Part shown: positions 1 to 64,000 of the stretch, piece after piece | Layout of the letters: every line of letters begins with the position of its first letter | How positions within the stretch are numbered: the first letter of the stretch is position 1 | Assembly: GCA_032718475.1 (NCBI GenBank) | Contig: JAUCBJ010008084.1 | Location: 7,586 to 71,585, forward strand | Source: Nemertoderma westbladi | Lineage: Eukaryota > Animalia > Xenacoelomorpha | DNA length: 64,000 nt | Direction: 5' to 3' | Program-made: the position numbers and the translations under genes | Notes under the pieces: model-generated | Database searches by the model: none | Told to the model about the DNA's origin: nothing | Seen by the model: the letters and a program-made list of their open reading frames with translations, nothing else

Positions 1-3000
1 CTCCGAGTGCGGTTCCGACAATCAGCCGAGTATGCCCCCCTGATACAATTGGACCGAGACGATGTAGATCTGAGGTGTCCGCAGTCAGACGTAAACCGCA
101 TCACCCTACTGATCGGACTTGATACACCGGAATTACAAATACCAACCGGAGATGTCGCCTGATCCATAAATAAGGATGATGGCTTTTACGCTGAACGAAC
201 AATAATGGGATGGACCCTCTGCGGCATCAAGGAAGAGACTACTGACACCTATACATACCTTCCTAAATGTCAGATTAAAGAAAATGCAACATCCGTGGGT
301 TATTGCTCAGCTACAGACCTCGATGAGGATTTATTTCTTGAGACCGAAAAAACCCAGCAAGAGATGACTAAATACTTTAATCTAGAGACCCAAGAGTTCG
401 CTGAAAAGGACAAAAACCCGTCCGAAGAGGATCGATATTGTATGGACGTCCTGGACCAGGCCACGTTCAACGACGGACACTGGTGTTCACCCATGTTGTG
501 GAAGGACCCAAATAAACCAATGGCAAACAACGCCAACATGGCCCTTAGGCGACTTAAGGGGATTCTACGGCGGCTGAATGACCAACCTGAGATAAAGGAG
601 AAATATAATACCGTAATCCAAGGATATCTCGACGACGGATTAGCAGAAATGGTACCATGGAATGAACTGCAAGGGGGTAAAAGAACATATTATCTTCCAA
701 TCCACTACGTGGTAGAAGCCCGGAAGGGTGGTAAAATCCGAGTAGTTAATGATGCCGCTGCTATGTATCAAGGCGAATCCCTGAATAGTCAGCTTTATAC
801 GGGGCCCAACATCTATAGTACACTCATTGGCGTATTGATCAGGTTCAGGGAAAACTGGATAGCATTCACCTGCGACATCAAAGCCATGTTTCACCAAGTT
901 CGTACGCTACCAAGAGACTCAGATTGTCTACGTATCCTATGGACGGATAAAATACTAACTCAACAGGAGATTAGTCAACTTACAATGAAGGATGTAGACA
1001 TAATGCGTATGATCATCAGGATCTTCGGCGCCAAGGACTCGCCGGTAGCATGTAGTGACATGCTGAAAAAGACGGCAACCATGTGCGAAAACGAATTCCC
1101 TCCTACCGTCATAGAAACCATCCGACGATGCTTCTACGTGGACGACGGATGCGCCGGCGCAGATAATGTGGACGAGGCCTATCGGCTAGCAATGGGGATG
1201 GTGGAATGTTTAAAGAAAGGGGGTTTCCCGCTCGTGAAGTTCAGATCCCACGACAAGAAACTTATGGAAAAATTTCCGGAGGACATCCGACTGGACAACA
1301 ACAAAATGTACTCAGAGGATGTGGAACACCGTGTACTCGGGATTGAATCGGACATAGAATCAGACGAATTTATTTTCAAATATAAACCCCTATCCAAGCC
1401 TATGATGAAAAGGGGATGTTTATCGATAAAAAGCGCAATCTTTGACCCACTAAATTTCATATCTCCGGTAACCTTGGCCGGAATAAACCTGATTAAAGAA
1501 ATGTGGATAGAAGGACTGGGATGGGATGAAGAACTCCCCCCACACCTCAGCGTCAAATGGAGAAAATGGACGGACCAGCTCGAACACCTACATCTTATGC
1601 GGATCCCTCGACCGTTCTTCCTCGACAAACTACCCACCGATATCTTCCAGCTCCATACCTTCTCGGATGCTTCGAATACCGGAATCGGCGTAGTCACCTT
1701 CTTACGAAGACTAAGCAACGACGGAAACGGCGATACGAGTTTTTTATTTTCTAAAGCTAAGACAGTATCCGGGGAATTCGTAGCAACGATTCCAAGACTC
1801 GAGCTACAGGCTGCAGTTTGGGCAGTGCGACAGAACCGCATGGTCATGCGGAACCTACGAATCCCCATCGAATCTCAACACTTCTGGGTCGATTCGAGTA
1901 TCGTTCTCTACTATCTCCACTCTCCATCCCGACGTCACACTACGTTTGTAGCGAACCGAGCCACGGAGATAAAACAGTGTACCGCCCGAGAACAGTCGCA
2001 CCACGTAAACGGGAAAGAAAATCCAGCGGACTTATCAAGCCGAGGCGCCACCCCAAAACAACTCAGTAAAAGTAAACTCTGGCTCACAGGCCCGGAATTC
2101 CTACAGCAGCCACAATTAACATGGAGTACCCGATTCGACCCCGAACTCGATAGCGGAAAATACTCCGAGGATGATAAAGAGATCCGTAAAGTCCATAGAA
2201 GCAACGCAGTGGAAATTTATAGCTGTCTGACTGAGCCTGCAAAGGACTCGGGCAGGCACTATAACGTTGCGACGATCATTCAACCAGTGGCGTCTTTACA
2301 TCTGTTGATCGAGCGAACTTCATCAATGAGACGGCTCATCTACCACATTATAACCCTTCGCAACTTCCTACGGTGGAAAGACAACAAGCCGATAGTTCAA
2401 CGGAGTATACAAGAACTCATTATCGCGGAGAAGTGTATCATTGGATATGTCCAGAGAGAAAGTTTCCCCGATGAGTGGGAACAACTCAGTGCGGGCAAGA
2501 CCTTGAAACCGGATAGCCCAGTCTACCAACTGAGACCAATGATGGGAGAGGACGGACTGATCCGACTGAATACCCGGATGGCAAACGCCCCGGTCGAATA
2601 TGAGGTTAAATACCCGGCGCTTCTGCCCGGAACTTCGACACTAGCCAAGCTATTAATTCAACAATGTCACGAGGAAAACCATCACGCAGGACAAAATTGG
2701 ATTATAGCTAATATAAGACAAAGATATTGGATCACACACATCCAGCCACTGATCCGGAAAGTGTTGAAACGTTGCTTTACCTGCAGAAGATATCTTGCGC
2801 CACCACTCACACAAAAGATGGCCGACTTACCAGCCACCCGTCTACAGCCCGATTCCCCACCGTTCTACGTCACCGGAGTGGACTGTTTCGGACCGTTTAC
2901 GGTCATCGAACGACGATCCAACATCAAATGCTGGGGGGCCATATTTACGTGCCTTAGGTCTAGGGCAATCTACCTAGACATTGTGGTGAACCTTACGCAA

Positions 3001-3840
3001 CACTCATTCATCAACGCTCTGCGTCGGTTCGTGGCAAGCAATGGGACATGTCGTCACATGTATTCCGATAATGGCACAAACTTTGTGGGAGGAGAAAGAG
3101 AACTTAGAGAGGCGATCGAGGGATGGTTTACCGATAACACCGCATCCCAAGTCTGGAAGGAACACTAGATACAGTGGCACTTCCAGACCCCCTTAGCACC
3201 CCATACGAGCGGGGTATGGGAGAAACTGATCGACCTAGTAAAACGATCCATGCGCGTCGCTCTAGGAGACACCCGGGTATCCCATGACACCCTCCGCACA
3301 ACATTCTGCGAGATCACGGCTACCCTGAACAACCGACCCATTGTCCCTATCCGCGACGACCCCACAGAAATGGAGCCCCTTACTCCTAATCACCTACTAG
3401 GGAGACCTAAAACTCATGTTCTCCCGGAGACAATGTTTCCGGATCCCAACGATATCGCGAGACATACAAACTGGAAGAAGTCCCAAGCGTTGGCAGCGCA
3501 TTGGTGGAGAATCTGGGCCCAGGAGTACCTCATAACCCTCCAGACCAGGAGGAAGTGGAACCACACCTACAGGAATGTCGAAGTTGGCGACATGGTACTA
3601 GTAAAAGAAGACCTTAAAGACCGCGTCCACTGGCCTGTGGCGCGAGTCGTGGCAATACAACCGAGCAAAGACGGACTTGCGAGGACTGTGACGATACGAA
3701 CGGCAAAGGGCCACTTCCAACGCCCTATCCAGAAGCTGTGCCTTCTTGAAGGCAATGACAGCGGTGACTCTACGAGAGGTGATAAAATCCCTACTCCGGA
3801 TCCTGCTGCGGACATTGGTGACAATGATAAATGCGTTTAA
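1..3840 (+). pseudogene. pol: BEL/Pao pol (RT, Pao RNase H, integrase) with two in-frame stops
   Basis: One frame from position 1: LLIGLD...MGWTLCG, YLPIHYV, RVVNDAA, DIKAMFHQV, FYVDDG, FSDAS, PRLEL, WVDS, NPADLSSRG, HHAG/CFTC, GVDCFGP, SDNGTNFVG, GVWE, LNNRP, LTPNHLL, RPIQKLCLL. In-frame TGA at 160-162 and TAG at 3166-3168; ORFs 205..3168 and 3250..3840 share this frame. Confidence 0.93.
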
Positions 3841-4132
3841 ACCCTTCTCATCCTGTTGACAAACTCTTTTAAACTATGATTTATCGACAATGAAAATGGA
3901 CCCCCCTTAAACCAACTGTAACCACGCAATGGTATTTGTGTTTCCTCGTGTGTTATGTGGAGTCCAGCGTCACCCTGCAGATGTTTCGACTGACGCAGGG
4001 TCGTTTATGTATTGTTTACCCTGATTTTGGTCATCGGGACCGACGATATTGGATTATTGGAAATGGAAAAGATTTGAAGTGGAATTCATTGTATTCATCG
4101 CAGTATGTTATGTTGTCCGTTGCGTGCGCAGT

Positions 4133-4536
4133 TCGGGGCGTAGGCGGTGTAACTAGTCCAGCTGTAGATCCCGGATTGCCGGGCAACACCCCCTCTATCC
4201 CGTTATTCTGGTGGATCCATGGTGCATCCACATGACTTCGACGATAGAGGGTTATGTTTCTCAGTCGCGTTATTCTGGTGGGACCGTTGCGTGGATTTTG
4301 GGGCGTAGGCGGTGTAACTAGTCCAGCTGTAGATCCCAGAATGTTGCGTAACCCCATCCCACATGACTTCATCGACTGAGCTTTATGTTGTTGGGAGTGT
4401 TATTCTGGTGGGTCCCTGGTGCATTCCACGTGACTTCACTTCCAGCGTCTTCATTGTCCGTTACGTGTGCAGTTTGGGGCGTAGGCGGTGTAACTAGCCC
4501 AGCTGTAGATCCCAGATTGCTGCGTAACACCCCTTC
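4133..4536 (+). repeat. Three dispersed copies of a ~60-bp motif in the spacer between pol and the accessory ORF
   Basis: GGGGCGTAGGCGGTGTAACTAGYCCAGCTGTAGATCCC at about 4135, 4300 and 4476. Confidence 0.85.
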
Positions 4537-5193
4537 CACAACAAAGATTTCCCAAAGAAGATGATTGAATGTAGTTGGAAATGATGAAAAGAATCAGACA
4601 ACCTTACTATAAACCGAATGATGACGCGTATGATGATGAAAATGTAATGATGCGCACCCTGGTGCTGCGCTTATAACAAATGATGATAGCCGGGGGGCTA
4701 TAACCCCAATGATGATGTGGAAATGTGGAAATAAATGAAATGTGAAATAAATGGTGGAAATAAATGTGTTGAAATATGTTGAAATAAATGAAATGAGATG
4801 AAATAATAATGAGAAATGAAAAAAGACAAAAAAAAGGTATAAAAAAGTCTAAAGAAAAGAATTGGAAAAAAGAAAAGGACATACTGGTTGGATATTAATG
4901 TATAGCTATAGTAACTGTAAATGCTGAATGTATTAGCAATAAGATGATAGATGCCTATATAGCAATGTTATTAATAAACTGAACTAAAAATAAAACTGAA
5001 TTATTCTGCAATCACTATAGTTTCAGACTTTCTGGACTTATAATTAACTGATCTAATTTGTAACGGATATAATCGTAAATATGGACCCAAATATATTATT
5101 GGCGAATTACGTAACACGATAGATCTACTGGAATATTCGCAACCCGGATCCCCTGACTTTGATACAAATTGGAGTACCCTGCTAAATGAGAAC

Positions 5194-7677
5194 GTGCGAG
5201 TCGTTAAATTCACCGGGCGAGAGGGACCGGATTCCAAGAATCTACGAGCCCTCCGGTTAGCCGATGCTAGTACGAGACTGAAAAGAACTCGGAACGCAAA
5301 GGCAACCGGAGGGGACGATTCGTCGTATTGGGAAACGTTCTGGCAAAGCGTCTACAGATCCCGATGTTTGATCTACGACAACGAGGGAAACGCGACGCCC
5401 ACCTCGAAAGCGATTACGTTGGCGAGATGTCAAAGTTTCGTCGACGACAAGAGTACGTACCTCGCCCACTGGGGAAACCTGTCGGAGTGTACGGCGACAC
5501 TTCGAGAGGAACGTATATCGACCATCCAGAATCGCGACGACTACCAAGAAAAGTATGGGGCGAAAGAATATGGTCGATCCTTGGTCGTCGTCCTCGGAAC
5601 CCTGGACGGTTTGGTATTGGTGTGTCGAATATTTCCGACACCCAGACAGGAAGTGCAGGCAGCCGGAGCGATCTGGTTGCTACCTCCGGAAATCCAAAAG
5701 ATCCTCTTCGACTTCGACGTCATTAAAATCGGGTTGGATATAAAGGCGGACGTCCGGAACGACTACGCGAACGCTCCTTCAGGAAGAAACCGACGAGACG
5801 ACCTCAACGCCCTTAGCCATTGCATCGACACTCAAACGCTACTAGCCTGGTTACGATTCGCCGAGTTCATGCGAGGATTCCAAGAGGTGAGACCGACGAA
5901 ATCCGGGATCGGCTACCTCGCTGTGCTAAACGGCGGCATCGACTTCAAACCCCAGAAATTCCGGGATTATAATAAAATATATGGTGGATACCCGGGATTA
6001 GAAATAAAGAGCGAGCGAGAGGGTCGATGGAAGGACGTTGACCGGAAGTGGACGATACACCAAAGGTGGGAGAATCCCGATCGACGGAACTATATCTACG
6101 TCGTTATGGAGTGCTACACCGTCGCTAAGTTTATCTGTAAAACTCTCGATAACCTCATTACGGCGGTTCCTCTTTCCTTCGTCGACTACGACTGGAACGA
6201 GGTTATAAACCACGCATTCAAAGCGGTTGAGAACATCACACCGGGAAAAACGAAAACGCTCGCCGTTATCGATTCCTGGGATGAGAGCGGACCTTACGAT
6301 ATCCCTACGATTACCGATCTTCTCGGTGCGGAGGAGCCTCTGATTTCTTCGGAAGGGGAAGAAATATGGCTACATGAGGGTGTTCTACTCTCCACCCCGA
6401 AGCGACAACTCGAGCCGGAGGCCGCTTACCAACCGGCAGCCAAACGGGTTGCCTCCACCGAACCAATGACGGAAGCGGGCGTTTCCTCACCACTCGGCTT
6501 CGGTAGCCCTGCGAGGGAGTTGGTTACTACCTTCGCGTTAAACGACTTCGGCGATACATGCCAAAGGTTATCCCCGTATCCTTTCCCGGGTGGCGAAGAC
6601 TGGTCGTCGGAGATTCCGAGTACCAGCAATCAACGGACCCGCTCAGCGATATTGGTCGAGAAGGGCCCCAGCGCTGCGCCGACTCCCGACGATCTCCTCG
6701 GAATCCCTCCGTCGAAAACCCCGGCACCTCTTCGCCGACCAGCGGTGGCTACTACACCCTCCGTTCCTCAGGATCCTATGCGACCAACCCGTTGGTACGC
6801 CGAGCAAACTGAATGGATCCACCGCCAGAAACGGTCGTCCGAGTTGAGACCGACGGGACACAAAGAAGGTTATCATAGCGAGGACCTACTACGCAAAAGC
6901 CCAGCCTTCCGCGGGCTACCGACCACCGCGAATATTCAGAAGAGCGACCGGCGACTCGAGTATTACGTCGGCGTCCCGATCCCGATATTTCCCGGTCGAG
7001 AGATGCAGTTGGAGGTGTGCGGCGACTGTGGTTCGGAGCAGTGCCCACGCGGTAGAAGGAATCGGGTTACCGATTCATGCCTCCAGCTCCTCGGGATACT
7101 TTATTGCCCTTACTGCGCGACATCGGGCCACGACGTTTCCATCTGTCCGATCCTATATAACCTCTGCACCACGTGCGGTTTCCGTGGACATTCCGCTAGC
7201 CCCCGCTGCTATATCAACTGTCCTACCAAAGACGTTACCGCTATGGGAAATATGGTCATGTTTGAAACATACGCAAACAGCCACATAAAGACCAAGGTTC
7301 AGAGAAACGCTCGGAATATCGCGCAGGAGATGGCGTGCGGGTACTTCTTCTTCCCGGAACACCTCCACACGTCGGCCACGCTACCTTTCCATTACGTGGA
7401 TCTGTTGCTGAGCGCCGGATTATTCAGCCCATTCGAAGTCATTAGACGCTTATACTCGTATAAAGAGGAGCTCGGTGACGGAGAGTGGTTCCTCGAGGCT
7501 CGCAACTCCGAGTTGGAACGACGAACCGATATGATCCCGTTGCCATCGAAAGGAAGAGCCGCCAGGAGACAAGCCGAAGCGTTGCTCACGATGGACGTTG
7601 ACGCTCCTCTACCAGCTATAGCGATCGACGAGAGCCGACGGGCGAAGAGGCGAAAGACGTATCAGAGAAAGAAATAG
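5194..7677 (+). CDS. Accessory ORF: putative DEDD 3'-5' exonuclease (WRN/EXD2/Mut-7-like), Pro-rich linker and zinc-knuckle cluster
   Basis: Uninterrupted 827 aa; the frame is open from 5044 with no early ATG. Motifs LIYDNEG (ExoI DxE), LPPEIQKIL...KIGLDIKAD (ExoII), IDTQ, SGIGYLA, W...YVVME (ExoIII-like); CGDC...C, CPYCATSGHDVSIC, CTTCGFRGH...C. Confidence 0.8.
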   Translation: MRVVKFTGREGPDSKNLRALRLADASTRLKRTRNAKATGGDDSSYWETFWQSVYRSRCLIYDNEGNATPTSKAITLARCQSFVDDKSTYLAHWGNLSECTATLREERISTIQNRDDYQEKYGAKEYGRSLVVVLGTLDGLVLVCRIFPTPRQEVQAAGAIWLLPPEIQKILFDFDVIKIGLDIKADVRNDYANAPSGRNRRDDLNALSHCIDTQTLLAWLRFAEFMRGFQEVRPTKSGIGYLAVLNGGIDFKPQKFRDYNKIYGGYPGLEIKSEREGRWKDVDRKWTIHQRWENPDRRNYIYVVMECYTVAKFICKTLDNLITAVPLSFVDYDWNEVINHAFKAVENITPGKTKTLAVIDSWDESGPYDIPTITDLLGAEEPLISSEGEEIWLHEGVLLSTPKRQLEPEAAYQPAAKRVASTEPMTEAGVSSPLGFGSPARELVTTFALNDFGDTCQRLSPYPFPGGEDWSSEIPSTSNQRTRSAILVEKGPSAAPTPDDLLGIPPSKTPAPLRRPAVATTPSVPQDPMRPTRWYAEQTEWIHRQKRSSELRPTGHKEGYHSEDLLRKSPAFRGLPTTANIQKSDRRLEYYVGVPIPIFPGREMQLEVCGDCGSEQCPRGRRNRVTDSCLQLLGILYCPYCATSGHDVSICPILYNLCTTCGFRGHSASPRCYINCPTKDVTAMGNMVMFETYANSHIKTKVQRNARNIAQEMACGYFFFPEHLHTSATLPFHYVDLLLSAGLFSPFEVIRRLYSYKEELGDGEWFLEARNSELERRTDMIPLPSKGRAARRQAEALLTMDVDAPLPAIAIDESRRAKRRKTYQRKK

Positions 7678-7842
7678 TGGATCGGGATATTCCAGGAACA
7701 TTTATTGAACATTTATTTTTATACATATATATATAAACTCTAGGCCAAATTAATTAAAACTATGCAATATTAAATTTGGGTTTTTTATATTGGGAATGAC
7801 CTACGCAAACTCAATCTACCGATAGACCTCACGAAGGTCATT

Positions 7843-7850
7843 GGGGGGGA
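7843..7850 (+). other. Polypurine tract of element 1
   Basis: GGGGGGGA followed by C and then TGTT; element 2 has GGGGGGGAG before TGTT. Confidence 0.75.
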
Positions 7851-8259
7851 CTGTTCGCGGTATTTCAACTTTTCATAACGCGAGTTGAATATTTTTTGTA
7901 TTTATTAAAAACGATTATTCCGATATCACTACTGGGTGCGGGACCATGGGTTTTGGGCACATTCTATAAACTGGGGGCGATTTATGGGCGAACTTTGGGG
8001 CGACTTACAGGGAACGGGACTAATTTCATGTTTATAAGGGCCAGGGGGGATGGAAAATTCAAGCAGTATTCAGGTTAGCCTGATTACTATTAGGCCCTGG
8101 CCAACTTCCTGCTGCCTGTAGAGGTGGATTTGGTAACGTGCCAGGCCTAAAGGACAAGGACTGCTCTTAGCAGTCCCTGGCCAACAGCAGTTATTACGAG
8201 CCTGAAAAGGACATCGGAACGCCAGCTGCTTGCGTCAGGGATTTGCGACGGGAAACGAC

Positions 8260-9268
8260 AGCCCCCTTAGCCAAGCCGTGTACTGGTTCTCGATGACCGA
8301 TCCCTTCGGGGTTCGCGAGGGGTGGGACGGACACGCGAAAGGGCGGCCGACTTACAGAGGAAGGGTTTGACAAGGACTGCCCTTAGCGGTCTCTGGTCAA
8401 CAGCAGTTATTACGAGCCTGAAAAGGACATCGGAACGCCGGCTGCTTGTACCAGGGATTTGCGACGGGAACTGACGACAGACCCCTTAGCCAAGCCGTAC
8501 TGGTTCTCGATGATCGTTCCCTTCGGGGTTCGTGAGGGGTGGGACGGACACGCGACGGGGTCGAAAGACAAAGGACTGGACTCTACTGGCCTACCGACTG
8601 TTCGGAGCAGTTTCTCGGCTGCCGAAGCGACTACGAGCCTGAAAGGGACTCGGAAAGCCTAGGTGGTTGGGTTTCTGCGATGAACCGACGGACCCCTAGC
8701 CAAGCCGTACTGGTTCTCGATGATCGAGCCCTTCGGGGTTCGGGAGGGGTGGGACGGACACGCGAACGGGTCCACCGACACGACAGACTCCTAGCCAAGC
8801 CGTACTGGTTCTCGATGACCGATCCCTTCGGGGTTCGAGAGGGGTGGTACGGATACGCGACAGAGTCTACCGACTGGACCGACCCTTAGCCAAGCCGTGC
8901 TGGTTCTCGATGATCGTTCCCTTCGGGGTTCGTGAGGGGTGGGATGGACACGCGACGGGGTCGAAAGACAAAGGACTGGACTCTACTGGCCTACCGACTG
9001 TTCGGAGCAGTTTCTCGGCTGCCGAAGCGACTACGAGCCTTAAAGGGACTCGGAAAGCCTAGGTGGTTGGGTTTCTGCGATGAACCGACGGACCCCTAGC
9101 CAAGCCGTACTGGTTCTCGATGATCGAGCCCTTCGGGGTTCGGGAGGGGTGGGACGGACACGCGAACGGGTCCACCGACACGACAGACTCCTAGCCAAGC
9201 CGTACTGGTTCTCGATGATCGATCCCTTTGGGGTTCGGGAGGGGTGGAACGGACACGCGACAGGGTCG
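8260..9268 (+). repeat. Seven copies of an ~80-nt structured hairpin module inside the LTR, including a 400-bp tandem duplication (8481-8880 / 8881-9270)
   Basis: TAGCCAAGCCGTACTGGTTCTCGATGAN5CCCTTCGGGGTTCGNGAGGGGTGGGACGGACACGCGA, with GATGA at 8292, 8509, 8719, 8814, 8909, 9119 and 9214. Confidence 0.9.
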
Positions 9269-9453
9269 ACCGACACCGACACTACGGCATCAAGACTAGG
9301 ACCGAGGGAAAATCTGGGGAACATTAGTTAGGCTAAAATCTGAGCGAACAGTGGGTAATTAAATAATATACTGTAGGGATTTATATTGTCGTGTATAATT
9401 ATTGTGAATATTTGGTGTATATTGATTTGGGGAAGCCCAAAATTACTCTCAAT

Positions 9454-9501
9454 CAGGATTGTAACAGGATTGTAACAGGATTGTAACAGGATTGTAACAG
9501 G
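9454..9501 (+). repeat. 11-bp minisatellite (CAGGATTGTAA), about 4 copies
   Basis: Direct tandem repeat read from the sequence. Confidence 0.9.
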
Positions 9502-9681
9502 GTTAACTACATTAAAGAATATATCCAACCAATGCAGCTTTTTCTCAACCGCAATCCTGCATCTAAGAAATTTCTCCTTCTCCACAATCAATATCCGGTG
9601 ACTGGCCGGGACTCCGTGGTCTGTAAAGCCCCGCCTCCAGCATCGGCGTTTTTCCCCCCTGGTGTTGGGATAACGGCAACA

Positions 9682-12600
9682 GATAGTTAACACATGTCAC
9701 AAGATTATGCAGGATACTAAAGGAGCAGGTTATAGAGGCGGGTAGATAGAACCAAAACAATAAACGATAGTTAACACATGTTGCAAGATTATGCAGGTTA
9801 GTACAGGAGCAGACTATAGAGGCGGGAAGATAGAATCAAAACAATAAACGATAGTTAACACATGTTACAATATTATGCAGGTTAGTAAAGAAGCAGGCTA
9901 TAGAGGCGGGTAGATAGAACCAAAACAATAAACGATAGTTAACACATGTTACTAGATTATGCAGGTTAGTAAAGCAGCAGGTTATAGAGGCGGGTGGATA
10001 GAACCAAAACATTAAACGATAGTTTAACACATGTTACAAGATTATGCCGGTTAGTAAAGGAGCAGGTTATAGAGGCGGGTAGATAGAACCAAAACAATAA
10101 ACGATAGTTAACACATGTTACAAGATTATGCAGGTTAGTAAAGGAGCAGGTTATAGAGGCGGGTAGATAGAACCAAAACAATAAACGATAGTTAACACAT
10201 GTTACTAGATTATGCAGGTTAGTAAAGCAGCAGGTTATAGAGGCGGGTGGATAGAACCAAAACATTAAACGATAGTTTAACACATGTTACAAGATTATGC
10301 CGGTTAGTAAAGGAGCAGGTTATAGAGGCGGGTAGATAGAACCAAAACAATAAACGATAGTTAACACATGTTACAAGATTATGCAGGTTAGTAAAGGAGC
10401 AGGTTATAGAGGCGGGTAGATAGAACAAAACAGTAAACGATAGTTAACACATGTTACAAGATTATGCAGATTAGTAAAGGAGCAGGTTATAGATGCGGGT
10501 AGATAGAACCAAAACAATAAACGATAGTTAACACATGTTACAAGATTATGCAGGATAGTAAAGGAGCAGACTATAGAGGCGGGAAGATAGAACCAAAACA
10601 TTAAACGATAGTTAACACATGTTACAAGATTATGCAGGTTAGTAAAGGAGCAGGCTATAGAAGAGGGTAGATAGAACCAAAACAATAAACGATAGTTAAC
10701 ACATGTTACAAGATTATGTAGGTTAGTAAAGGAGCAGGTTATAGAGGCGGGTAGATAGAACCAAAACAATAAACGATAGTTAACACATGTTACAAGATTA
10801 TGCAGGTTAGTAAAGGAGCAGGCTATAGAAGAGGGTAGATAGAACCAAAACAATAAACGATAGTTAACACATTTTACAAGCTTATGTAGGTTAGTAAAGG
10901 AGCAGGTTATAGAGGCGGGTAGATAGAACCAAAACAATAAACGATAGTTAACATATGTTACAAGATTATGCAGGTTAGTAAAGGAGCAGGTTACAGAGGC
11001 AGGTACATAGAACCAAAACAATAAACGATAGTTAACACGTGTTACTAGAATATGCAGGTTAGTAAAGGAGCAGGTTATAGAGGCGGGTAGATAGAACGAA
11101 AACAATAAACGATAGTTAACACATGTTACAAGATTATGCAGGATAGTAAAGGAGCAGGTTATAGAGGCGGGTAGATAGAACCAAAACAATAAACGATAGT
11201 TAACACACGTTACAAGATTATGCAGGTTAGTAAAGGAGCAGGTTATAGAGGCGGGTAGATAGAACCAAAACAATAAACGATAGTTAACATATGTTACAAG
11301 ATTATGCAGGTTAGTAAAGGAGCAGGTTACAGAGGCGGGTAGATAGAACCAAAACAATAAACGATAGTTAACACACGTTACAAGATTATGCAGGTTAGTA
11401 AAGGAGCAGGTTATAGAAGAGGGTAGATAGAACCAAAACAATAAACGATAGTTAACACACGTTACAAGATTATGCAGGTTAGTAAAGGAGCAGGTTACAG
11501 AGGCGGGTAGATAGAACCAAAACAATAAACGATAGTTAACACATGTTCCAAGATTATGCAGGATAGTAAAGGAGCAGGTTATAGAGGCGGGTAGATAGAA
11601 TCAAAACAATAAACGATAGTTAACACATGTTACAAGATTATGCAGGTTAGTAAAGCAGCAGGTTATAGAGGCGGGTAGATAGAACCAAAACAATAAACGA
11701 TAGTTAACACATGTTCCAAGATTATGCAGGATAGTAAAGGAGCAGGTTATAGAGGCGGGTAGATAGAACCAAAACATTAAACGATAGTTAACACATGTTC
11801 CAAGATTATGCAGGATAGTAAAGGAGCAGGTTATAGAGGCGGGTAGATAGAACCAAAACAATAAACGATAGTTAACACAGGTTACAAGCTTATGCAGGTT
11901 AGTAAAGGAGCAGGTTATAGAGGCGGGTAGATAGAACCAAAACAATAAACGATAGTTAACATATGTTACAAGATTATGCAGGTTAGTAAAGGAGCAGGTT
12001 ATAGAGGCGGGTAGATAAAACCAAAACAATAAACGATAGTTAACATATGTTACAAGATTATGCAGGTTAGTAAAGGAGCAGGTTACAGAGGCAGGTACAT
12101 AGAACCAAAACAATAAACGATAGTTAACACGTGTTACTAGAATATGCAGGTTAGTAAAGGAGCAGGTTATAGAGGCGGGTAGATAGAACCAAAACAATAA
12201 ACGATAGTTAACACATGTTCCAAGATTATGCAGGATAGTAAAGGAGCAGGTTATAGAGGCGGGTAGATAGAACCAAAACAATAAACGATAGTTAACACAT
12301 GTTACAAGCTTATGCAGGTTAGTAAAGGAGCAGACTATAGAGGCGGGAAGATAGAACCAAAACAATAAACGATAGTTAACACATGTTACAATATTATGCA
12401 GGTTAGTAAAGGAGCAGACTATAGAGGCGGGAAGATAGAATCAAAACAATAAACGATAGTTAACACATGTTGCAAGATTATGCAGGTTAGTAAAGGAGCA
12501 GACTATAGAGGCGGGTAGATAGAACCAAAACAATAAACGATAGTTAACACATGTTACAAGATTATGTAGGTTAGTACAGGAGCAGGTTATAGATGCGGGT

Positions 12601-15600
12601 AGATAGAACCAACATAATAAACGATAGTTAACACATGTTACAAGATTATGCAGGTTAGTAAAGCAGCAGGTTATAGAGGCGGGTGGATAGAACCAAAACA
12701 TTAAACGATAGTTTAACACATGTTACAAGATTATGCCGGTTAGTAAAGGAGCAGGTTATAGAGGCGGGTAGATAGAACCAAAACAATAAAAGATAGTTAA
12801 CACATGTTACAAGATTATGCCGGTTAGTAAAGGAGCAGGTTATAGAGGCGGGTAGATAGAACCAAAACAATAAACGATAGTTAACATATGTTACAAGATT
12901 ATGCAGGTTAGTAAAGGAGCAGGTTATAGAGGCGGGTAGATAGAACCAAAACAATAAACGATAGTTAACACATGTTACAAGATTATGCCGGTTAGTAAAG
13001 GAGCAGGTTATAGAGGCGGGTAGATAGAACCAAAACAATAAACGATAGTTAACACATGTTCCAAGATTATGCAGGATAGTAAAGGAGCAGGTTATAGAAG
13101 AGGGTAGATAGAACCAAAACAATAAACGATAGTTAACACATGTTACAAGATTATGCCGGTTAGTAAAGGAGCAGGTTATAGAGGCGGGTAGATAGAACCA
13201 AAACAATAAACGATAGTTAACACATGTTACAAGATTATGCAGGTTAGTAAAGGAGCAGGTTATAGAGGCGGGTAGATAGAACCAAAACAATAAACGATAG
13301 TTAACACATGTTATAAGATTATGCAGGTTAGTAAAGAAGCAGGCTATAGAGGCGGGTAGATAGAACCAAAACAATAAACGATAGTTAACACATGTTATAA
13401 TATTATGCAGGTTAGTAAAGAAGCAGGCTATAGAGGCGGGTAGATAGAACCAAAACAATAAACGATAGTTAACACATGTTATAAGATTATGCAGGTTAGT
13501 AAAGAAGCAGGCTATAGAGGCGGGTAGATAGAACCAAAACAATAAACGATAGTTAACACATGTTATAAGATTATGCAGGTTAGTAAAGAAGCAGGCTATA
13601 GAGGCGGGTAGATAGAACCAAAACAATAAACGATAGTTAACACATGTTACAAGATTATGTAGGTTAGTAAAGGAGCAGTTATAGAGGTGGGTAGATAGAA
13701 CCAAAACAATAAACGATAGTTAACACATGTTACAAGATTATGTAGGTTAGTAAAGGAGCAGTTATAGAGGTGGGTAGATAGAACCAAAACAATAAACGAT
13801 AGTTAACACATGTTATAAGATTATGCAGGTTAGTAAAGAAGCAGGCTATAGAGGCGGGTAGATAGAACCAAAACAATAAACGATAGTTAACACATGTTAT
13901 AAGATTATGCAGGTTAGTAAAGAAGCAGGCTATAGAGGCGGGTAGATAGAACCAAAACAATAAACGATAGTTAACACATGTTACAAGATTATGCAGGATA
14001 GTAAAGGAGCAGGTTATAGAGGCGGGTAGATAGAACCAAAACAATAAACGATAGTTAACAGATGTTACAAGATTATGCAGGTTAGTAAAGGAGCAGGTTA
14101 TAGAGGCGGGTAGATAGAACCAAAACAATAAACGATAGTTAACACATGTTACAAGATTATGTAGGTTAGTAAAGGAGCAGTTATAGAGGCGGGTAGATAG
14201 AACCAAAACAATAAACGATAGTTGACACATGTTACAAGATTATGCAGGTTAGTAAAGGAGCAGACTATAGAGGCAGGTAGATAGAACCAAAACAATAAAC
14301 GATAGTTAACACATGTTACAAGATTATGCAGGATAGTAAAGGAGCAGGTTATAGAGGCGGGTAGATAGAACCAAAACAGTAAACAATAGTTAACACATGT
14401 TACAAGATTATGCAGGTTAGTAAAGGAGCAGACTATAGAGGCGGGAAGATAGAACCAAAACAATAAACGATAGTTAACACATGTTATAAGATTATGCAGG
14501 TTAGTAAAGAAGCAGGCTATAGAGGCGGGTAGATAGAACCAAAACAATAAACGATAGTTAACACATGTTATAAGATTATGCAGGTTAGTAAAGAAGCAGG
14601 CTATAGAGGCGGGAAGATAGAACCAAAACAATAAACGATAGTTAACACATGTTATAAGATTATGCAGGTTAGTAAAGAAGCAGGCTATAGAGGCGGGTAG
14701 ATAGAACCAAAACAATAAACGATAGTTAACACATGTTATAAGATTATGCAGGTTAGTAAAGGAGCAGGTTATAGAGGCGGGTAGATAGAACCATAACATT
14801 AAACGATAGTTTAACACATGTTACAAGATTATGCCGGTTAGTAAAGGAGCAGGTTATAGAGGCGGGTAGATAGAACCAAAACAATAAACGATAGTTAACA
14901 CATGTTACAAGATTATGCCGGTTAGTAAAGGAGCAGGTTATAGAGGCGGGTAGATAGAACCAAAACAATAAACGATAGTTAACATATGTTACAAGATTAT
15001 GCAGGTTAGTAAAGGAGCAGGTTATAGAGGCGGGTAGATAGAACCAAAACAATAAACGATAGTTAACACATGTTACAAGATTATGCCGGTTAGTAAAGGA
15101 GCAGGTTATAGAGGCGGGTAGATAGAACCAAAACAATAAACGATAGTTAACACATGTTCCAAGATTATGCAGGATAGTAAAGGAGCAGGTTATAGAAGAG
15201 GGTAGATAGAACCAAAACAATAAACGATAGTTTAACACATGTTACAAGATTATGCCGGTTAGTAAAGGAGCAGGTTATAGAGGCGGGTAGATAGAACCAA
15301 AACAATAAACGATAGTTAACACATGTTACAAGATTATGCCGGTTAGTAAAGGAGCAGGTTATAGAGGCGGGTAGATAGAACCAAAACAATAAACGATAGT
15401 TAACATATGTTACAAGATTAAGCAGGTTAGTAAAGGAGCAGGTTATAGAGGCGGGTAGATAGAACCAAAACAATAAACGATAGTTAACACATGTTACAAG
15501 ATTATGCCGGTTAGTAAAGGAGCAGGTTATAGAGGCGGGTAGATAGAACCAAAACAATAAACGATAGTTAACACATGTTCCAAGATTATGCAGGATAGTA

Positions 15601-18462
15601 AAGGAGCAGGTTATAGAAGAGGGTAGATAGAACCAAAACAATAAACGATAGTTAACACATGTTACAAGATTATGCCGGTTAGTAAAGGAGCAGGTTATAG
15701 AGGCGGGTAGATAGAACCAAAACAATAAACGATAGTTAACACATGTTACAAGATTATGCAGGTTAGTAAAGGAGCAGGTTATAGAGGCGGGTAGATAGAA
15801 CCAAAACAATAAACGATAGTTAACACATGTTATAAGATTATGCAGGTTAGTAAAGAAGCAGGCTATAGAGGCGGGTAGATAGAACCAAAACAATAAACGA
15901 TAGTTAACACATGTTATAATATTATGCAGGTTAGTAAAGAAGCAGGCTATAGAGGTGGGTAGATAGAACCAAAACAATAAACGATAGTTAACACATGTTA
16001 TAAGATTATGCAGGTTAGTAAAGAAGCAGGCTATAGAGGCGGGTAGATAGAACCAAAACAATAAACGATAGTTAACACATGTTATAAGATTATGCAGGTT
16101 AGTAAAGAAGCAGGCTATAGAGGCGGGTAGATAGAACCAAAACAATAAACGATAGTTAACACATGTTATAAGATTATGCAGGTTAGTAAAGAAGCAGGCT
16201 ATAGAGGTGTGTAGATAGAACCAAAACAATAAACGATAGTTAACACATGTTACAAGATTATGCAGGATAGTAAAGGAGCAGGTTATAGAGGCGGGTAGAT
16301 AGAACCAAAACAATAAACGATAGTTAACACATGTTACAAGATTATGCAGGTTAGTAAAGGAGCAGGTTATAGAGGCGGGTAGATAGAACCAAAACAATAA
16401 ACGATAGTTAACACATGTTACAAGATTATGTAGGTTAGTAAAGGAGCAGTTATAGAGGCGGGTAGATAGAACCAAAACAATAAACGATAGTTGACACATG
16501 TTACAAGATTATGCAGGTTAGTAAAGGAGCAGACTATAGAGGCAGGTAGATAGAACCAAAACAATAAACGATAGTTAACACATGTTACAAGATTATGCAG
16601 GATAGTAAAGGAGCAGGTTATAGAGGCGGGTAGATAGAACCAAAACAGTAAACAATAGTTAACACATGTTACAAGATTATGCAGGTTAGTAAAGGAGCAG
16701 ACTATAGAGGCGGGAAGATAGAACCAAAACAATAAACGATAGTTAACACATGTTATAAGATTATGCAGGTTAGTAAAGAAGCAGGCTATAGAGGCGGGTA
16801 GATAGAACCAAAACAATAAACGATAGTTAACACATGTTATAAGATTATGCAGGTTAGTAAAGAAGCAGGCTATAGAGGCGGGAAGATAGAACCAAAACAA
16901 TAAACGATAGTTAACACATGTTATAAGATTATGCAGGTTAGTAAAGAAGCAGGCTATAGAGGCGGGTAGATAGAACCAAAACAATAAACGATAGTTAACA
17001 CATGTTATAAGATTATGCAGGTTAGTAAAGGAGCAGGTTATAGAGGCGGGTAGATAGAACCATAACAATAAACGATAGTTAACACATGTTACAAGATTAT
17101 GTAGGTTAGTAAAGGAGCAGTTATAGAGGCGGGTAGATAGAATCAAAACAATAAACGATAGATAACACATGTTACTAGATTATGCAGGTTAGTAAAGGAG
17201 CAGGTTATAGAGGCGGGTAGATAGAACCAAAACAATAAACGATAGTTAACACATGTTACAAGATTATGCAGGTTAGTAAAGGAGCAGGTTATAGATGCGG
17301 GTAGATAGAACCAACATAATAAACGATAGTTAACACATGTTACAAGATTATGCAGGTTAGTAAAGGAGCAGGTTATAGAGGCGGGTAGATAGAACCAAAA
17401 CAATAAACGATAGTTAACACATGTTACAAGATTATGCAGGTTAGTAAAGGAGCAGGTTATAGAGGCGGGTAGATAGAACCAAAACAATAAACGATAGTTA
17501 ACACATGTTACAAGATTATGTAGGTTAGTAAAGGAGCAGTTATAGAGGCGGGTAGATAGAATCAAAACAATAAACGATAGATAACACATGTTACTAGATT
17601 ATGCAGGTTAGTAAAGGAGCAGGTTATAGAGGCGGGTAGATAGAACCAAAACAATAAACGATAGTTAACACATGTTACAAGATTATGCAGGTTAGTAAAG
17701 GAGCAGGTTATAGATGCGGGTAGATAGAACCAACATAATAAACGATAGTTAACACATGTTACAAGATTATGTAGGTTAGTAAAGGAGCAGTTATAGAGGC
17801 GGGTAGATAGAATCAAAACAATAAACGATAGATAACACATGTTACTAGATTATGCAGGTTAGTAAAGGAGCAGGTTATAGATGCGGGTAGATAGAACCAA
17901 CATAATAAACGATAGTTAACACATGTTACAAGATTATGCAGGTTAGTAAAGGAGCAGGATATAGAGGCGGGTAGATAGAACCAAAACAATAAACGATAGT
18001 TAACACATGTTACAAGATTATGCCGGTTATTAAAGGAGCAGGTTATAGAGGCGGGTAGATAGAACCAAAACAATAAACGATAGTTAACCACATGTTACAA
18101 GATTATGCAGGATAGTAAAGGAGCAGGTTATAGAGGCGGGTAGATAGAACCAAAACAATAAACGATAGTTAACACATGTTACAAGATTATGCAGGATAGT
18201 AAAGGAGCAGGTTATAGAGGCGGGTAGATAGAACCAAAACAATAAACAATAGTTAACACATGTTACAATATTATGCAGGTTAGTAAAGGAGCAGGTTATA
18301 GAGGCGGGTAGATAGAACCAAAACAATAAACGATAGTTAACACATGTTACAAGATTATGCAGGTTAGTAAAGGAGCAGGCTATAGAAGAGGGTAGATAGA
18401 ACCAAAACAATAAACGATAGTTAACACATGTTACAAGCTTATGTAGGTTAGTAAAGAAGCAG
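9682..18462. repeat. 84-bp satellite array, left arm (about 105 monomers)
   Basis: Consensus GTTAACACATGTTACAAGATTATGCAGGTTAGTAAAGGAGCAGGTTATAGAGGCGGGTAGATAGAACCAAAACAATAAACGATA, head-to-tail. Confidence 0.98.
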
Positions 18463-18971
18463 TGTTAGCTTATTCAATTCCGCTAACACAAACCCATAAA
18501 GTAAGCCGTTAAGCAATATTGGGGGCCACGAGGTTGATTACCCAATCTCGTGCCACCCCAATAAAATGGGAAGGAGAAACACACAATAAGGGTCAGGGGC
18601 CACACCCCTGACCGAGAGAGAATAGCAGGAGTGAGGGAAACACTCCAAAGGGCGCCAACAGGGATATCAGCCAATGGGAGGGAGGCACCGGCTAGGTACA
18701 GTAACAAGGCCAACCCGTGCAATATAACCAGTTAACGGTAATCAGTTATTTCAGTTATCTCATTGTGTTGGTCGGTTTAGTTAGGTTAGGACCGGAACTT
18801 TAATTACCGTTGCGTAACCACTGTGCAGACACCCTATTCTATATCTATACTATTATACCGGAGGACTTTATACAGCAATCAACAATATCCACCTTTTACA
18901 CACACACGGCGGGAACGCGACGCGTAAATCAAAAACCGGATAAACCGGGATCCTTTGTGGATCCCGTCACA
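18463..18971 (+). repeat. 5' LTR of element 2
   Basis: TGTTAGC...GTCACA; near-identical to 31888-32396 (three substitutions seen by eye). Confidence 0.97.
18721..18757 (+). promoter_or_regulatory. Candidate LTR core promoter (TATA-like AATATAA followed by Inr-like TCAGTT)
   Basis: AATATAA at 18721-18727 and TCAGTT at 18751-18756, about 30 nt apart. Motif match only. Confidence 0.4.
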
Positions 18972-19039
18972 GTAATTAAAGACCAACCTAGTAATTAAAT
19001 CCTAGAACTCCAGCCAGCTACCGACACTCTACCTATGAG

Positions 19040-22000
19040 ATGAGCGACGTTACGCCAACGCGGACCCCGGAGGAAGACCCAACGATTCGGGAGGCCGTGA
19101 CCAGACGGTATAGGCCCACGACGCCGGACCCATCGGTAACGGGTCATCCGGCAGATCAGGATGGAGGGGACCGTCTGGAACCAGAGATCGAGCCGAGAGG
19201 AGCGGGAGCCGAGTTGGGAGAAGGAGAGGGCGAGAGGGACGGAGAAGAAGATGAGTCGACACGGAACTAGGGTCGACGTACCGATGTCGCCGGCCAGCCA
19301 CAGGCCGTGGGCGACGAACGGCCCACCGAAACGGCGACGGTGGGGCCGACGGTACGACGCCGGACCCGGAGAGATGGGGGAGATGTCGGTACCGATGTTG
19401 CCGGCCAGCTACAGGCCGAGGGCGACGGACGGCCCACCGGAACGGCGACGGTGGGGCCACCGGTACGACGTCGGACCCGGAGAGACGGAGGAGAGGTCGG
19501 CGACGAGGACGTCGGGGTTTCTGATCGACTTCGACGGGCCTACAACGCGACCCGGAAGCTACTTAAGGAGGCCAAGGAGGGGGCGAAGATAGATGAGGTA
19601 AAGCTGACAACAGGACTAGGTGAGTTGGATAGACATTTTAATTATCTAATGCGCTTCGGGCAGAGAGAACTGGCCAAGGAGAGAGCGAGAGGGGTTGCAG
19701 AGGAACTGTGTGATTTATGGCGGTGTAGGGGTATGCAACCTAGTGCAGTGTATGTAGGGCCATACTTAGTCGATGCCCAGGGTATAAAATCAGTGGGTTG
19801 GAGGAGACATGAGGAGGGCGAATCCGAGGTTGACCGCGAGGATTCGATCTCGTCGATCGGAGGAAGTTCTGGGAAGAGGGGGAAAGTTAGTAGGTCGGGA
19901 AGGCGGAGGGAATCCGTCGTAACCGATAAGTCTGCTACATCCTCCGTAAAAGAAAGACGGGTGAGAGAGATAAATGCCACGTACCATCTCGACCTGATTG
20001 CGCAAGGTCAGAGAGAGTTATGTAGATGGTTAGAGGAGGGGAGAATGCAACTAGAGAAGGAAATGGTACTGATTAGAGAAACCGGAGAGAGGGCCGAAAG
20101 GGCCGCGAAAAGCCTTAGAGAGTGTGAGGAAATAGAGAGGAGGGAACAAGAGGAGCGTGAGGCGAGACGGGAAAGTGAACGCAAAGAGCGTGAGGCGGAA
20201 CGCAAGGAGCGTGAGACGAGAGAGAACAATGAACGCAAGGAACGCGAGGCGAGAGAGGAAAATGAACGCAAGGAACATGAGGCGAGGGAGGAAAGTGAGC
20301 GCAAAGAGCGTGAGGCGAGGCGAAGGGAGGGAGCTAGGAGAGAGGCGGAATTGGCCGAACAGAACGCACGGGAGAGTCGGGAGAGAATGGCAAGAGAGGT
20401 GCGTGAGCGAAAAGAATTGGAAAGACAGCAAGGCGAGCTTATAGAGTACAAAACTAGACGTATGCGCGAACTGGAACTAGCGTGGATGGGGGCGTCTGAG
20501 AGCGGGGCTGACTCGAAGATTTTCGAGGAGCCAAGGGCCGTGGATATGTTTATTAATACCCCATTTACAGGGACCGCACGACAGACCCGAAATTGGTGTG
20601 ACCGTACGGGCCGGGGGGGTAATAATAATACTACAGTAGACGACGTTAATATTAATGGTACCGTATTGGATAATCCTAACCAAGCATATATTGCAGGAAA
20701 TACTTTGCCTGGTAGTAGTGATTTGAATTTAAACACAAATAATCTAAATAATAATTTCAATTTAAACGTGCAAAATAATCCGAATAATAATTTAAATTTA
20801 GAAAATAATGATAACTCAAATAATTTAAATAATGATCCAAGCCCGAATTTACAAAATAATTCAAATAATGTAGTCGCGCAAAATAATCAAAATGATTCTA
20901 TTTCGAACGAACAAAATAATTCCGTTTCTAACACAGGTGCTATTAATGCGAACGCGTCGGACGTGTATAACCCGACAGACGCCGGCCTGGTAGGCCACGT
21001 AGTTAGTAGGCAGGAGGTGGCGGGGTTGAGTCGACCCGACGGCGGCCTAGTAGGCCACGTAGTTAGTAGGCAGGAGGTGGCGGGGTTGAGTCGAGCCGAC
21101 GGCGGCCTGGTAGGCCACGTAGTTAGTAGGCAGGGGGTGGCGGGGTTGAGCCAACCCGGAGTAGGCCCGATAGGCCAAGTAGTGGTGGAGAGAGAGGCGG
21201 GGGTAAGCGAACCCAGCCGCAGTAGAAATATTGTGTCGACTGGAGAGGGGTGTAGAAGAGAAGTTAGTGGCAAGTGGGGGGGGGGGGCTACAGGAGCCCC
21301 GCAACGAGAAGTTAGCGACGAGTGGGGGGGGGCTACAGGAGCCCCACAACGAGAAGTTGGTGGCGAGGGGGGGGGCAGAGAATGTCCCACAGGCGTCGGC
21401 GGATAATGCGCGGGCCGAATCAGGTAAACCGCAACACCCGGCGACGGAGAGTAATAGGGGGATTGCGAGTATCCCCAGCGGCGTGCGATCGAGCAGAGAG
21501 AGGCAGGTTGATGTCGCGAGAGGGCGGACGAAGCGTCGAGCCCGATCAGAAGAGGGAAGAAGAACAGTGGAGTTTAACCGGGAGGTCGACGAGAGATCTC
21601 ATGAGCGGGAATACTGCACTGAAAGGAGAAGTAGTAGAAGAAGTATCGCCGCGAATGACAGGAGAGCGAGGACGGATAGCGAGCCGTCGGTAGTTGAGAT
21701 GGAAAGAGAGAGTCGGTGGGGTCGAACCTCGGGAGATTGCCGTCGTCCCGGAGAGACGCAACCTGACGAGACGCGTTACGCGTCGAGAGAGGGGTACACG
21801 ATGTACCAGCACGAAGACGAGAGTAGTAGAGGGGGTCGAAGAGAAACTTTCCGACGGGATATACCTACAGATCGAGAGTACGGTAGCCGCGGGGAGGATT
21901 GTTCGAGAAGAATAAACTTCGATCCCGAGCAACACATACAGACTGTAGGACATACTGTAGGCCTTACTGCACATACCATAGGCCATGCTGACAGGAATAA

Positions 22001-22280
22001 TATAGGCGATAGGATAGCGCGGACAATGGAATTAAACCCGGATGTCGCGGAGTACATACCGGCAGGTAGGCCAGAAGTTGATAGGCCTATACCGGTACCA
22101 GTACAGCAGTATGACTACAGCATGCAAGGACATAACATATACCCAGGGGAGGGGGGAATTATTGCGGATAGATGCATGGGCCCCAATATATTAACATCAA
22201 CCCCAGTACCAAACATACCGGTGGGGGGGGGGGACAGGGTGACATTCCCCCATCGCAATATCAACAATATACCCCGATAG
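19040..22280 (+). pseudogene. gag: Long low-complexity N-terminal extension of gag, interrupted
   Basis: ATG at 19040; in-frame TAG at 19268-19270 then ORF 19307..21406 in the same frame. Overlapping ORFs 21231..22280 and 22172..27571 join across poly-G runs (about 21276-21375 and 22223-22233). Contains an E/R coiled-coil, an Asn-rich tract, and ~117-, 60- and ~40-bp internal repeats. Confidence 0.65.
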
Positions 22281-25200
22281 GAGCAAGAACAACGAGACCC
22301 TTGGATGGAAATAGGTCATGTGACACAGAAATATGGAGGGGACTGCTACCCCCAATGATATACCCAAGCCAAAGAAAGGCAGAAAATAGGTCGGGTGGAC
22401 CACACCCAACAGGAGAAACTATACAACATCCATCGAATCCATTGGAAGCGCAGGCGATGGGGATGGCCATGTTGATCGATGCATTAAAAACAAGGATCGA
22501 ATTACCACCCGTGGAACCATTAAAATTCGATGGGAGTAGGCCGGAAGAATATCTCCAGTTTCGGCGTATGTATAGTAACGAAATACTAACAAAGAACTTG
22601 ACGCAAGCGGAGTGCCTAAAGTATCTGCAAGTATACACAGGAAGCCCAGCATACGACATCGTGAGGCAATATCAGGGCATAGAGGGCGGCTTCACGACGG
22701 CATGGTGGGCACTGGACAGGGAATACGGGCACCCGGCCAAGATCATCAGGCAGACCCTGAGAGGCATAACATCGGGTGGCCTACAGGATAACCCCGTTAG
22801 CATTAAGACATTCGCGAACAAGGTCGAGAAGGAGCTAATCGTGTTAAAGACGCTAGACGCGCCATACGAACTCAACGCGTCCAACAACATCACCACGATA
22901 GCGCAGGCACTACCGATGTGGTTGCGCAACAAGTGGAGGAAAATCGCTTTCTCCACTCGAGATAGGAAGGGTGCGGAACCGGGTTTAGAAGAAATGTCAA
23001 GCTTCTTAAACTACGAAGCTGAACTAATAACCGACCCAGTCTATAGCGAAGATAGCCTGGGAAAGGGATCGAAGACAGATTACCATAGACCGAAACCAGA
23101 GCACAATACGTCAAATGCATTACCGAAGCTCAGGCAATCACTGCCATATGCAGCGACGCAGGGGACTGCAAGTCCACAGGTAGCCGAAGGAAAGACCACA
23201 CCATGGAACGGACAGGGGAACAATAACAATACGAATAAATATAATCCCAGTACGTCCAGTAGGCCGAACCCAAACAATAAGAATAGTAGGGACTTTGGTA
23301 CAAACGCAGCTGCGATACGCAATGCACTGTATAAGGACGGCTACGACCCAAAGAGCAAATGCCAGCTACATACAAATGCGCTTCATCAAACCATGAACTG
23401 CAGGTACTGGCAAGCGCTACCCAGGGAAGATCAGGTAGAATACGCGGCGAGGAATGAGATCTGCTCGCGATGTGTGATGAGTGGACATAGAGCTAGGCAA
23501 TGCAAGGAGACGCCGGTCAAGTTCGGTCAAAGGAAAGGCCAAACGATGGCAACGAGCACAGTAGGGGCGAGGAAGACAGGAACGGTGCTACTTGGGGTAG
23601 TACCTGTGCGAGTGATTGGAGAAGGCAATCGATCAGTAACAACACTAATGCTGGTCGATAGTGGAGCTGCCTTCACATTAGTCGAGGATTGGGTGGCCGA
23701 AGAAATAGGATTGAGAACGAGGCCAAGTAGAATGGCGGTAACAACCATCTCCAGTAAAGATGAGGTCCTGGAGATGAGAACCGGACGGTGCACCATCGCA
23801 GCAATAGCACCAGGATGCGACTATGGGGCGAGCATCGACCCCATCCAAGTGATAGAGTCAATAAACATCAATGCCAGACGGCCAACCAACATCGAGGTCG
23901 AACAATATACATTTCTGGATGATATCGACTTCTCAATCCCAGAGGTGGACATTAGGAAGGTATCCATCATAGTAGGAATGGACTGCCCAACAGCCCACGA
24001 AAGAATGCAAATGGTCTTCGGCGAAGACAAGCAGTGTGACCCGGTGGCGATACTGACACCATTCGGGTGGACGCTGAGTGGCCCAATCAAGAGCAAGATA
24101 CCATTTAGGATGTCGGAGACATCAGGATGCATGTTCGCGGGAACTATGCAGGAAATGGGTGACGAGAGAGCAGAGGAGCAGCTTAAGAGACTGCTCAGAC
24201 AGGATTTTGAAGGATTAAAGGAGATCGGGGTCGGGACCTCGGTAGAAGACAAGCAGGCTCTACAGAGCGTAGAGGAGTCTATGAGGTGTGATGAGGGGCG
24301 GTATACCATAGGGATGGTATGGAAGCTACCAAAGCTACCGCTACCCGATAATAGAGGGATGGTACTCACGAGGCTTCGTAAGTTGAAGCAGACACTAAAA
24401 CGGAGCCCCGAGAAGAATGAGTACATCCACAGAATGATTAAGAAGTACGTCGAGAAAGGATGGGCCGTGGAGTTACCGGTCGACAAACCAAACACGGATA
24501 GGACGTATTACCTACCACTCCACGTGGCTTTAGATCCGAAGAAAGGTAAACTGCGGATGGTAGTTGACGCATCGGCAAAGACCAACGGAAAATGCTTAAA
24601 CGACTACCTACTAGAAGGTCCGAACATATACAACTCAGGGATAGAGGTCCTACTTAGATTTAGAAATGGGAAACACGCCTCCACGTGTGACATAGAAGGC
24701 ATGTTCAACCAAGTCCGTGTAACGGAGGAAGATAGCGACAGTCAACGCTTCTTATGGTACAACGGTGATGAAGAACCGTCAATAATACCGACGTACAAGA
24801 TGGTAGTACAGAACATGGGAGCCAAGTCGTCTTCATTCACGACGACTATGGCAGTAAGAGATACAGTGAAGGGGAAGGAGGATAGATACAGCACTAGGGC
24901 CGTCGATATGATTCGACGCGGCTTCTACGTAGACGATGGAATGGAGTCTGGAAATACGGTTAAGGAGATACTGGACACAGTGCGCGAGGTTCGCGACATC
25001 CTAAAAGGCTCCGGCTTTAACCTGACCAAATTCCAATCCAGTTCGAAGGAATTTATCAAGGCGATAGGGGACGAGAGACCAGAATCGACTATGGATAATC
25101 CCACAACGTCCAAAGGACAGGACATGGCGAGCAAGAGGACAGAATCTCAACAGAAGGCACTGGGAATCGTGTGGAACAGAGAGACAGATGAACTGGAGTA

Positions 25201-27571
25201 CCAGCTGAGCCAGGAGGGCGCAGACATCCACACAAAGAGAGGCTATGTGTCATACATAGCAAGAATATACGATCCCCTAGGTCTAGCATCCCCACTATTA
25301 GTTACGGGGAAGCAGATACTCAAGAGAGTATACAAACTGAAGGATGAGTGGGACGTAGAGGTACCAGAGGAGATCAAGAAACAGTGGTGTAAGTGGACAG
25401 AAGGCTTGGAGAAGATGGGAACATACAACATGCCGCGAGTGTATTTCCTGGATGGGAACATGACGAATCTGGACTTACACATGTTCTCCGATGCGTCGTT
25501 GGAGGCGTACGGAGCGGCATTCTATTTAATACAACGAGAGGGGGCTCACAAGCCCAGACTGGCCTTTAGCAAAGCTAAGTCAACACCGCCAGATTCAGCA
25601 TCAGTTCCCAAATTAGAATTGACAGCTGCCAGACTAGGAGTTAGGGCCACAGCCTACCTAGTGGATACTATTCCCAACATAGTGGAGACACACTACTGGA
25701 CGGATTCCATGGTAGTGCTTGGTTGGCTACATAACAAAAGGACGAGATACCCTATATTCGTCGCGAATAGGGTGGACAAAATAAGGGCGACCACAGAATT
25801 GGAAAGGTGGCACTACTGCCCGATGGACGAGAACCCAGCGGACTTGTTATCAAGGGGCGTGGCACGCCACACTTTCTTAAAAAAGGAAGGATTGTGGCAA
25901 CACGGGCCGCAGTTTCTGAGCGACAAGGAGGCGTGGCCGCCGATGAGAAAGGTGGACCCGGGCTCAGGAGAGGTAGTGTCAGAAGGAGAAGAGGGAGATT
26001 CAGAGGGAGAAGAGATATACTCCCAGATGGTGAGGGAGATAAGGGACGTGCAACCTAAACCAGAAGAACTGTGCGATAACCCGACGGATAAACTCCTCAG
26101 CTACAGCTCTAGTTGGTATAAGACCAAGAAATTAGTGGCGTACTGGAGAGCCTTCGGGAATTTCCTCGCGGGAGTTGGCAAAGGCAAGAAGATCAGGGCA
26201 ACAATAGATCTGGAAGAAGCGGCCAAAGCAGTAATCCGCTATGAACAACGGAAGAGCTATGGCGACGAGGTGGAACGCGTCGTTAAACAACAGCATCTCA
26301 GACGGGATAGCGAGTTGATCACGCTGTCACCACAACTTAATGACGACGGGATTCTAGTAATGAATTCTAGGGTGGGATACGACAACAGCATAATCGTACC
26401 ACCGAAACCCATCATCATTCCTACAGGATCGCCAATAGTCCACCAGATTATCTGGGACTCCCACAAGTCGATATTGCACGGGGGCACCAACCGAACCCTT
26501 ACGGAGATACGGAGGACCTTGTGGGTCAAGCAGTTGAGGAAGAAGGTAAAAGCAGTAGTGGGGCAGTGCCAGACCTGCCGACGAGCGAAGAAGGAGCGAG
26601 CCATACAAGAGATGGAACCACTACCAGCGAGTAGAGTAAGACAGCACGACCCGCCATTTACACATTGCGGTGTGGACATGTTCGGGCCGATAAAGATCAA
26701 GGTGATGCGGCACACAGAGAAACGCTACGGTATTATCTTCGTATGTAACAACATGCGGGCGGTAGGGATAGAACTCGCCCAAGATGCAACCGCATCAGCA
26801 TTTATTAATGCATTAGAAAGGTTCAGAGACCGCAAAGGTGGGACGATCGCAGTAATGTACTCCGACAGCGGAACCAACTTTGTGGGAGCAGAGAACGAGA
26901 TGGCAGAGGCCTTGGACATCTTGGAAGGGGAGGAAGTCAGGGCAGCCATGAGACGGCGACAAGTAAAGTGGGAGAGAAGGACGCCGTATGTACCACATAC
27001 ACTAGGATGCGTCGAGAGACTGGTGGGCAGTTCGAAGCGTCTCATGACGAAGTTAATGAACACCCACATGGTCACGGAGGACGTCTTGAGAACAGTACTT
27101 GCGAAGTGCGAGGGTATCATTAATAGCAGACCGCTATATCCGGAGAATGATGACCCTGAGTCATTAGATGTGCTGACGCCCAGCCATTTTCTAATGGAAA
27201 GGCCAGCGACCATCGATATGCGGGGTGTAGACCCAGATGACATACACTCCCGCCAGAGTTGGAAGGTCGCTAAAGCGATAAGCGCAGAGTACTGGAGAAG
27301 GTGGGTTGAGGAATACCTACCCACGCTTCACAAAAGAAGCAAGTGGAGGAAGTCGAATAGGGGGTTAAGAGAGGGAGATCTCGTAATCGTTACGGATGAT
27401 ACTATCATCAACAACCAGTGGCGGTTGGCGAGAGTTGTAGGCACTCACTCCGATGAGGATGGAAGAGTCCGATCGGTAGAAGTGCGGATAGGGGGCAAGA
27501 TAGGTGCGAAAGACAGAAAAACCTACAGGAGAGCTGTAGGGAAATGCTGTCTATTAGAAGGGGCACCTTAG
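22172..27571 (+). CDS. gag-pol: BEL/Pao gag-pol polyprotein (capsid-like DUF1759-type region, zinc knuckles, aspartic protease, RT, RNase H, integrase)
   Basis: KFDGSRPEEY; CQLH..H...C and CSRC..GH....C; LVDSGA; YLPLH; RMVVDAS; DIEGMFNQV; FYVDDG; FSDAS; PKLEL; WTDS; NPADLLSRG; HGG..CQTC; GVDMFGP; SDSGTNFVG; INSRPL; LTPSHFL. Open for 1799 aa; the true start is probably upstream. Confidence 0.95.
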   Translation: MHGPQYININPSTKHTGGGGGQGDIPPSQYQQYTPIGARTTRPLDGNRSCDTEIWRGLLPPMIYPSQRKAENRSGGPHPTGETIQHPSNPLEAQAMGMAMLIDALKTRIELPPVEPLKFDGSRPEEYLQFRRMYSNEILTKNLTQAECLKYLQVYTGSPAYDIVRQYQGIEGGFTTAWWALDREYGHPAKIIRQTLRGITSGGLQDNPVSIKTFANKVEKELIVLKTLDAPYELNASNNITTIAQALPMWLRNKWRKIAFSTRDRKGAEPGLEEMSSFLNYEAELITDPVYSEDSLGKGSKTDYHRPKPEHNTSNALPKLRQSLPYAATQGTASPQVAEGKTTPWNGQGNNNNTNKYNPSTSSRPNPNNKNSRDFGTNAAAIRNALYKDGYDPKSKCQLHTNALHQTMNCRYWQALPREDQVEYAARNEICSRCVMSGHRARQCKETPVKFGQRKGQTMATSTVGARKTGTVLLGVVPVRVIGEGNRSVTTLMLVDSGAAFTLVEDWVAEEIGLRTRPSRMAVTTISSKDEVLEMRTGRCTIAAIAPGCDYGASIDPIQVIESININARRPTNIEVEQYTFLDDIDFSIPEVDIRKVSIIVGMDCPTAHERMQMVFGEDKQCDPVAILTPFGWTLSGPIKSKIPFRMSETSGCMFAGTMQEMGDERAEEQLKRLLRQDFEGLKEIGVGTSVEDKQALQSVEESMRCDEGRYTIGMVWKLPKLPLPDNRGMVLTRLRKLKQTLKRSPEKNEYIHRMIKKYVEKGWAVELPVDKPNTDRTYYLPLHVALDPKKGKLRMVVDASAKTNGKCLNDYLLEGPNIYNSGIEVLLRFRNGKHASTCDIEGMFNQVRVTEEDSDSQRFLWYNGDEEPSIIPTYKMVVQNMGAKSSSFTTTMAVRDTVKGKEDRYSTRAVDMIRRGFYVDDGMESGNTVKEILDTVREVRDILKGSGFNLTKFQSSSKEFIKAIGDERPESTMDNPTTSKGQDMASKRTESQQKALGIVWNRETDELEYQLSQEGADIHTKRGYVSYIARIYDPLGLASPLLVTGKQILKRVYKLKDEWDVEVPEEIKKQWCKWTEGLEKMGTYNMPRVYFLDGNMTNLDLHMFSDASLEAYGAAFYLIQREGAHKPRLAFSKAKSTPPDSASVPKLELTAARLGVRATAYLVDTIPNIVETHYWTDSMVVLGWLHNKRTRYPIFVANRVDKIRATTELERWHYCPMDENPADLLSRGVARHTFLKKEGLWQHGPQFLSDKEAWPPMRKVDPGSGEVVSEGEEGDSEGEEIYSQMVREIRDVQPKPEELCDNPTDKLLSYSSSWYKTKKLVAYWRAFGNFLAGVGKGKKIRATIDLEEAAKAVIRYEQRKSYGDEVERVVKQQHLRRDSELITLSPQLNDDGILVMNSRVGYDNSIIVPPKPIIIPTGSPIVHQIIWDSHKSILHGGTNRTLTEIRRTLWVKQLRKKVKAVVGQCQTCRRAKKERAIQEMEPLPASRVRQHDPPFTHCGVDMFGPIKIKVMRHTEKRYGIIFVCNNMRAVGIELAQDATASAFINALERFRDRKGGTIAVMYSDSGTNFVGAENEMAEALDILEGEEVRAAMRRRQVKWERRTPYVPHTLGCVERLVGSSKRLMTKLMNTHMVTEDVLRTVLAKCEGIINSRPLYPENDDPESLDVLTPSHFLMERPATIDMRGVDPDDIHSRQSWKVAKAISAEYWRRWVEEYLPTLHKRSKWRKSNRGLREGDLVIVTDDTIINNQWRLARVVGTHSDEDGRVRSVEVRIGGKIGAKDRKTYRRAVGKCCLLEGAP

Positions 27572-27679
27572 ATCGTTTGTTAGAAGGGAGTTTAGTCGTC
27601 CAAGTTTGGACTGAGGGGGGTGGGATTGAGGGCGAAGCGCCCTTCCCACACATAAAATAAAAATAAAATAAATAAAAAT

Positions 27680-28400
27680 TAGAGTTAGTTAGTTAGTTAG
27701 AACTTACGTAGTACCGGTGGTTAGTAGAGTTGGGAGTTAGTTAGAAGGTACGTAGTACCTAGAGTTAGTTAGTTAGTTAGTTAGGAATTAGCTACAAGGT
27801 ACGTAGTACCTAGAGCTAGTTAGTTAGTTAGGAGTCAATTAGAAGGTACGTAGTACCTAGAGTTAGTTAGTTAGTTAGTTAGGAGGTACGTAGTACCGAG
27901 AGTTAGGAGTCAGTTAGTTAGAGGTGTTAGAGAAGTAGTAAGAGGGTACGTAGTACCGGTGGTTAGTAGAGTTAGAGGTTAGTAAGAGGGTACGTAGTAC
28001 CGGTGGTTAGTAGAGTTAGAGGTTAGTAAGAGGGTACGTAGTACCGGTGGTTAGTAGAGTTAGAGGTTAGTAAGAGGGTACGTAGTACCGGTTAGTAAGA
28101 GTAGAGTTGGAAGTTAGTAAGAGGGTACGTAGTACCGATAGTTAGTGGAGTAGTTAGAGGGTACGTAGTACTGTTAGTTAGAGAGTAGTAAGAGGGTGCG
28201 TAGTACCATTAGTGGAGTTAGAGTAAGAGTTAGAGGGTACGTAGTACCGTTAATTAGGGAGAGAGAGTAAGAGTTAGAGGGTTCGTAGTACCGCTAGTTA
28301 GGGAAAGAGAGTAAGAGTTAGAGGGTACGTAGTACCGCTAGTTAGTTAGAGGTTAGTAAGAGGGTACATAGTACCGATTAGTAAGAGATAGAGGTAGAAG
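27680..28400 (+). repeat. Irregular tandem array with a GGTACGTAGTACC core and (GTTA)n/purine-rich spacers
   Basis: About 16 copies of the GGTAC-GTA-GTACC inverted core, spaced roughly 35-60 bp apart. Confidence 0.9.
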
Positions 28401-28815
28401 GGTATATATAGTATAGATATTAGTCAGTAGTTAGTAGCGAGAGGGGGGCATATGAGTACAGTTGGATAGATCGTGTAGGCCACGCGACATATACTGCTGT
28501 ACTGCACAGGCCCATAGAGTAGGTCAGAATGTGGATTATGGAATAGAATAATCCATAAACAGTAAAGTAGTAGAATTAAGTTAAATCAAAATAAATAGAA
28601 TAAATAGGGCTAAAAAATTACAGATTATGGTAACAGCAGGGAAATTATTCTGGAACATAATTAAAGAAACGGACAGAAATTGTAAATTAGGGTACATTTC
28701 TTAGCTACAGAATTAAGTAATAGAAATTTAGGCTAAAAGGCGTAGTTAGATAGGAAATAGGCCATTCTCGAACTGTACAGACCATCAGAAACTTATCACT
28801 CATCTGTATTGCGCC

Positions 28816-31237
28816 TTGGTAAGGCACCTGGTCGGGACCTACGGGACGCCGTCGCTGGACAACGCGATCTTCCAACACTTCCACTACGTGGTGAAAGGGG
28901 ACGAGGCGAAGTTCGGGATTCCGAAGTACCCGAGGGAGTCGCCGAAGAAGGATTGGAAGAGGTTTATAGAGTCCATCAACAGGGGAGGATATATGATCCT
29001 AGACGACGAGGGAACCGTGGAAGACGAGGAGGGTTCGAGACGAGGATCAGCAGGGTCGGCCAGGACCATACTCCTACATTTGGCCGCGCCAAATGGGGAC
29101 ATTTTCTTATTCGACCTAGGAACGTATGGGAAAAAGGACGGGCCAAAATTAAACCGGTTGCCGAAAGCGGTGCAAGTCCTGGTAAGAGAGAAGTCGACGA
29201 CGAAAGTGGGATCGGCGATTCGCGAGGACGCGGAGAGAATCATCGGTCCGGACGCCACCAACCTTCTGGATATGCAGAAGGTCTTCATGGCTATGACAGC
29301 ACCAGACGGGTTGGGAGTAGTCGGGAACACAGGTCAATGCGGAGCGGTGGCAATGGGCCAGCTATTGGGGCTCGTATGCCACAATCCGATGGACTGGGGG
29401 AAGTTCAGGGAGGATTACGGAGCAGAACTAGCGAACTCGCTAAAGTGGGGAGCGAGACTGGGAAGGCAAGAGGTGTATCAATTCCGCAGAGGAGCAATAA
29501 AGGTATATCAGAAGCGATATATCCTGCAGGAAGATTGGATAATGATAAGTTTGCTCAACTTATTCATGACCGTGGTTATCGAGAGGGAACCAGCGGCATT
29601 TCTGTTATCGGGATCACCCCTAAGCTACAGGAGAGCCTTTAAGACGGCCTTCGACAGTCTGGTAGACCACCCGGGGCTGAAGGGCAAGTCGGTGTACTAC
29701 AACAGCCGACATCTGATAGACGGGTAGATAGATACGCCGTATCAGAGATGGGAGCAGCTAGAGACGGATAGACGAGAGGCAAAGCGACTGGAAGAAGTCG
29801 CGAGACGGGAAAGGATAGAAGCAGAGGAGAGGGAGGAGGAGGCCAGGACGCAGAGTTACGGCTTCGAGGAACAGGCAGGCTTAGACGAACTTCGTTGGAC
29901 TTCATCAGGGACTTCGGGGGAGTCTCTAGGGCGAGAACTGGGATGGACGGTGGGATCGCCGAAACCGTCGACGTTGGGGTTGCAAGCGATGCCCATACCA
30001 GCGGGCGCCGAAGGCGACCAACCGCTAAGGAAGTTAGGGGAGCTAGAGGGATGGAGAGCTACGGGCGAGAGCCAAGGCGGGAAGGGACATAGTGGATCCA
30101 TCGGGATACCGGGGTTGGAGCCACTGCCAGAGGAGGACGAAGACGACGACGAGTTCGGAGAGATGCCGCCCATCGAGAGGATTGGCCACTCGGACACGGA
30201 CTGGGTTGGCGGGAGGGTGGTGACGGCCAGTGGGGCGAGGGCCTTCTGGGATAGACCCGGCAAGCAGGCCTGGGTGCACGAGGAGCCGGCGATGGATTTC
30301 GCGTGGAGCACTATCAGGTTGGGCGAGCAACCAGGGACGGCACCACGGGTAGTATTCGGGGAGACGATGCCCGAGAGGGGCGAGGAGATCGACGTAGACA
30401 GGGACACTAACATGCAGAAGTTCGCCTACCAGCGACTCCACAGACCGCGGAGATCGCTTGGGACGAAAGACGACGTGGGGCGGGAGACATTGGTACTCGG
30501 TTGCGATTACTGTGGGAGACAGACCCACCAGGAAAGGAGCTGTTTGTACCGATTCCAAAAGGGGACCTTTTGTCTCTACTGCCGCGAGTCGAGCCACAGG
30601 ATGGGGGCGTGTCCACGGTTGCATAACCGATGTCCGAAGTGTAACTTTCGGGGACACTATGGACGACGAAGAGAAGTTCAGAACCTTCGAGGAGTGGGCC
30701 GACGTCGGGGCCATGACGCGGCAGCGCATGAAGGCCCAGGAGTTCAAGTGGGGTTTCTTCCTTATCAATCAGGAGGCTCACTTGGAAATTATAAAGCGGA
30801 GGTTACCGTTTACCTATCAAGAGGTAGCAACGGCGGCGTCGTATGCCGGAGTGATAAATACACAAAGGTATTTGGACAGGTGGACGCCACAGAACCGAGG
30901 GGAGTTTAGGGATTTCCTGGCGGAGCACGTGCCGCGGGCAATGAAGATGATCTTATGGGACGCCACCAGGGGGAGACAACAGGGCCACTTGGAGGGGTCA
31001 CCCGCGAAGCGATATCGGGAGCTGATAACACCAGCACCCAAGGAGCCAACGACCGGGATCAGTAAGGGTCCGAAGACAGAAAGCGGATCCCAGAGGAGCG
31101 GTAGTGACCAGGAAACGACCCAGGGAGGAGGACGGCAAAGGGAAAGACTTGAGGTGGTTCCCAAAGTCAGGGGGGATGAACTGAGACTTCAATGTGGTAC
31201 GCCTGGAAGGCGCCACGTGGGACGTACGAACTATTAA
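28816..31237 (+). pseudogene. Accessory ORF homologous to 5194..7677 (DEDD exonuclease and zinc knuckles), disrupted
   Basis: ORFs 28816..29727 and 29950..30909 are in frame across TAG 29725-29727; a frameshift near 30658 leads into ORF 30458..31237. Motifs MILDDEG, LPKAVQVLV...KVGSAIRED, LDMQ, YILQED; CDYC..H....C, CLYCRESSHRMGACP.L...CPKCNFRGH; FEEWAD...TRQR...WGFF. Confidence 0.8.
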
Positions 31238-31878
31238 GTACAAATTCAAACTGATGCAAATAATTAAATAAGTGCAATTATATGTACGTACGTAGTAATC
31301 AGTAGTTTAGCAATAAAAATATACGTTCGAAGTAAGTACTATAGTCATTCAACCTTTCTCAATTAGCTACTGGGACTGGGGGGCTAACTGACTATGGTAC
31401 TATGGACGAGACACCAGACGACTTCACATTTCTTGAGTGCGACGGCACAAAGGGGGAGTGAGATTCGTCAGAAGGGATGGGGTAGTCAAAGGGAGGTCGA
31501 GTAAGAGGTGATAGTGCAGAGTGCAGAGAGAGTGCGAATGCAATTCAAGTGTGTGGGAGGAATAAGAGGCTGAGTGAGGGACAGGGAAGTCCGAGAGTTA
31601 GAGCGGTAGTGAGGAGAAGTAGAGGAGAGTCAGGGTGAGAACAGAGTAGAGTTAAAGTGGCGAAGTGTTGGGGAAACAAAAGTCGTGTGAGGAGCGCACG
31701 ATCGGCCCGACATGGGACGCCAGGCGAAACGGGTAGCGATATCATACCCATAGGGAGCGGCCTGGAAAGCCGGCTCCGAGAGAAAATAGTTCCACCCCAC
31801 ACCCGATGCTAGATCGGGATCCAGCGGAATTGTAGCGCACTTTAGGAGGATGCTATCTTCTCACCGGGAAGATAGCAT

Positions 31879-31887
31879 GGGGGGGAG
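31879..31887 (+). other. Polypurine tract of element 2
   Basis: GGGGGGGAG directly 5' of the 3' LTR. Confidence 0.9.
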
Positions 31888-32396
31888 TGTTAGCTTTTTC
31901 AATTCCGCTAACACAAACCCATAAAGTAAGCCGTTAAGCAATATTGGGGGCCACGAGGTTGATTACCCAATCTCGTGCCACCCCAATAAAATGGGAAGGA
32001 GAAACACACAATAAGGGTCAGGGGCCACACCCCTGACCGAGAGAGAATAGCAGGAGTGAGGGAAACACTCCAAAGGGCGCCAACAGGGATATCAGCCAAT
32101 GGGAGGGAGGCACCGGCTAGGTACAGTAACAAGGCCAACCCGTGCAATATAACCAGTTAACGGTAATCAGTTATTTCAGTTATCTCATTGTGTTGGTCGG
32201 TTTAGTTAGGTTAGGACCGGAACTTTAATTACCGTTGCGTAACCACTGTGCAGACACCCTATTCTATATCTATACTATTATACCGGAGGACTTTATACAG
32301 CAATCAACAATATCCACCCTTTACACACACACGGCGGGAACGCGACGCATAAATCAAAAACCGGATAAACCGGGATCCTTTGTGGATCCCGTCACA
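31888..32396 (+). repeat. 3' LTR of element 2
   Basis: 509-bp direct repeat of 18463-18971. Confidence 0.97.
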
Positions 32397-35300
32397 AGCA
32401 GGTTATAGAGGCGGGTAGATAGAACCAAAACAATAAACGATAGTTAACAAATGTTACAAGATTATGCAGGTTAGTAAAGGAGCAGGTTATAGAGGTGGGT
32501 AGATAGAACCAAAACAATAAACGATAGTTAACAGAGATTATGCAGGTTAGTAAAGGAGCAGGTTACAGAGGCAGGTATATAGAACCAAAACAATAAACGA
32601 TAGTTAACACGTGTTACTAGATTACGCAGGTTAGTAAAGGAGCAGGCTATAGAGGAGGGTAGATATAACCAAAACAATAAACGATAGTTAACACATGTTA
32701 CAATATTATGTAGGTTAGTAAAGGAGCAGTTATAGAGGCGGGTAGATAGAACCAAAAACAATAAACGATAGATGACACATGTTACAAGATCACGCAGGTT
32801 AGTAAAGGAGCAGGTTATAGAGGTGGGTAGATAGAACCAAAACAATAAACGATAGTTAACACATGTTACAAGATTATGCAGGTTAGTAAAGGAGCAGACT
32901 ATAGAGGCGGGTAGATAGAACCAAAACAATAAACGATAGTTAACACATGTTACAATATTATGCAGGTTAGTAAAGGAACAGGTTATAGGGGCGGGTAGAT
33001 AGAACCAAAACAATAAACGATAGTTGACACATGTTACAAGATTATGCAGGTTAGTAAAGGAGCAGGTTATAGAGGAGGGTAGATAGAACCAAAACAATAA
33101 ACGATAGTTAACACATGTTACAAGATTATGCCGGTTAGTAAAGGAGCAGGTTATAGAGGCGGGTAGATATAACCAAAACAATAAACTATAGTTAACACAT
33201 GTTACAAGATTATGCAGGTTAGTAAAGGAGCAGGTTATAGAGGCGGCAAGATAGAACCAAAACAATAAATGATAGTTAACACATGTTACAAGATTATGCA
33301 GGATAGTAAAGGAGCAGGTTATAGAGGCGGGTAGATAGAACCAAAACAATAAACGATAGTTAACACATGTTACAAGATTATGCAGGTTAGTAAAAGAGCA
33401 GGCTATAGAAGAGGGTAGATAGAACCAAAACAATAAACGATAGTTAACACATGTTACAAGATTATGTAGGTTAGTAAAGGAGCAGGTTATAGAGGCGGGT
33501 AGATAGAACCAAAAGAATAAACGATAGTTAACACATGTTACAAGATTATGCAGGTTAGTAAAGGAGCAGGTTACAGAGGCAGGTACATAGAACCAAAACA
33601 ATAAACGATAGTTAACACGTGTTACTAGATTACGCAGGTTAGTAAAGGAGCAGGTTATAGAGGCGGGTAGATAGAACCAAAACAATAAACGATAGTTAAC
33701 ACATGTTACAAGATTATGCCAGTTAGTAAAGGAGCAGGTTATAGAGGTGGGTAGATAGAACCAAAACAATAAACGATAGTTAACACATGTTACAAGATTA
33801 TGCAGGTTAGTAATGGAGCAGATTATAGAGGAGGGTAGATAGAACCAAAACAATAAACGATAGTTAACACATGTTATAAGATTATGCAGGTTAGTAAAGG
33901 AGCAGGTTATAGAGGCGGGTAGATAGAACCAAAACAATAAGCGATAGTTAACACATGTTACATGATTATGTAGGTTAGTAAAGGAGCAGTTATAGAGGCG
34001 GATAGATAGAACCAAAACAATAAACGATAGTTGACACATGTTACAAGATTATGCAGGTTAGTAAAGGAGCAGGTTATAGAGGAGGGTAGATAGAACCAAA
34101 ACAATAAACGATAGTTAACACATGTTACAAGATTATGCCGGTTAGTAAAGGAGCAGGTTATAGAGGCGGGTAGATAGAACCAAAACAATAAACGATAGTT
34201 AACACATATTACAAGATTATGCAGGTTAGTAAAGGAGAAGGTTATAGAGGCGGGTAGATAGAACCAAAACAATAAACGATAGTTAACACATGTTACAAGA
34301 TTATGCAGGTTAGTAAAGGAGCAGGCTATAGAAGAGGGTAGATAGAACCAAAACAATAAACGATAGTTAACACATGTTACAAGCTTATGCCGGTTAGTAA
34401 AGGAGCAGGTTATAGAGGCGGGTAGATAGAACCAAAACAATAAACGATAGTTAACACATATTACAAGATTATGCAGGTTAGTAAAGGAGCAGGTTATAGA
34501 GGCGGGTAGATAGAACCATAACAATAAACGATAGTTAACACATGTTATAAGATTATGCAGGTTAGTAAAGAAGCAGGCTATAGAGGCGGGTAGATAGAAC
34601 CAAAACAATAAACGATAGTTAACACATGTTGCAAGATTATGCAGGTTAGTAAAGGAGCAGGTTACAGAGGCAGGTACATAGAACCAAAACAATAAACGAT
34701 AGTTAACACGTGTTACAATATGTAGGTTAGTAAAGAATCAGGTTGCGGAGGCGGATAGATTGAACCAAAACAATAAACGATAGTTAACACATGTTACAAG
34801 ATTATGTAGGTTAGTAAAGGAGCAGTTATAGAGGCGGGTAGATAGAATCAAAACAATAAACGTTAGTTGACACATGTTACAAGATTATGCAGGTTAGTAA
34901 AGGAGCAGGCTATAGAAGAGGGTAGATAGAACCAAAACAATAAACAATAGTTAACACATGTTACAATATTATGCAGGTTAGTAAAGAAGCAGGCTATAGA
35001 GGCGGGTAGATAGAACCAAAACAATAAACGATAGTTAACACATGTTACAAGATTATGCAGGATAGTAAAGAAGCAGGCTATAGAGGCGGGTAGATAGAAC
35101 CAAAACAATAAACGATAGTTAACACATGTTACAATATTATGCAGGTTAGTAAAGAAGCAGGCTATAGAGGCGGGTAGATAGAACCAAAACAATAAACGAT
35201 AGTTAACACATGTTACAATATTATGCAGGTTAGTAAAGAAGCAGGTTATAGAGGCGGGTAGATAGAACCAAAACAATAAACGATAGTTAACACATGTTAT

Positions 35301-38300
35301 AAGATTATGCAGGTTAGTAAAGAAGCAGGCTATAGAGGCGGGTAGATAGAACCAAAACAATAAACGATAGTTAACACATGTTACAATATTATGCAGGTTA
35401 GTAAAGAAGCAGGCTATAGAGGCGGGTAGATAGAACCAAAACAATAAACAATAGTTAACACATGTTACAATATTATGCAGGTTAGTAAAGAAGCAGGCTA
35501 TAGAGGCGGGTAGATAGAACCAAAACAATAAACGATAGTTAACACATGTTACAATATTATGCAGGTTAGTAAAGAAGCAGGCTATAGAGGCGGGTAGATA
35601 GAACCAAAACAATAAACGGTAGTTAACACATGTTGCAAGATTATGCAGGTTAGTAAAGGAGCAGACTATAGAGGCGGGAAGATAGAATCAAAACAATAAA
35701 CGATAGTTAACACATGTTACTAGATTATGCAGGTTAGTAAAGGAGCAGACTATAGAGGCGGGATGATAGAACCAAAACAATAAACGATAGTTAACACATG
35801 TTACAAGATTATGCAGGTTAGTAAAGGAGCAGGCTATAGAAGAGGGTAGATAGAACCAAAACAATAAACAATAGTTAACACATGTTACAATATTATGCAG
35901 GTTAGTAAAGGAGCAGACTATAGAGGCGGGAAGATAGAACCAAAACAATAAACGATAGTTAACACATGTTACAAGATTATGCAGGTTAGTAAAGGAGCAG
36001 GCTATAGAAGAGGGTAGATAGAACCAAAACAATAAACGATAGTTAACACATGTTACAAGCTTATGTAGGTTAGTAAAGGAGCAGGTTATAGAGGTGGGTA
36101 GATAGAACCAAAACAATAAACGATAGTTAACACATGTTACAAGATTATGCAGGTTAGTAAAGGAGCAGGTTATAGAGGCGGGTAGATAGAACCAAAATAA
36201 TAAACGATAGATAACAGAGATTATGCAGGTTAGTAAAGGAGCAGGTTACAGAGGCAGGTATATAGAACCAAAACAATAAACGATAATTAACACGTGTTAC
36301 TAGATTACGCAGGTTAGTAAAGGAGCAGGCTATAGAGGAGGGTAGATATAACCAAAACAATAAACGATAGTTAACACATGTTACAAGCTTATGTAGGTTA
36401 GTAAAGGAGCAGGTTATAGAGGCGGGTAGATAGAACCAAAACAATAAACGATAGTTAACACATGTTACAAGATTATGCAGGTTAGTAAAGGAGCAGGTTA
36501 TAGAGGCGGGTAGATAGAACCAAAATAATAAACGATAGATAACAGAGATTATGCAGGTTAGTAAAGGAGCAGGTTACAGAGGCAGGTATATAGAACCAAA
36601 ACAATAAACGATAATTAACACGTGTTACTAGATTACGCAGGTTAGTAAAGGAGCAGGCTATAGAGGAGGGTAGATATAACCAAAACAATAAACGATAGTT
36701 AACACATGTTACAAGATTATGCAGGTTAGTAAAGGAGCAGACTATAGAGGCGGGTAGATAGAACCAAAACAATAAACGATAGTTAACACATGTTACAAGA
36801 TTATGCAGGTTAGTAAAGGAGCAGACTATAGAGGCGGGTAGATAGAACCAAAACAATAAACGATAGTTAACACATGTTACAAGATTATGTAGGTTAGTAA
36901 AGGAGCAGGCTATAGAAGAGGGTAGATAAAACCAAAACAATAAACGATAGTTAACACATGTTACAAGATTATGTAGGTTAGTAAAGGAGCAGGTTATAGA
37001 GGCGGGTAGATAGAACCAAAAGAATAAACGATAGTTAACACATGTTACAAGATTATGCAGGTTAGTAAAGGAGCAGGTTACAGAGGCAGGTACATAGAAC
37101 GAAAACAATAAACGATAGTTAACACGTGTTACTAGATTACGCAGGTTAGTAAAGGAGCAGGTTATAGAGGCGGGTAGATAGAACCAAAACAATAAACGAT
37201 AGTTAACACATGTTACAAGATTATGCAGGTTAGTAATGGAGCAGATTATAGAGGAGGGTAGATAGAACCAAAACAATAAACGATAGTTAACACATGTTAT
37301 AAGATTATGCAGGTTAGTAAAGGAGCAGGTTATAGAGGCGGGTAGATAGAACCAAAACAATAAGCGATAGTTAACACATGTTACAAGATTATGTAGGTTA
37401 GTAAAGGAGCAGTTATAGAGGCGGGTAGATAGAACCAAAACAATAAACGATAGTTGATACATGTTACAAGATTATGCAGGTTAGTAAAGGAGCAGGTTAT
37501 AGAGGAGGGTAGATATAACCAAAACAATAAAACGATAGTTAACACATGTTACAAGATTATGCAGGTTATTAAAGGATCAGGTTATAGAGGCGGGTAGATA
37601 TGACCAAAACAATAAACGATAGTTAACACATGTTACAAGATTATATAGGTTAGTAAAGGAGCAGTTATAGAGGCGGGTAGATAGAACCAAAACAATAAAC
37701 GATAGTTGACACATGTTACAAGATTATGCAGGTTAGTAAAGGAGCAGGTTATTGAGGAGGGTAGATATAACCAAAACAATAAACGATAGTTAACACATGT
37801 TACAAGATTATGTAGTTTAGTAAAGGAGCAGATATAGAGGGTAGATATAACCAAAACAATAAACGATAGTTAACACATGTTACAAGCTTATGTAGGTTAG
37901 TAAAGGAGCAGGTTATAGAGGCGGGTAGATAGAACCAAAACAATAAACGATAGTTAACACATGTTACAAGATTATGCAGGTTAGTAAAGGAGCAGGTTAT
38001 AGAGGCGGGTAGATAGAACCAAAATAATAAACGATAGATAACAGAGATTATGCAGGTTAGTAAAGGAGCAGGTTACAGAGGCAGGTATATAGAACCAAAA
38101 CAATAAACGATAATTAACACGTGTTACTAGATTACGCAGGTTAGTAAAGGAGCAGGCTATAGAGGAGGGTAGATATAACCAAAACAATAAACGATAGTTA
38201 ACACATGTTACAAGATTATGCAGGTTAGTAAAGGAGCAGACTATAGAGGCGGGTAGATAGAACCAAAACAATAAACGATAGTTAACACATGTTACAAGAT

Positions 38301-40170
38301 TATGCAGGTTAGTAAAGGAGCAGACTATAGAGGCGGGTAGATAGAACCAAAACAATAAACGATAGTTAACACATGTTACAAGATTATGTAGGTTAGTAAA
38401 GGAGCAGTTATAGAGGCGGGTAGATAGAACCAAAACAATAAACGATAGTTAACACATGTTACAAGATTATGTAGGTTAGTAAAGGAGCAGGTTATAGAGG
38501 CGGGTAGATAGAACCAAAAGAATAAACGATAGTTAACACATGTTACAAGATTATGCAGGTTAGTAAAGGAGCAGGTTACAGAGGCAGGTACATAGAACGA
38601 AAACAATAAACGATAGTTAACACGTGTTACTAGATTACGCAGGTTAGTAAAGGAGCAGGTTATAGAGGCGGGTAGATAGAACCAAAACAATAAACGATAG
38701 TTAACACATGTTACAAGATTATGCAGGTTAGTAATGGAGCAGATTATAGAGGAGGGTAGATAGAACCAAAACAATAAACGATAGTTAACACATGTTATAA
38801 GATTATGCAGGTTAGTAAAGGAGCAGGTTATAGAGGCGGGTAGATAGAACCAAAACAATAAGCGATAGTTAACACATGTTACAAGATTATGTAGGTTAGT
38901 AAAGGAGCAGTTATAGAGGCGGGTAGATAGAACCAAAACAATAAACGATAGTTGATACATGTTACAAGATTATGCAGGTTAGTAAAGGAGCAGGTTATAG
39001 AGGAGGGTAGATATAACCAAAACAATAAAACGATAGTTAACACATGTTACAAGATTATGCAGGTTATTAAAGGATCAGGTTATAGAGGCGGGTAGATATG
39101 ACCAAAACAATAAACGATAGTTAACACATGTTACAAGATTATATAGGTTAGTAAAGGAGCAGTTATAGAGGCGGGTAGATAGAACCAAAACAATAAACGA
39201 TAGTTGACACATGTTACAAGATTATGCAGGTTAGTAAAGGAGCAGGTTATTGAGGAGGGTAGATATAACCAAAACAATAAACGATAGTTAACACATGTTA
39301 CAAGATTATGTAGTTTAGTAAAGGAGCAGATATAGAGGCCGGTAGATAGAACGAAAACAATAAACGTTAGTTGACACATGTTACAAGATTATGCAGGTTA
39401 GTAAAGGAGCAGGTTATAGAGGCGGGTAGACAGAACTAAAACAATAAACGATAGTTAACACATGTTACAAGATTATGCAGGTTAGTAAAGGAGCAGGTTA
39501 TAGAGGCGGGTAGATAGAACCAAAACAATAAATGATAGTTAACACATGTTACAAGATTATACAGGTTAGTAAAGGAGAGGGTTTATAGAGGAGGGTAGAT
39601 AGAACCAAAACAATAAACGATAGTTAACACATGTTACAAGATTATGCAGGATAGTAAAGGAGCAGGTTATAGAGGCGGGTAGATAGAACCAAAACAATAA
39701 ACGATAGTTAAGACATGTTACAAGATTATGCAGGTTAGTAAAAGAGCAGGCTATAGAAGAGGGTAGATAGAACCAAAACAATAAACGATAGTTAACACAT
39801 GTTACAAGATTATGTAGGTTAGTAAAGGAGCAGGTTATAGAGGCAGGTAGATAGAACCAAAAGAAAAAATGATAGTTAACACATGTTACAAGATTATGCA
39901 GGTTAATAAAGGAGCAGGTTACAGAGGCAGGTACATAGAACCAAAACAATAAACGATAGTTAACACGTGTTACAATATGTAGGTTAGTAAAGAATCAGGT
40001 TGCGGAGGCGGATAGATTGAACCAAAACAATAAATGATTAACTCGTGTTAGAAAATTATGCAGGTTAGTAAAGGAGTAGGTTACCGAGGCGTGTAGATAG
40101 AACCAAAACAATAAACGATATTTAACACGTGTTACAAGATTATGTAGATTAGTACAGGAGCAGGTTACAG
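32397..40170. repeat. 84-bp satellite array, right arm (about 92 monomers), degenerate at the distal edge
   Basis: Same monomer, resuming in register after the TSD; the last monomers (about 39960-40170) are the most diverged. Confidence 0.98.
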
Positions 40171-41269
40171 TGAAGCACCGAATTACACAGACATATATAG
40201 CGTATATATATTCAAATATTATTGTTAGAGTTAAATATACGTGAAAAAAAACTGGAGAGAGTGAAACGTTGTATATGTATGAAGGACTTTAAACGTAAAG
40301 ATACAAGCATACCCGGAGGTGCCTCTATATATGAGTAATGAAGTTGAATTGAAGAACAACGACCTTTCATTGTCTGGCAATACAAAACCATATCTGATCG
40401 AACATACCGATAACACAATAAATTATCCAAAAAAACCTCACGCATATTACAATACCGGTACATAGGCCTAAACTAGCTGACTAGGCCTATATAAATATCA
40501 TACATTATTACGGTTATTTCTTACAGTAGTAGCAAAATTCCCTTTTCTGTTTTAGTACAAACGGAATTTTTTGAAAATTTGCGAGGATTGAAATTAAATA
40601 TATGCATTATGCTGTCAGAAAATGTATTACATTTTATACACTGAAAATAATTTAAGATGTCTTAACATTTTAGAATAGACCTATATCAGAATATTATTGT
40701 ATTATATTATATGTAATTTTCGTGATTTGAAGTAAATTTGGGAGCGCATCAGTATTGCGCGCTGCGCTGTTGCGTACCGCACACATCACTCACCTGTGTG
40801 CACACCTAGCAGCTGGTGCGCTGCGCGGCTATTTTCTGCCACAGTGGTACCGTTACTATAAAGCATAATTACCCGATTACCCGTACAGACATACCGGTAC
40901 TAACACTGAAATAACTAACATACCGGTATCTATGAAGTTGGTTTGGTAGGCTCAATCGTGTTTTGTTTTGTTTCGTTTAATGCTAATTTTAATGTCTATG
41001 ACGGTATTCAGTATTAGCAGTCGGATTTTTTGATCATAAATTTTTTAAATATTGTGGTTTGAATGAGTAAAAAAATGTTTTTTTGTAAAGAGAATACAGG
41101 AATATCTATTTTAATTAAAATATTGTTGAATCCAACCAATGTATATTGTATATTGTTGTTTGGCATAATTTTAATAATACCATATGTTTTATTGCATGTC
41201 AATATTGACATCTAATGTCAATATTGAGGGTTCTTATGTTCATTTATCCCCCACCAAATCTATTTAGAG

Positions 41270-42445
41270 GCCGTAGCGCAGCATCACAAATACTGAAACG
41301 AGCTGTCAAAGCGCTTTAGTTAGAGCCATTCTTGATGCATTATAAATACTGAAAAGAGCTTTTGAAACTATTCAGGCCTTCGCGCAGCACAGAAGCATGT
41401 TAAATACTGAAAAAGAGCTGCTAAAACTGTTCAGAGTCCTTTGCAGCTTTGTGCAGCATGATAAGTGCAGTTGAAATTGTTCAGAGGGTTTCATGCATCA
41501 TGAGAAAAACTGAAAAGAACTGATAAAACTGCCCAGAGGCATTCATACAGTTTGAAAAATACAGAAAAGATATCTTAAAGATGCTCAGAGACCGTTGTGC
41601 AGCATGATAAACGCTGAAAATAAATGTTGAAACTATTCAGAGACCTTTGTGCAGCATGATAAATGCTGAAAAGAGCTGCTGAAACTGTTCAGAGGTCTTC
41701 GAGCAGCTTGAGAAGGACTGAAAATAGGTTTTGAAACTTTTAGGCCTTCGCGCAGAATATGAAATACTGAAAAGAGTTGATAGAACTGTTCAGAGTCCTT
41801 CATGCAGCATGATAAATGCTGAAAATAATAGTTGAAATTGTTCAGATGGCTTCGTGCAACATGAGAAATGCTGAAAATTGCTGTTGACACTGTTCAGAGG
41901 CCTTCATGCAGCATGAGAAATGCTGAAAAGAGCTGTTGAAACTGTTAAAAGCCCTCATGCAGCATGAGAAATACTGAAATGAGCTCATAAAACTGTTCAG
42001 AAAGCAGAATCCTTCATGCAGCATGATAAATGCTGAAAAGAACAGTTGAAATTGTTCCATGAGCTTCGTGAAACATGAGAAATGTTTAAAATAGCTGTTA
42101 GAACTGTTCAGAGACCTTCATGCAGCATGAGAAAGGCTGAAAAGAGCTGTTGAAACTGTTTAATTGAATTCCTGAATTCGTAAAGCATGATAAATGTTGA
42201 AATGAGCTGTTTAAATTGTTCAGAGGCCTTTGTGCAGCTTAATAAGTACTGAAATAGCTGCGAAATTGTCCAGGCCTTTGCGCTGCATGTGAAATGCTTT
42301 GAAACTGTAAAAGGTTTTAAAACTGTTCTGAAGCCTTTGCGATCATCGCAATTTTCCAACCATGCAGCCATGCAAACACGAATTTTTGAAACAATTCAGA
42401 GGCCTTCATGCAGCATGGAAAATGCTGAAAATGACTGTTGAAACG
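41270..42445. repeat. Diverged ~52-bp minisatellite
   Basis: Unit approximates GCAGCATGAGAAATGCTGAAAAGAGCTGTTGAAACTGTTCAGAGGCCTTCAT, about 20 copies. Confidence 0.85.
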
Positions 42446-42477
42446 GTTTATACTTATAAGGTATACACACCAAGGTT

Positions 42478-42758
42478 CCACCTTGGTGTAGTGGTTGCAT
42501 TGAATTCACATCTCCTGTAGGTCGCGGGTTCGATCCTCACATGGGCCAGGCACCAGGGTAGTTTTCGTTTCGGCCCGAATGCTTTAAAGGGACCAGCCAG
42601 GGCGCATCTCTGCCTCGCATCCTTAAGTGGTAGCTAAATGAGTACTGGAGTTTCCTCTGGGGAGTAAAGTTCTGGGGGACCGCACTGGAAATAAGTTGTC
42701 AGACTTTGTGCGTAATCCCTGGCCTAGCGGCCGAAGAAAACTTACTTTACTTTTACTT
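42478..42758 (+). mobile_element. tRNA-derived SINE
   Basis: A box TGGTGTAGTGG, B box GGTTCGATCC, a body shared with about 46570-46625, a LINE-like 3' stem (GGACCGCAC...GTGCGTAATCC) and an (ACTTT)n tail. Confidence 0.65.
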
Positions 42759-42803
42759 TGACAGATACTGAAACCAAATGCCAAATAATATTTTGAATTG
42801 AAT

Positions 42804-43075
42804 CGGTCCGACGAATCTGTACAAAAAAAAATACAAAAAAATACAATATAGTACAAAAGAGTACAAAAGAGCAAACAGTGCACAGTGCAAAAATAGTACA
42901 AAAGAGTGCAAAAATAGTACAAAAGAGTACAAACGAGTGAGAAACGCATACAAAACGTGTATACCAGTGTAGTAGGTAGGCCTATACAGTTATACACTAC
43001 ACTTGCACAAACACTTACACAAATATAATTAATTGTAAGCAAATGCAACGGCACCGAAATATGCGCCGTTACAGT
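42804..43075 (+). mobile_element. Solo end of the Mutator-like MITE family seen at 51309-52298
   Basis: CGGTCCGACGAATCTGTACAAAA... matches the reverse complement of about 52045-52298. Confidence 0.75.
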
Positions 43076-43157
43076 GTCAATTTGTCTAGGATGGCTAAAA
43101 CGTCTGTCCTTATCTGATCTGACGGTATCTGACACTTGTTCCACCTTGGTTCAGAGC

Positions 43158-43263
43158 CCACCTTGGTGTAGTGGTTATATTGAATTCACATCTCGCGGAG
43201 GTTGTGGGTTCAATCCCGGCATGGGGGCCAGGGCCAAGGTAGTTTTCGTTTCAACACGAATGT
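43158..43263 (+). mobile_element. Second SINE head (tRNA-like part only)
   Basis: Similar to 42478-42580, with A box TGGTGTAGTGG and B box GGTTCAATCC. Confidence 0.6.
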
Positions 43264-43344
43264 TGGAAGTGAAGTTGAAGTTTTTTATTGGACGCCAAAT
43301 TATAGTAATAGTGCCTACTGTAAAACGAACACAAAGCATATTAA

Positions 43345-46200
43345 CCCTCCCCGGTAACGTGTGGTAAAATAATACCCCAAGGGGATTACTTTTGATATTT
43401 TTCGACAATCTTTCATATTATGTATGTCCAACTTCATAGTATCTTCCAAAAAACTTGTAATCTAACGATTGTGTGGGTCAAACCCATAAAATTTTGTTTA
43501 TGAAAAATGTTATGGGCCCTTAATTTGAAAACAACTTAGTTAGGTAAGATGGGGTATAAAAATACCCCATAACGTTATGGTGCTTTGTGACTCATTTTGG
43601 TTTCATTGGAACCACAATTGTCGATTTAGTTGTACTAGACAGCTAGAGGTATGTTTTAACTTTGACTTTTAAGACCAAATTATCAGTATTACTGTATTAT
43701 GAAGCTACTGTATTGTGTATGGCCTGTATTTCATAAGCCAAGACTTCGTCCTAATCGCGATGTGATAGATTGCTAAGTATATGTGAATAATTCTTATTGT
43801 AGGCTTTCTTAGAGGTGTTCTGGCCTTTTGGGTCTCATTTTGGGTTCATTGAAACTGCAATGTATTATTTAGTTGCACAATAATCACATTTTATGACCAA
43901 ATCATCATTACTTTTGCAGTCATGGTGTATATTTCATATTACAATTCAAGATCTTGTGCTATTGCGAGATCTGTATATATATATCACTTTGTTGACTTTT
44001 AGTGATGATATTGGACTCATTTTATGCTTATTGGAAATGCAATGGTATACTTCAGGGTGTACTTGACCCATAACACCACTAAAAAACCGAAAATGAGAAA
44101 CACTCTCACAGCTAATGCTTCGCTATGATAGTATCTTGTTGCAAAACGCCCCATCGCGACGTTAACGATGATCGCGATTGTAGTGGGATAACTTTTGTAG
44201 CATTGGGCGTTGGGTAGACTTCAACCAAATTGAAAAAAAAATTCACAACTTATTTTTTCACCATTTGGCAAATTCTGTAGGGCGTATTTATAGTCAGATG
44301 CCGTCCGATCCGATCCGATCCGATCCGATGCATTTCGGCAATTATTGTAGCTACAACTGTCAGACTGCAGACTGTACAAGCATCTGGCTGTCTGGAGTGG
44401 GGTAGGGCACATATTTAAAAAATATTTAATTTGCTGAGGTCAATTTTTCGGACTTGTAAATGGCTCCACGCAAGCAGTAGAGCCCAATCTGGCCTCGTTT
44501 ATAAACGCCAGCTTTAAATCGTTCAAAAAAAACATTCCTAACATCAACTTTGTCTAAACCCGTCTATGTCTAATTATTTAGTTAATGGAAGGGTCGCAGC
44601 CGTCAGCTGGTGGTAACCAGTATCGTTCCAAAGATGTGGAGGAGAGACGCGACGTGTGTGGCACTCCTTTCCATTAATTTGTAATGATATCGTTTATTGT
44701 TTTGGTTAGTTAGGTTTCGGTTTGGAGATGGTGTTCTGCGCAATAAAATAATTATCTTATATTTAATTATTTAAGAGGCAATAAATATACTTTAGTATTT
44801 TAGCTGCACAAACTATCATAACATGTGTGGTAGTGGAATATATTGAAGTAATTAAATGACTATTTTAATTGCAAAATTATATTATATTAAGAAATTTACT
44901 GCTTTGCTTAAATTTACTTGCACATGCCTTAAACCACCAAGCCACTGAACTTACCAATGGAGATATTTCCAGTGACCATACCATGGACCAATCGCAGGAG
45001 ACATCTACCTTCTCACCTGTGACACCTTCACATGTGCAATGTAGCCAGTGCTGAAAGGCTATGCAACCAATACAGAACCAAACTACTATGTGTGTATGTT
45101 GGATGGGCTAAATGTCTTACAGCAATAAGCTAAACTTGGAACCACCATTATACTATCAGCTGGCTATGATGCCAGTACTGCTCAAATTTTGGCGCCCCTT
45201 GGAAGGTGGCGCCCGGGGCCGACCCCCCCCCCCCCCCCCCCCTTCTGCACGCCACTGCACATTTCGGAAACAAGCTACAGTTCGTCGCAGCCCCCAATGA
45301 AAAAAAATTAACAAAAGGAAACATGAAAAAAAATATTATAGGCCTACTTTGAAAAAAATTTCCCGATTTTTTCCCGAATTCCCAAAGTTCCAGAATTTTA
45401 CAAAAATATCAGAGTGTTTTATAATGGATATCCCCGGGTAGTAACTAAATTTTGAAAAAAAAATAGAAGTCTTTTCCCAGAGAGGTCTGTTTTCGAGCAA
45501 GTCGGTACCCACTGGTACGGATTTACCACATTACCTTTCGCTAGGGAGGGGGCAAGCCCCCCCCCCCCCAAGATACCTGGGGAGGGGCAGATGCCCCATT
45601 GCCCCCCCCCCCCCCTAGAACCGCCACTGTCTACCGAGCATCACCATCCTGTCCCATAATAACTTCGCAGCGGCTTTGTGTCGACGGTCGAAAAGTGGCC
45701 ATACAGTAGTGCTTTTTTTCTGACCTTCGTCCTGGAACCCCACGCAGCCGGGTACTATACAGCTATACACCGGCTTTCATTGCAGTAAAGAAAAGTGTAG
45801 GCGCCGTATAACCGCGGTATAATCAGTTTTCAGATCTAGCTCCTCTACTAATTTATTATGCCCTAGATTAATTAAATAAAACACGGCAAAGATAGGTGGA
45901 ATATTCTGAAATTCAATTAAAGGGATATTGCGTTAGAGAAACTGTGATAGGCAAAACAGAAGTAGGCCTAAGCAGCTAGGCTTGTACAGTCTGCAGTCTG
46001 ATAGTTGTAGCTAGAATAATTGCTGAATTGCATCGGATCGGATCGGACGGCATCTGACATATAATTCTACCTCCAAATTCTGGGAGGGGGATTGCAAGTG
46101 TTTTTCTGTTTAATGTTACTTAAAATGTCTTATCAATTTGGGGTATAAAAATACCCCATGTTACCGGTGAAGAATAATTTTTTACCATACCGGGGGAGGG
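43345..46200. mobile_element. Non-autonomous piggyBac-like element
   Basis: TTAA|CCCTCCCCGGTA ... TACCGGGGGAGGG|TTAA, with subterminal AAATACCCCA repeats. Confidence 0.8.
44293..46058. mobile_element. Nested MITE with ~90-bp terminal inverted repeats containing (CCGAT)n
   Basis: GTCAGATGCCGTCCGATCCG...CTGTACAAGC is inverted at about 45980-46058. Confidence 0.75.
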
Positions 46201-46365
46201 TTAAAATTACGAAACATATTAAAATTGACAGCATACATAGACATACTTAATGATCGGCCCTGCATAACATTCCAGCATTCTGATAACATTTACAACAAAA
46301 TTAAAAATAACGTTAACCTGTTAACACAGTAACACTATTGAAAAATAATATGGTGCACCGCACCT

Positions 46366-46409
46366 AGGATAGCCCCATGAGGTTATACCTCGTTTCCATG
46401 GGGGTCCTA
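46366..46409 (-). mobile_element. CR1/L2-type 3'-tail stem-loop remnant (related copy at about 53149-53192)
   Basis: Reverse complement AGGACCCCCATGGAAACGAG...CTCATGGGGCTATCC resembles the L2/Crack tail hairpin. Confidence 0.4.
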
Positions 46410-46856
46410 TTTAAAATTCATTCTATTAATTAGCGCTCATCAAATACGGCATGAGAGTACAAATTTAATTAAATAAAATATATGAAAAGTGCAATAAAAT
46501 GTAAGATTTAATTAAAATATCTAAAAATAATGATCTGAAGTAGGAATAATGTTTTGAAGGGTTTAACGAGGCATCTCTCTGTCTCTGCCTTGCATCCTTA
46601 AATGATAGCTAAATGAGTACTGGACTTTATGCCTATGTCAGCATGTGAAGTTTCCCCGGTATTCCCCTTAAACCCGGGGGGGGGGGGGGTCAATATAACA
46701 CCCCCCCCCCCCCCCCCCCCCCCTCTGAAACAACCATACTAACTAACAGACTAAAAGACTAACTGAAACTAACTAAAAGGAATCAAATAAAATAGGCTAG
46801 AAATTTTAAACTTGTTTTTAGCGGCTGGTGCCAAATTTTGTTGCTGGCCCATGCTG

Positions 46857-49081
46857 CCATGTGAAGAATACCAGGATTTACCTTTTCAGTCGACTTTTAT
46901 TGGAATTTTATATATGAAGATTTTAATTTTTTTTTAATTTATCTTTATTAATTATTAAGTGTATTATAGAGAGCTTATTTATGGCTTATAACCTGTCAGT
47001 CGGTGAGAAGTCAAAAATTGGACTTGAGTCCAAAATTGGACTTCGACTCCATTTCAAGTCCAAAATTGGACTTCTGTGAGTCCAATATTGGACTTCAAAT
47101 CAGCCAATTGTTCCAGGGCCTTGGGTAATTGGATCGGGCGGGATTTTTTTTTATTAATCGAAAATATATCAAAAAATAAGAGTTTTGAACAGGGGGACCT
47201 GAAATTCACCAGGGGGAACTTTTTTTATAAGGCTTTGAATTTTTACAAAAGTCCAATATTGGACTTTAAGTCTAATTTCGGACGTGACATTGAGAATCAA
47301 ACTTAAAGGTACATGAAGCATGACAGATGAGAGACAGCCAGACAGCTATTAAGTTATGGAAAGTTAGCCTACCTTTGCAGCTCTGTATGTATCTTCAGTG
47401 TACTGTACTTAGAATATGGGCTAAATGGTACATTCTAGCATTCTAGGTACTTTGTACTTTACTTTTAGCATATTGTTTACAATCATGTTATGTCTAACCT
47501 TACAGCCTTATGTACCCAGGGCCAGGATTTTAGAGCAGTAGAGTCTTTAGGACTAGATTAGATTATGCTCCAACAAATATTTAATTACAAATTATATTTG
47601 GTGGAAACTGGTAGCAATGCCAGGTTTGCCAACTGCAGCTGCTGCTAAGGCAGTAAGGCTAACTACAGTACAAGCTACGATTTCGTCTAAGCCTATGGCA
47701 GTATGGGAGCCCTATCAGAAAGAAATACTACAAGTTGATGCTACCACCATCTCTACTAATTTTTCCATACAACAGGAAGGGTGTTTTAAAACAGCTGTAT
47801 AATGAAAGGGGATTATTAGTAACTGATTAACGTGTTGCAGTGTTGGGGTCTCCACATAATAAGTACAGAAGTAAGAAGTAACACACGTCATAATTATAAA
47901 CCATTTGAGGGAAAGGAACAGGTTACAGAGGCAGGCTTTTCTAACTAAAACAATAAACGGCCACTTTTGACTTTACCAATTGAAGGAGCCTTATCACCTC
48001 ACCACATACTACTACTACAATCGGCATGCTGCATTACAGCTGCATTATATATATAGACCCTATTACTGCATTAAGAATGCTGTGCCGGCTTGTTGACAAA
48101 AGTGCGCCTCCACAACTCCCTTACACTCTTACAGCCTTATCACCCATGACATTTGCTAGATCATCCGCATTTTCAAGGCCAGTGTCCTTTAAGACAGTAA
48201 GAAAGATGCGTCTCAAGAAAGTCATGGGCTGTCCACTATGCTTATTCACTCCATGAGGTGCATTGGCTGGTCCTCATGGCTTAAAAGCGATGTCCTGCAA
48301 AGCGGAGGCGGCTTTGTTCTAGTGTCAAGCTTGGGGGAACCAATGATTGAATAAGACACCTCCAACCCCAATGTTATATAGTGTCTGGTTGGAGATGCAG
48401 AGATGTGCTGTGTATATTGCACTTGACACAGTGAACCTAATCAAAACAATTAGTCAATAAACATTAACTCAATTACATAATAGGTTACAGTTTTCAGTAG
48501 TCTTATTTTTGCCATACGAAAATACCACAGGTATGGGTATGAATGAACTATACAGCTATGACTCAACTACCGCTACTGCGACTGCGGTATACACCACCAA
48601 GGCCAATGAAGGCAGTGAGGCTACCGCAAAGCCATACCACTACCGCAAAAAGTAACTACTGATGTCTGACTGTACGTGTGCGATCCCTGCTTATAATACT
48701 TATAATAATTAATTTGATCATTAAAATGATGTTGCATTGTAATTATATAATATATATGTACTGATACGGGATGCAGTTTTGATTTAAATACCGATATACA
48801 GTATGGCAGCATGGGTACACTTGGAGTTGTACTAAAGTCCAATATTGGACTTTGGAGTCCAAAATTGGACTTGAAGTCTAAAATTGGACTTGAAGTCCAA
48901 TTTTTGACTTCTCACCGACTGCCTGTACATACAGACATATACTATTACTATTACTAATTCGTTTATTGTTTTGGTTATATTCAGCCCTTATGTAACCTGC
49001 GTTTTTTTGTGAAAACCTGGTATTCTTCACATGGGGGTAACTGCAAAATAAAATATAACGGCAGAAAGTCTGGTATTCTTC
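46857..49081 (-). mobile_element. MITE of the CCCATGTGAAGAATACCAG terminal-repeat family (inverted relative to 56908-58738), with a nested insertion
   Basis: Both flanks match the reverse complement of the 56908-58738 element's flanks. Confidence 0.7.
46997..48921. mobile_element. TIR element with CAGTCGG termini and a 5-bp TSD
   Basis: TIR CAGTCGGTGAGAAGTCAAAAATTGGACTT; CCTGT duplicated on both sides; the empty site is visible in the paralogous MITE at about 57067-57082. Confidence 0.85.
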
Positions 49082-49300
49082 GCCCATGTGAAGAATACCA
49101 GAATACCTTACTAGTACCGTAAAACGGGGTGACTTTGTCAGGCGGGGTGGGGTGACTTCGTCATTCAGTCATTACAGGGGGTGACTTCATCAATACTAAA
49201 AATGATACTTAGTTTCTTGTAAAAAGTACCCGTAAATGTCTTATAATGTAATTGGAAGTTCAAAACAGTAATAAAAACACAAAATACCGGTATCTATCAG

Positions 49301-50310
49301 CAGTGGCGCAGCCATAGGGGGGGACGGGGGGGACACGTCCCTCCCACTTTTCAGGTAGGGCCGGACGTGTCCGATATGTCCCCGGCACTTTTTACACTTT
49401 CTATATACAATTTAAAATTGAAATAATCGTAACAAACTCTGATCGGGTATTACAGTATAACTAATAATTACTCATACGTACATTTCTATCCTTCCCAACC
49501 ATGTCCCATGAATTCAGAATTTTTCAAAAGGAATATCTGAGATATGGCAGTATAATGGCCGTTGCAACATATTTTGCGTTGAGCTGCGTTGGAGTCCATA
49601 TATTCTACATTCTAATATGTAACTTATCAGTAGCTGGGCAACAATACAATACCTACTGTATATATACTGTAATACAGTAATACTAGTACGCAGCCATTCA
49701 TACATAAACAAATATTCCAGAATATTGTGTATTTATTTAGTTGAATAAATAGACTGCAGCGGAACCGAAGCAAATACATGCAACATTCAAATGCTCATAA
49801 ATCAGCTATTTCCCAACCAAATTCAAATGTTTTTACATATTTGGAATCCATCATCGCGATCTTTCGTTCTCCACCAAAGTATCACTTTAAGGTTGAAGAA
49901 TAATTGAGTTGCAATTGGTTCAAACGCCAATATGAAGAATACCAGGTTTTCACTTTGCGATCTAAATTTTATTGTAATTGTATATCTGAAGAATTTTTAT
50001 TTTTGTTAACTTTTCAATAGTAATCAACAGTAAATCAATAGTTGTCCTTGTATAACGCTTATTTCTATCTTTTAAACACCTTTTTCAAACGCTTGTAGCT
50101 AAAGAATGAAAGCGAAAATAAAAATTCTGGCTCTCCAAAGGAGGAGGAGGGAGGTGAAACTATCGATGTTTCAAATTTCATACAATCTCATTAAGATTTG
50201 TAAAAATAAATTTTTGATTTTTTTTTTTGGCGGTGGGGGGGGGGGTGTTACGCCGGACCTAAAATTATTTTATCATCCCCCCCACTTTTGGTTACGTGGC
50301 TGCGCCCCTG
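49301..50310. mobile_element. hAT-like MITE
   Basis: CAGTGGCGCAGCCA ... TGGCTGCGCCCCTG with an 8-bp TSD TCTATCAG. Confidence 0.85.
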
Positions 50311-50569
50311 TCTATCAGCCTATACAAGTAGAAAATAGGCCTAATACTGTAATATGGTACTATAGGTCTCAGGTACTCGAGATATTGTTAGATTCTGTTT
50401 AGTGTTTTTGTTTAATAATGCCACGTCAGTATATGGTATAAGCGTGTGAGGGGTTCACGAAATTACCGAACAGCCTACACACTGACACAGATGAGTTGGT
50501 GAAAGAAGCTGAGATAAGATTAATTCCACCAGGATCGGTAGAACTTAGTAGCAGAGTTGTAATGTAATG

Positions 50570-52361
50570 GTCATTTAAGTTCGATTTGAATATATTCACA
50601 CTTGGGGAAGTAACAACCCCATCAGGAAGAGCATTCCAGGGAGATATGACTCGGAAGTGGAACGAATCGGCCCGGATTTTCAGACGGACGGTCGGTTTGG
50701 TGAGTTTTAAAGAGTTACCGCGACAGACAGTTGACGATAAGGAGAAGAAGCTCTGCCAATCGACAGCATCAACACCCGTTAGCATGCGATATAATTGAAT
50801 AAGGTCCGCGCGAGAATGTCGGTATTCCAGAGTAGGTAGTCCCAGCGACGCAGTCGCTCCGGATATGGAAGGTCAAGAAGGCCCGCTACCAAACGGGTAG
50901 CCCGACGTTGGACAGTCTCAAGTAGGCAGCTTTCTCCTACATGGCTGGGTGACCAAACTGGAGATGCGTATTCCACACAAGGACGGACAAGTGACTTATA
51001 GAGACTAATGAACATGACTTCATTGAGGTGATTAAAGCTTCTATATACTAGCCCCAGAACCTTATTTGCCTACTTCACGATAGTGGCTATGTGCAATGAG
51101 AACTGGAGAGAATCATCTAAGTTCACACCCAAGTCTTTCTCTGTTTCGGTTGTCTCCAGTGTGTGTGGCCCGAGGGTGTAAGTGTACCTGGGGTTAGAGC
51201 GACCAATATGCATTACCTTGCATTTCTTATGATTAAATAATAATTGCCAGGTCTTGCTCCACCAATCCAAAATATCTAGATCACTTTGCAGGGGTCCCAC
51301 GGAGAGTTGGGTCCGACGAATCTGTACAAAAAAGTACAAAATAGTACAATATAGTACAAAAGAATACAAAAGAGTACAATAAAGTGCAAAAATAGTACAA
51401 AAGAGTGCAAAAATAGTACAAAAGAGTACAAACGAGTGAGAAACGCTTGCAAAACATGTATCCAAGTGTAGTTCAAATCGTATAGCTGTGTAGAGGGGCG
51501 CACATGGTGTGCAAAATAAAACAAAGCATTGTTTGATTGTGGGGCGAGCCACGCATTGAGAAAGGGGCTGATCTAGCTGTCTAGCAGTCAGAGAGTATGA
51601 AAATACAATCTTAGGCCTATGACAGTATGAGTTTTAATGCAGCTTTTTGTGTTCGAAAAACATAAAAAACAGTTCCAATTGCTCGAAAAATTGCAGAGGG
51701 AGATCTCACAGTCTCAATAAAGTTGCAGATAAACAGATAAAGGCATAGGCCTACTTACATAGCCTAAATAACGTAGCATCCAGTCTATCCTTCAGTATAT
51801 GGGCTACTTTAAGACTATGACCTAAATTTCGAGTCTCAGGTATAGGCTGATAGGACTGTAGGAGTTTATATCTACCCACTGCATGTATGTATTGCATTAT
51901 ATTGTATTATACGAACCGTAGCCTATTTCTACTTGTATGCCAGTCAAAATCTACATGAATCAAAGTTCTGTCAATAATTTCATACTTGACCACAGAACCA
52001 ACTGACCAAGGCCGCTAGTATTGACACTGTCAGACTGTAGCGGCGCATATTTTGGTGCCGTTGCATTTGCTTGCAATTAATTATATTTCTGAATACAAGT
52101 GTTAGTGTAGTGTTGTATAGGCCTACTACACTGGTATACACGTTTTGTATGCGTTTATCACTCGTTTGTACTCTTTTGTACAATTTTTGCACTCTTTTGT
52201 ACTATTTTTGCACTTTATTGTACTCTTTTGTACTCTTTTGTACTATATTGTACTATTTTGTATTTTTTTGTACTTTTTTGTACAGATTCGTCGGACCGCG
52301 GAGAGTTTAATAGAGGGATCCACTACAGCAGAGTCTTTTAAGTCATCAGCGAACAAGTACC
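50570..52361 (-). pseudogene. 5'-truncated, degenerate CR1-clade LINE (RT C-terminus), split by a MITE
   Basis: YLFADDLK (about 52337-52360), LQSDLD...W...FNHKKCKVMHIG, EKDLGV, LYKSLVRPCVEYASPVWSP, ETVQRRATRLV, FHFRVISPWNALP, FKSNL; stops and frameshifts present. Confidence 0.9.
51309..52298. mobile_element. Mutator-like MITE
   Basis: ~135-bp TIRs starting GGTCCGACGAATCTGTAC; 9-bp TSD CGGAGAGTT (51300-51308 and 52299-52307). Confidence 0.85.
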
Positions 52362-53992
52362 GGTATGCCATATATCTACATACCGGTATATCTATCATAT
52401 ATCTACAATCAGACAATATAAGGTGGTTTAAGCATTTTACTGGTAGGGGAATTGGAATTTTTTATTTGACATTAAATCAGTTAAAAACAAGCACTAAAGA
52501 TAGCATTAAAATATAACATATGAAATGTAAGGAAAAGGTAAGGCAACAAACCAATGTACAGAATGGTATTCAACATGTCCTAGAAAATGTATTTTAACGG
52601 AAAACAGTACAAAACAAACATAGATAAATAAAACGCAATAATTTTTATTGTCCGTTTAAATCATGCCTAAATAAAATGACCTTCAATAAATTTTAAACAC
52701 TATTTACAACATAATTAATTATGGTAAGACATTTCTATTTCAGGATTTAGGACCAATAAACTTAGTGGATAGGCCTACGAGATGAAAGGTGTAAGTGCAG
52801 CAACTATAAAATTATTGAAATTTTACTAAAAATTATTGTAATTATGATAAGGAATTTAGGACCATACGAAGACAGTGGATACGAGGTGGAAGGTATAAAT
52901 AAAAGAAACAACAACAGAATAATTATAAAAACGTTCGACACCAACAGACCAATAAAATCTATATTTTATGAACTGTATTTATTTCTATTGTCTTACTAAA
53001 AATATTATTTACTGTAGGCCTATATAGTTATTTATAATAAGTTTACCGCGGTAAGTTAGAAATTATAAATACACAATGCATATATTATATATAGGCCTAC
53101 TGAGACTTAAGTCAGTAAGTACAGAATTAAGCAGTGATTTGCCGTCGAGGATAACCCCATGAGACTATGTCTCGTTTTCATGAGGGTCCTCACTATATCA
53201 GGAAATATTAAAATCGATAAAGGTAAAAGTATACAAAGTAAAGAAAAGGATACAAAATAAATGCAGAAATGCTAATGCATGCAAACTTTCAGAGGTAGTT
53301 ATATTTGTTTATGGAGTTTTTCGAATGTTATCATCATGTCTCGTGTCTGCACGGTACTTCTCATAGCGCCCCACAGTCTGACACCCCATTCAGCCATTTG
53401 GTGATCTCCAGTGAATGTTTGGATTTGACCTGACCAAATTGGTTTACTACGGACAGACGGAAGATCTGCAGTGGACAGGGCACACCTGGGCGGGTGTGGG
53501 CCACTCGGAATCCGACGAGGCGGCGCACATATCAGCATATTGACATTTGGCGTATGTACATTTCTTACAATAGGCAGGAGGGAGGCATACAACCTCGGGC
53601 TGTCGGGAGCAGTACCGGCAGGCCTAGTTAAGTTAGTAGCCTAGTAGCAGTTAGCCTAGTAGGCTTAGTTGTGTAGTTTATACTTCTGTACTTAGCATAG
53701 CAGCATAGTCTATCCTTAGGTATACAGTGTACACTGTACAGGTATATGGGATGGGCTACTTTAAGACTATGCAGCTATGACCTAAATTTTGAGTCTCTGG
53801 TCTCAGTTAGGGCCTATACGAGTTTATATCTACCCACTGCTGCACTGCATAATGTATTGCATTATATTGTATTATACGAACAGTCAGACAGTAGCCTACT
53901 TCTACTGTATGCCAGTCAAAATCTACATGAATCAAAGTTCTATCAATCATTTCATACTTGACCACAGAACCGAGGACCAAGGCAGCATCAGG

Positions 53993-54511
53993 CAGTCGGG
54001 GAGAAGTTCAAATTTCGACTGAGTTGAAATTTAAAACTTTTTTTTTTAAATTCAACTTTTAAGTTGTAAATTCAACTCTAAAATGGCAGGAGGAGCAGAA
54101 GGGCCCCAAGACGTCACAGAAGGGGTGTTTTTATTGTTTTTATGGATGTAACTCGAAAAATTAACCCTCATTACAGCATTACCTATGGAATAAAAACTTT
54201 CACCGTCGGGAATACTTTTTTTAAAAACATTTTAAGTGATTACATTTGCAAATTAACTGAAATACTTACTATGGGAATTTATTAGATGTATGAAATTACC
54301 GCTGTTTGTCATAATTATTATATACAATGGAATACCAGTAATGGATTCCAATTCCATATTTCAGTTTCTCCAAAGCTACTCCAAAAGTTGAATTTTAAAA
54401 AAAGTTGAATTTTAAACTCTACTCCAAAAGTTGAATTTTAATAAAAAGTTGAATTTTAAAAAATAAAGTTTAAATTTCAACTCAGTTGAAAATAGAACTT
54501 CTCCCCGACTG
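53993..54511. mobile_element. MITE with CAGTCGG termini and a 5-bp TSD, inserted in a partial copy of the Mutator-like MITE interior
   Basis: CAGTCGGGGAGAAGTTC ... GAACTTCTCCCCGACTG with TCAGG on both sides; flanks 53700-53990 and 54515-54590 resemble 51775-52100. Confidence 0.85.
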
Positions 54512-56907
54512 TCAGGCTATTGACATTGTAGCGGTGCATATTTCGGTGCCGTTGCATTTGCTTACAATTAATTATATTTGTCTGTTTGTATACAAGTCAG
54601 TAGGGAACATACCCTTAAATAAGCTCCAAACAGCCAAAAGTGGGTTCTTATTTAAGGAAAATGGCTCTTATTTAGGGGTTTTTGGGCCTTTTTGGATATT
54701 TTTTCGATATAATATGCAATAGGGCCTAACTTCTAAACTTGTTTCAGGAAAAAATACCGCATAATTTTATTTCACAATGTAAAAGTTAGGTCTTTCTTGA
54801 ACATAAAGCAAAAAACCAGAAAACATTTCACTGTCCTGTTTTTTTCTACAAGCAGACAAGCGTTTTAAAATTGCATCAAAAATACGACTTAGTTCCTAAA
54901 TAAGGGGGATTTTTTAAATTTACCTTATTTAAGATACTTATTGTCGAAATTGTACACATAAATACTAAAAGTCCCTAAATAAGAACTTTTTGACCTGGGT
55001 TTATTATTTAGGAATACAATTGTATTCCAAAATCTGCACATTCCTTAAATAAAATAAATATTCCTTATTCCTTACAGTATGTGCACAAGTGTAGGCTAAG
55101 TGTAGGCTATAAGTAGACTATCAGGTCGTCCATGGACCAGGACCATAGAATATCGGGATTTTCTTATCCAGTGGCTGAGTGGGTATTCCATGCATGTTTC
55201 ACAGTAGGCCTATCTAAGTCTGTAAGTACTAGGGCTCGATCGGAGTTGGGATTTGGCCGGAGCAGGAGAGGAGCCTGAGTTGGACAATTTGGCCGGAGCC
55301 GGAGCGGGAGCCGGCTGGCCGGAGATTTTCAAAAATTTTAAAAATTTAATTATTTACAGGTAGGCCCTATTTAAAAAAAAATAAAGTATGGTTATCTTAT
55401 CGTTCGCCAATCGCTCATAATCAATCATACTGCTGTACTGTTTTTTACAGTATAGATATAGGGATAGGCCTATACAGTATAATACATATAATATATTTTG
55501 TACGCGCTTTTATAGACCGTCAGCAGTTTAACCTGCCGAAATTTATATGTCTTTATTGATAATCTGCCTTTTTTAAGATGATAAGATTTAATACAAAACA
55601 AACCAAAAACATTAGCCGAAGCCAGTCCATGCGCGTCCAAATGACCCGTTTATAACACCGGGAGACTGGATTCGTGGGCTTAAATTTATTTGCGGTCAAG
55701 CCTACTGTATTATTCGATTGATTACTAATAGATAATCTCTGACAAATATTATTCACTTTCGGGAAATATTAGCAGTTCCTTTTAGGACGTGGCGCTCTAC
55801 CTATGTAAACAGAGTTATGACTGATACTACACACAACGATATGGCTTAAATTTCAAGCATAGGGCGCATTCTTTAGGAATGCTTTATTATCAGATCCAAT
55901 CACTTTACAATCACGCACGCTACCGGTAACGCACAACACTGCTCACTGATATGCCGACAGTTACTGACTTTGATCAGGTATAAAGAGATATGCACTGGAC
56001 TCAGGTAGTGTCTGTCAAACAACATTAGATTCACTACAAACACAATAATAAAGTCGCAATTATTGTACATAACCCTTCTCTCTAACCTGTAGTGTATCAA
56101 GGATATTGGGAAAATTGTGGGTTGATTATTGATATTCTTCAACTAATAACATCCAATTATACTGATACAAAATTACAAACAGTAAAAGCAGTATGACGGT
56201 AGGTTAAGATATAATTAGATTGCATTGAATCGTTTGTTTGATTGAATTGGGAAGATAATAGCTATGCTTTCTATAATTTAGCCTACTAATGTTCTTATAA
56301 AAGGCAGAAAACATTTCGCTATTTCAACACGGTCTTAAAACACTGATAATAAAGTCTCAAAATCATAACAAAAAGTCCCGTGACTTTAGCTCTCTTATTT
56401 TCCAAGAATCCCGTTCAACACATGTAATCAGCAGTGAGACAGGATAATTTCAGTTCAGTAGCTCGGGATTGGTCGAAATCAGAACTAACTCAACGCAGGG
56501 CTATGGGTAACTGGGGCAACCTTCCCAAGCCGGCTGTCCAATCGAACAGCTCAGATCCCTCCTAAAGGATTCCAACGCCTTGGAAGGGGGAACTGGTTAG
56601 CAAAGAAAACAAATCAGTCATATCCCAGAAAAACCTTTACAGTAGGTTTCAGAGTATTTTAGCGTATGGGGGAAAAACTGGGTTGCGGGGCGAAGGGCCA
56701 GTTACATCCCACAGAAGCTTTTACAAAGTACAAGTAGAGTGCTACTCTACAGTAAGACAATTATGAAGCAATATGAAGAATATGATTATTCCAGTAAATT
56801 AATAGGTTATACAGTATAATAATGATATGTGTACCATAATTACGTTATTAAATTTAGGTTAGCGTTGTGTTGTATTTGTAACTAAGTTAATGTTATACAG
56901 TACTGGA

Positions 56908-58738
56908 CCCATCTGAAGAATACCAGACTTTCTGCCGTTTTCAATTTTCCATTTCCATTTTCAATTTCACTTTGCAGTTACCCCCATGTGAAGAATACCA
57001 GGATTTCACCAAAAACACAGGTTACAGAAGGGCTGAATCTAACCAAAACAATATAGGAATTAGTATATGTACAGGTTATAAGACAGATCTAAGCGATATT
57101 AACCCTATTAGTACCGGGCTATAAAATGTTGTACAAATACCGGGGGGGGGGGGGGGGGGGGGGTCATATTGACCCCCCCTCTAAAATCTACAAATATTTA
57201 CGAAAACGTCTGATTTTTTGTTTGTACGTAGGTATCACTTGTCTGGATCCGACCGAAAAATTCGAAAAAATGTACTGGGGTGGTTATATTGCAGCACAAA
57301 AATTACAAGTAGTGCACAATTTTCACCAAATTTGAAAGTTACATTTTCGGCTAATTATTTTTCAATACAGGTTTTCTGGGGTGCAAAATACATTGGAAAA
57401 TATTAAAAAATGATATAATTACTATAAATGGCTGTTTAGTCCTCTCTGCGTAGGAAAAAAATGAAAAAAACAAGTAACCAGCCCTTTTCAGTTAGAACAC
57501 AAAATTTTTAATTCACTTATACGATGCTATAAATTCACATTTTCAGGTTTTCGAGGGCGCTGATTCTAATGGAATACATTTCTAATATGCCAGATCATTG
57601 CTACTTGTATTTTTCGGCGTAATTTGGCAAATTTTGGTGCTAGCACCAAATTTCGTACCCATCACCAAAAAGTACACGTTTGCGATGTCCAGTGCTGTTT
57701 TTATTGATTCCATCGGATTCAGGACCCTCATAAACCCGTATAACGCAAGAAACAAGGTGATACTATCTACTGATCAATTTGCATATTTTCCAAAAGTTGG
57801 TGCTGGCACAACAATTTTCACCCACCGGCGAAAAATACAAGTTTGAGAACTCTTATGAAATTTTTACTGATCCCATTGAATTCAGAACCATCACAAACCC
57901 GTATAACGCAAGAAACAAGGTGACACAATCAATTGATATATTTGATGGTTTTCAAAATTTGGTGCTAACACCGCATTTTGCACCCACATCCGAAAAATAC
58001 AAGTTTGAGATGTCTAGTTCGATAATTATATATTCCATTGAATTCAGAACAGCCATAAACCTCTAAAACGCAAGAAATAAATTGTCACAAGCAATTTTAT
58101 CTATTGAATGGATTTTCAAAATTTCGTGCTAGCACCAAAATTTGCACACAGCACCGAAAAATACAAGTTTGATACGCTTGGTGCAACTCGTATATATTTC
58201 ATCGAATCCAGAACCCCAAAAAACCCCAATTGCGTAAAAAACAAGCTTCAAACAATCAATTTACAAAATTGACATATTTCAAAATTTGGTGATGGCACCA
58301 AAATTTGGCACCCACCGAAAAAAACAAGTTTGAAATTTCTAAATCAATTTATATGAATTCCATCCAATTTCTAACACCAAAAAACCGGTGTAAATCAAAA
58401 ATAGAGATGTTACAATTCATATTTAATGAAATGTAATTTTCAAAAAAACGTCTCAAAAAAAGTGCCAAATGTAGGGTTAAAAAATGGTGTCATAACTCGA
58501 AAAGTACCCAATATTTTTGAAAACGGTTTTCACTACTAGGAAGACAATAGATTTTTAGGAAAAGTCATAAAATTTCAGATTCCCAACTGCGTTTGTTTCA
58601 GAATTATAATAAAAAAACCACAGTTTAATAGGGTTAAACACTTAATAAAGATAAATTTAAAAAAATTAAAAATCTTTATATATAAAATTCCTATAAAAAG
58701 TGGACCGAAAAGTGAAATCCTGGTATTCTTCACATGGG
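56908..58738 (+). mobile_element. MITE with CCCATSTGAAGAATACCAG TIRs and a nested piggyBac-like insertion
   Basis: CCCATCTGAAGAATACCAG ... CTGGTATTCTTCACATGGG. Confidence 0.75.
57103..58633. mobile_element. Non-autonomous piggyBac-like element with ~160-170-bp internal diverged repeats
   Basis: TTAA|CCCTATTA ... TAATAGGG|TTAA; repeated AAAATACAAGTTTGA / AAACCCGTATAACGCAAGAAACAAGG blocks at about 57630-58400. Confidence 0.75.
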
Positions 58739-58815
58739 CGCAGCAGGCTACTGTACTCTATGTTATGTTGGACAATACCAACTGTACTTTTATATACTGT
58801 GCATTGTTTGATGTA

Positions 58816-61793
58816 TTGTGGGGCGAGCCACGAAGTTGGCGGAGCCTTAGCGAATTGACACTGTTAGGGGTTGGGTCAATTTATGCAAATAGTTGTCGTC
58901 GTCGTCGTCGTCGTCGTTGTCGTCGTCGTCGTCGTCGTTGTCGTCGTCGTCGTTACGATTTTGACATGCTAATAACTTTGTCGGATTTAAAGCTGCCAAG
59001 TTGTAAATTTGTAGGTATCAATATGAGCAAAAGTTGAGATTTTTGAGAGACTTTCAGACACCATCAGTGCAATGGTCTCCCGCTAGAGGGCCACATGTCT
59101 AAACATTAAATGGCCACCCATTTCTTTGCTTTTAATCCGTTTAAGCTGAAACTTGGGAAGTACAGTCGGGGTCTCAAAGTGCATCTGTTCTTTGAGATTT
59201 TCTCAAAGAACTAAAAGTGTCTCAAAGTTCTAAAAGTGGTCCAAGAAAATGACAAAGTGTCCTCAAAGATTTCAAAGATTTCAAAGTAGTACTGTCAGTC
59301 ATTTCATACAGTCCTGCCTGAAGCTGGCTATGGTATGGGGTATATTGACTTTGACTACTAAAGGGTAAAATATAAGTAATAAAAACCTCTATGAAACAAT
59401 AAAGATGCCTCCAAAAAATACTGCAGTAATAAATATTTGTTACTGAAAGTAAGAATTAAACTTACTGCAGTAATAAAAAATTGTCTTTTTCTGCAGTAAC
59501 AAATAATTTGTTACTGCAGTAGAAATTTTTATTCAATTATTTATTAATATTGATTACAGCAGTATAAATTTTTATTCAATTATTTATTAATTTATTAATA
59601 TTGATTATTGCAGTACAGTAATAAATATTTGTTACTGCAGTAATAAATATTTGTTACTGCAGTAATTGTTATATGTTACTGCAGTAACTAATATTTAATA
59701 CAGCAGTATTTTTTGTAGGAATTTTTATTGTTTCATAGAGGATTTTATTAATTTATATTTGGGCTCTTTAGAGACGCCGTAATTGCGGGCTATCGGAATG
59801 TGTTGGTATTTGTGTCATAGACAGTTTGTCTGTTGCCCTATCTATATTAATGTATAGTGCTAAAACTGTACTGTTTTAATTTGTTTAGCCCACGTGAACG
59901 CCGAATACCTTTACCAATGCATTTCAATGGTCAACCAGCCATACTTTGCCGCACTGTAAATTGTGTTATACAAAGTAAAGAATAACGATAGAGGCAGGAA
60001 TAAAGATAAATGATTCAAGCGCACTAATTGGCTGTTCCCATAGATGTTTTAGGCATTGTTGGTGCGCAATGCATATGGTCAGAGCGACCGCCCAGTCTGC
60101 CAAAATCTATTATGTAATCAAATGGTACCACAAGCCAAGCAAAGCATGTGACAGTTCTTTCCGACTCTGCACCTGTTTGTTTGAAGGTCGCCGACCGTGG
60201 GTCGCTACTCACTAGCTGTGATTGATAGTTTAAACTGGGTGCCGCTTTGCCAGAAGGCGGTACACATCAATTGAATATGAGGCAAACATTTAAAATATGC
60301 TCAAATATAAACGCCAGCGGCAGGGGATATTTTAATATCTCTATTAAGCTAAAACAACACAAGATTGTAGCCGTTCTATCGTACTTGAATGTCGAAAGCC
60401 TTTCTTAGTTTTTAAGAAGGAATTCTCGCGCTCTCGTCAACATAGTTATCATATTAATTAAACAGTAAAGGTAGTACGGTTTGACCTGAGGTGACTAATG
60501 AAATGAATAACAAATGTTATTACAAGCTTTCTCCCAACAGGGCTTCTTTAGGTCATTATAATGAAACTGCATATACACAGAGATACTACAGTGCAGTTTC
60601 TCTTATATTAATTGTTAATCTGATATTGTATTATGTTATTAAAATAATCAATCTTGTCAAGCATTAATCTTGTTTCACAAATTATGTTTCATGTATTATG
60701 TGAATGAATGTTTTTTAGAAAGACTTTAGGGTGCCGTAAATTCAATTTGTACTTGCAACCGAAAACCCATCCTGTAATGACCTCAGGAACCTCAATTTGA
60801 TAAATTAATGGGAATATAGCTTCTATGCAACAACTGGCCAGCACACAAGTATCACTTTGTTGCCCGCATAATATTGTTCCCCGAGAATGCCTCTGCCTCT
60901 CAGTTAACTTACCACGAGCTGTCAATCAGGAATACCTCGGAGTTTATTTTCTCAAAGAATTAAAAGTGCCGCAAACTACCTCAAAGTTACATTTCTCAAA
61001 GAATTCAAAGTGCCTAAAAGCAGGAAATCACTTTGAGATTCCCAACTAAAAGTGTCTCCAAGAATTCAAAGCGGCCGTTGGGAGTAATGTAATGACTTTT
61101 AGACACTTTTAGAAAAACTTTGAGAAAATCTCAAAGAACAGATGCACTTTGAGACCCCGACTGTATGTACTAGACCATTAGCTGTAAATTTCAAAGGAGG
61201 CTAATCTGTCTGCAGTTCTCCAGTCTGCCGCTAGAGGGCGAAATGTCCCGAATGTGAAATTATTCTTCCATTTAGTTGTTTATGATCTGATTACGCTGAA
61301 ACTTGTCATATATGTACTAGAAGACATCCTAAGTCTTTGTGTGGACAGTAATCGGTCCGGAGTTTTCGAGTCTGCCGCTAGAGGGCGAAATGTAGGAAAG
61401 TGATAACCTTCGCGAATTCCTTGATCTTAATCTATTTAAGCTGAATTTTGGAATATACAGTACCGGTATGTACTAGACCACATGCCTCGTCTTTGTGAGG
61501 AAGGTGATCGATCCGTAGTTCTTTAATATGCCGCTAGAGGGCTAAATGTATGAAAGTGAAAACCTTCCAACATTTCGTTATTTATGATCCGTCAATCGGA
61601 AACTTGGTAGATATGTAATAGACCATAGGCTGTGGCTTTGTAGGGAAACTAATCCTTCCTTCTTCAGTTACCCAGTCTCCCGCTAGAGGGTTAACGTTTT
61701 CCGGGAAAATCTTCTCCTATGTTTTTATAATCCTTTCGAGTTGATACTTAGCATTAACTCATTTCACGTGCTGCGCGAAGGCCCCACTTCGTG
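58816..61793 (+). mobile_element. Helentron/DINE-like non-autonomous element with a (CGT)n microsatellite and ~150-bp internal repeats
   Basis: 5' GTGGGGCGAGCCACGAAGT matches the inverted 3' GCCCCACTTCGTG; (CGT)n at 58895-58953; repeats carry CCGCTAGAGGG. Confidence 0.55.
59163..61163. mobile_element. Tc1/mariner-like MITE
   Basis: TA|CAGTCGGGGTCTCAAAGTGCATCTGTTCTTTGAGATTTTCTCAAAG with a perfect inverted copy ending ...CCCCGACTG|TA. Confidence 0.85.
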
Positions 61794-62844
61794 TTACTGT
61801 ATGTACTTTACATAGGAATAAATCTATCTATATACAGTATATCTCTAAAAAAAGAGTTAAGATAATGGGTTACTTAGAATAAGGTAATATACTGTAATAT
61901 TATTATATATATAGATATGTAATATAATATGTAATTATGTTAATTATAATTATTATTATTATTATAATAAATATGTAATTAACTTGCGACCCCTGTAAGA
62001 ATATTCATTACCGTACATCTCCTGCGGACAATCCTTTGTCATTATCAAACGATTATCATTAAATCATAAAATCAAGCACACATGCTGCACGCACTGCTTG
62101 CATATGGTTTCACCAACATGCTGTAATACTACTGTATATGCCAACATACTGTACAATACATACCGGTACCGGTACCATACATAACACAAGGTTCTAATTA
62201 TAATTCCCAACTACAATCGTCAGATAGGGGGGGAGAACTCTCCAGGGGAAATTCGACGCAAATAACAGCTGATTAGGCCTACTCTTAAAAATAAAACTGA
62301 AACCAGATCTATTGTGTTTAGTTTATTGTTTTGGTTAAAACAACGTGCCACTGTAACCTGTTCCTTTCCCTAAATTGAGAATTTAACATTGAGGCGGGAT
62401 ATTAATTCGCCAAGGCGGGTTTTGCGTCCAGTTTCCCCCCCTGTCCCACAATCGTACATTTCCAAATATCTCATCCTAACAAATTCCCAATCCTATGGCG
62501 AGTTCCTAATTCCGAAAAAAAAAATCGATTTTCCGTTTTCAATCCCCCCTGGTGCAGATTTTTGAGCAGATTAGGGAAATTGGGCGCAAATCCCATCTTG
62601 GCCAATTAATATCCCGCCTCAATGTTAAATTCTCAATTTATGGAAAGGACCATGTTACAGTGGTACTTTATTTCTTTATTTTAACCAAAACTTTGAGAGT
62701 AATCCGCTGTTATTTGAGTCGAAATTTCCCTGAAGATGCATTTTTATTGAGTCCAGCCCCCCCCCCCCCCCCCCTTTACCTTTACTGGTCGATGATTTCA
62801 TTCCAAACGTCAGTTATCACTTTTAACGAAAACTATTATTTGTT

Positions 62845-63320
62845 TATGTCTGTCTGTCAGTCTGTTTGTCCGTCGGTCGACGATCTGTCCGTCAAAATAT
62901 AAGAACATAATACCACCAAGCTCAAACTTTTTTGTTGTGGTTTTCCTGGTTGCTGATTTCATATCCGTCGTCAGACTTCTCTATTAGCAAAACCTATGTC
63001 TATATGTCTGTCTGTCGGTTTTCTGTCTGTCCAGCTATCTGCCTGTCAAAGTAATGGTGAAGCATATACCACCTGGCTTAAAATGTTCGTTATGGGGGTT
63101 TTCATGGTTGGTGATTTTATTTCCGATGTCAGTTTTCATGTATGACGTTATCCACATTGTCTGTCTGTCTTTTCAGCTCGCGGTCATGTTTTGACGGACA
63201 GACCGACAGCAATTCAGACAGACATGACGATGTCAAATGAAAACTCTGACTTCAGAAATGAAATCACAGGCCGGGAAAACCCTTGCAGCAAAATTTTCAG
63301 CTGGGTTGTGTGCATTTTAA
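62845..63320. repeat. (GTCT)n-containing dispersed repeat with direct and inverted subunits
   Basis: Two direct ~160-bp units (ATACCACC...GGTTTTC..GGTTG.TGATTT) and an inverted unit at about 63195-63310. Confidence 0.5.
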
Positions 63321-64000
63321 CATTTAAATTTTAAAAACGACATTAAAGCGCGTTTATAATGTCCGCCATTGCAAAGTGGTAGAAATAGCTTTTTCCCTTA
63401 ATTGTATATACACCGTATTTGTTGTGTAGATTTTGCTGTATTTTTAAAATATGCAAAGATTACTATGGGGACAGAAAGCGTATAAACGGCGTAAAAACTA
63501 AAAAATGCACCTAGCGGACCAGACACAGACATTTTGGGATTAATCTTTTACACAAACCAACTGACAGACTATCATCTCGTATAGACCCTACAGCAGCCTA
63601 CCTGCACCACAGCTATATTTTCCGTAAATTTAATCCCACTAATGTCACTCACTACCTTGAATTCAGTACGAATAAATTGACGGAAAATTACAAAAATTCT
63701 TCATAATTATACCATCTAAAATTAGTTGATAAATAGGAAAAAATATGTATGCGAAAATGAACGAAGTGAATAATAAAAAGAAGCCCGCTTTCTTCCCTTG
63801 TACTACAATATAAGGCAATATAAATAAACAAAATACAGTAGATCAGGGCAATAACATCAATTTCTTCCTGACATGGATTTGTTTATAATACGTTATTGTA
63901 TGCACAGTTGTAGCAGGCCTACTGTACCCTACCTGTCTGGGATTATGTGAAATAGATTAAACCAGTGAAAATGAATGTCTTTGATAGACAACCCTCTACG

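Follow-up and report, generated by a model that had tools for sequence, protein, structure and literature searches.

A predicted DEDDy exonuclease with clustered Cys/His knuckles as the second gene of a BEL/Pao retrotransposon lineage

We analyzed a window of 64,000 nucleotides from the genome of Nemertoderma westbladi (contig JAUCBJ010008084.1), in which two BEL/Pao elements each carry an extra gene 3′ of pol, referred to here as the cargo. Only the 3′ end of element 1 lies within the window; element 2 has a complete set of paired LTRs, purine tract and target duplication. The features are as follows.

163..3840, + strand: pol of element 1 (RT, RNase H region, integrase, DUF5641), its 5′ part outside the window
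3841..5043, + strand: spacer separating the cargo from pol, containing short repeats and one AT-rich stretch
5044..7677, + strand: cargo reading frame of element 1, 877 codons, stop-free, on the same strand as pol
5320..6177, + strand: predicted DEDDy-type 3′-5′ exonuclease domain (profile, alignment and fold model)
6241..6976, + strand: Pro/Ser-rich linker, unconserved across the family
7018..7221, + strand: three Cys/His knuckles (first atypical, second CX2CX4HX4C, third CX2CX4HX5C)
7261..7411, + strand: conserved unnamed domain 3′ of the knuckles, pattern FE..A..G..T..R...GFF
7843..7850, + strand: polypurine tract of element 1
7852..9350, + strand: 3′ LTR of element 1, starting TGTT, with internal 95/400-bp tandem repeats
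18463..18971, + strand: 5′ LTR of element 2, 509 bp, with the target duplication AGCAG just before it
22172..27571, + strand: gag-pol frame of element 2, 1799 aa (DUF1759, protease, RT, Peptidase_A17, integrase, DUF5641)
28750..31237, + strand: cargo gene of element 2, same family, broken
31888..32396, + strand: 3′ LTR of element 2, 3′ of the purine tract and followed by AGCAG

The pol of element 1 is identified as BEL/Pao by its Pfam matches to Peptidase_A17 (E 2e-37) and DUF5641 (E 3e-30), and these together with the coordinates confirm the original prediction of a reading frame on the pol strand between a BEL/Pao pol and the purine tract/3′ LTR. That prediction had called the frame an intact one of 827 amino acids; it is indeed stop-free, but it is 877 codons long and not intact, since its first in-frame Met is residue 276 and the adjoining pol carries an in-frame stop at 3166-3168. 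Lacking an in-frame ATG upstream of residue 276, and with pol interrupted, the element 1 copy of the cargo gene is probably inactive. Copies of the cargo vary in length around the start region (about 5050-5100). The spacer upstream likely contains the promoter or splice acceptor from which a separate transcript would arise. Where the element 1 LTR ends is ambiguous, at either 9350 (a 7-bp inverted end) or 9681 (the start of a satellite), and with 1.5-1.8 kb this LTR is longer than the 0.2-1.2 kb quoted for BEL/Pao (PMC3118150).

Element 2 follows the BEL/Pao pattern (PMC3118150, de la Chaux and Wagner 2011): its domains are those of BEL/Pao and stand in PR-RT-RH-IN order, it is bounded by paired LTRs (TG...CA), and it has a purine tract and a 5-bp target duplication (AGCAG); its LTRs are identical at 506 of 509 positions (99%). 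Its cargo contains a nuclease domain with the D-E-D-Y-E residues (28945-29598) and knuckles (30502-30663), and is damaged by a stop at 29725-29727 and a change of frame near 30664. The element is very divergent from element 1. When the two window nuclease domains were compared by BLAST, only Exo I aligned (8/20, E 0.005). Nucleocapsid knuckles are seen in the gag frames of element 2 and of a relative, L027. A tRNA primer site is not visible in either window element, and no TGG-type site follows the 5′ LTR of element 2, whereas five relatives (L023, L027, L040, L059 and L080) have ordinary TGG sites. Since the LTR of element 2 holds a 10-base complement of its own post-LTR sequence, we considered self-priming with exonuclease-trimmed primers, and rejected it as a family trait.

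Every nuclease motif named in the original prediction is present where it was placed. The active-site residues are D112 and E114 (DNE, 5377-5385), D236 (5749), and Y352 and E356 (YVVME, 6097-6111), accompanied by LPPEIQ (5680), KIG (5725), DTQ (5827) and GIGYLA (5905). D112, E114 and D236 sit in family columns, also when the profile excludes the window protein. Exo III reads YxxxE in the window protein, W2, P0002 and P0005 and Y/HxxxD in 11 other full-site members, the Glu that replaces the last Asp in the window protein being a conservative change. An insertion of 57 residues follows Exo I, separating the DxE strand from the one after it. The predicted linker and knuckle cluster were likewise found, the linker having 21% Pro+Ser compared with 9% in the nuclease domain. 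The knuckles are the best-conserved part of the protein, albeit that knuckle 1 of the window protein lacks the His found in relatives; the domain at 7261..7411 has no Pfam match. Although the gene occupies the env position, it differs from the env genes of LTR elements in that hydropathy beyond the nuclease core reveals no membrane segment, and thus no env-type transmembrane anchor, and in that the predicted fold is that of a nuclease. The only hydropathy stretch above 1.6 (residues 176-199) falls within nuclease strands, and the N-terminal anchor of EXD2 (PMC6648332) is absent, with the top 19-residue value before residue 110 being -0.16. A nuclear localization signal was not supported, because basic clusters are as common in shuffled sequences.

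How secure is the assignment to a nuclease family? Searches of Pfam and the PDB with the single cargo protein gave no match, nor did a word-based homolog search with it, and Foldseek with the fold model gave none at E<=0.001. A family profile matched human EXD2 (6k17) best, with E 5.6e-13, followed by Egalitarian (E 0.01) and the Trypanosoma brucei RNase D, TbRND (E 0.039). When the profile was built without either window protein, the window protein scored 63 bits compared with a best of -0.2 among 200 shuffles. A model from 32 family rows reached pLDDT 72.8 (a single-sequence model only 31), and in structure comparison (VIA) its best match was Nibbler of Drosophila/Aedes (7jw6, 7jw2; Z 12.9, rmsd 3.7, 178 aligned), followed by NrnC-type nucleases (12.2), polymerase proofreading domains (12.0), WRN (11.8), EXD1 (10.8), and Egalitarian and TbRND (both 10.0). 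We take all 50 structural matches listed to be DEDD nucleases or proteins containing a DEDD domain. The protein is accordingly predicted to have a DnaQ/DEDDy fold of the WRN/EXD2/Nibbler group, where the original prediction had put it. It shares only 10-18% identity with EXD2, Nibbler, WRN exo, EXD1 and Egalitarian, and differs from them in its long insertion before Exo III, its fusion to knuckles and its mobility. The substrate does not follow from the fold, because EXD2 accepts DNA as well as RNA (PMC6648332) and the top structural rows (Nibbler, NrnC-type, polymerase proofreading, WRN) are tied within about 1 Z.

The cargo is a real gene, passed down together with pol in a BEL/Pao lineage that is old and widespread, and it is under purifying selection. 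BEL pol lies directly upstream of it in 19 of 23 informative metagenome contigs, and three contigs without an upstream retroelement gene represent two distinct sequences (L037 and L026/L077). Trees of the cargo and of the integrase have 12 of 17 splits in common (Mantel r 0.88, 0/5000 permutations). Copies differ by 32 synonymous and 8 replacement changes where 30% synonymous would be expected (p 7e-11), and dN/dS is 0.04-0.50 for the nuclease (the 8 measurable pairs among 11) and 0.02-0.31 for the knuckles (6/6 pairs). Linkage, dN/dS and the LTRs and target duplication of element 2 thus bear out the proposal that the gene is retained by the element; capture from the host had also been proposed, and a recent capture is unsupported, as the cargo goes back as far as the divergence of the lineage's pol. 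A scan for BEL pols lacking the cargo, for use as an outgroup, found none. Nine pattern matches in viral contigs were dismissed as chance (knuckle score <6 bits), and Atlas matches to the knuckle module, all below 0.9, serve as leads only. The family is seemingly very high-copy in one genome.

The full active site is kept in 15 of 37 aligned members, over deep divergence, and in 12 of the 37 no more than two of the four acidic residues remain. Five measurable pairs among these low-residue members have dN/dS of 0.04-0.40; one sister branch has lost its catalytic residues yet remains under selection, an observation new here. In a second new observation, intron-split relatives of the cargo (L014, L018 and L025) adjoin a transposase-like gene without RT, which we regard as a candidate transposase. 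CMC(T) DNA transposases have C(2)C and H(3-4)H between the second Asp and the last Glu (PMC12730594); in L025 and L014 we saw H-x4-H and then Glu, but not C(2)C. Pfam and the PDB name only C2H2 fingers in this neighbor, and no element-bounding inverted repeats were found around the three loci. Its presence beside cargo relatives argues against a role in reverse transcription.

The Juno and Vesta LTR retrotransposons of bdelloid rotifers are Ty3/gypsy-like. A DEDDy-exonuclease ORF3 has been published for both and for Terminons (Rodriguez, Kenefick, Arkhipova 2017, PMC5408684), and Dada DNA transposons carry a DEDDy nuclease as well (Kojima and Jurka 2013, PMC3706591). Such cargo therefore has precedents in other elements, and for BEL/Pao it is new only as far as our literature search reached: it found no report, and the BEL/Pao survey names env alone as an extra gene, the word exonuclease being absent from its main text (PMC3118150). 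The likeness to bdelloid ORF3 is considerable, both being separate ORFs 3′ of pol in the env position, with a DEDDy fold, no membrane segment and an occurrence in unrelated element classes (PMC5408684). However, as published, gag-pol of the bdelloid elements is frameshifted, and they encode a dUTPase and integrases of the GPY/F type; their nuclease is called RNase D-like, has DEED and comes with no more than a Cys-His-Cys motif, a triple knuckle or C-terminal domain going unmentioned; and the paper reports intact catalytic residues, without a dead branch, and reads the acquisition as recent (PMC5408684). In Dada the nuclease is inserted within the transposase itself, in families from fungi and brown algae (PMC3706591), whereas the cargo is a separate gene. 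TbRND, too, is a DEDDy nuclease with a zinc finger at its C terminus and works on small RNA, but is a cellular enzyme of mitochondrial editing, not transposon-borne, and its zinc module and linker differ (PMC7797062).

Why would a BEL/Pao lineage keep such a gene? The account we favor, which we would put at slightly less than an even chance, is that this second gene, kept by selection, encodes a predicted Nibbler/EXD2-type DEDDy nuclease with triple knuckles that likely binds RNA; versions that retain the active site would trim RNA 3′ ends and so blunt host silencing or surveillance of the element. The protein would be expressed from a separate transcript, spliced or internally started, and its substrate would be RNA and not DNA. 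EXD1 and Maelstrom are catalytically inactive DEDD proteins acting in piRNA biogenesis, and the dead versions of the cargo may similarly serve as binders or decoys. The knuckles may hold single-stranded RNA and deliver it to the nuclease, with piRNA/siRNA, their precursors or the machinery handling them as possible targets; in TbRND a zinc finger accompanies the trimming of guide RNA (PMC7797062). A silencing role was entertained, as a suggestion, for the rotifer ORF3 (PMC5408684), and an accessory gene common to several transposon superfamilies has been read as escape from silencing (PMC12730594). Against the account, copy number in rotifers was not clearly related to the analogous ORF, and intragenomic variation of ORF3, measured on env-like and GDSL ORFs, looked neutral (PMC5408684). 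The tied top structural rows, the negative Foldseek result, the Glu as last acidic residue and the candidate status of the transposase-like neighbor also weigh against it.

The conservation of the knuckles and the tolerated loss of catalysis would also suit a protein that serves its own element's RNA as a chaperone or as an adaptor in transport (packaging, 3′-end maturation, germ-line delivery), with catalysis optional. Egalitarian, a pseudo-nuclease, would be the parallel, being the second profile match and having a structural Z of 10.0. Processing of the element's own 3′ ends was suggested for rotifer ORF3 (PMC5408684). We consider this possible but doubtful: Gag already has nucleocapsid knuckles (element 2, L027), the full active site persists in 15 members, and gag-pol alone suffices for most BEL/Pao elements (PMC3118150). 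Trimming or protection of DNA 3′ ends at integration or insertion-site repair, as proposed for the DEDDy domain of Dada (PMC3706591), would fit DDE integrase and DDE transposase alike, and two enzymes of DNA ends, EXD2 and WRN, rank with the best matches; it is nevertheless unlikely, with a whole conserved branch lacking metal-binding residues, a gene separate from pol and basic clusters giving no support for nuclear targeting.

Did the protein then evolve to assist reverse transcriptase? Proofreading domains share its fold, it descends with pol, and neither window element has a visible primer site. Even so, proofreading, primer trimming and cDNA clearing, all raised in the original prediction, are disfavored by the selected dead branch, the ordinary tRNA primer sites of relatives whose active sites are intact and the relatives beside a gene without RT, and we think a partner of this kind very improbable. 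That the cargo is a useless host fragment or chance neighbor is scarcely credible: both window copies are damaged and three contigs lack an upstream retroelement gene, but the LTRs and target duplication around the element 2 cargo, linkage to and co-descent with pol, and purifying selection largely refute it. Returning to an RNA-directed role in silencing or surveillance, we note that selection on the dead branch and the intron-split relatives beside a transposase-like gene speak for a role tied neither to reverse transcription nor to catalysis. In a bolder version the gene would be a counter-defence of animal transposons: its product would trim or sequester piRNA/siRNA, would have diverged into active forms and pseudo-nuclease decoys, and would have passed from one to the other of two carriers, BEL/Pao retrotransposons and cut-and-paste DNA transposons. 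This seems to us rather unlikely, at about one chance in a few. Should small RNAs prove to be its target, the protein would count among the rare silencing suppressors encoded by transposons of animals.

Why LTR elements keep third genes that are not envelopes is a question this family can address, as it offers what the rotifer case lacked, namely dozens of divergent members, purifying selection and co-descent with pol, together with natural active and dead versions, a very high-copy family and a possible second carrier without reverse transcriptase. Pfam misses 34 of 36 family members even at E<=1, so such cargo has probably been overlooked in repeat annotation.

The gene in the env position of element 1, the BEL/Pao element whose 5′ part lies outside the window, is true element cargo: a genuine accessory gene of long standing in a BEL/Pao lineage, and under selection. 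Its linkage can be seen in the window itself, where a second BEL/Pao element, element 2, is in sequence very divergent from element 1 and carries a gene of the same family.

5044–7677, forward strand: cargo frame of element 1, 877 codons without a stop; in its product, C-terminal to the Pro/Ser-rich linker, three knuckles and then a conserved unnamed domain
7852 onward: 3′ LTR of element 1, preceded by a purine tract that comes 166 bases after the end of the cargo frame
18463–32396: element 2, flanked by the target duplication AGCAG; it has a purine tract, and its LTRs agree at 506/509 positions
28750–31237: broken cargo gene of element 2, between integrase and 3′ LTR

Upstream of the element 1 frame, and on its strand, lies a BEL/Pao pol (Pfam Peptidase_A17, E 2.3e-37; DUF5641, E 3e-30). 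The original prediction had described an intact ORF of 827 residues; every motif position it gave was confirmed and the frame is indeed free of stops, but it is longer than stated, its earliest in-frame methionine is residue 276, the start region varies in length between other copies from public runs, and a stop interrupts pol at 3166–3168. This copy of element 1 is probably dead. Its family is very abundant in runs from the same organism (X1 and X3): contig depths there add up to tens of thousands and about double over the LTR, depth not being equivalent to copy number.

A DNA pattern for the knuckles, which finds both window genes and had no match in 100 shuffles, has at least 120 matches in metagenome contigs, for which a BEL/Pao assignment implies animal hosts (PMC3118150, in the portion cited). 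Nine matches in viral contigs were rejected as chance. Flanks were examined for 80 of the metagenome matches: BEL pol lies upstream on the same strand in 23, at 0.6–4.1 kb from the knuckle motif, and no opposite-strand BEL pol occurs among the matches listed. In 31 loci the N-terminal nuclease domain scores at least 100 bits with an iterated profile, and the linkage to pol and LTRs that had been proposed as a check is borne out both by these loci, with pol directly upstream in 19, and by element 2, whose gene sits inside LTRs flanked by the AGCAG duplication. Eight further loci have fewer than 500 bases before the frame and are uninformative, although one (L027) has the lineage's gag-protease downstream; four have room but no pol. 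Among the four, L057 has a gag remnant of the same lineage within direct repeats, and no retroelement part was found at L037 or in the twin contigs L026/L077. The L057 element (5187–10931) lacks pol and has the cargo gene as well as the gag remnant between its direct repeats; by its layout it is a non-autonomous derivative retaining the cargo region. In three other BEL elements (L019:7702–9204, L062:1101–3959 and L038) the second gene has knuckles and no nuclease domain detected by the profile; by eye, those of L019 and L062 resemble far-decayed nuclease versions, and that of L038 lacks the domain.

Twenty elements have both an integrase and a nuclease; the trees of the two have 12 of 17 splits in common, those not shared having support of at most 81, and the two sets of distances correlate (r 0.88; 0/5000 permutations). 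This agreement shows long co-inheritance and does not establish co-adaptation, since kin share a common history.

Such cargo is not without precedent: in rotifers, DEDDy ORF3s are known from Juno and Vesta elements and from Terminons (PMC5408684, the cited part of which describes none in BEL/Pao), and a DEDDy domain lies within Dada transposases (PMC3706591, in part). The rotifer case is the sole one cited in the relevant portions of PMC6338049, PMC5718144 and PMC6431247. For BEL/Pao, env is the only extra gene named in the portion of PMC3118150 cited, the supplements of which might contain such elements unannotated. No report of a BEL/Pao exonuclease was found in the full-text literature searched, a scope that leaves out most subscription journals, Repbase and GyDB.

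As a single query, the element 1 cargo protein had no match in Pfam or PDB, and a word-based search returned no relatives; an exhaustive search found seven, of which four to five have both the N-terminal domain and the knuckle module. The family profile, on the other hand, matches human EXD2 (E 5.6e-13); PF01612 itself is matched by just 2 of 36 members, and in Atlas it appears on 24 of 30 feature matches, the best six having no name. Weaker profile matches are Egalitarian (E 0.01), a plastid polymerase proofreading domain (0.015), trypanosome RNase D (0.039) and WRN (0.32). When both window proteins are left out of the profile, each still reaches 63 bits against it, whereas the highest of 200 shuffles reaches −0.2, and DNE falls in Exo I (the DxE motif), followed by a 57-residue insertion. 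That insertion scored low in the structure model (32 alignment rows, pLDDT 72.8). Foldseek puts EXD2 in first place, yet nothing at E≤0.001, and a viral structure search yields largely 3′–5′ exonucleases at comparably weak E. In VIA comparisons the model matches Nibbler (Z 12.9, rmsd 3.7, 178 aligned), in keeping with the DEDD-type fold originally proposed, and NrnC-type, polymerase, WRN, RNase D, EXD1 and Rrp6 domains follow just below. Because of these profile matches and structure comparisons the protein is predicted to have a DEDDy fold, which leaves subfamily and substrate unfixed. No membrane segment was found in the protein. One member, P0003, has the knuckle-plus-C-terminal module in duplicate.

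Selection on the gene is evident among copies, as the dN/dS check suggested at the outset would have it. In region 5350–6130, compared across four runs (three samples) with neighbouring changes scored singly, 40 listed of 45 differences comprise 32 synonymous and 8 replacement changes (expected synonymous 30%, p 7e-11; dN/dS about 0.1), and all 40 lie outside the five catalytic codons. Pairs of related contigs give dN/dS of 0.04–0.50 for the nuclease (eight of 11, the other three being saturated) and 0.02–0.31 for the knuckle module (all six). The active site itself is divided: among 37 aligned members, the D-E-D-(Y/H)-D/E set is full in 15, two are cut before Exo I, eight are partly changed and 12 have two or fewer acidic residues. 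Eight of these 12 form a single branch of the integrase tree (support 93/90; 97 and 87 on two further trees). With dN/dS of 0.04–0.40 in five pairs inside the branch, the domain is maintained even there, where catalysis has very likely been lost.

The cargo may have a second carrier. Contigs L025 and L018 carry a related nuclease-plus-knuckle gene, split by intron-like gaps into short pieces (profile pieces E 5e-5 and 8e-5, DxE visible), and a large C2H2-finger gene lies downstream of it; within the contig's extent, L014 is arranged identically. Library searches give this large gene no identity. Its H-x4-H and the Glu that follows resemble CMC-type transposases (PMC12730594, in part), whose C(2)C it lacks; it is probably a DNA transposase, as a candidate. 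Another conserved, unnamed gene of 500–600 aa lies downstream in L014 and L025.

For function, which we infer throughout, we lean tentatively towards a protein that would bind or trim RNA to counter host silencing. Host RNA surveillance confronts retrotransposons and DNA transposons alike, and among the closest relatives by structure and profile are small-RNA trimmers, such as Nibbler, and inactive RNA binders, such as Egalitarian. EXD1 and Maelstrom are described as catalytically inactive DEDD proteins in piRNA biogenesis (PMC5408684), and trypanosome RNase D as a small-RNA trimmer (PMC7797062), in the parts of these sources cited. That the protein would instead chaperone the element's own RNA seems rather doubtful, and DNA-end processing, which would suit both carriers in that retrotransposon and DNA transposon each make DNA ends, is unlikely. 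The RT-linked role first proposed fits badly with the selected branch whose site is likely dead, with the normal tRNA primer sites of five relatives and with the second carrier, and a partner of RT is highly improbable; that the gene is a useless passenger is scarcely credible. For the silencing role as for its rivals, the breadth of the family, its active/dead split and its possible sharing with DNA transposons make function open to direct test.

Both elements sit in an 84-bp satellite (9682–18467 and 32397–40167, about 105 and 93 copies), element 2 inserted with target duplication and element 1 adjoining, which could reflect targeting or passive accumulation. A TGG-type tRNA primer site is absent after the LTR in both (18972–19010 in element 2; 9351–9390 in element 1), where GTAATTAAA is present, ten bases of which complement a site in element 2's own LTR; it could be a splice donor or serve unusual priming. 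Although its LTRs are near-identical, element 2 has stops and frame changes in gag (19271–22280) and cargo, and its gag-pol frame is open (1799 aa); possibly it moved lately in a damaged state. Its pol-cargo spacer (27720–28382) has 44–51 bp tandem repeats, and the element 1 LTR has tandem repeats of 95 and 400 bp within 8483–9281. The right part of the window is AT-rich and contains long inverted repeats of MITE-like size, at 51324–52273, 59374–59753 and 62338–62673.

Follow-up and report, generated by a model that had tools for sequence, protein, structure and literature searches.

What a tandem array of RNA hairpins does inside an LTR, and whether it is a selected element at all, is the question raised by this locus. 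The window analyzed, a 64-kb stretch of animal genomic DNA, contains two BEL/Pao retrotransposons adjoining an 84-bp satellite of ~200 copies (9682-18467 and 32397-40167). The array belongs to element 1, which has the Peptidase_A17, DUF5641, and integrase regions, the polypurine tract, and the TG...CA LTR of a BEL/Pao element (Table 1) and which was probably inserted into the satellite. This copy is damaged: pol is interrupted by a single in-frame stop (3166-3168), and the accessory ORF has no early Met, the first in-frame Met being only at residue 276.

The LTR begins with TGTTCGC at 7852, after the G-run at 7843-7850, and the inverse GCGAACA lies at 9344-9350, bearing out an earlier description (the sequence-only reading) that had placed the hairpins within an LTR. 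An alternative right end is 9681, just before the satellite starts at 9682. The 9-mer GTAATTAAA at 9355-9363, four bases past 9350, is shared with the second element, where it follows the 5' LTR (18972-18980), and this supports 9350 as the LTR end. The module array is inside the LTR whichever right end holds. The stretch 9351-9681 is AT-rich, includes an 11-bp repeat (4.4 copies), ends in GGCAACA at the satellite border, and has no counterpart elsewhere in the window. Where the LTR starts, summed contig depth, which is not a copy number, increased by a factor of two to three in runs X1 (possibly the source sample) and X3. Every part of the LTR is included in the genomic RNA, at one or both of its ends, so the refutation envisaged earlier, that the region might be untranscribed, is inapplicable in principle.

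Table 1. Positions of the features of element 1 in the window
Feature	Position	Strand	Description
BEL/Pao pol (RT, RNase H region, integrase)	163-3840	+	Pfam Peptidase_A17, Integrase_H2C2, DUF5641; translation
Accessory ORF	5044-7677	+	877 codons stop to stop; DEDD-exonuclease-like (Egl/EXD2-like) region and three Cys/His knuckles
Stable hairpin inside accessory ORF	5249-5313	+	z -6.06; 0/200 shuffles as stable
Polypurine tract (G-run)	7843-7850	+	Sequence
3' LTR, TGTTCGC...GCGAACA	7852-9350	+	Inverted terminal 7-mers; pol and accessory ORF upstream
TATA-like box	7965-7970	+	Only TATA[AT]A match in LTR; putative promoter
Hairpin D	8092-8150	+	5' arm start in common with B1
Module B1	8163-8253	+	Long hairpin, basal UA/GA loop, two 3' bulges, apical loop-E-like motif, GAAA tetraloop
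Module A1	8260-8347	+	K-turn bulge at 8292; 3b·3n C·C
Module B2	8379-8469	+	Second B-type hairpin
Module A2	8479-8564	+	Bulge at 8509; U·U
Module C1	8592-8688	+	B-type tip; different lower stem, inverted UA/GA loop
Module A3	8689-8774	+	Bulge at 8719; U·G
Module A4	8784-8869	+	Bulge at 8814; C·A
Module A5	8879-8964	+	Bulge at 8909; U·U; duplicate of A2
Module C2	8992-9088	+	Duplicate of C1; tetraloop changed to UAAA
Module A6	9089-9174	+	Bulge at 9119; U·G; identical to A3
Module A7	9184-9269	+	Bulge at 9214; U·G; UUUG loop

The sequence-only reading had recognized seven hairpin modules, which we label A1 to A7. All seven are present inside the LTR, and the rest of the window has no further occurrence of their anchor motifs. 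Each named sub-part was found (the UA/GA loop, GC/GC, CCGU/ACGG, UCUC/GGGG, the GAU bulge, GA/GA, and cUUCGg), and the described outer-stem variants between copies, the variable pair beside the GA/AG tandem, and the UUUG loop of the last copy were all confirmed. A custom model search, proposed earlier as a check, returned the seven module A sites and nothing else in 120 kb. What had been missed are four interleaved GAAA-type hairpins (B1, B2, C1, and C2). Besides the A modules, the region 8260-9268 includes B2, C1, and C2, making the array a mixed one; B1 and D lie immediately upstream, and the order along the LTR is D, B1, A1, B2, A2, C1, A3, A4, A5, C2, A6, A7. As a whole, the array in this BEL/Pao LTR comprises twelve long hairpins, which fall into three or four types. 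A basal UA/GA loop is found in every A and B module, and the B and C tips consist of a GAAA-capped stem above an (A)NUA/GAA loop.

Rfam produced no match at gathering thresholds in the window or in five related loci, with one chance match (E 9.7) within 7600-9700, and a tRNA search found none. The A-module pattern had three matches in viral sequences, none with the remaining module parts, and no matches in metagenomes. Alignment of pol against viral contigs gave 75 stretches, none of which was confirmed.

The copies are not independent of one another, since a block of ~400 bp is duplicated (8483-8882 versus 8883-9283, 96.5% identical) and A3 and A6 are identical. Three A copies stem from this duplication, and a second near-exact duplication in the LTR spans 216 bp. 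A related contig carries a single A and a single B module, from which it follows that seven copies are not required and that copy number varies. These duplications and this contig are what would be expected if one A and one B module were functional and the additional copies had arisen neutrally, through slippage or template switching in the LTR; the loop damage already seen in young duplicates (UUUG and UAAA) points the same way. However, the differences between paralogous copies avoid breaking pairs, which suggests constraint on more than one copy, and we regard neutral multiplication as decidedly unlikely.

The evidence for selection on structure is moderate. The modules had been described as covarying, and this was not upheld: a double change was found in 1 of 20 pairs, a value reached by 187 of 500 shuffles, and in RNAalifold, another of the proposed checks, 2 of 26 pairs covaried with a covariation term of +0.35. 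With the register set by hand, about four double changes appeared, each of them in the outer stem. The stability of single modules is ordinary (z -0.48, -0.34, and -1.59 for A1-A3), as is the mean folding z-score across the array (~0 in 70-nt windows). In the 65-nt A core, by contrast with other columns (8 of 31), only 1 of 34 paired or GA columns varies (Fisher p = 0.011; p = 0.05 under a more lenient test), and the change in that sole column keeps a G·U pair. Six of the eight differences between B1 and B2 fall at paired sites, and all six keep plus-strand pairing (p about 0.06); two of them form one double change, and four would break pairing on the minus strand. The plus strand folds better than the minus strand in 13 of 13 segments, a result that GU asymmetry partly builds in. 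Because the structures were derived from the same sequences, these observations give modest support for constraint and are not proof. The proposal of a selected RNA element thus keeps the backing of pair-preserving substitutions and loses that of significant covariation. On this comparison of copies the array is a real and probably selected RNA element.

Enhancer repeats are common in LTRs, and the unremarkable folding z-scores would suit DNA-level enhancer multimers whose folds are incidental. This explanation does not account for substitutions that are GU-permissive and strand-specific, double changes in stems, UUCG and GAAA caps, or a location downstream of the TATA-like box. We consider it very improbable.

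The identity of module A as a kink turn (k-turn) was supported by its sequence. All seven copies have GAU as a 3-nt bulge, a GA/GA tandem, and C-G at positions -1 and 4. None has a Watson-Crick 3b·3n pair, and five of the seven belong to the ion-folding class, with C at 3b or G at 3n. Under the k-turn rules set out in PMC4382518 and PMC8191799, copies with C·C, C·A, or U·G are predicted to fold in ions, which applies to five of the seven A modules. A1 matches the Actinomyces-1 k-turn at -1b:-1n, 3b:3n, and 4b:4n (C:G, C:C, C:G), a k-turn for which folding was predicted and, according to the excerpted text of PMC8191799, confirmed. A strict k-turn descriptor recovered these seven sites and only one other in ~95 kb of strand scanned.

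However, a more stable register competes. Energy models favor a register shifted by two bases, in which the 3' GA pairs with UC, by 3.1-6.9 kcal/mol in six copies; A4 has a different best fold, 7.0 kcal/mol below the k-turn register. The UCUC/GGGG register is the predicted ground state in none of the seven copies. The -1b:-1n C-G pair, possible in all seven, has a predicted probability of 0.00-0.01, and shifted-register pairs reach 0.70-0.99 in six of seven. The RNAalifold consensus fold is the shifted register as well, and ordinary pairing in that register explains the conserved 3' GA. Module A might on these grounds be a hairpin with a 5-6-nt GAUGA bulge that is bound single-stranded. Such a reading requires the full k-turn signature to have arisen by coincidence, against a background of about one per 95 kb, and the energies that favor it come from a nearest-neighbor model with no term for k-turns or protein binding. 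We judge it rather unlikely; it is compatible with the best explanation for modules B and C. Since the energy models prefer the shifted register, the kink would need protein or ions, and since the model lacks the relevant terms, protein binding may be what produces the kink, as in the L7Ae leader treated in the accessible text of PMC6298567. The earlier claim of a k-turn signature accordingly stands for the textbook sequence rules and is qualified by the competing fold, and we lean slightly toward the k-turn as the selected state of module A.

Several other motifs were rejected. Module C is not a k-turn, its GAUGA being without a paired NC helix, and a SECIS element was rejected for want of an apical AAR. 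Box C/D snoRNAs have RUGAUGA and CUGA boxes with a stem II; here GAUGA is followed by YCG, the partner strand is CGNGA, and there is no Rfam match. The likeness to twister extends only to the motif, again with no Rfam match. The GA/GA tandem is common to hammerheads and k-turns, which lends self-cleaving ribozymes some initial appeal. The hammerhead core (CUGANGA, GAAA, and UH) is broken at three positions: GAUGA is preceded by CUC, the 3' strand is GAGG rather than GAAA, and GAAA follows the outer stem in one of seven copies. With the core broken and no Rfam match to E = 10, the earlier suggestion of an undescribed ribozyme found no backing. Cleavage within the LTR would moreover destroy the genomic RNA. 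We consider this reading extremely improbable.

A further copy of the B/C tip lies in the accessory ORF. The tip of the stable hairpin inside the accessory ORF (5266-5297) has an AGUA/GAA loop and a GAAA tetraloop and is homologous to the B and C tips by self-BLAST and alignment. A tip model search of the window gave five sites (the ORF hairpin, B1, B2, C1, and C2) and no further strong match. The sarcin-ricin or loop E motif is AGUA opposite GAA. This sequence is exact in the ORF hairpin, appears as AUUA or ACUA in B and C, and is reduced to UA/GA in A; in sequence, the (A)NUA/GAA and UA/GA loops resemble the loop E/sarcin-ricin motif. Contigs in runs X1, X3, and X4 (three of four runs, from three studies) join an ORF-type tip to LTR B arms, the joints having short sides of 20-27 letters aligned at 80% likeness; the likeness to the ORF hairpin is thus still closer in other LTR copies. 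In the ORF hairpin itself, positions 5249-5260 of the 5' arm form a weak splice-acceptor-like stretch.

The accessory protein has 7 relatives among 1.84 billion representatives, with which it shares the three Cys/His knuckles and an N-terminal region. Its ESM features point to DNA_pol_A_exo1, and in a profile search the best PDB matches were Egalitarian and EXD2 (E 0.0016-0.0088), followed by nucleocapsid and Lin28 knuckles. As a single sequence it gave nothing significant against Pfam and PDB, and a word-based homolog search gave 0 of 7999. The structure model is poor (pLDDT 43; single-sequence fold pLDDT 33), and a Foldseek search with it gave no match at E<=0.001. The evidence for an Egalitarian/EXD-like nuclease fold, drawn from profile comparison, is weak. 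Active DEDDy exonucleases carry an ExoI DxE and additional acidic residues; here the DxE is seen in P0122, P0125, and the neighboring element and is not evident in P0001, for which the structure model is poor. The P0122-P0129 family combines a DEDD-like domain, three knuckles, and a conserved C-terminal block and lies beside a BEL/Pao pol in three of five loci.

Five of 58 candidate related loci were examined; three have a BEL/Pao pol, and one has both LTRs. Neither the A, B, and C modules nor a repeated k-turn was found in any of the five or in the neighboring element. Related elements thus carry the same accessory family without the array, and so the protein family does not need the array, which on this sequence comparison is family-specific. 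Locus L006 is a full BEL/Pao element with 407-bp LTRs (3-409 and 10458-10864), a knuckle accessory ORF, a normal TGG primer site, and no k-turn array. In L005 (8178-11290) an accessory ORF lies between LTR-like repeats similar to the L006 ones; no pol was found in the locus, and this is possibly a non-autonomous element that keeps only the accessory gene.

The second element in the window is a complete BEL/Pao element (18461-32396) with 511-bp LTRs that are 99.4% identical and a 5-bp target duplication, inserted into the 84-bp satellite. Its accessory ORF, of the same family, is in pieces. Hairpins that fold stably occur in the 3' UTR and the LTR (z -3.5 and -4.7), and the element has no A, B, or C modules. 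Degenerate 44-51-bp tandem repeats lie between its pol and accessory ORF (27720-28382). There is no TGG primer site after its 5' LTR, where the shared 9-mer hints at a non-canonical primer site.

The position of the array bears on its function. The only TATA-like box in the LTR lies upstream of the array, and a scan of the LTR found no AATAAA, so the array may be in the RNA leader. A 5' leader element could control translation by internal entry, shunting, or repression by a k-turn-binding protein: a short ORF starts at an AUG within each k-turn, and L7Ae-switched leaders exist (PMC6298567, accessible text). The modules nonetheless look independent rather than parts of one folded domain, there is no Rfam IRES match, and leader control seems improbable.

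Alternatively, the array might protect the RNA, its kinked hairpins blocking exonucleases or its non-canonical pairs preventing dicing. The extra-stable tetraloops, the lack of any helix longer than ~10 bp, and the exonuclease-like accessory domain next door suit this idea, and PMC5408684, in its accessible portion, suggests 3'-end processing for such ORFs. Yet no U-rich ENE loop, pseudoknot, or Rfam stability element was seen, and protection leaves the hairpin copy inside the accessory ORF unexplained. We think it decidedly unlikely.

Our own proposal, offered tentatively and by analogy, is that the array would be a multivalent protein-binding handle on the genomic RNA for export or germline delivery, working like Rex/RxRE. 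The accessory protein, with its nuclease-like fold and three knuckles, would bind the loop-E-like GAAA hairpin, both in the message that encodes it and in the LTR copies. Module A would be drawn out of the shifted register by Mg2+ or by a host protein of the L7Ae family (15.5K/Snu13), and its folding into the k-turn would bend and compact the array. Tandem duplication during replication would tune avidity, and the coated RNA would then be exported or transported, as with Rex/RxRE or CERV. From the sequences, the link to the accessory protein appears better supported for B and C than for the k-turn modules.

The closest parallels are HTLV Rex/RxRE and HERV-K Rec/RcRE, which, in the available text of PMC3504254 and PMC11379458, likewise have a structured RNA element within the LTR, as the array is here, and an accessory gene downstream of pol, here the proposed partner. 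RxRE is one ~250-nt stem-loop in these accounts, whereas the array consists of independent hairpins over ~1.2 kb; unlike Rex, the proposed partner is a large nuclease-fold/knuckle protein whose export role is assigned by analogy. Cer1 is, like element 1, an invertebrate LTR retrotransposon with an extra Cys-rich protein, CERV, which is needed for export of Cer1 genomic RNA (PMC10309623). However, Cer1 is a Ty3/gypsy element, CERV has other domains, and no RNA element is named in the accessible part of that paper. Standard k-turns (U4, box C/D, SAM-I, and Actinomyces-1, as covered in the excerpted PMC4382518 and PMC8191799) share with module A the 3-nt bulge, the tandem GA/AG, C-G at -1 and 4, and a variable non-Watson-Crick 3b·3n. 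Unlike them, module A is present as seven tandem LTR copies, has a competing shifted register, and lacks a box C/D stem II.

Egl-BicD localization signals, including the I-factor ILS, are also stem-loops in more than one copy per transcript. Following the accessible portion of PMC13186709, they bend by 19-26 degrees and have 3' bulges, spaced U-A pairs, and a pair of helices of 6 bp or more, and Egl needs two bent stem-loops per transcript, a precedent for multivalency. Module B resembles them in that its lower helix is long and three pairs separate its two 3' bulges, and the accessory domain is weakly Egl-like. Module A differs in its 4-bp GC-rich helices and 5' bulge, and the upper helix of B is 4 bp; neither module was accepted as an Egl-BicD signal.

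Bdelloid (rotifer) LTR retrotransposons of the Juno/Vesta lineages have a DEDDy ORF3, like the accessory gene an exonuclease-like extra ORF after pol; in its accessible portion, PMC5408684 mentions neither a triple knuckle nor a BEL/Pao host nor an LTR hairpin array. Nor does the available text of the BEL/Pao survey PMC3118150 mention such an array. In BC1/ID RNA a GA-tandem motif in retroposed RNA serves as a transport code; the motif occurs singly there, in a SINE-type RNA, and hnRNP A2 binds it (PMC4033767, partial text). A k-turn array in an LTR was not found in the literature searched, which comprised titles and abstracts.

A more complete form of the proposal, speculative and unlikely to hold in every part, is a transport system built by the element itself: an operator hairpin would have been copied from an Egalitarian-like accessory gene into the LTR, multiplied, and interleaved with switchable k-turns that recruit host 15.5K/Snu13, and the outcome would be a tunable multivalent scaffold. 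At this locus both the RNA modules, which are small and testable, and a candidate partner are available. If the proposal is true, it would give the first example of a k-turn array in an LTR, and a DEDD/knuckle accessory protein of a transposon would for the first time have a defined RNA target. It would extend k-turns to LTR elements and provide a natural k-turn array in competition with an alternative register. It bears on how unspliced RNA of invertebrate LTR elements leaves the nucleus and enters germ cells, and on the function of the exonuclease-like extra ORFs of retrotransposons.

Follow-up and report, generated by a model that had tools for sequence, protein, structure and literature searches.

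A 13.9-kb LTR retrotransposon (element 2) occupies positions 18463-32396, from LTR to LTR, of the window, by which we mean the whole 64-kb stretch of Nemertoderma westbladi DNA analyzed here; features lie on the plus strand unless stated otherwise. The element is an insertion within an array of 84-bp satellite units and is flanked on both sides by a 5-bp target-site duplication, AGCAG (18458-18462, inside a satellite unit, and 32397-32401). Its 509-bp LTRs (18463-18971 and 31888-32396) begin with TG, end with CA and are 99.4% identical, with three differences at 18472, 18894 and 18924. The 5' LTR contains a TATA-like TATAA (18723-18727), 30 nt before the A at 18753 and presumably part of a promoter, two Inr-like TCAGTT motifs (18742-18756, A at 18744 and 18753) that presumably act as such, and a perfect 8-bp U5 terminal hairpin (18946-18966); a search of viral contigs with a hairpin pattern returned 0 matches. 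Low-complexity or coiled 5' ORFs in two frames (19271-21406 and 21207-22280), which gave no convincing Pfam match anywhere in 19271-22280, precede a long frame (22172-27571) for a polyprotein of 1799 aa. Its Pfam domains are DUF1759, an aspartyl protease, reverse transcriptase (RVT_1), Peptidase_A17 (2e-39), an Integrase_H2C2 zinc finger and DUF5641, i.e., a Pao-type set in PR-RT-RH-IN order. An additional, interrupted ORF region follows (ORF3; 28750-29727, 29728-30909 and 30398-31237) with an exonuclease-like N-terminal part and Cys/His knuckles, and a predicted 13-bp hairpin (31850-31878) and a polypurine tract (31880-31887) precede the 3' LTR. By its polyprotein, its LTRs, target-site duplication and polypurine tract, and the grouping of its RT with BEL/Pao sequences, element 2 is a BEL/Pao element (Belpaoviridae).

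Element 2 shares with the Belpaoviridae (Semotivirus) the PR-RT-RH-IN order, the Pao-type domains, an LTR within the range of 0.2-1.2 kb and the polypurine tract (PMC8742986). However, it departs from the ICTV description of the family in its length (13.9 kb vs. 4.2-10 kb), in an exonuclease-like ORF3 in place of env, and in the lack of an 18-nt tRNA PBS, whereas the family is described as primed by host tRNA, with an 18-nt PBS for tRNA-Arg or tRNA-Gly (PMC8742986). Because the taxonomic placement rests on the polyprotein, the missing tRNA PBS is read as a departure in priming and not in taxon.

The satellite array that element 2 splits into a left (9682-18462) and a right part (32397-40167) comprises ~198 units (9682-40167) that are 91-95% alike, and the 330 bp preceding it are also highly repeated in sequencing runs of the host. 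Upstream of the array lies a putative 3' LTR (7852-9350) of a sister BEL element (element 1), the end of which is tentatively placed by a 7-bp terminal inverted repeat. It is followed by a PBS-like stretch (9351-9364) that shares GTAATTAAA with element 2 and has no partner in its own LTR. The 3' ORFs of both elements (5044-7677 in element 1, 28750-31237 in element 2) combine an exonuclease-like part with several Cys/His knuckles. Degenerate tandem repeats with periods of 95 and 400 bp occur after the pol of element 2 (27680-28400) and in the LTR of element 1 (8153-9281). Farther downstream, minus-strand fragments at 50426-51633 resemble, by eye, the C-terminus of a non-LTR (CR1/L2-type) reverse transcriptase, and the palindrome TACCGGTA has 10 sites in 24 kb (40200-64000), far above the expectation from base composition.

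The first-pass annotation had drawn attention to the 5' LTR's junction with the leader of element 2, where it saw no tRNA PBS. Indeed, the first TGG past the LTR is found at 19162, 190 nt downstream. Mature tRNAs end in CCA, and with no TGG after the LTR a full-length tRNA primer is therefore excluded for element 2. The PBS position is instead occupied by GTAATTAAAG (18972-18981, offset 0 from the LTR), which is the exact complement of CTTTAATTAC at 18798-18807 in the LTR interior, our candidate self-primer, whose 3' end lies 164 nt from the LTR end. Within the 64 kb, CTTTAATTAC occurs solely there and in the 3' LTR copy (32223-32232). The pairing stops at the LTR boundary, where A18971 faces C18808, and at the other end A18982 faces A18797. 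The 10-nt complementarity, its termination at the boundary, the perfect LTR-end hairpin and a second GTAATTAAA at 18991 are all as first noted. This second 9-nt PBS core (18991-18999) sits in a small predicted CTAG/CTAG hairpin (18988-19005), the loop of which holds the palindrome TAATTA, like a dimer-initiation loop. The placement of the candidate primer 3' of the TATA- and Inr-like motifs also holds, but the Inr-like motif overlaps a splice-acceptor-like TTTCAG ending at 18754, and the TCAGTT/TTTCAG motif at this point has two possible readings, as Inr or as splice acceptor.

A self-primer has been defined, for working purposes, as a match of at least 10 bp that starts 0-5 bp past the LTR (PMC6317226, in the portion available), and the PBS-LTR match of element 2 falls within this definition. 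In 20,000 dinucleotide shuffles of the element 2 LTR, a complement of at least 10 nt appeared in 0.115% of the shuffled LTRs at offset 0 and in 0.26% at offsets 0-3 (P 0.001-0.003). Among the internal positions of element 2, 11 of 12,916 have a complement of at least 10 nt in the LTR. Rfam searches gave 0 matches at the gathering score over the whole window and three chance-level matches for the LTR alone, and ARAGORN found no tRNA in the 64-kb window.

A search based on a BEL alignment led to 77 metagenome loci with ~26-36% identity; a BEL alignment used against viral contigs gave 17 candidates, none of which was confirmed. In seven of the 77 loci the LTR end was fixed independently by two-LTR overlap. 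Six of these seven pair 10-15 nt of post-LTR sequence with their own LTR, with letters differing each time, L006 contiguously and L002, L004, L015, L049 and L072 solely across a GT-AG junction. The seventh, L024, has a TGG tRNA-type site. Of 13 loci tested for junction or contiguous partners, 10 attained a match of 10 nt, with L024, L038 (8 nt) and L068 falling short; L068 was matched later at another LTR end in a blind scan. That scan, for a PBS complementary to an exon junction, covered the 58 loci with a usable 5' flank (19 of the 77 being left out) and returned junction matches in 10/58 loci, vs. 0/58 on the reverse strand and 0/174 in three local shuffles. A looser version returned 12/58, vs. 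1/58 and 5/58 in two controls; contiguous matches without a fixed LTR end proved to be noise in this looser scan (24 vs. 22 in the control) and were discarded. In a cross-test at a threshold of at least 10 nt, a PBS matched its own LTR in 14 of 16 cases and a foreign one in 2 of 240 pairs. Because four of the 14 LTR ends were picked via the match itself, the seven overlap-fixed loci and the blind scan carry the weight. Covariation, which the first-pass annotation had named as a check in other exonuclease-bearing BEL families, is present in these related families: PBS-LTR complementarity is kept with different letters.

Both tests combined, junction matches were found in 14 families (L002, L004, L009, L014, L015, L017, L032, L049, L053, L055, L067, L068, L071 and L072). 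The predicted LTR introns in these loci span 67-426 nt, their exon junctions exactly complement the PBS, and the first exon contributes only 4-9 nt. With only GT required of the donor, GTRAG was found at seven of the nine best donors, vs. a background of 41 among the 1264 GT sites of these flanks. In several families a TATA-like or T-rich motif lies ~30 nt upstream of the pyrimidine-A step at which the first exon starts. The distance from primer end to LTR end is 74-193 nt in 13 relatives and 164 nt in element 2, and the primer ends 3' in AC in 11 of those 13 and in element 2 too. We consider it probable that most families build a self-primer of 10-15 nt by splicing a tiny first exon across an intron within the LTR. 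A splice-junction primer was also sought in the LTRs of both window elements and was not found; with a contiguous partner and no junction match, element 2 represents the contiguous, intron-less form. Most relatives would likely assemble their primer by splicing the predicted LTR intron, with element 2 and L006 as ready-made contiguous variants. L053 pairs across a junction. In its relative L058 (267-290), the LTR end of which is not independently fixed, the candidate is 11 nt long and contiguous and shares its 3' half, but not its 5' half, with that of L053, a pattern suggestive of intron loss accompanied by covariation.

An RT-RH tree of 102 sequences, rooted at the midpoint (L057 and L059 were dropped, and L018 and L054 are labeled from near-identical twins), shows elements 1 and 2 as sisters on long branches, their pol sequences being 32% identical. 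Both belong to a clade of 83 members (support 0.964) that includes all of the self-pairing loci, and L024 and L044, with sites of the TGG type, fall outside of it. The subclade is left unnamed, the tree having no named Sinbad, Suzu or Tas references.

Contigs from four public DNA runs of the host, representing at most three samples, were placed on the LTR and leader of element 2. Summed contig depth, which is not equivalent to copy number, is high over the terminal hairpin (18939-18966), remains considerable across 18967-18994 and drops to near zero across 18995-19022. Some contigs match the window as far as 18977-18980 and continue into a different leader, and others match it as far as 18810 before diverging; both partner sites consequently lie in blocks common to variants that differ just beyond. 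The 9-nt PBS core is common to contigs with different leaders, and one contig repeats it with a different spacer. A search among shorter proteins gave no close copy from the host, the best match having 34% identity. Within the element 2 family no compensatory change was observed: among the 40 variants listed (141 more lie beyond these), none falls in either site. An extended pairing of 16 nt via 18767-18773, with a 25-nt loop-out, was dropped, as the loop lacks the GT-AG form and other contigs part from the window beyond 18980.

The best explanation for these observations, to which we assign a probability of about three in four, is that element 2 primes minus-strand synthesis with its own RNA in a Tf1-like manner. 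In the RNA of the element, transcribed from a predicted start site, 18798-18807 would fold back onto 18972-18981. The domain closed by this pairing would contain the U5 hairpin and, adjoining the primer, a predicted stem (18808-18815 with 18915-18922). If the RNA were then cut after 18807, a 3'-OH would be left on a 10-bp primer, and copying would begin at the final base of the LTR or next to it. By analogy with Tf1, the cutting enzyme would be the RNase H of the element itself. For the BEL/Pao clade as a whole, the proposed self-priming is well supported by comparative sequence evidence. The proposal of the first-pass annotation, a self-priming BEL lineage, stands insofar as the pairing is kept and the TGG loci fall outside the clade; its analogy with Tf1 is imperfect, because the predicted position of the primer is ~+46 to +55 instead of nt 1-11.

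The start site is the weak point of the self-priming model, since the primer-PBS helix is near certain in a transcript from 18798 and has a probability of only 0.11 in one from 18753. The predicted start at 18753 (TATAA at 18723 plus the Inr-like motif) lies 45 nt upstream of the primer. In predicted folds of an RNA starting at 18798, the helix has a probability of 0.93-0.97. Its low probability with the 18753 start reflects an alternative pairing of 18804-18807, with 18924-18927; the paired fold then lies 1.2 kcal/mol above the minimum, and the extra 5' bases are predicted to pair downstream of the PBS. The LTR difference at 18924 falls in the helix that competes with the primer-PBS pairing. 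For either start the leader is more structured than its shuffles (z -3.9 and -3.6), and two near-equal folds are predicted. No AATAAA, the canonical poly(A) signal, occurs downstream of the predicted start within the LTR.

In Tf1, the PBS is paired with the first 11 nt of the transcript, and cleavage by RNase H falls between nt 11 and 12 (PMC7175516, in the portion available). Self-priming has been described for Tf1/Tf2/Tj1, Tf1/sushi and Tcn1 and predicted for plant TAR copia elements in the available portions of the literature (PMC6317226, PMC7175516, PMC4600332, PMC5341516, PMC6934838, PMC3601003). Like Tf1/Tf2 of S. pombe, Tj1 of S. japonicus, Tf1/sushi and Tcn1, element 2 has no tRNA PBS, and ~10-11 nt after the LTR complement a segment of the LTR; as in the Tf1 group, neighboring stems and a U5 hairpin are predicted. 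Element 2 is nevertheless not a member of Tf1/sushi, a Ty3/gypsy chromovirus group, as it has Pao domains and no chromodomain. Its primer is predicted at +46 to +55 and not at nt 1-11 as in Tf1, and the primer of most relatives spans a predicted splice junction, unlike Tf1 as described in the portions available. The plant Ty1/copia elements TAR, Houba and Osr-1 resemble element 2 in that self-priming was predicted for them by the same PBS-LTR criterion, although they belong to another superfamily and other hosts and are described without a splice-built primer (PMC6317226, in the portion available). In the literature accessible to us, including that on spliced leaders and several texts available in part, we found no published report of self-priming or of a splice-made primer in BEL/Pao; PMC3118150 and PMC554778 contain no occurrence of "PBS" or "tRNA". 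A further mechanism, different from that proposed for element 2, is self-provision of a tRNA-like molecule. The nematode element Cer7 reportedly encodes such a tRNA-like primer of its own.

A primer shared in trans would be an alternative to a primer made by each element for itself. It could be the 5' end of a nematode SL1-type spliced leader, added at the TTTCAG acceptor (18754), or the primer released from element 2 and used by other families, in which case the LTR copy would be a mimic or a back-up. A shared outside primer is hinted at by the recurrence of the same 9-nt core after the LTR of element 1, which has no partner in its own LTR. Positions 9352-9363 are complementary over all 12 nt to nematode SL1 (nt 3-14 of the sequence given in PMC7986045, in the portion available), the element 2 PBS matches 9 nt of the SL1 complement, and one host contig extends the 9-nt core by two C's, which would give 11 pairs with the leader. 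The LTR site of element 2 likewise has a 10-nt partner in the stretch that follows the element 1 LTR, and the junction at 9350 is multi-copy, its depth in the host runs showing no fall; it could be the trace of a non-autonomous derivative whose primer is supplied in trans. However, SL1 may not exist in the host, and in this copy the tenth PBS base of element 2 finds its partner in the LTR site instead of SL1. A variant at 9357, common in the host runs (from about one fifth of the depth to more than half of it, depending on the run), disrupts the 12-nt match, and the LTR end of element 1 is placed by the 7-bp inverted repeat only. Overall we consider a primer supplied in trans unlikely. Similarly doubtful, taken as a whole, is a wider scenario in which a large clade of animal BEL/Pao elements swapped tRNA priming for primers processed by host RNA machinery: most families would splice a tiny first exon across an LTR intron (by itself probable, as stated above), and in this host the exonuclease-bearing lineage would have moved beyond that, with one primer serving unrelated families in trans, possibly the 5' end of the host spliced leader.

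The PBS-LTR pairing could also act as a structural switch, for packaging, dimerization or the control of translation, and hide a site at which a host tRNA half or some other small RNA serves as primer. Priming by tRNA halves occurs in Copia-type elements (PMC6317226, PMC10886601, in the portions available), the leader is strongly structured (z -3.9) with two near-equal folds, and the palindromic core TAATTA could serve dimerization. Yet the many PBS sequences of the relatives each match their own LTR or junction, which a fixed set of tRNAs is unlikely to follow, and neither Rfam nor ARAGORN gave a match in the window, so that we regard a masking switch as quite improbable.

The first-pass annotation had further speculated that an exonuclease of the element is linked to priming, trimming the 3' end of an RNA (e.g., the 3' R end and its tail) back to the paired segment. 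Both window elements carry ORF3, DEDDy-type ORF3s are known in rotifer LTR elements, and the element 2 primer is not at the predicted 5' end. The bdelloid elements Juno and Vesta resemble element 2 in having an extra 3' ORF similar to a 3'-5' exonuclease (DEDDy), but they are not BEL, and the available portion of the source makes no link to priming under "PBS" or "self-prim" (PMC5408684). The identity of ORF3 itself is only a lead: in language-model features the ORF3 of both elements resembles, at 0.93-0.94, a cluster with PF01612 on 50% of its members, whereas sequence searches of Pfam, NCBIfam and PDB were all negative. The structure model of ORF3 has a pLDDT of 33, none of 1903 candidates from a protein database search qualified as a homolog at E 1e-4, and the ORF3s of elements 1 and 2 have no mutual BLASTP match. 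Across the relatives, tblastn of the ORF3 proteins against the 77 loci gave no match, and in the self-pairing ones the gap from pol to the 3' LTR is just 79-413 nt (15 of 16 measured together; L004 has 194 nt), no room for such an ORF; self-pairing is therefore independent of ORF3, and the proposed link is not supported. A transcript ending at the primer would, moreover, presumably yield strong-stop DNA lacking the R overlap for strand transfer. We consider exonuclease trimming very improbable.

A chance match in an AT-rich, partly palindromic 10-mer next to a decayed true PBS is the least probable reading, and although the core TAATTA is self-complementary and short complements occur elsewhere (the 11 of 12,916 positions), it is at odds with the P values at the fixed position, the 99.4% identity of the LTRs, the 9-nt core common to contigs with different leaders and the recurrence of the same architecture across the clade, and is largely refuted by the blind scan and the cross-test.

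If element 2 and its relatives do prime from their own RNA, this would be a third independent origin of self-priming, in a third LTR superfamily, the texts available to us placing it only in Ty3/gypsy (Tf1/sushi, Tcn1) and in certain copia elements of plants. Such a clade of BEL elements would evade tRNA-derived small RNAs as a means of control, and LTR finders whose scoring includes a tRNA PBS would call too few of its members. A splice-dependent primer in the relatives would couple the onset of reverse transcription to the spliceosome and would raise the question of how the intron survives replication. With its ready-made primer, element 2 offers a natural comparison case for its splice-built relatives.

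What the first reader, a model, noticed from the sequence alone, without database searches (positions are those of the whole stretch)
28750..31237. A second, highly divergent BEL element carries a homologous exonuclease-knuckle ORF
Seen: element 2 has unrelated LTRs and a clearly diverged pol, yet has the same architecture in the same position. Pairs (element 2 vs element 1): MILDDEG vs LIYDNEG; LPKAVQVLV..KVGSAIRED vs LPPEIQKIL..KIGLDIKAD; CLYC....H....CP.L...C..C.FRGH vs CPYC....H....CP.L...C..C.FRGH; FEEWAD...TRQR...WGFF vs FETYAN...TKVQR...CGYFF. Similarity is confined to motifs, with no evident nucleotide similarity. Inference: long-term purifying selection on the cargo within a BEL sub-lineage rather than a one-off capture.
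Basis: partly seen in the sequence, partly recalled or inferred. Interest (0 to 1): 0.88.

Follow-up and report, generated by a model that had tools for sequence, protein, structure and literature searches.

The report
Ancient exonuclease gene in BEL/Pao retrotransposons
Two distantly related jumping genes in this window, and dozens of relatives in other datasets, carry the same extra gene, whose family tree matches that of their copying enzyme and whose product is predicted to be an RNA-trimming nuclease joined to zinc knuckles that likely helps the element blunt host RNA silencing.

Summary
Confirmed and extended. Element 2 is a young BEL/Pao retrotransposon (18463-32396; LTRs differ at 3 sites). 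Between pol and the 3' LTR it carries a third ORF homologous to that of element 1, although their pol proteins are only 32% identical. A profile built without either ORF scores element 2's N-terminal piece at 43 bits (best of 2000 shuffles: 5). That domain is predicted to fold as a DEDD 3'-5' exonuclease (EXD2, Nibbler, RNase D type), followed by three CCHC knuckles and a conserved unnamed module. The stop and the frameshift are private to this copy. A knuckle motif scan gave 120 or more metagenome loci; of 35 with enough upstream DNA, 32 have BEL pol directly upstream and 28 also have the nuclease domain. RT and cargo trees of 24 elements agree, with no strong conflict, and dN/dS is 0.03-0.36. 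One clade keeps the domain without its catalytic residues; another lacks it. DEDDy cargo is known from rotifer Juno/Vesta elements; my searches found no report for BEL/Pao. Function, expression, hosts and the position among cargo-free BEL lineages are untested.

The parts
18463..18971 (+). 5' LTR of element 2 (TG...CA, 509 bp); 5-bp target duplication at 18458-18462 and 32397-32401
   Evidence: 3 differences between the LTRs
18972..18981 (+). site after the 5' LTR: no TGG start as in a tRNA primer site; 10 bases complementary to LTR 18798-18807
   Evidence: 11 of 20000 shuffled LTRs hold it
19271..22280 (+). two overlapping upstream frames (711 and 357 aa), charged and repeat-rich, no Pfam family above cut-off
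22172..27571 (+). intact BEL/Pao gag-pol frame, 1799 aa: DUF1759, aspartic protease, RT, Peptidase_A17, integrase zinc domain, DUF5641
27572..28749 (+). non-coding spacer with tandem repeats; 12 copies of an 11-base motif at 27748-28335
28750..29724 (+). accessory ORF, piece 1: DEDD-fold exonuclease-like domain (about 28936-29640); putative site D 29002-29004, E 29008-29010, D 29227-29229, Y 29518-29520, E 29530-29532
29725..29727 (+). in-frame stop, private to this copy
   Evidence: all laid depth (37, 15 and 21 contigs in X1, X2, X3) differs from the window at its first base; X5 has no cover there
29728..30501 (+). accessory ORF, charged low-complexity linker
   Evidence: 4 of 10 listed differences at third positions
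30502..30660 (+). three CCHC-type zinc knuckles, the third cut by the frameshift
   Evidence: (44.0 bits)
30659..30670 (+). frameshift; other copies hold about 20 more bases here
   Evidence: one bridging record with 20 gap letters, loose ends at 30659-30665 in all four runs
30662..30829 (+). conserved post-knuckle module (FE.wA..G..T..R...GFF...LPF.Y), no Pfam family
   Evidence: (25.6 bits)
30830..31237 (+). variable tail of the accessory ORF and its stop
31879..31887 (+). polypurine tract
31888..32396 (+). 3' LTR of element 2
163..3840 (+). pol of element 1, with a stop at 3166-3168 in the integrase
5044..7677 (+). homologous accessory ORF of element 1, uninterrupted, 877 aa; ExoI D-N-E followed by a loop insertion
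7852..9681 (+). inferred 3' LTR of element 1 (purine tract, then TG...CA), with internal repeats
   Evidence: 5' copy outside the window

Best explanation
This is an old accessory third gene of a group of BEL/Pao retrotransposons, whose tree matches that of pol and which is under purifying selection; its product is predicted to be a DEDD-fold 3'-5' exonuclease domain plus three zinc knuckles that likely grips single-stranded RNA, likely trims 3' ends where the active site is kept, and likely serves to blunt host RNA silencing or decay of the element. Shown: homology, position, co-descent, selection, and that the two breaks belong to this copy alone. Predicted: the fold. Inferred: a single capture from an EXD2-like host nuclease; knuckles feeding RNA to the nuclease as in trypanosome RNase D; RNA binding as the conserved core, since one clade keeps the domain without catalytic residues; counter-silencing as the purpose. 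My odds by step: old co-inherited gene 0.9; knuckle-guided RNA binding with trimming in the active clades 0.7; counter-silencing as the purpose about 0.45.
For: Profile from five outside homologues scores element 2 at 43.4 bits and element 1 at 46.0, best of 2000 shuffles 5.0. Family profile hits the EXD2 exonuclease at E 2.9e-14, next Egalitarian 0.0012 and WRN 0.034. Model pLDDT 79.9, pTM 0.81; VIA Z 13.4, rmsd 3.6 over 197 residues to Nibbler; Foldseek top rows RNase D and EXD2. Knuckle profile is nearest to HIV nucleocapsid and Lin28 (E 0.0015-0.002). 32 of 35 loci with at least 4 kb upstream have BEL pol on the same strand, 31 the nuclease domain, 28 both. Of 14 strong RT splits, 12 recur in the nuclease tree and 13 in the knuckle tree; 0 strong conflicts; Mantel rho 0.85 and 0.87, 0 of 5000 permutations; the three missing splits are not rejected (p-AU 0.26-0.49). 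dN/dS medians 0.13 (intact), 0.25 (site lost), 0.17 (DEE.D) for the nuclease domain. In trypanosome RNase D the CCHC domain raises RNA binding and cleavage (PMC7797062, section 13). No membrane segment in element 2's protein.
Against: No activity, substrate or expression data. Element 2 has Y-x3-E, not Y-x3-D, at ExoIII. 19 of 51 locus domains lack the ExoI pair, and three pol-linked relatives (L041, L050, L069) have no detectable nuclease domain, so trimming is not universal. Strict co-inheritance fits a factor acting on its own element better than a shared suppressor. piRNA 3' ends are usually 2'-O-methylated and resist trimming (recalled). Deep branches in the cargo trees have support of only 82-94 and long branches meet, among them element 1 with element 2. 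19 of the 24 tree rows come from one series of accession prefixes. No in-frame ATG precedes the domain within either window ORF.
Confidence: 0.5

Rival explanations
1. Same gene, but a helper in the replication cycle: it trims the element's own RNA, primer or cDNA ends, or proofreads for RT as ExoN does for nidoviruses.
For: Strict co-descent with RT; nucleocapsid-like knuckles; DEDDy enzymes include polymerase proofreading domains (ranks 2, 10, 17); element 2 is 13.9 kb, above the 4.2-10 kb given for the family (PMC8742986); 3'-end processing was proposed for the rotifer ORFs (PMC5408684).
Against: A clade without the active site persists, with contigs that close at 9.2-10.3 kb. Carriers include elements with a TGG-type primer site (L018, L074) and element 2 without one, so no single priming step needs it. 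Described BEL/Pao elements have only gag, pol and sometimes env.
Confidence: 0.25
2. A non-catalytic RNA adaptor, like Egalitarian: the nuclease fold and knuckles bind the element's RNA for transport, packaging or translation control, and catalysis is incidental.
For: The site-lost clade stays under purifying selection (dN/dS 0.03-0.32, 9 pairs). Egalitarian is the second sequence hit and its putative catalytic residues are dispensable for RNA binding and function (PMC13186709). Both window elements have repeat arrays just upstream of the ORF that could be binding sites.
Against: 17 of 51 locus domains, from several RT clades, keep D-E-D-D, which suggests selection on catalysis; their dN/dS is lower (median 0.13). 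Most relatives have little or no spacer before the ORF.
Confidence: 0.2
3. Independent or recent captures of host genes, or look-alike motifs, carried along without function.
For: The direct pairwise match of the two nuclease domains is weak. DEDDy ORFs were gained at least twice in rotifer elements. This copy is broken twice.
Against: Congruent trees, shared post-knuckle module, dN/dS far below 1, third-position bias, breaks private to this copy.
Confidence: 0.05

Closest known systems
DEDDy ORF3 of bdelloid Juno and Vesta LTR retrotransposons and Terminons (PMC5408684; passages read)
   Same: A DEDDy-type exonuclease gene downstream of pol in an LTR retrotransposon, no membrane segment, function untested.
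   Different: Those hosts are the rotifer Juno and Vesta clades with dUTPase, the motif is DEED, gains are described as repeated and shared between element classes, and no triple knuckle module is mentioned in the passages read. Here the carrier is BEL/Pao and the gene tracks RT. Sequence kinship to the rotifer ORFs was not tested.
BEL/Pao retrotransposons, family Belpaoviridae (PMC8742986, whole text; PMC3118150, passages)
   Same: LTRs, gag-pol with DUF1759, Peptidase_A17 and DUF5641, domain order PR-RT-RH-IN, purine tract.
   Different: The only third gene named there is env-like. Element 2 is 13.9 kb, has a nuclease-knuckle third gene, and shows no tRNA-type primer site.
Trypanosoma brucei RNase D, TbRND (PMC7797062; abstract and section 13)
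   Same: DEDD exonuclease domain followed by CCHC zinc fingers; top Foldseek rows and top Atlas cluster for homologue P0001 (score 0.86, a lead only).
   Different: A cellular enzyme with four fingers; here three knuckles after a linker of about 260 aa, then a module absent from Pfam. Shared architecture may be convergent.
EXD2, Nibbler/MUT-7, WRN, EXD1, Egalitarian exonuclease domains
   Same: Fold and ExoI/ExoII motifs; EXD2 is by far the best sequence match of the family profile.
   Different: 9-18% identity in structure alignments; ExoIII Asp is Glu in both window elements; an insertion lies before ExoIII; no tree with these proteins could be built.
DEDDy domain of some Dada DNA transposons (PMC3706591; passages)
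   Same: Mobile-element-borne DEDDy domain.
   Different: Inserted within a DNA transposase, not a separate retroelement gene.

Membership tests
BEL/Pao (Belpaoviridae) | LTR pair with TG...CA ends and target duplication | tested here: met
BEL/Pao (Belpaoviridae) | gag-pol with Pao-specific domains in the order PR-RT-RH-IN | tested here: met
   DUF1759, Peptidase_A17 E 2e-39, Integrase_H2C2, DUF5641 E 1.5e-24
BEL/Pao (Belpaoviridae) | RT placed among reference BEL, Pao, Tas, Suzu, Sinbad, Dan, Flow lineages | not testable with these tools
   no reference RT sequences were obtainable (searches found none)
BEL/Pao (Belpaoviridae) | typical trait, not used here to delimit the family: tRNA-complementary primer site | tested here: inconclusive
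   no TGG start after the 5' LTR and a 10-base match to the LTR instead; host tRNAs were not available to compare
canonical DEDDy exonuclease | DnaQ-like fold | tested here: met
   (predicted model)
canonical DEDDy exonuclease | ExoI D-x-E and ExoII D | tested here: met
   for both window elements
canonical DEDDy exonuclease | ExoIII Y-x3-D | tested here: not met
   Y-x3-E in both window elements; 12 of 51 locus domains have the full canonical set. Filed as DEDDy-like only.
canonical DEDDy exonuclease | metal-dependent 3'-5' activity | not testable with these tools
   needs an assay
bdelloid DEDDy ORF3 (Juno/Vesta) | DEDDy-type ORF downstream of pol | tested here: met
bdelloid DEDDy ORF3 (Juno/Vesta) | carrier of the Juno or Vesta clade with dUTPase; DEED motif | tested here: not met
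   BEL/Pao pol, no dUTPase hit; D-E-D-E in element 2
bdelloid DEDDy ORF3 (Juno/Vesta) | common origin with the rotifer ORFs | not testable with these tools
   their sequences were not obtained
TbRND-type zinc-finger RNase D | exonuclease domain followed by CCHC fingers | tested here: met
TbRND-type zinc-finger RNase D | four fingers in a compact cellular protein of about 300-380 aa | tested here: not met
   three knuckles, long linker, about 830-880 aa, retroelement-borne
env-like third gene | membrane anchor and fusion-protein homology | tested here: not met
   highest 19-residue hydropathy 1.44 in element 2; the 2.08 peak in element 1 aligns to a strand of the nuclease core; no Pfam hit

The most novel reading that the evidence does not exclude
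A deep branch of Belpaoviridae, with members as far apart as the named superfamilies, has kept one captured EXD2-like nuclease fused to zinc knuckles as a counter-defence enzyme against host small RNAs, and some clades have turned it into a catalytically dead decoy: a retrotransposon-encoded suppressor of RNA silencing with a testable enzyme activity.
Probability: 0.3. Interest if true: 0.85.

Novelty: new variant of a known kind. Interest (0 to 1): 0.63.

Why it matters
BEL/Pao elements are described as gag-pol with an occasional env. A conserved enzymatic third gene that Pfam misses, and that has followed RT across 25-35% identity, adds a new gene class to the family. It comes with natural controls (active, site-lost and domain-lost clades), so the open question of what exonuclease cargo does for a retroelement becomes directly testable.

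Tried and rejected
Pfam found nothing in the window ORF pieces and passed its cut-off for 1 of 20 locus domains. Word-based search with element 1's ORF found nothing. Single-sequence PDB searches found no nuclease. A single-sequence fold failed (pLDDT 32). No genome is held for the window, so genomic copies could not be counted or treed. No RNA holder listed. No carriers or BEL outgroups in viral contigs. No Rfam match in 3800-33000; no tRNA in the window. Programmed read-through or frameshifting was rejected because other copies lack both breaks. A link between the nuclease and self-priming was considered and dropped, as L018 and L074 have TGG-type primer sites. The spacer repeat as a hairpin array is unsupported: z -2.7 but an unpaired centroid. 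Earlier scan notes held nothing on this ORF.

Full report
What is in the window. Two BEL/Pao retrotransposons adjoin an 84-bp satellite (arrays at 9682-18467 and 32397-40167). Element 2 spans 18463-32396, has 509-bp LTRs with 3 differences and a 5-bp target duplication, and an intact 1799-aa gag-pol frame with DUF1759, protease, RT, Peptidase_A17, integrase zinc domain and DUF5641. Element 1 runs off the left end; its pol has a stop at 3166-3168 and its third ORF (5044-7677, 877 aa) is uninterrupted. The two pol proteins are 31.9% identical over 1219 columns; the third ORFs and the LTRs share no DNA similarity (best E 0.81 and 0.39).

Homology. Pairwise BLASTP gives E 2e-9 for the knuckle piece, 0.004 for the piece after the frameshift and only 0.026 for the N-terminal piece. 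A phmmer search of 1.84 billion proteins with element 1's ORF returned 7 proteins at E up to 0.001, none with an informative name. Profiles built from these alone, searched against the four window pieces and 270 decoy frames, score element 2's N-terminal piece at 43.4 bits (element 1: 46.0; decoys at most 1.4; best of 2000 shuffles 5.0), its knuckles at 44.0 and its post-knuckle piece at 25.6. These homologues were found with element 1, so element 2's scores are the independent ones. The knuckle profile also scores element 2's own gag knuckles weakly (12.9 bits). With Cys and His masked the C-terminal modules still beat 500 of 500 shuffles, narrowly.

The breaks. Contigs of four public DNA runs (at most three samples) were laid on the region. 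At the first base of the stop all laid depth differs from the window in the three runs that cover it (37, 15 and 21 contigs). At the frameshift one bridging record holds 20 more letters and all four runs have loose ends at 30659-30665. Both breaks are therefore lesions of this copy. Of the 40 best-supported differences shown (482 more were not shown), 19 fall in the N-terminal piece and 16 of these at third codon positions (binomial p 7e-6); in the linker 4 of 10.

The N-terminal domain. A profile of 53 domains hits the EXD2 exonuclease at E 2.9e-14, then Egalitarian (0.0012) and WRN (0.034), with WD40 chance rows between them. AlphaFold2 on element 2's domain with this alignment gives pLDDT 79.9 and pTM 0.81. 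Foldseek lists RNase D, EXD2, NrnC, Egalitarian and Nibbler; VIA gives Z 13.4, rmsd 3.6 over 197 residues to Nibbler, with DEDD nucleases filling the top rows. Element 2 has D-x-E, D and Y-x3-E; element 1 has the same set, with a loop insertion after ExoI. The last Asp is thus Glu, as in P0001 and P0004, so I call the domain DEDDy-like. The knuckle profile is nearest to HIV nucleocapsid and Lin28 at weak E-values. The module after the knuckles matched nothing in Pfam or the PDB.

The family. Of the 80, 79 score with the knuckle profile, 55 with the nuclease profile and 43 have BEL pol upstream on the same strand; among the 35 with at least 4 kb upstream the counts are 35, 31 and 32, and 28 have both. 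The three long loci without a pol hit are L004, L010 and L017; L017 has a gag-like frame upstream. The sample was chosen by the knuckle motif, so it cannot show carriers without knuckles or how common the gene is. Among 51 locus domains, 17 keep D-E-D-D (12 with Tyr, 5 with His at the Tyr position), 4 read D-E-E-D, 5 have other partial changes, 6 are incomplete and 19 lack the ExoI pair. The site-lost members in the RT tree form one clade (support 100). L041, L050 and L069, another RT clade, have knuckles but no detectable nuclease domain.

Co-descent and selection. For the 24 elements with RT, nuclease and knuckle regions (4 of 28 with RT were left out for lack of a full nuclease match), 12 of 14 strong RT splits recur in the nuclease tree and 13 of 14 in the knuckle tree, no strong splits conflict, shuffled labels share at most 2-3 splits against 13 and 15 observed, and path lengths correlate (rho 0.85, 0.87). 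The three missing splits are not rejected. Elements 1 and 2 are sisters in the RT tree (99) and, with weaker support, in the nuclease (86) and knuckle (39) trees; both are long branches. RT identities among 404 pairs run from 24.6 to 86.6%, median 36.9; de la Chaux and Wagner give 26.5-39.1% between superfamilies on a different measure (PMC3118150, passages). dN/dS for pairs of at least 60% protein identity with finite dS is 0.10-0.18 for intact nuclease domains (8 pairs), 0.03-0.32 for site-lost ones (9), 0.12-0.30 for D-E-E-D ones (6) and 0.03-0.36 for knuckle regions (29); pairs are not independent and the identity filter favours low values. No cargo-free BEL element was available, so monophyly of the carriers is untested.

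Mechanism. The layout matches trypanosome RNase D, where CCHC fingers raise RNA binding and cleavage (PMC7797062, abstract and section 13). I infer knuckle-guided RNA binding with 3' trimming in the active clades. The site-lost clade under continued selection shows that binding alone is enough there, as for Egalitarian (PMC13186709, passages). For the purpose I favour counter-silencing: the gene is dispensable for BEL replication in general, evolves faster than RT (path between elements 1 and 2: RT 2.78, nuclease 4.11), and its fold relatives Nibbler, MUT-7 and EXD1 act in small-RNA pathways (recalled, except the mention in PMC5408684). A replication helper or a transport adaptor remain live rivals. 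Nothing here shows activity, substrate or expression. Neither window ORF has an in-frame ATG before the domain (first Met of element 2's piece at 28993), whereas most relatives do; a spliced message is possible and untested.

Known or new. DEDDy third ORFs are known from rotifer Juno and Vesta elements and Terminons (PMC5408684, abstract and 12 passages; PMC6431247 and PMC6338049, passages) and a DEDDy domain from some Dada transposons (PMC3706591, passages). The ICTV profile names only an env-like third gene for Belpaoviridae (PMC8742986, whole text). Searches for an exonuclease gene in BEL/Pao elements (listings only, apart from the papers named) found no report; PMC8220671 has no mention of an exonuclease and PMC7968707 covers viral ExoN only in the passages seen. 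Repbase, GyDB, subscription journals and supplements were not searched, and a Repbase entry could already note the domain. Verdict: a real feature and a new variant of a known kind. The host animals are not known from these data.

Noticed in passing
window 18972-18987 and 18798-18807: Element 2 has no TGG-type primer site; the first 10 bases after the 5' LTR pair perfectly with an inner LTR segment (11 of 20000 shuffles), and the next bases could pair with a segment about 25 bases further upstream. It fits the self-priming BEL/Pao pattern noted elsewhere in this scan.
   Followed up: partly
window 9682-18467, 32397-40167: 84-bp satellite of about 105 and 93 copies; element 2 is inserted inside it and element 1 ends at its edge, at a different phase of the unit.
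   Followed up: no
window 7852-9681: Element 1's inferred LTR is about 1.8 kb, with nested 95-bp and 400-bp repeats rich in short stems; no Rfam match.
   Followed up: partly
window 27705-28335 and 4113-4540: Repeat arrays in the spacer between pol and the third ORF in both elements: 12 copies of an 11-base motif in element 2, 3 copies of a longer unit in element 1; unrelated in sequence.
   Followed up: partly
window 28627-28753: A 25-codon frame with ATG, in frame with the accessory ORF but separated by an AT-rich stretch with stops; could be a short first exon and intron.
   Followed up: no
window 19271-22280: About 3 kb of charged, repeat-rich open frames upstream of gag in element 2, without a Pfam family.
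   Followed up: no
L004:431-5206 (match strand), L044, L045: A subgroup with long extra frames between pol and the nuclease-knuckle region (pol seen in L044 only).
   Followed up: no
P0002: Homologue with two tandem copies of the knuckle plus post-knuckle module.
   Followed up: no
L009, L066, L067, L072, L078: His in place of the ExoIII Tyr with all four acidic residues kept.
   Followed up: no
window 41394-64000: AT-rich region with 52-bp and 163-bp tandem repeats, inverted repeats and a short LINE-like RT fragment near 51070-51300 (family recalled, not tested).
   Followed up: no
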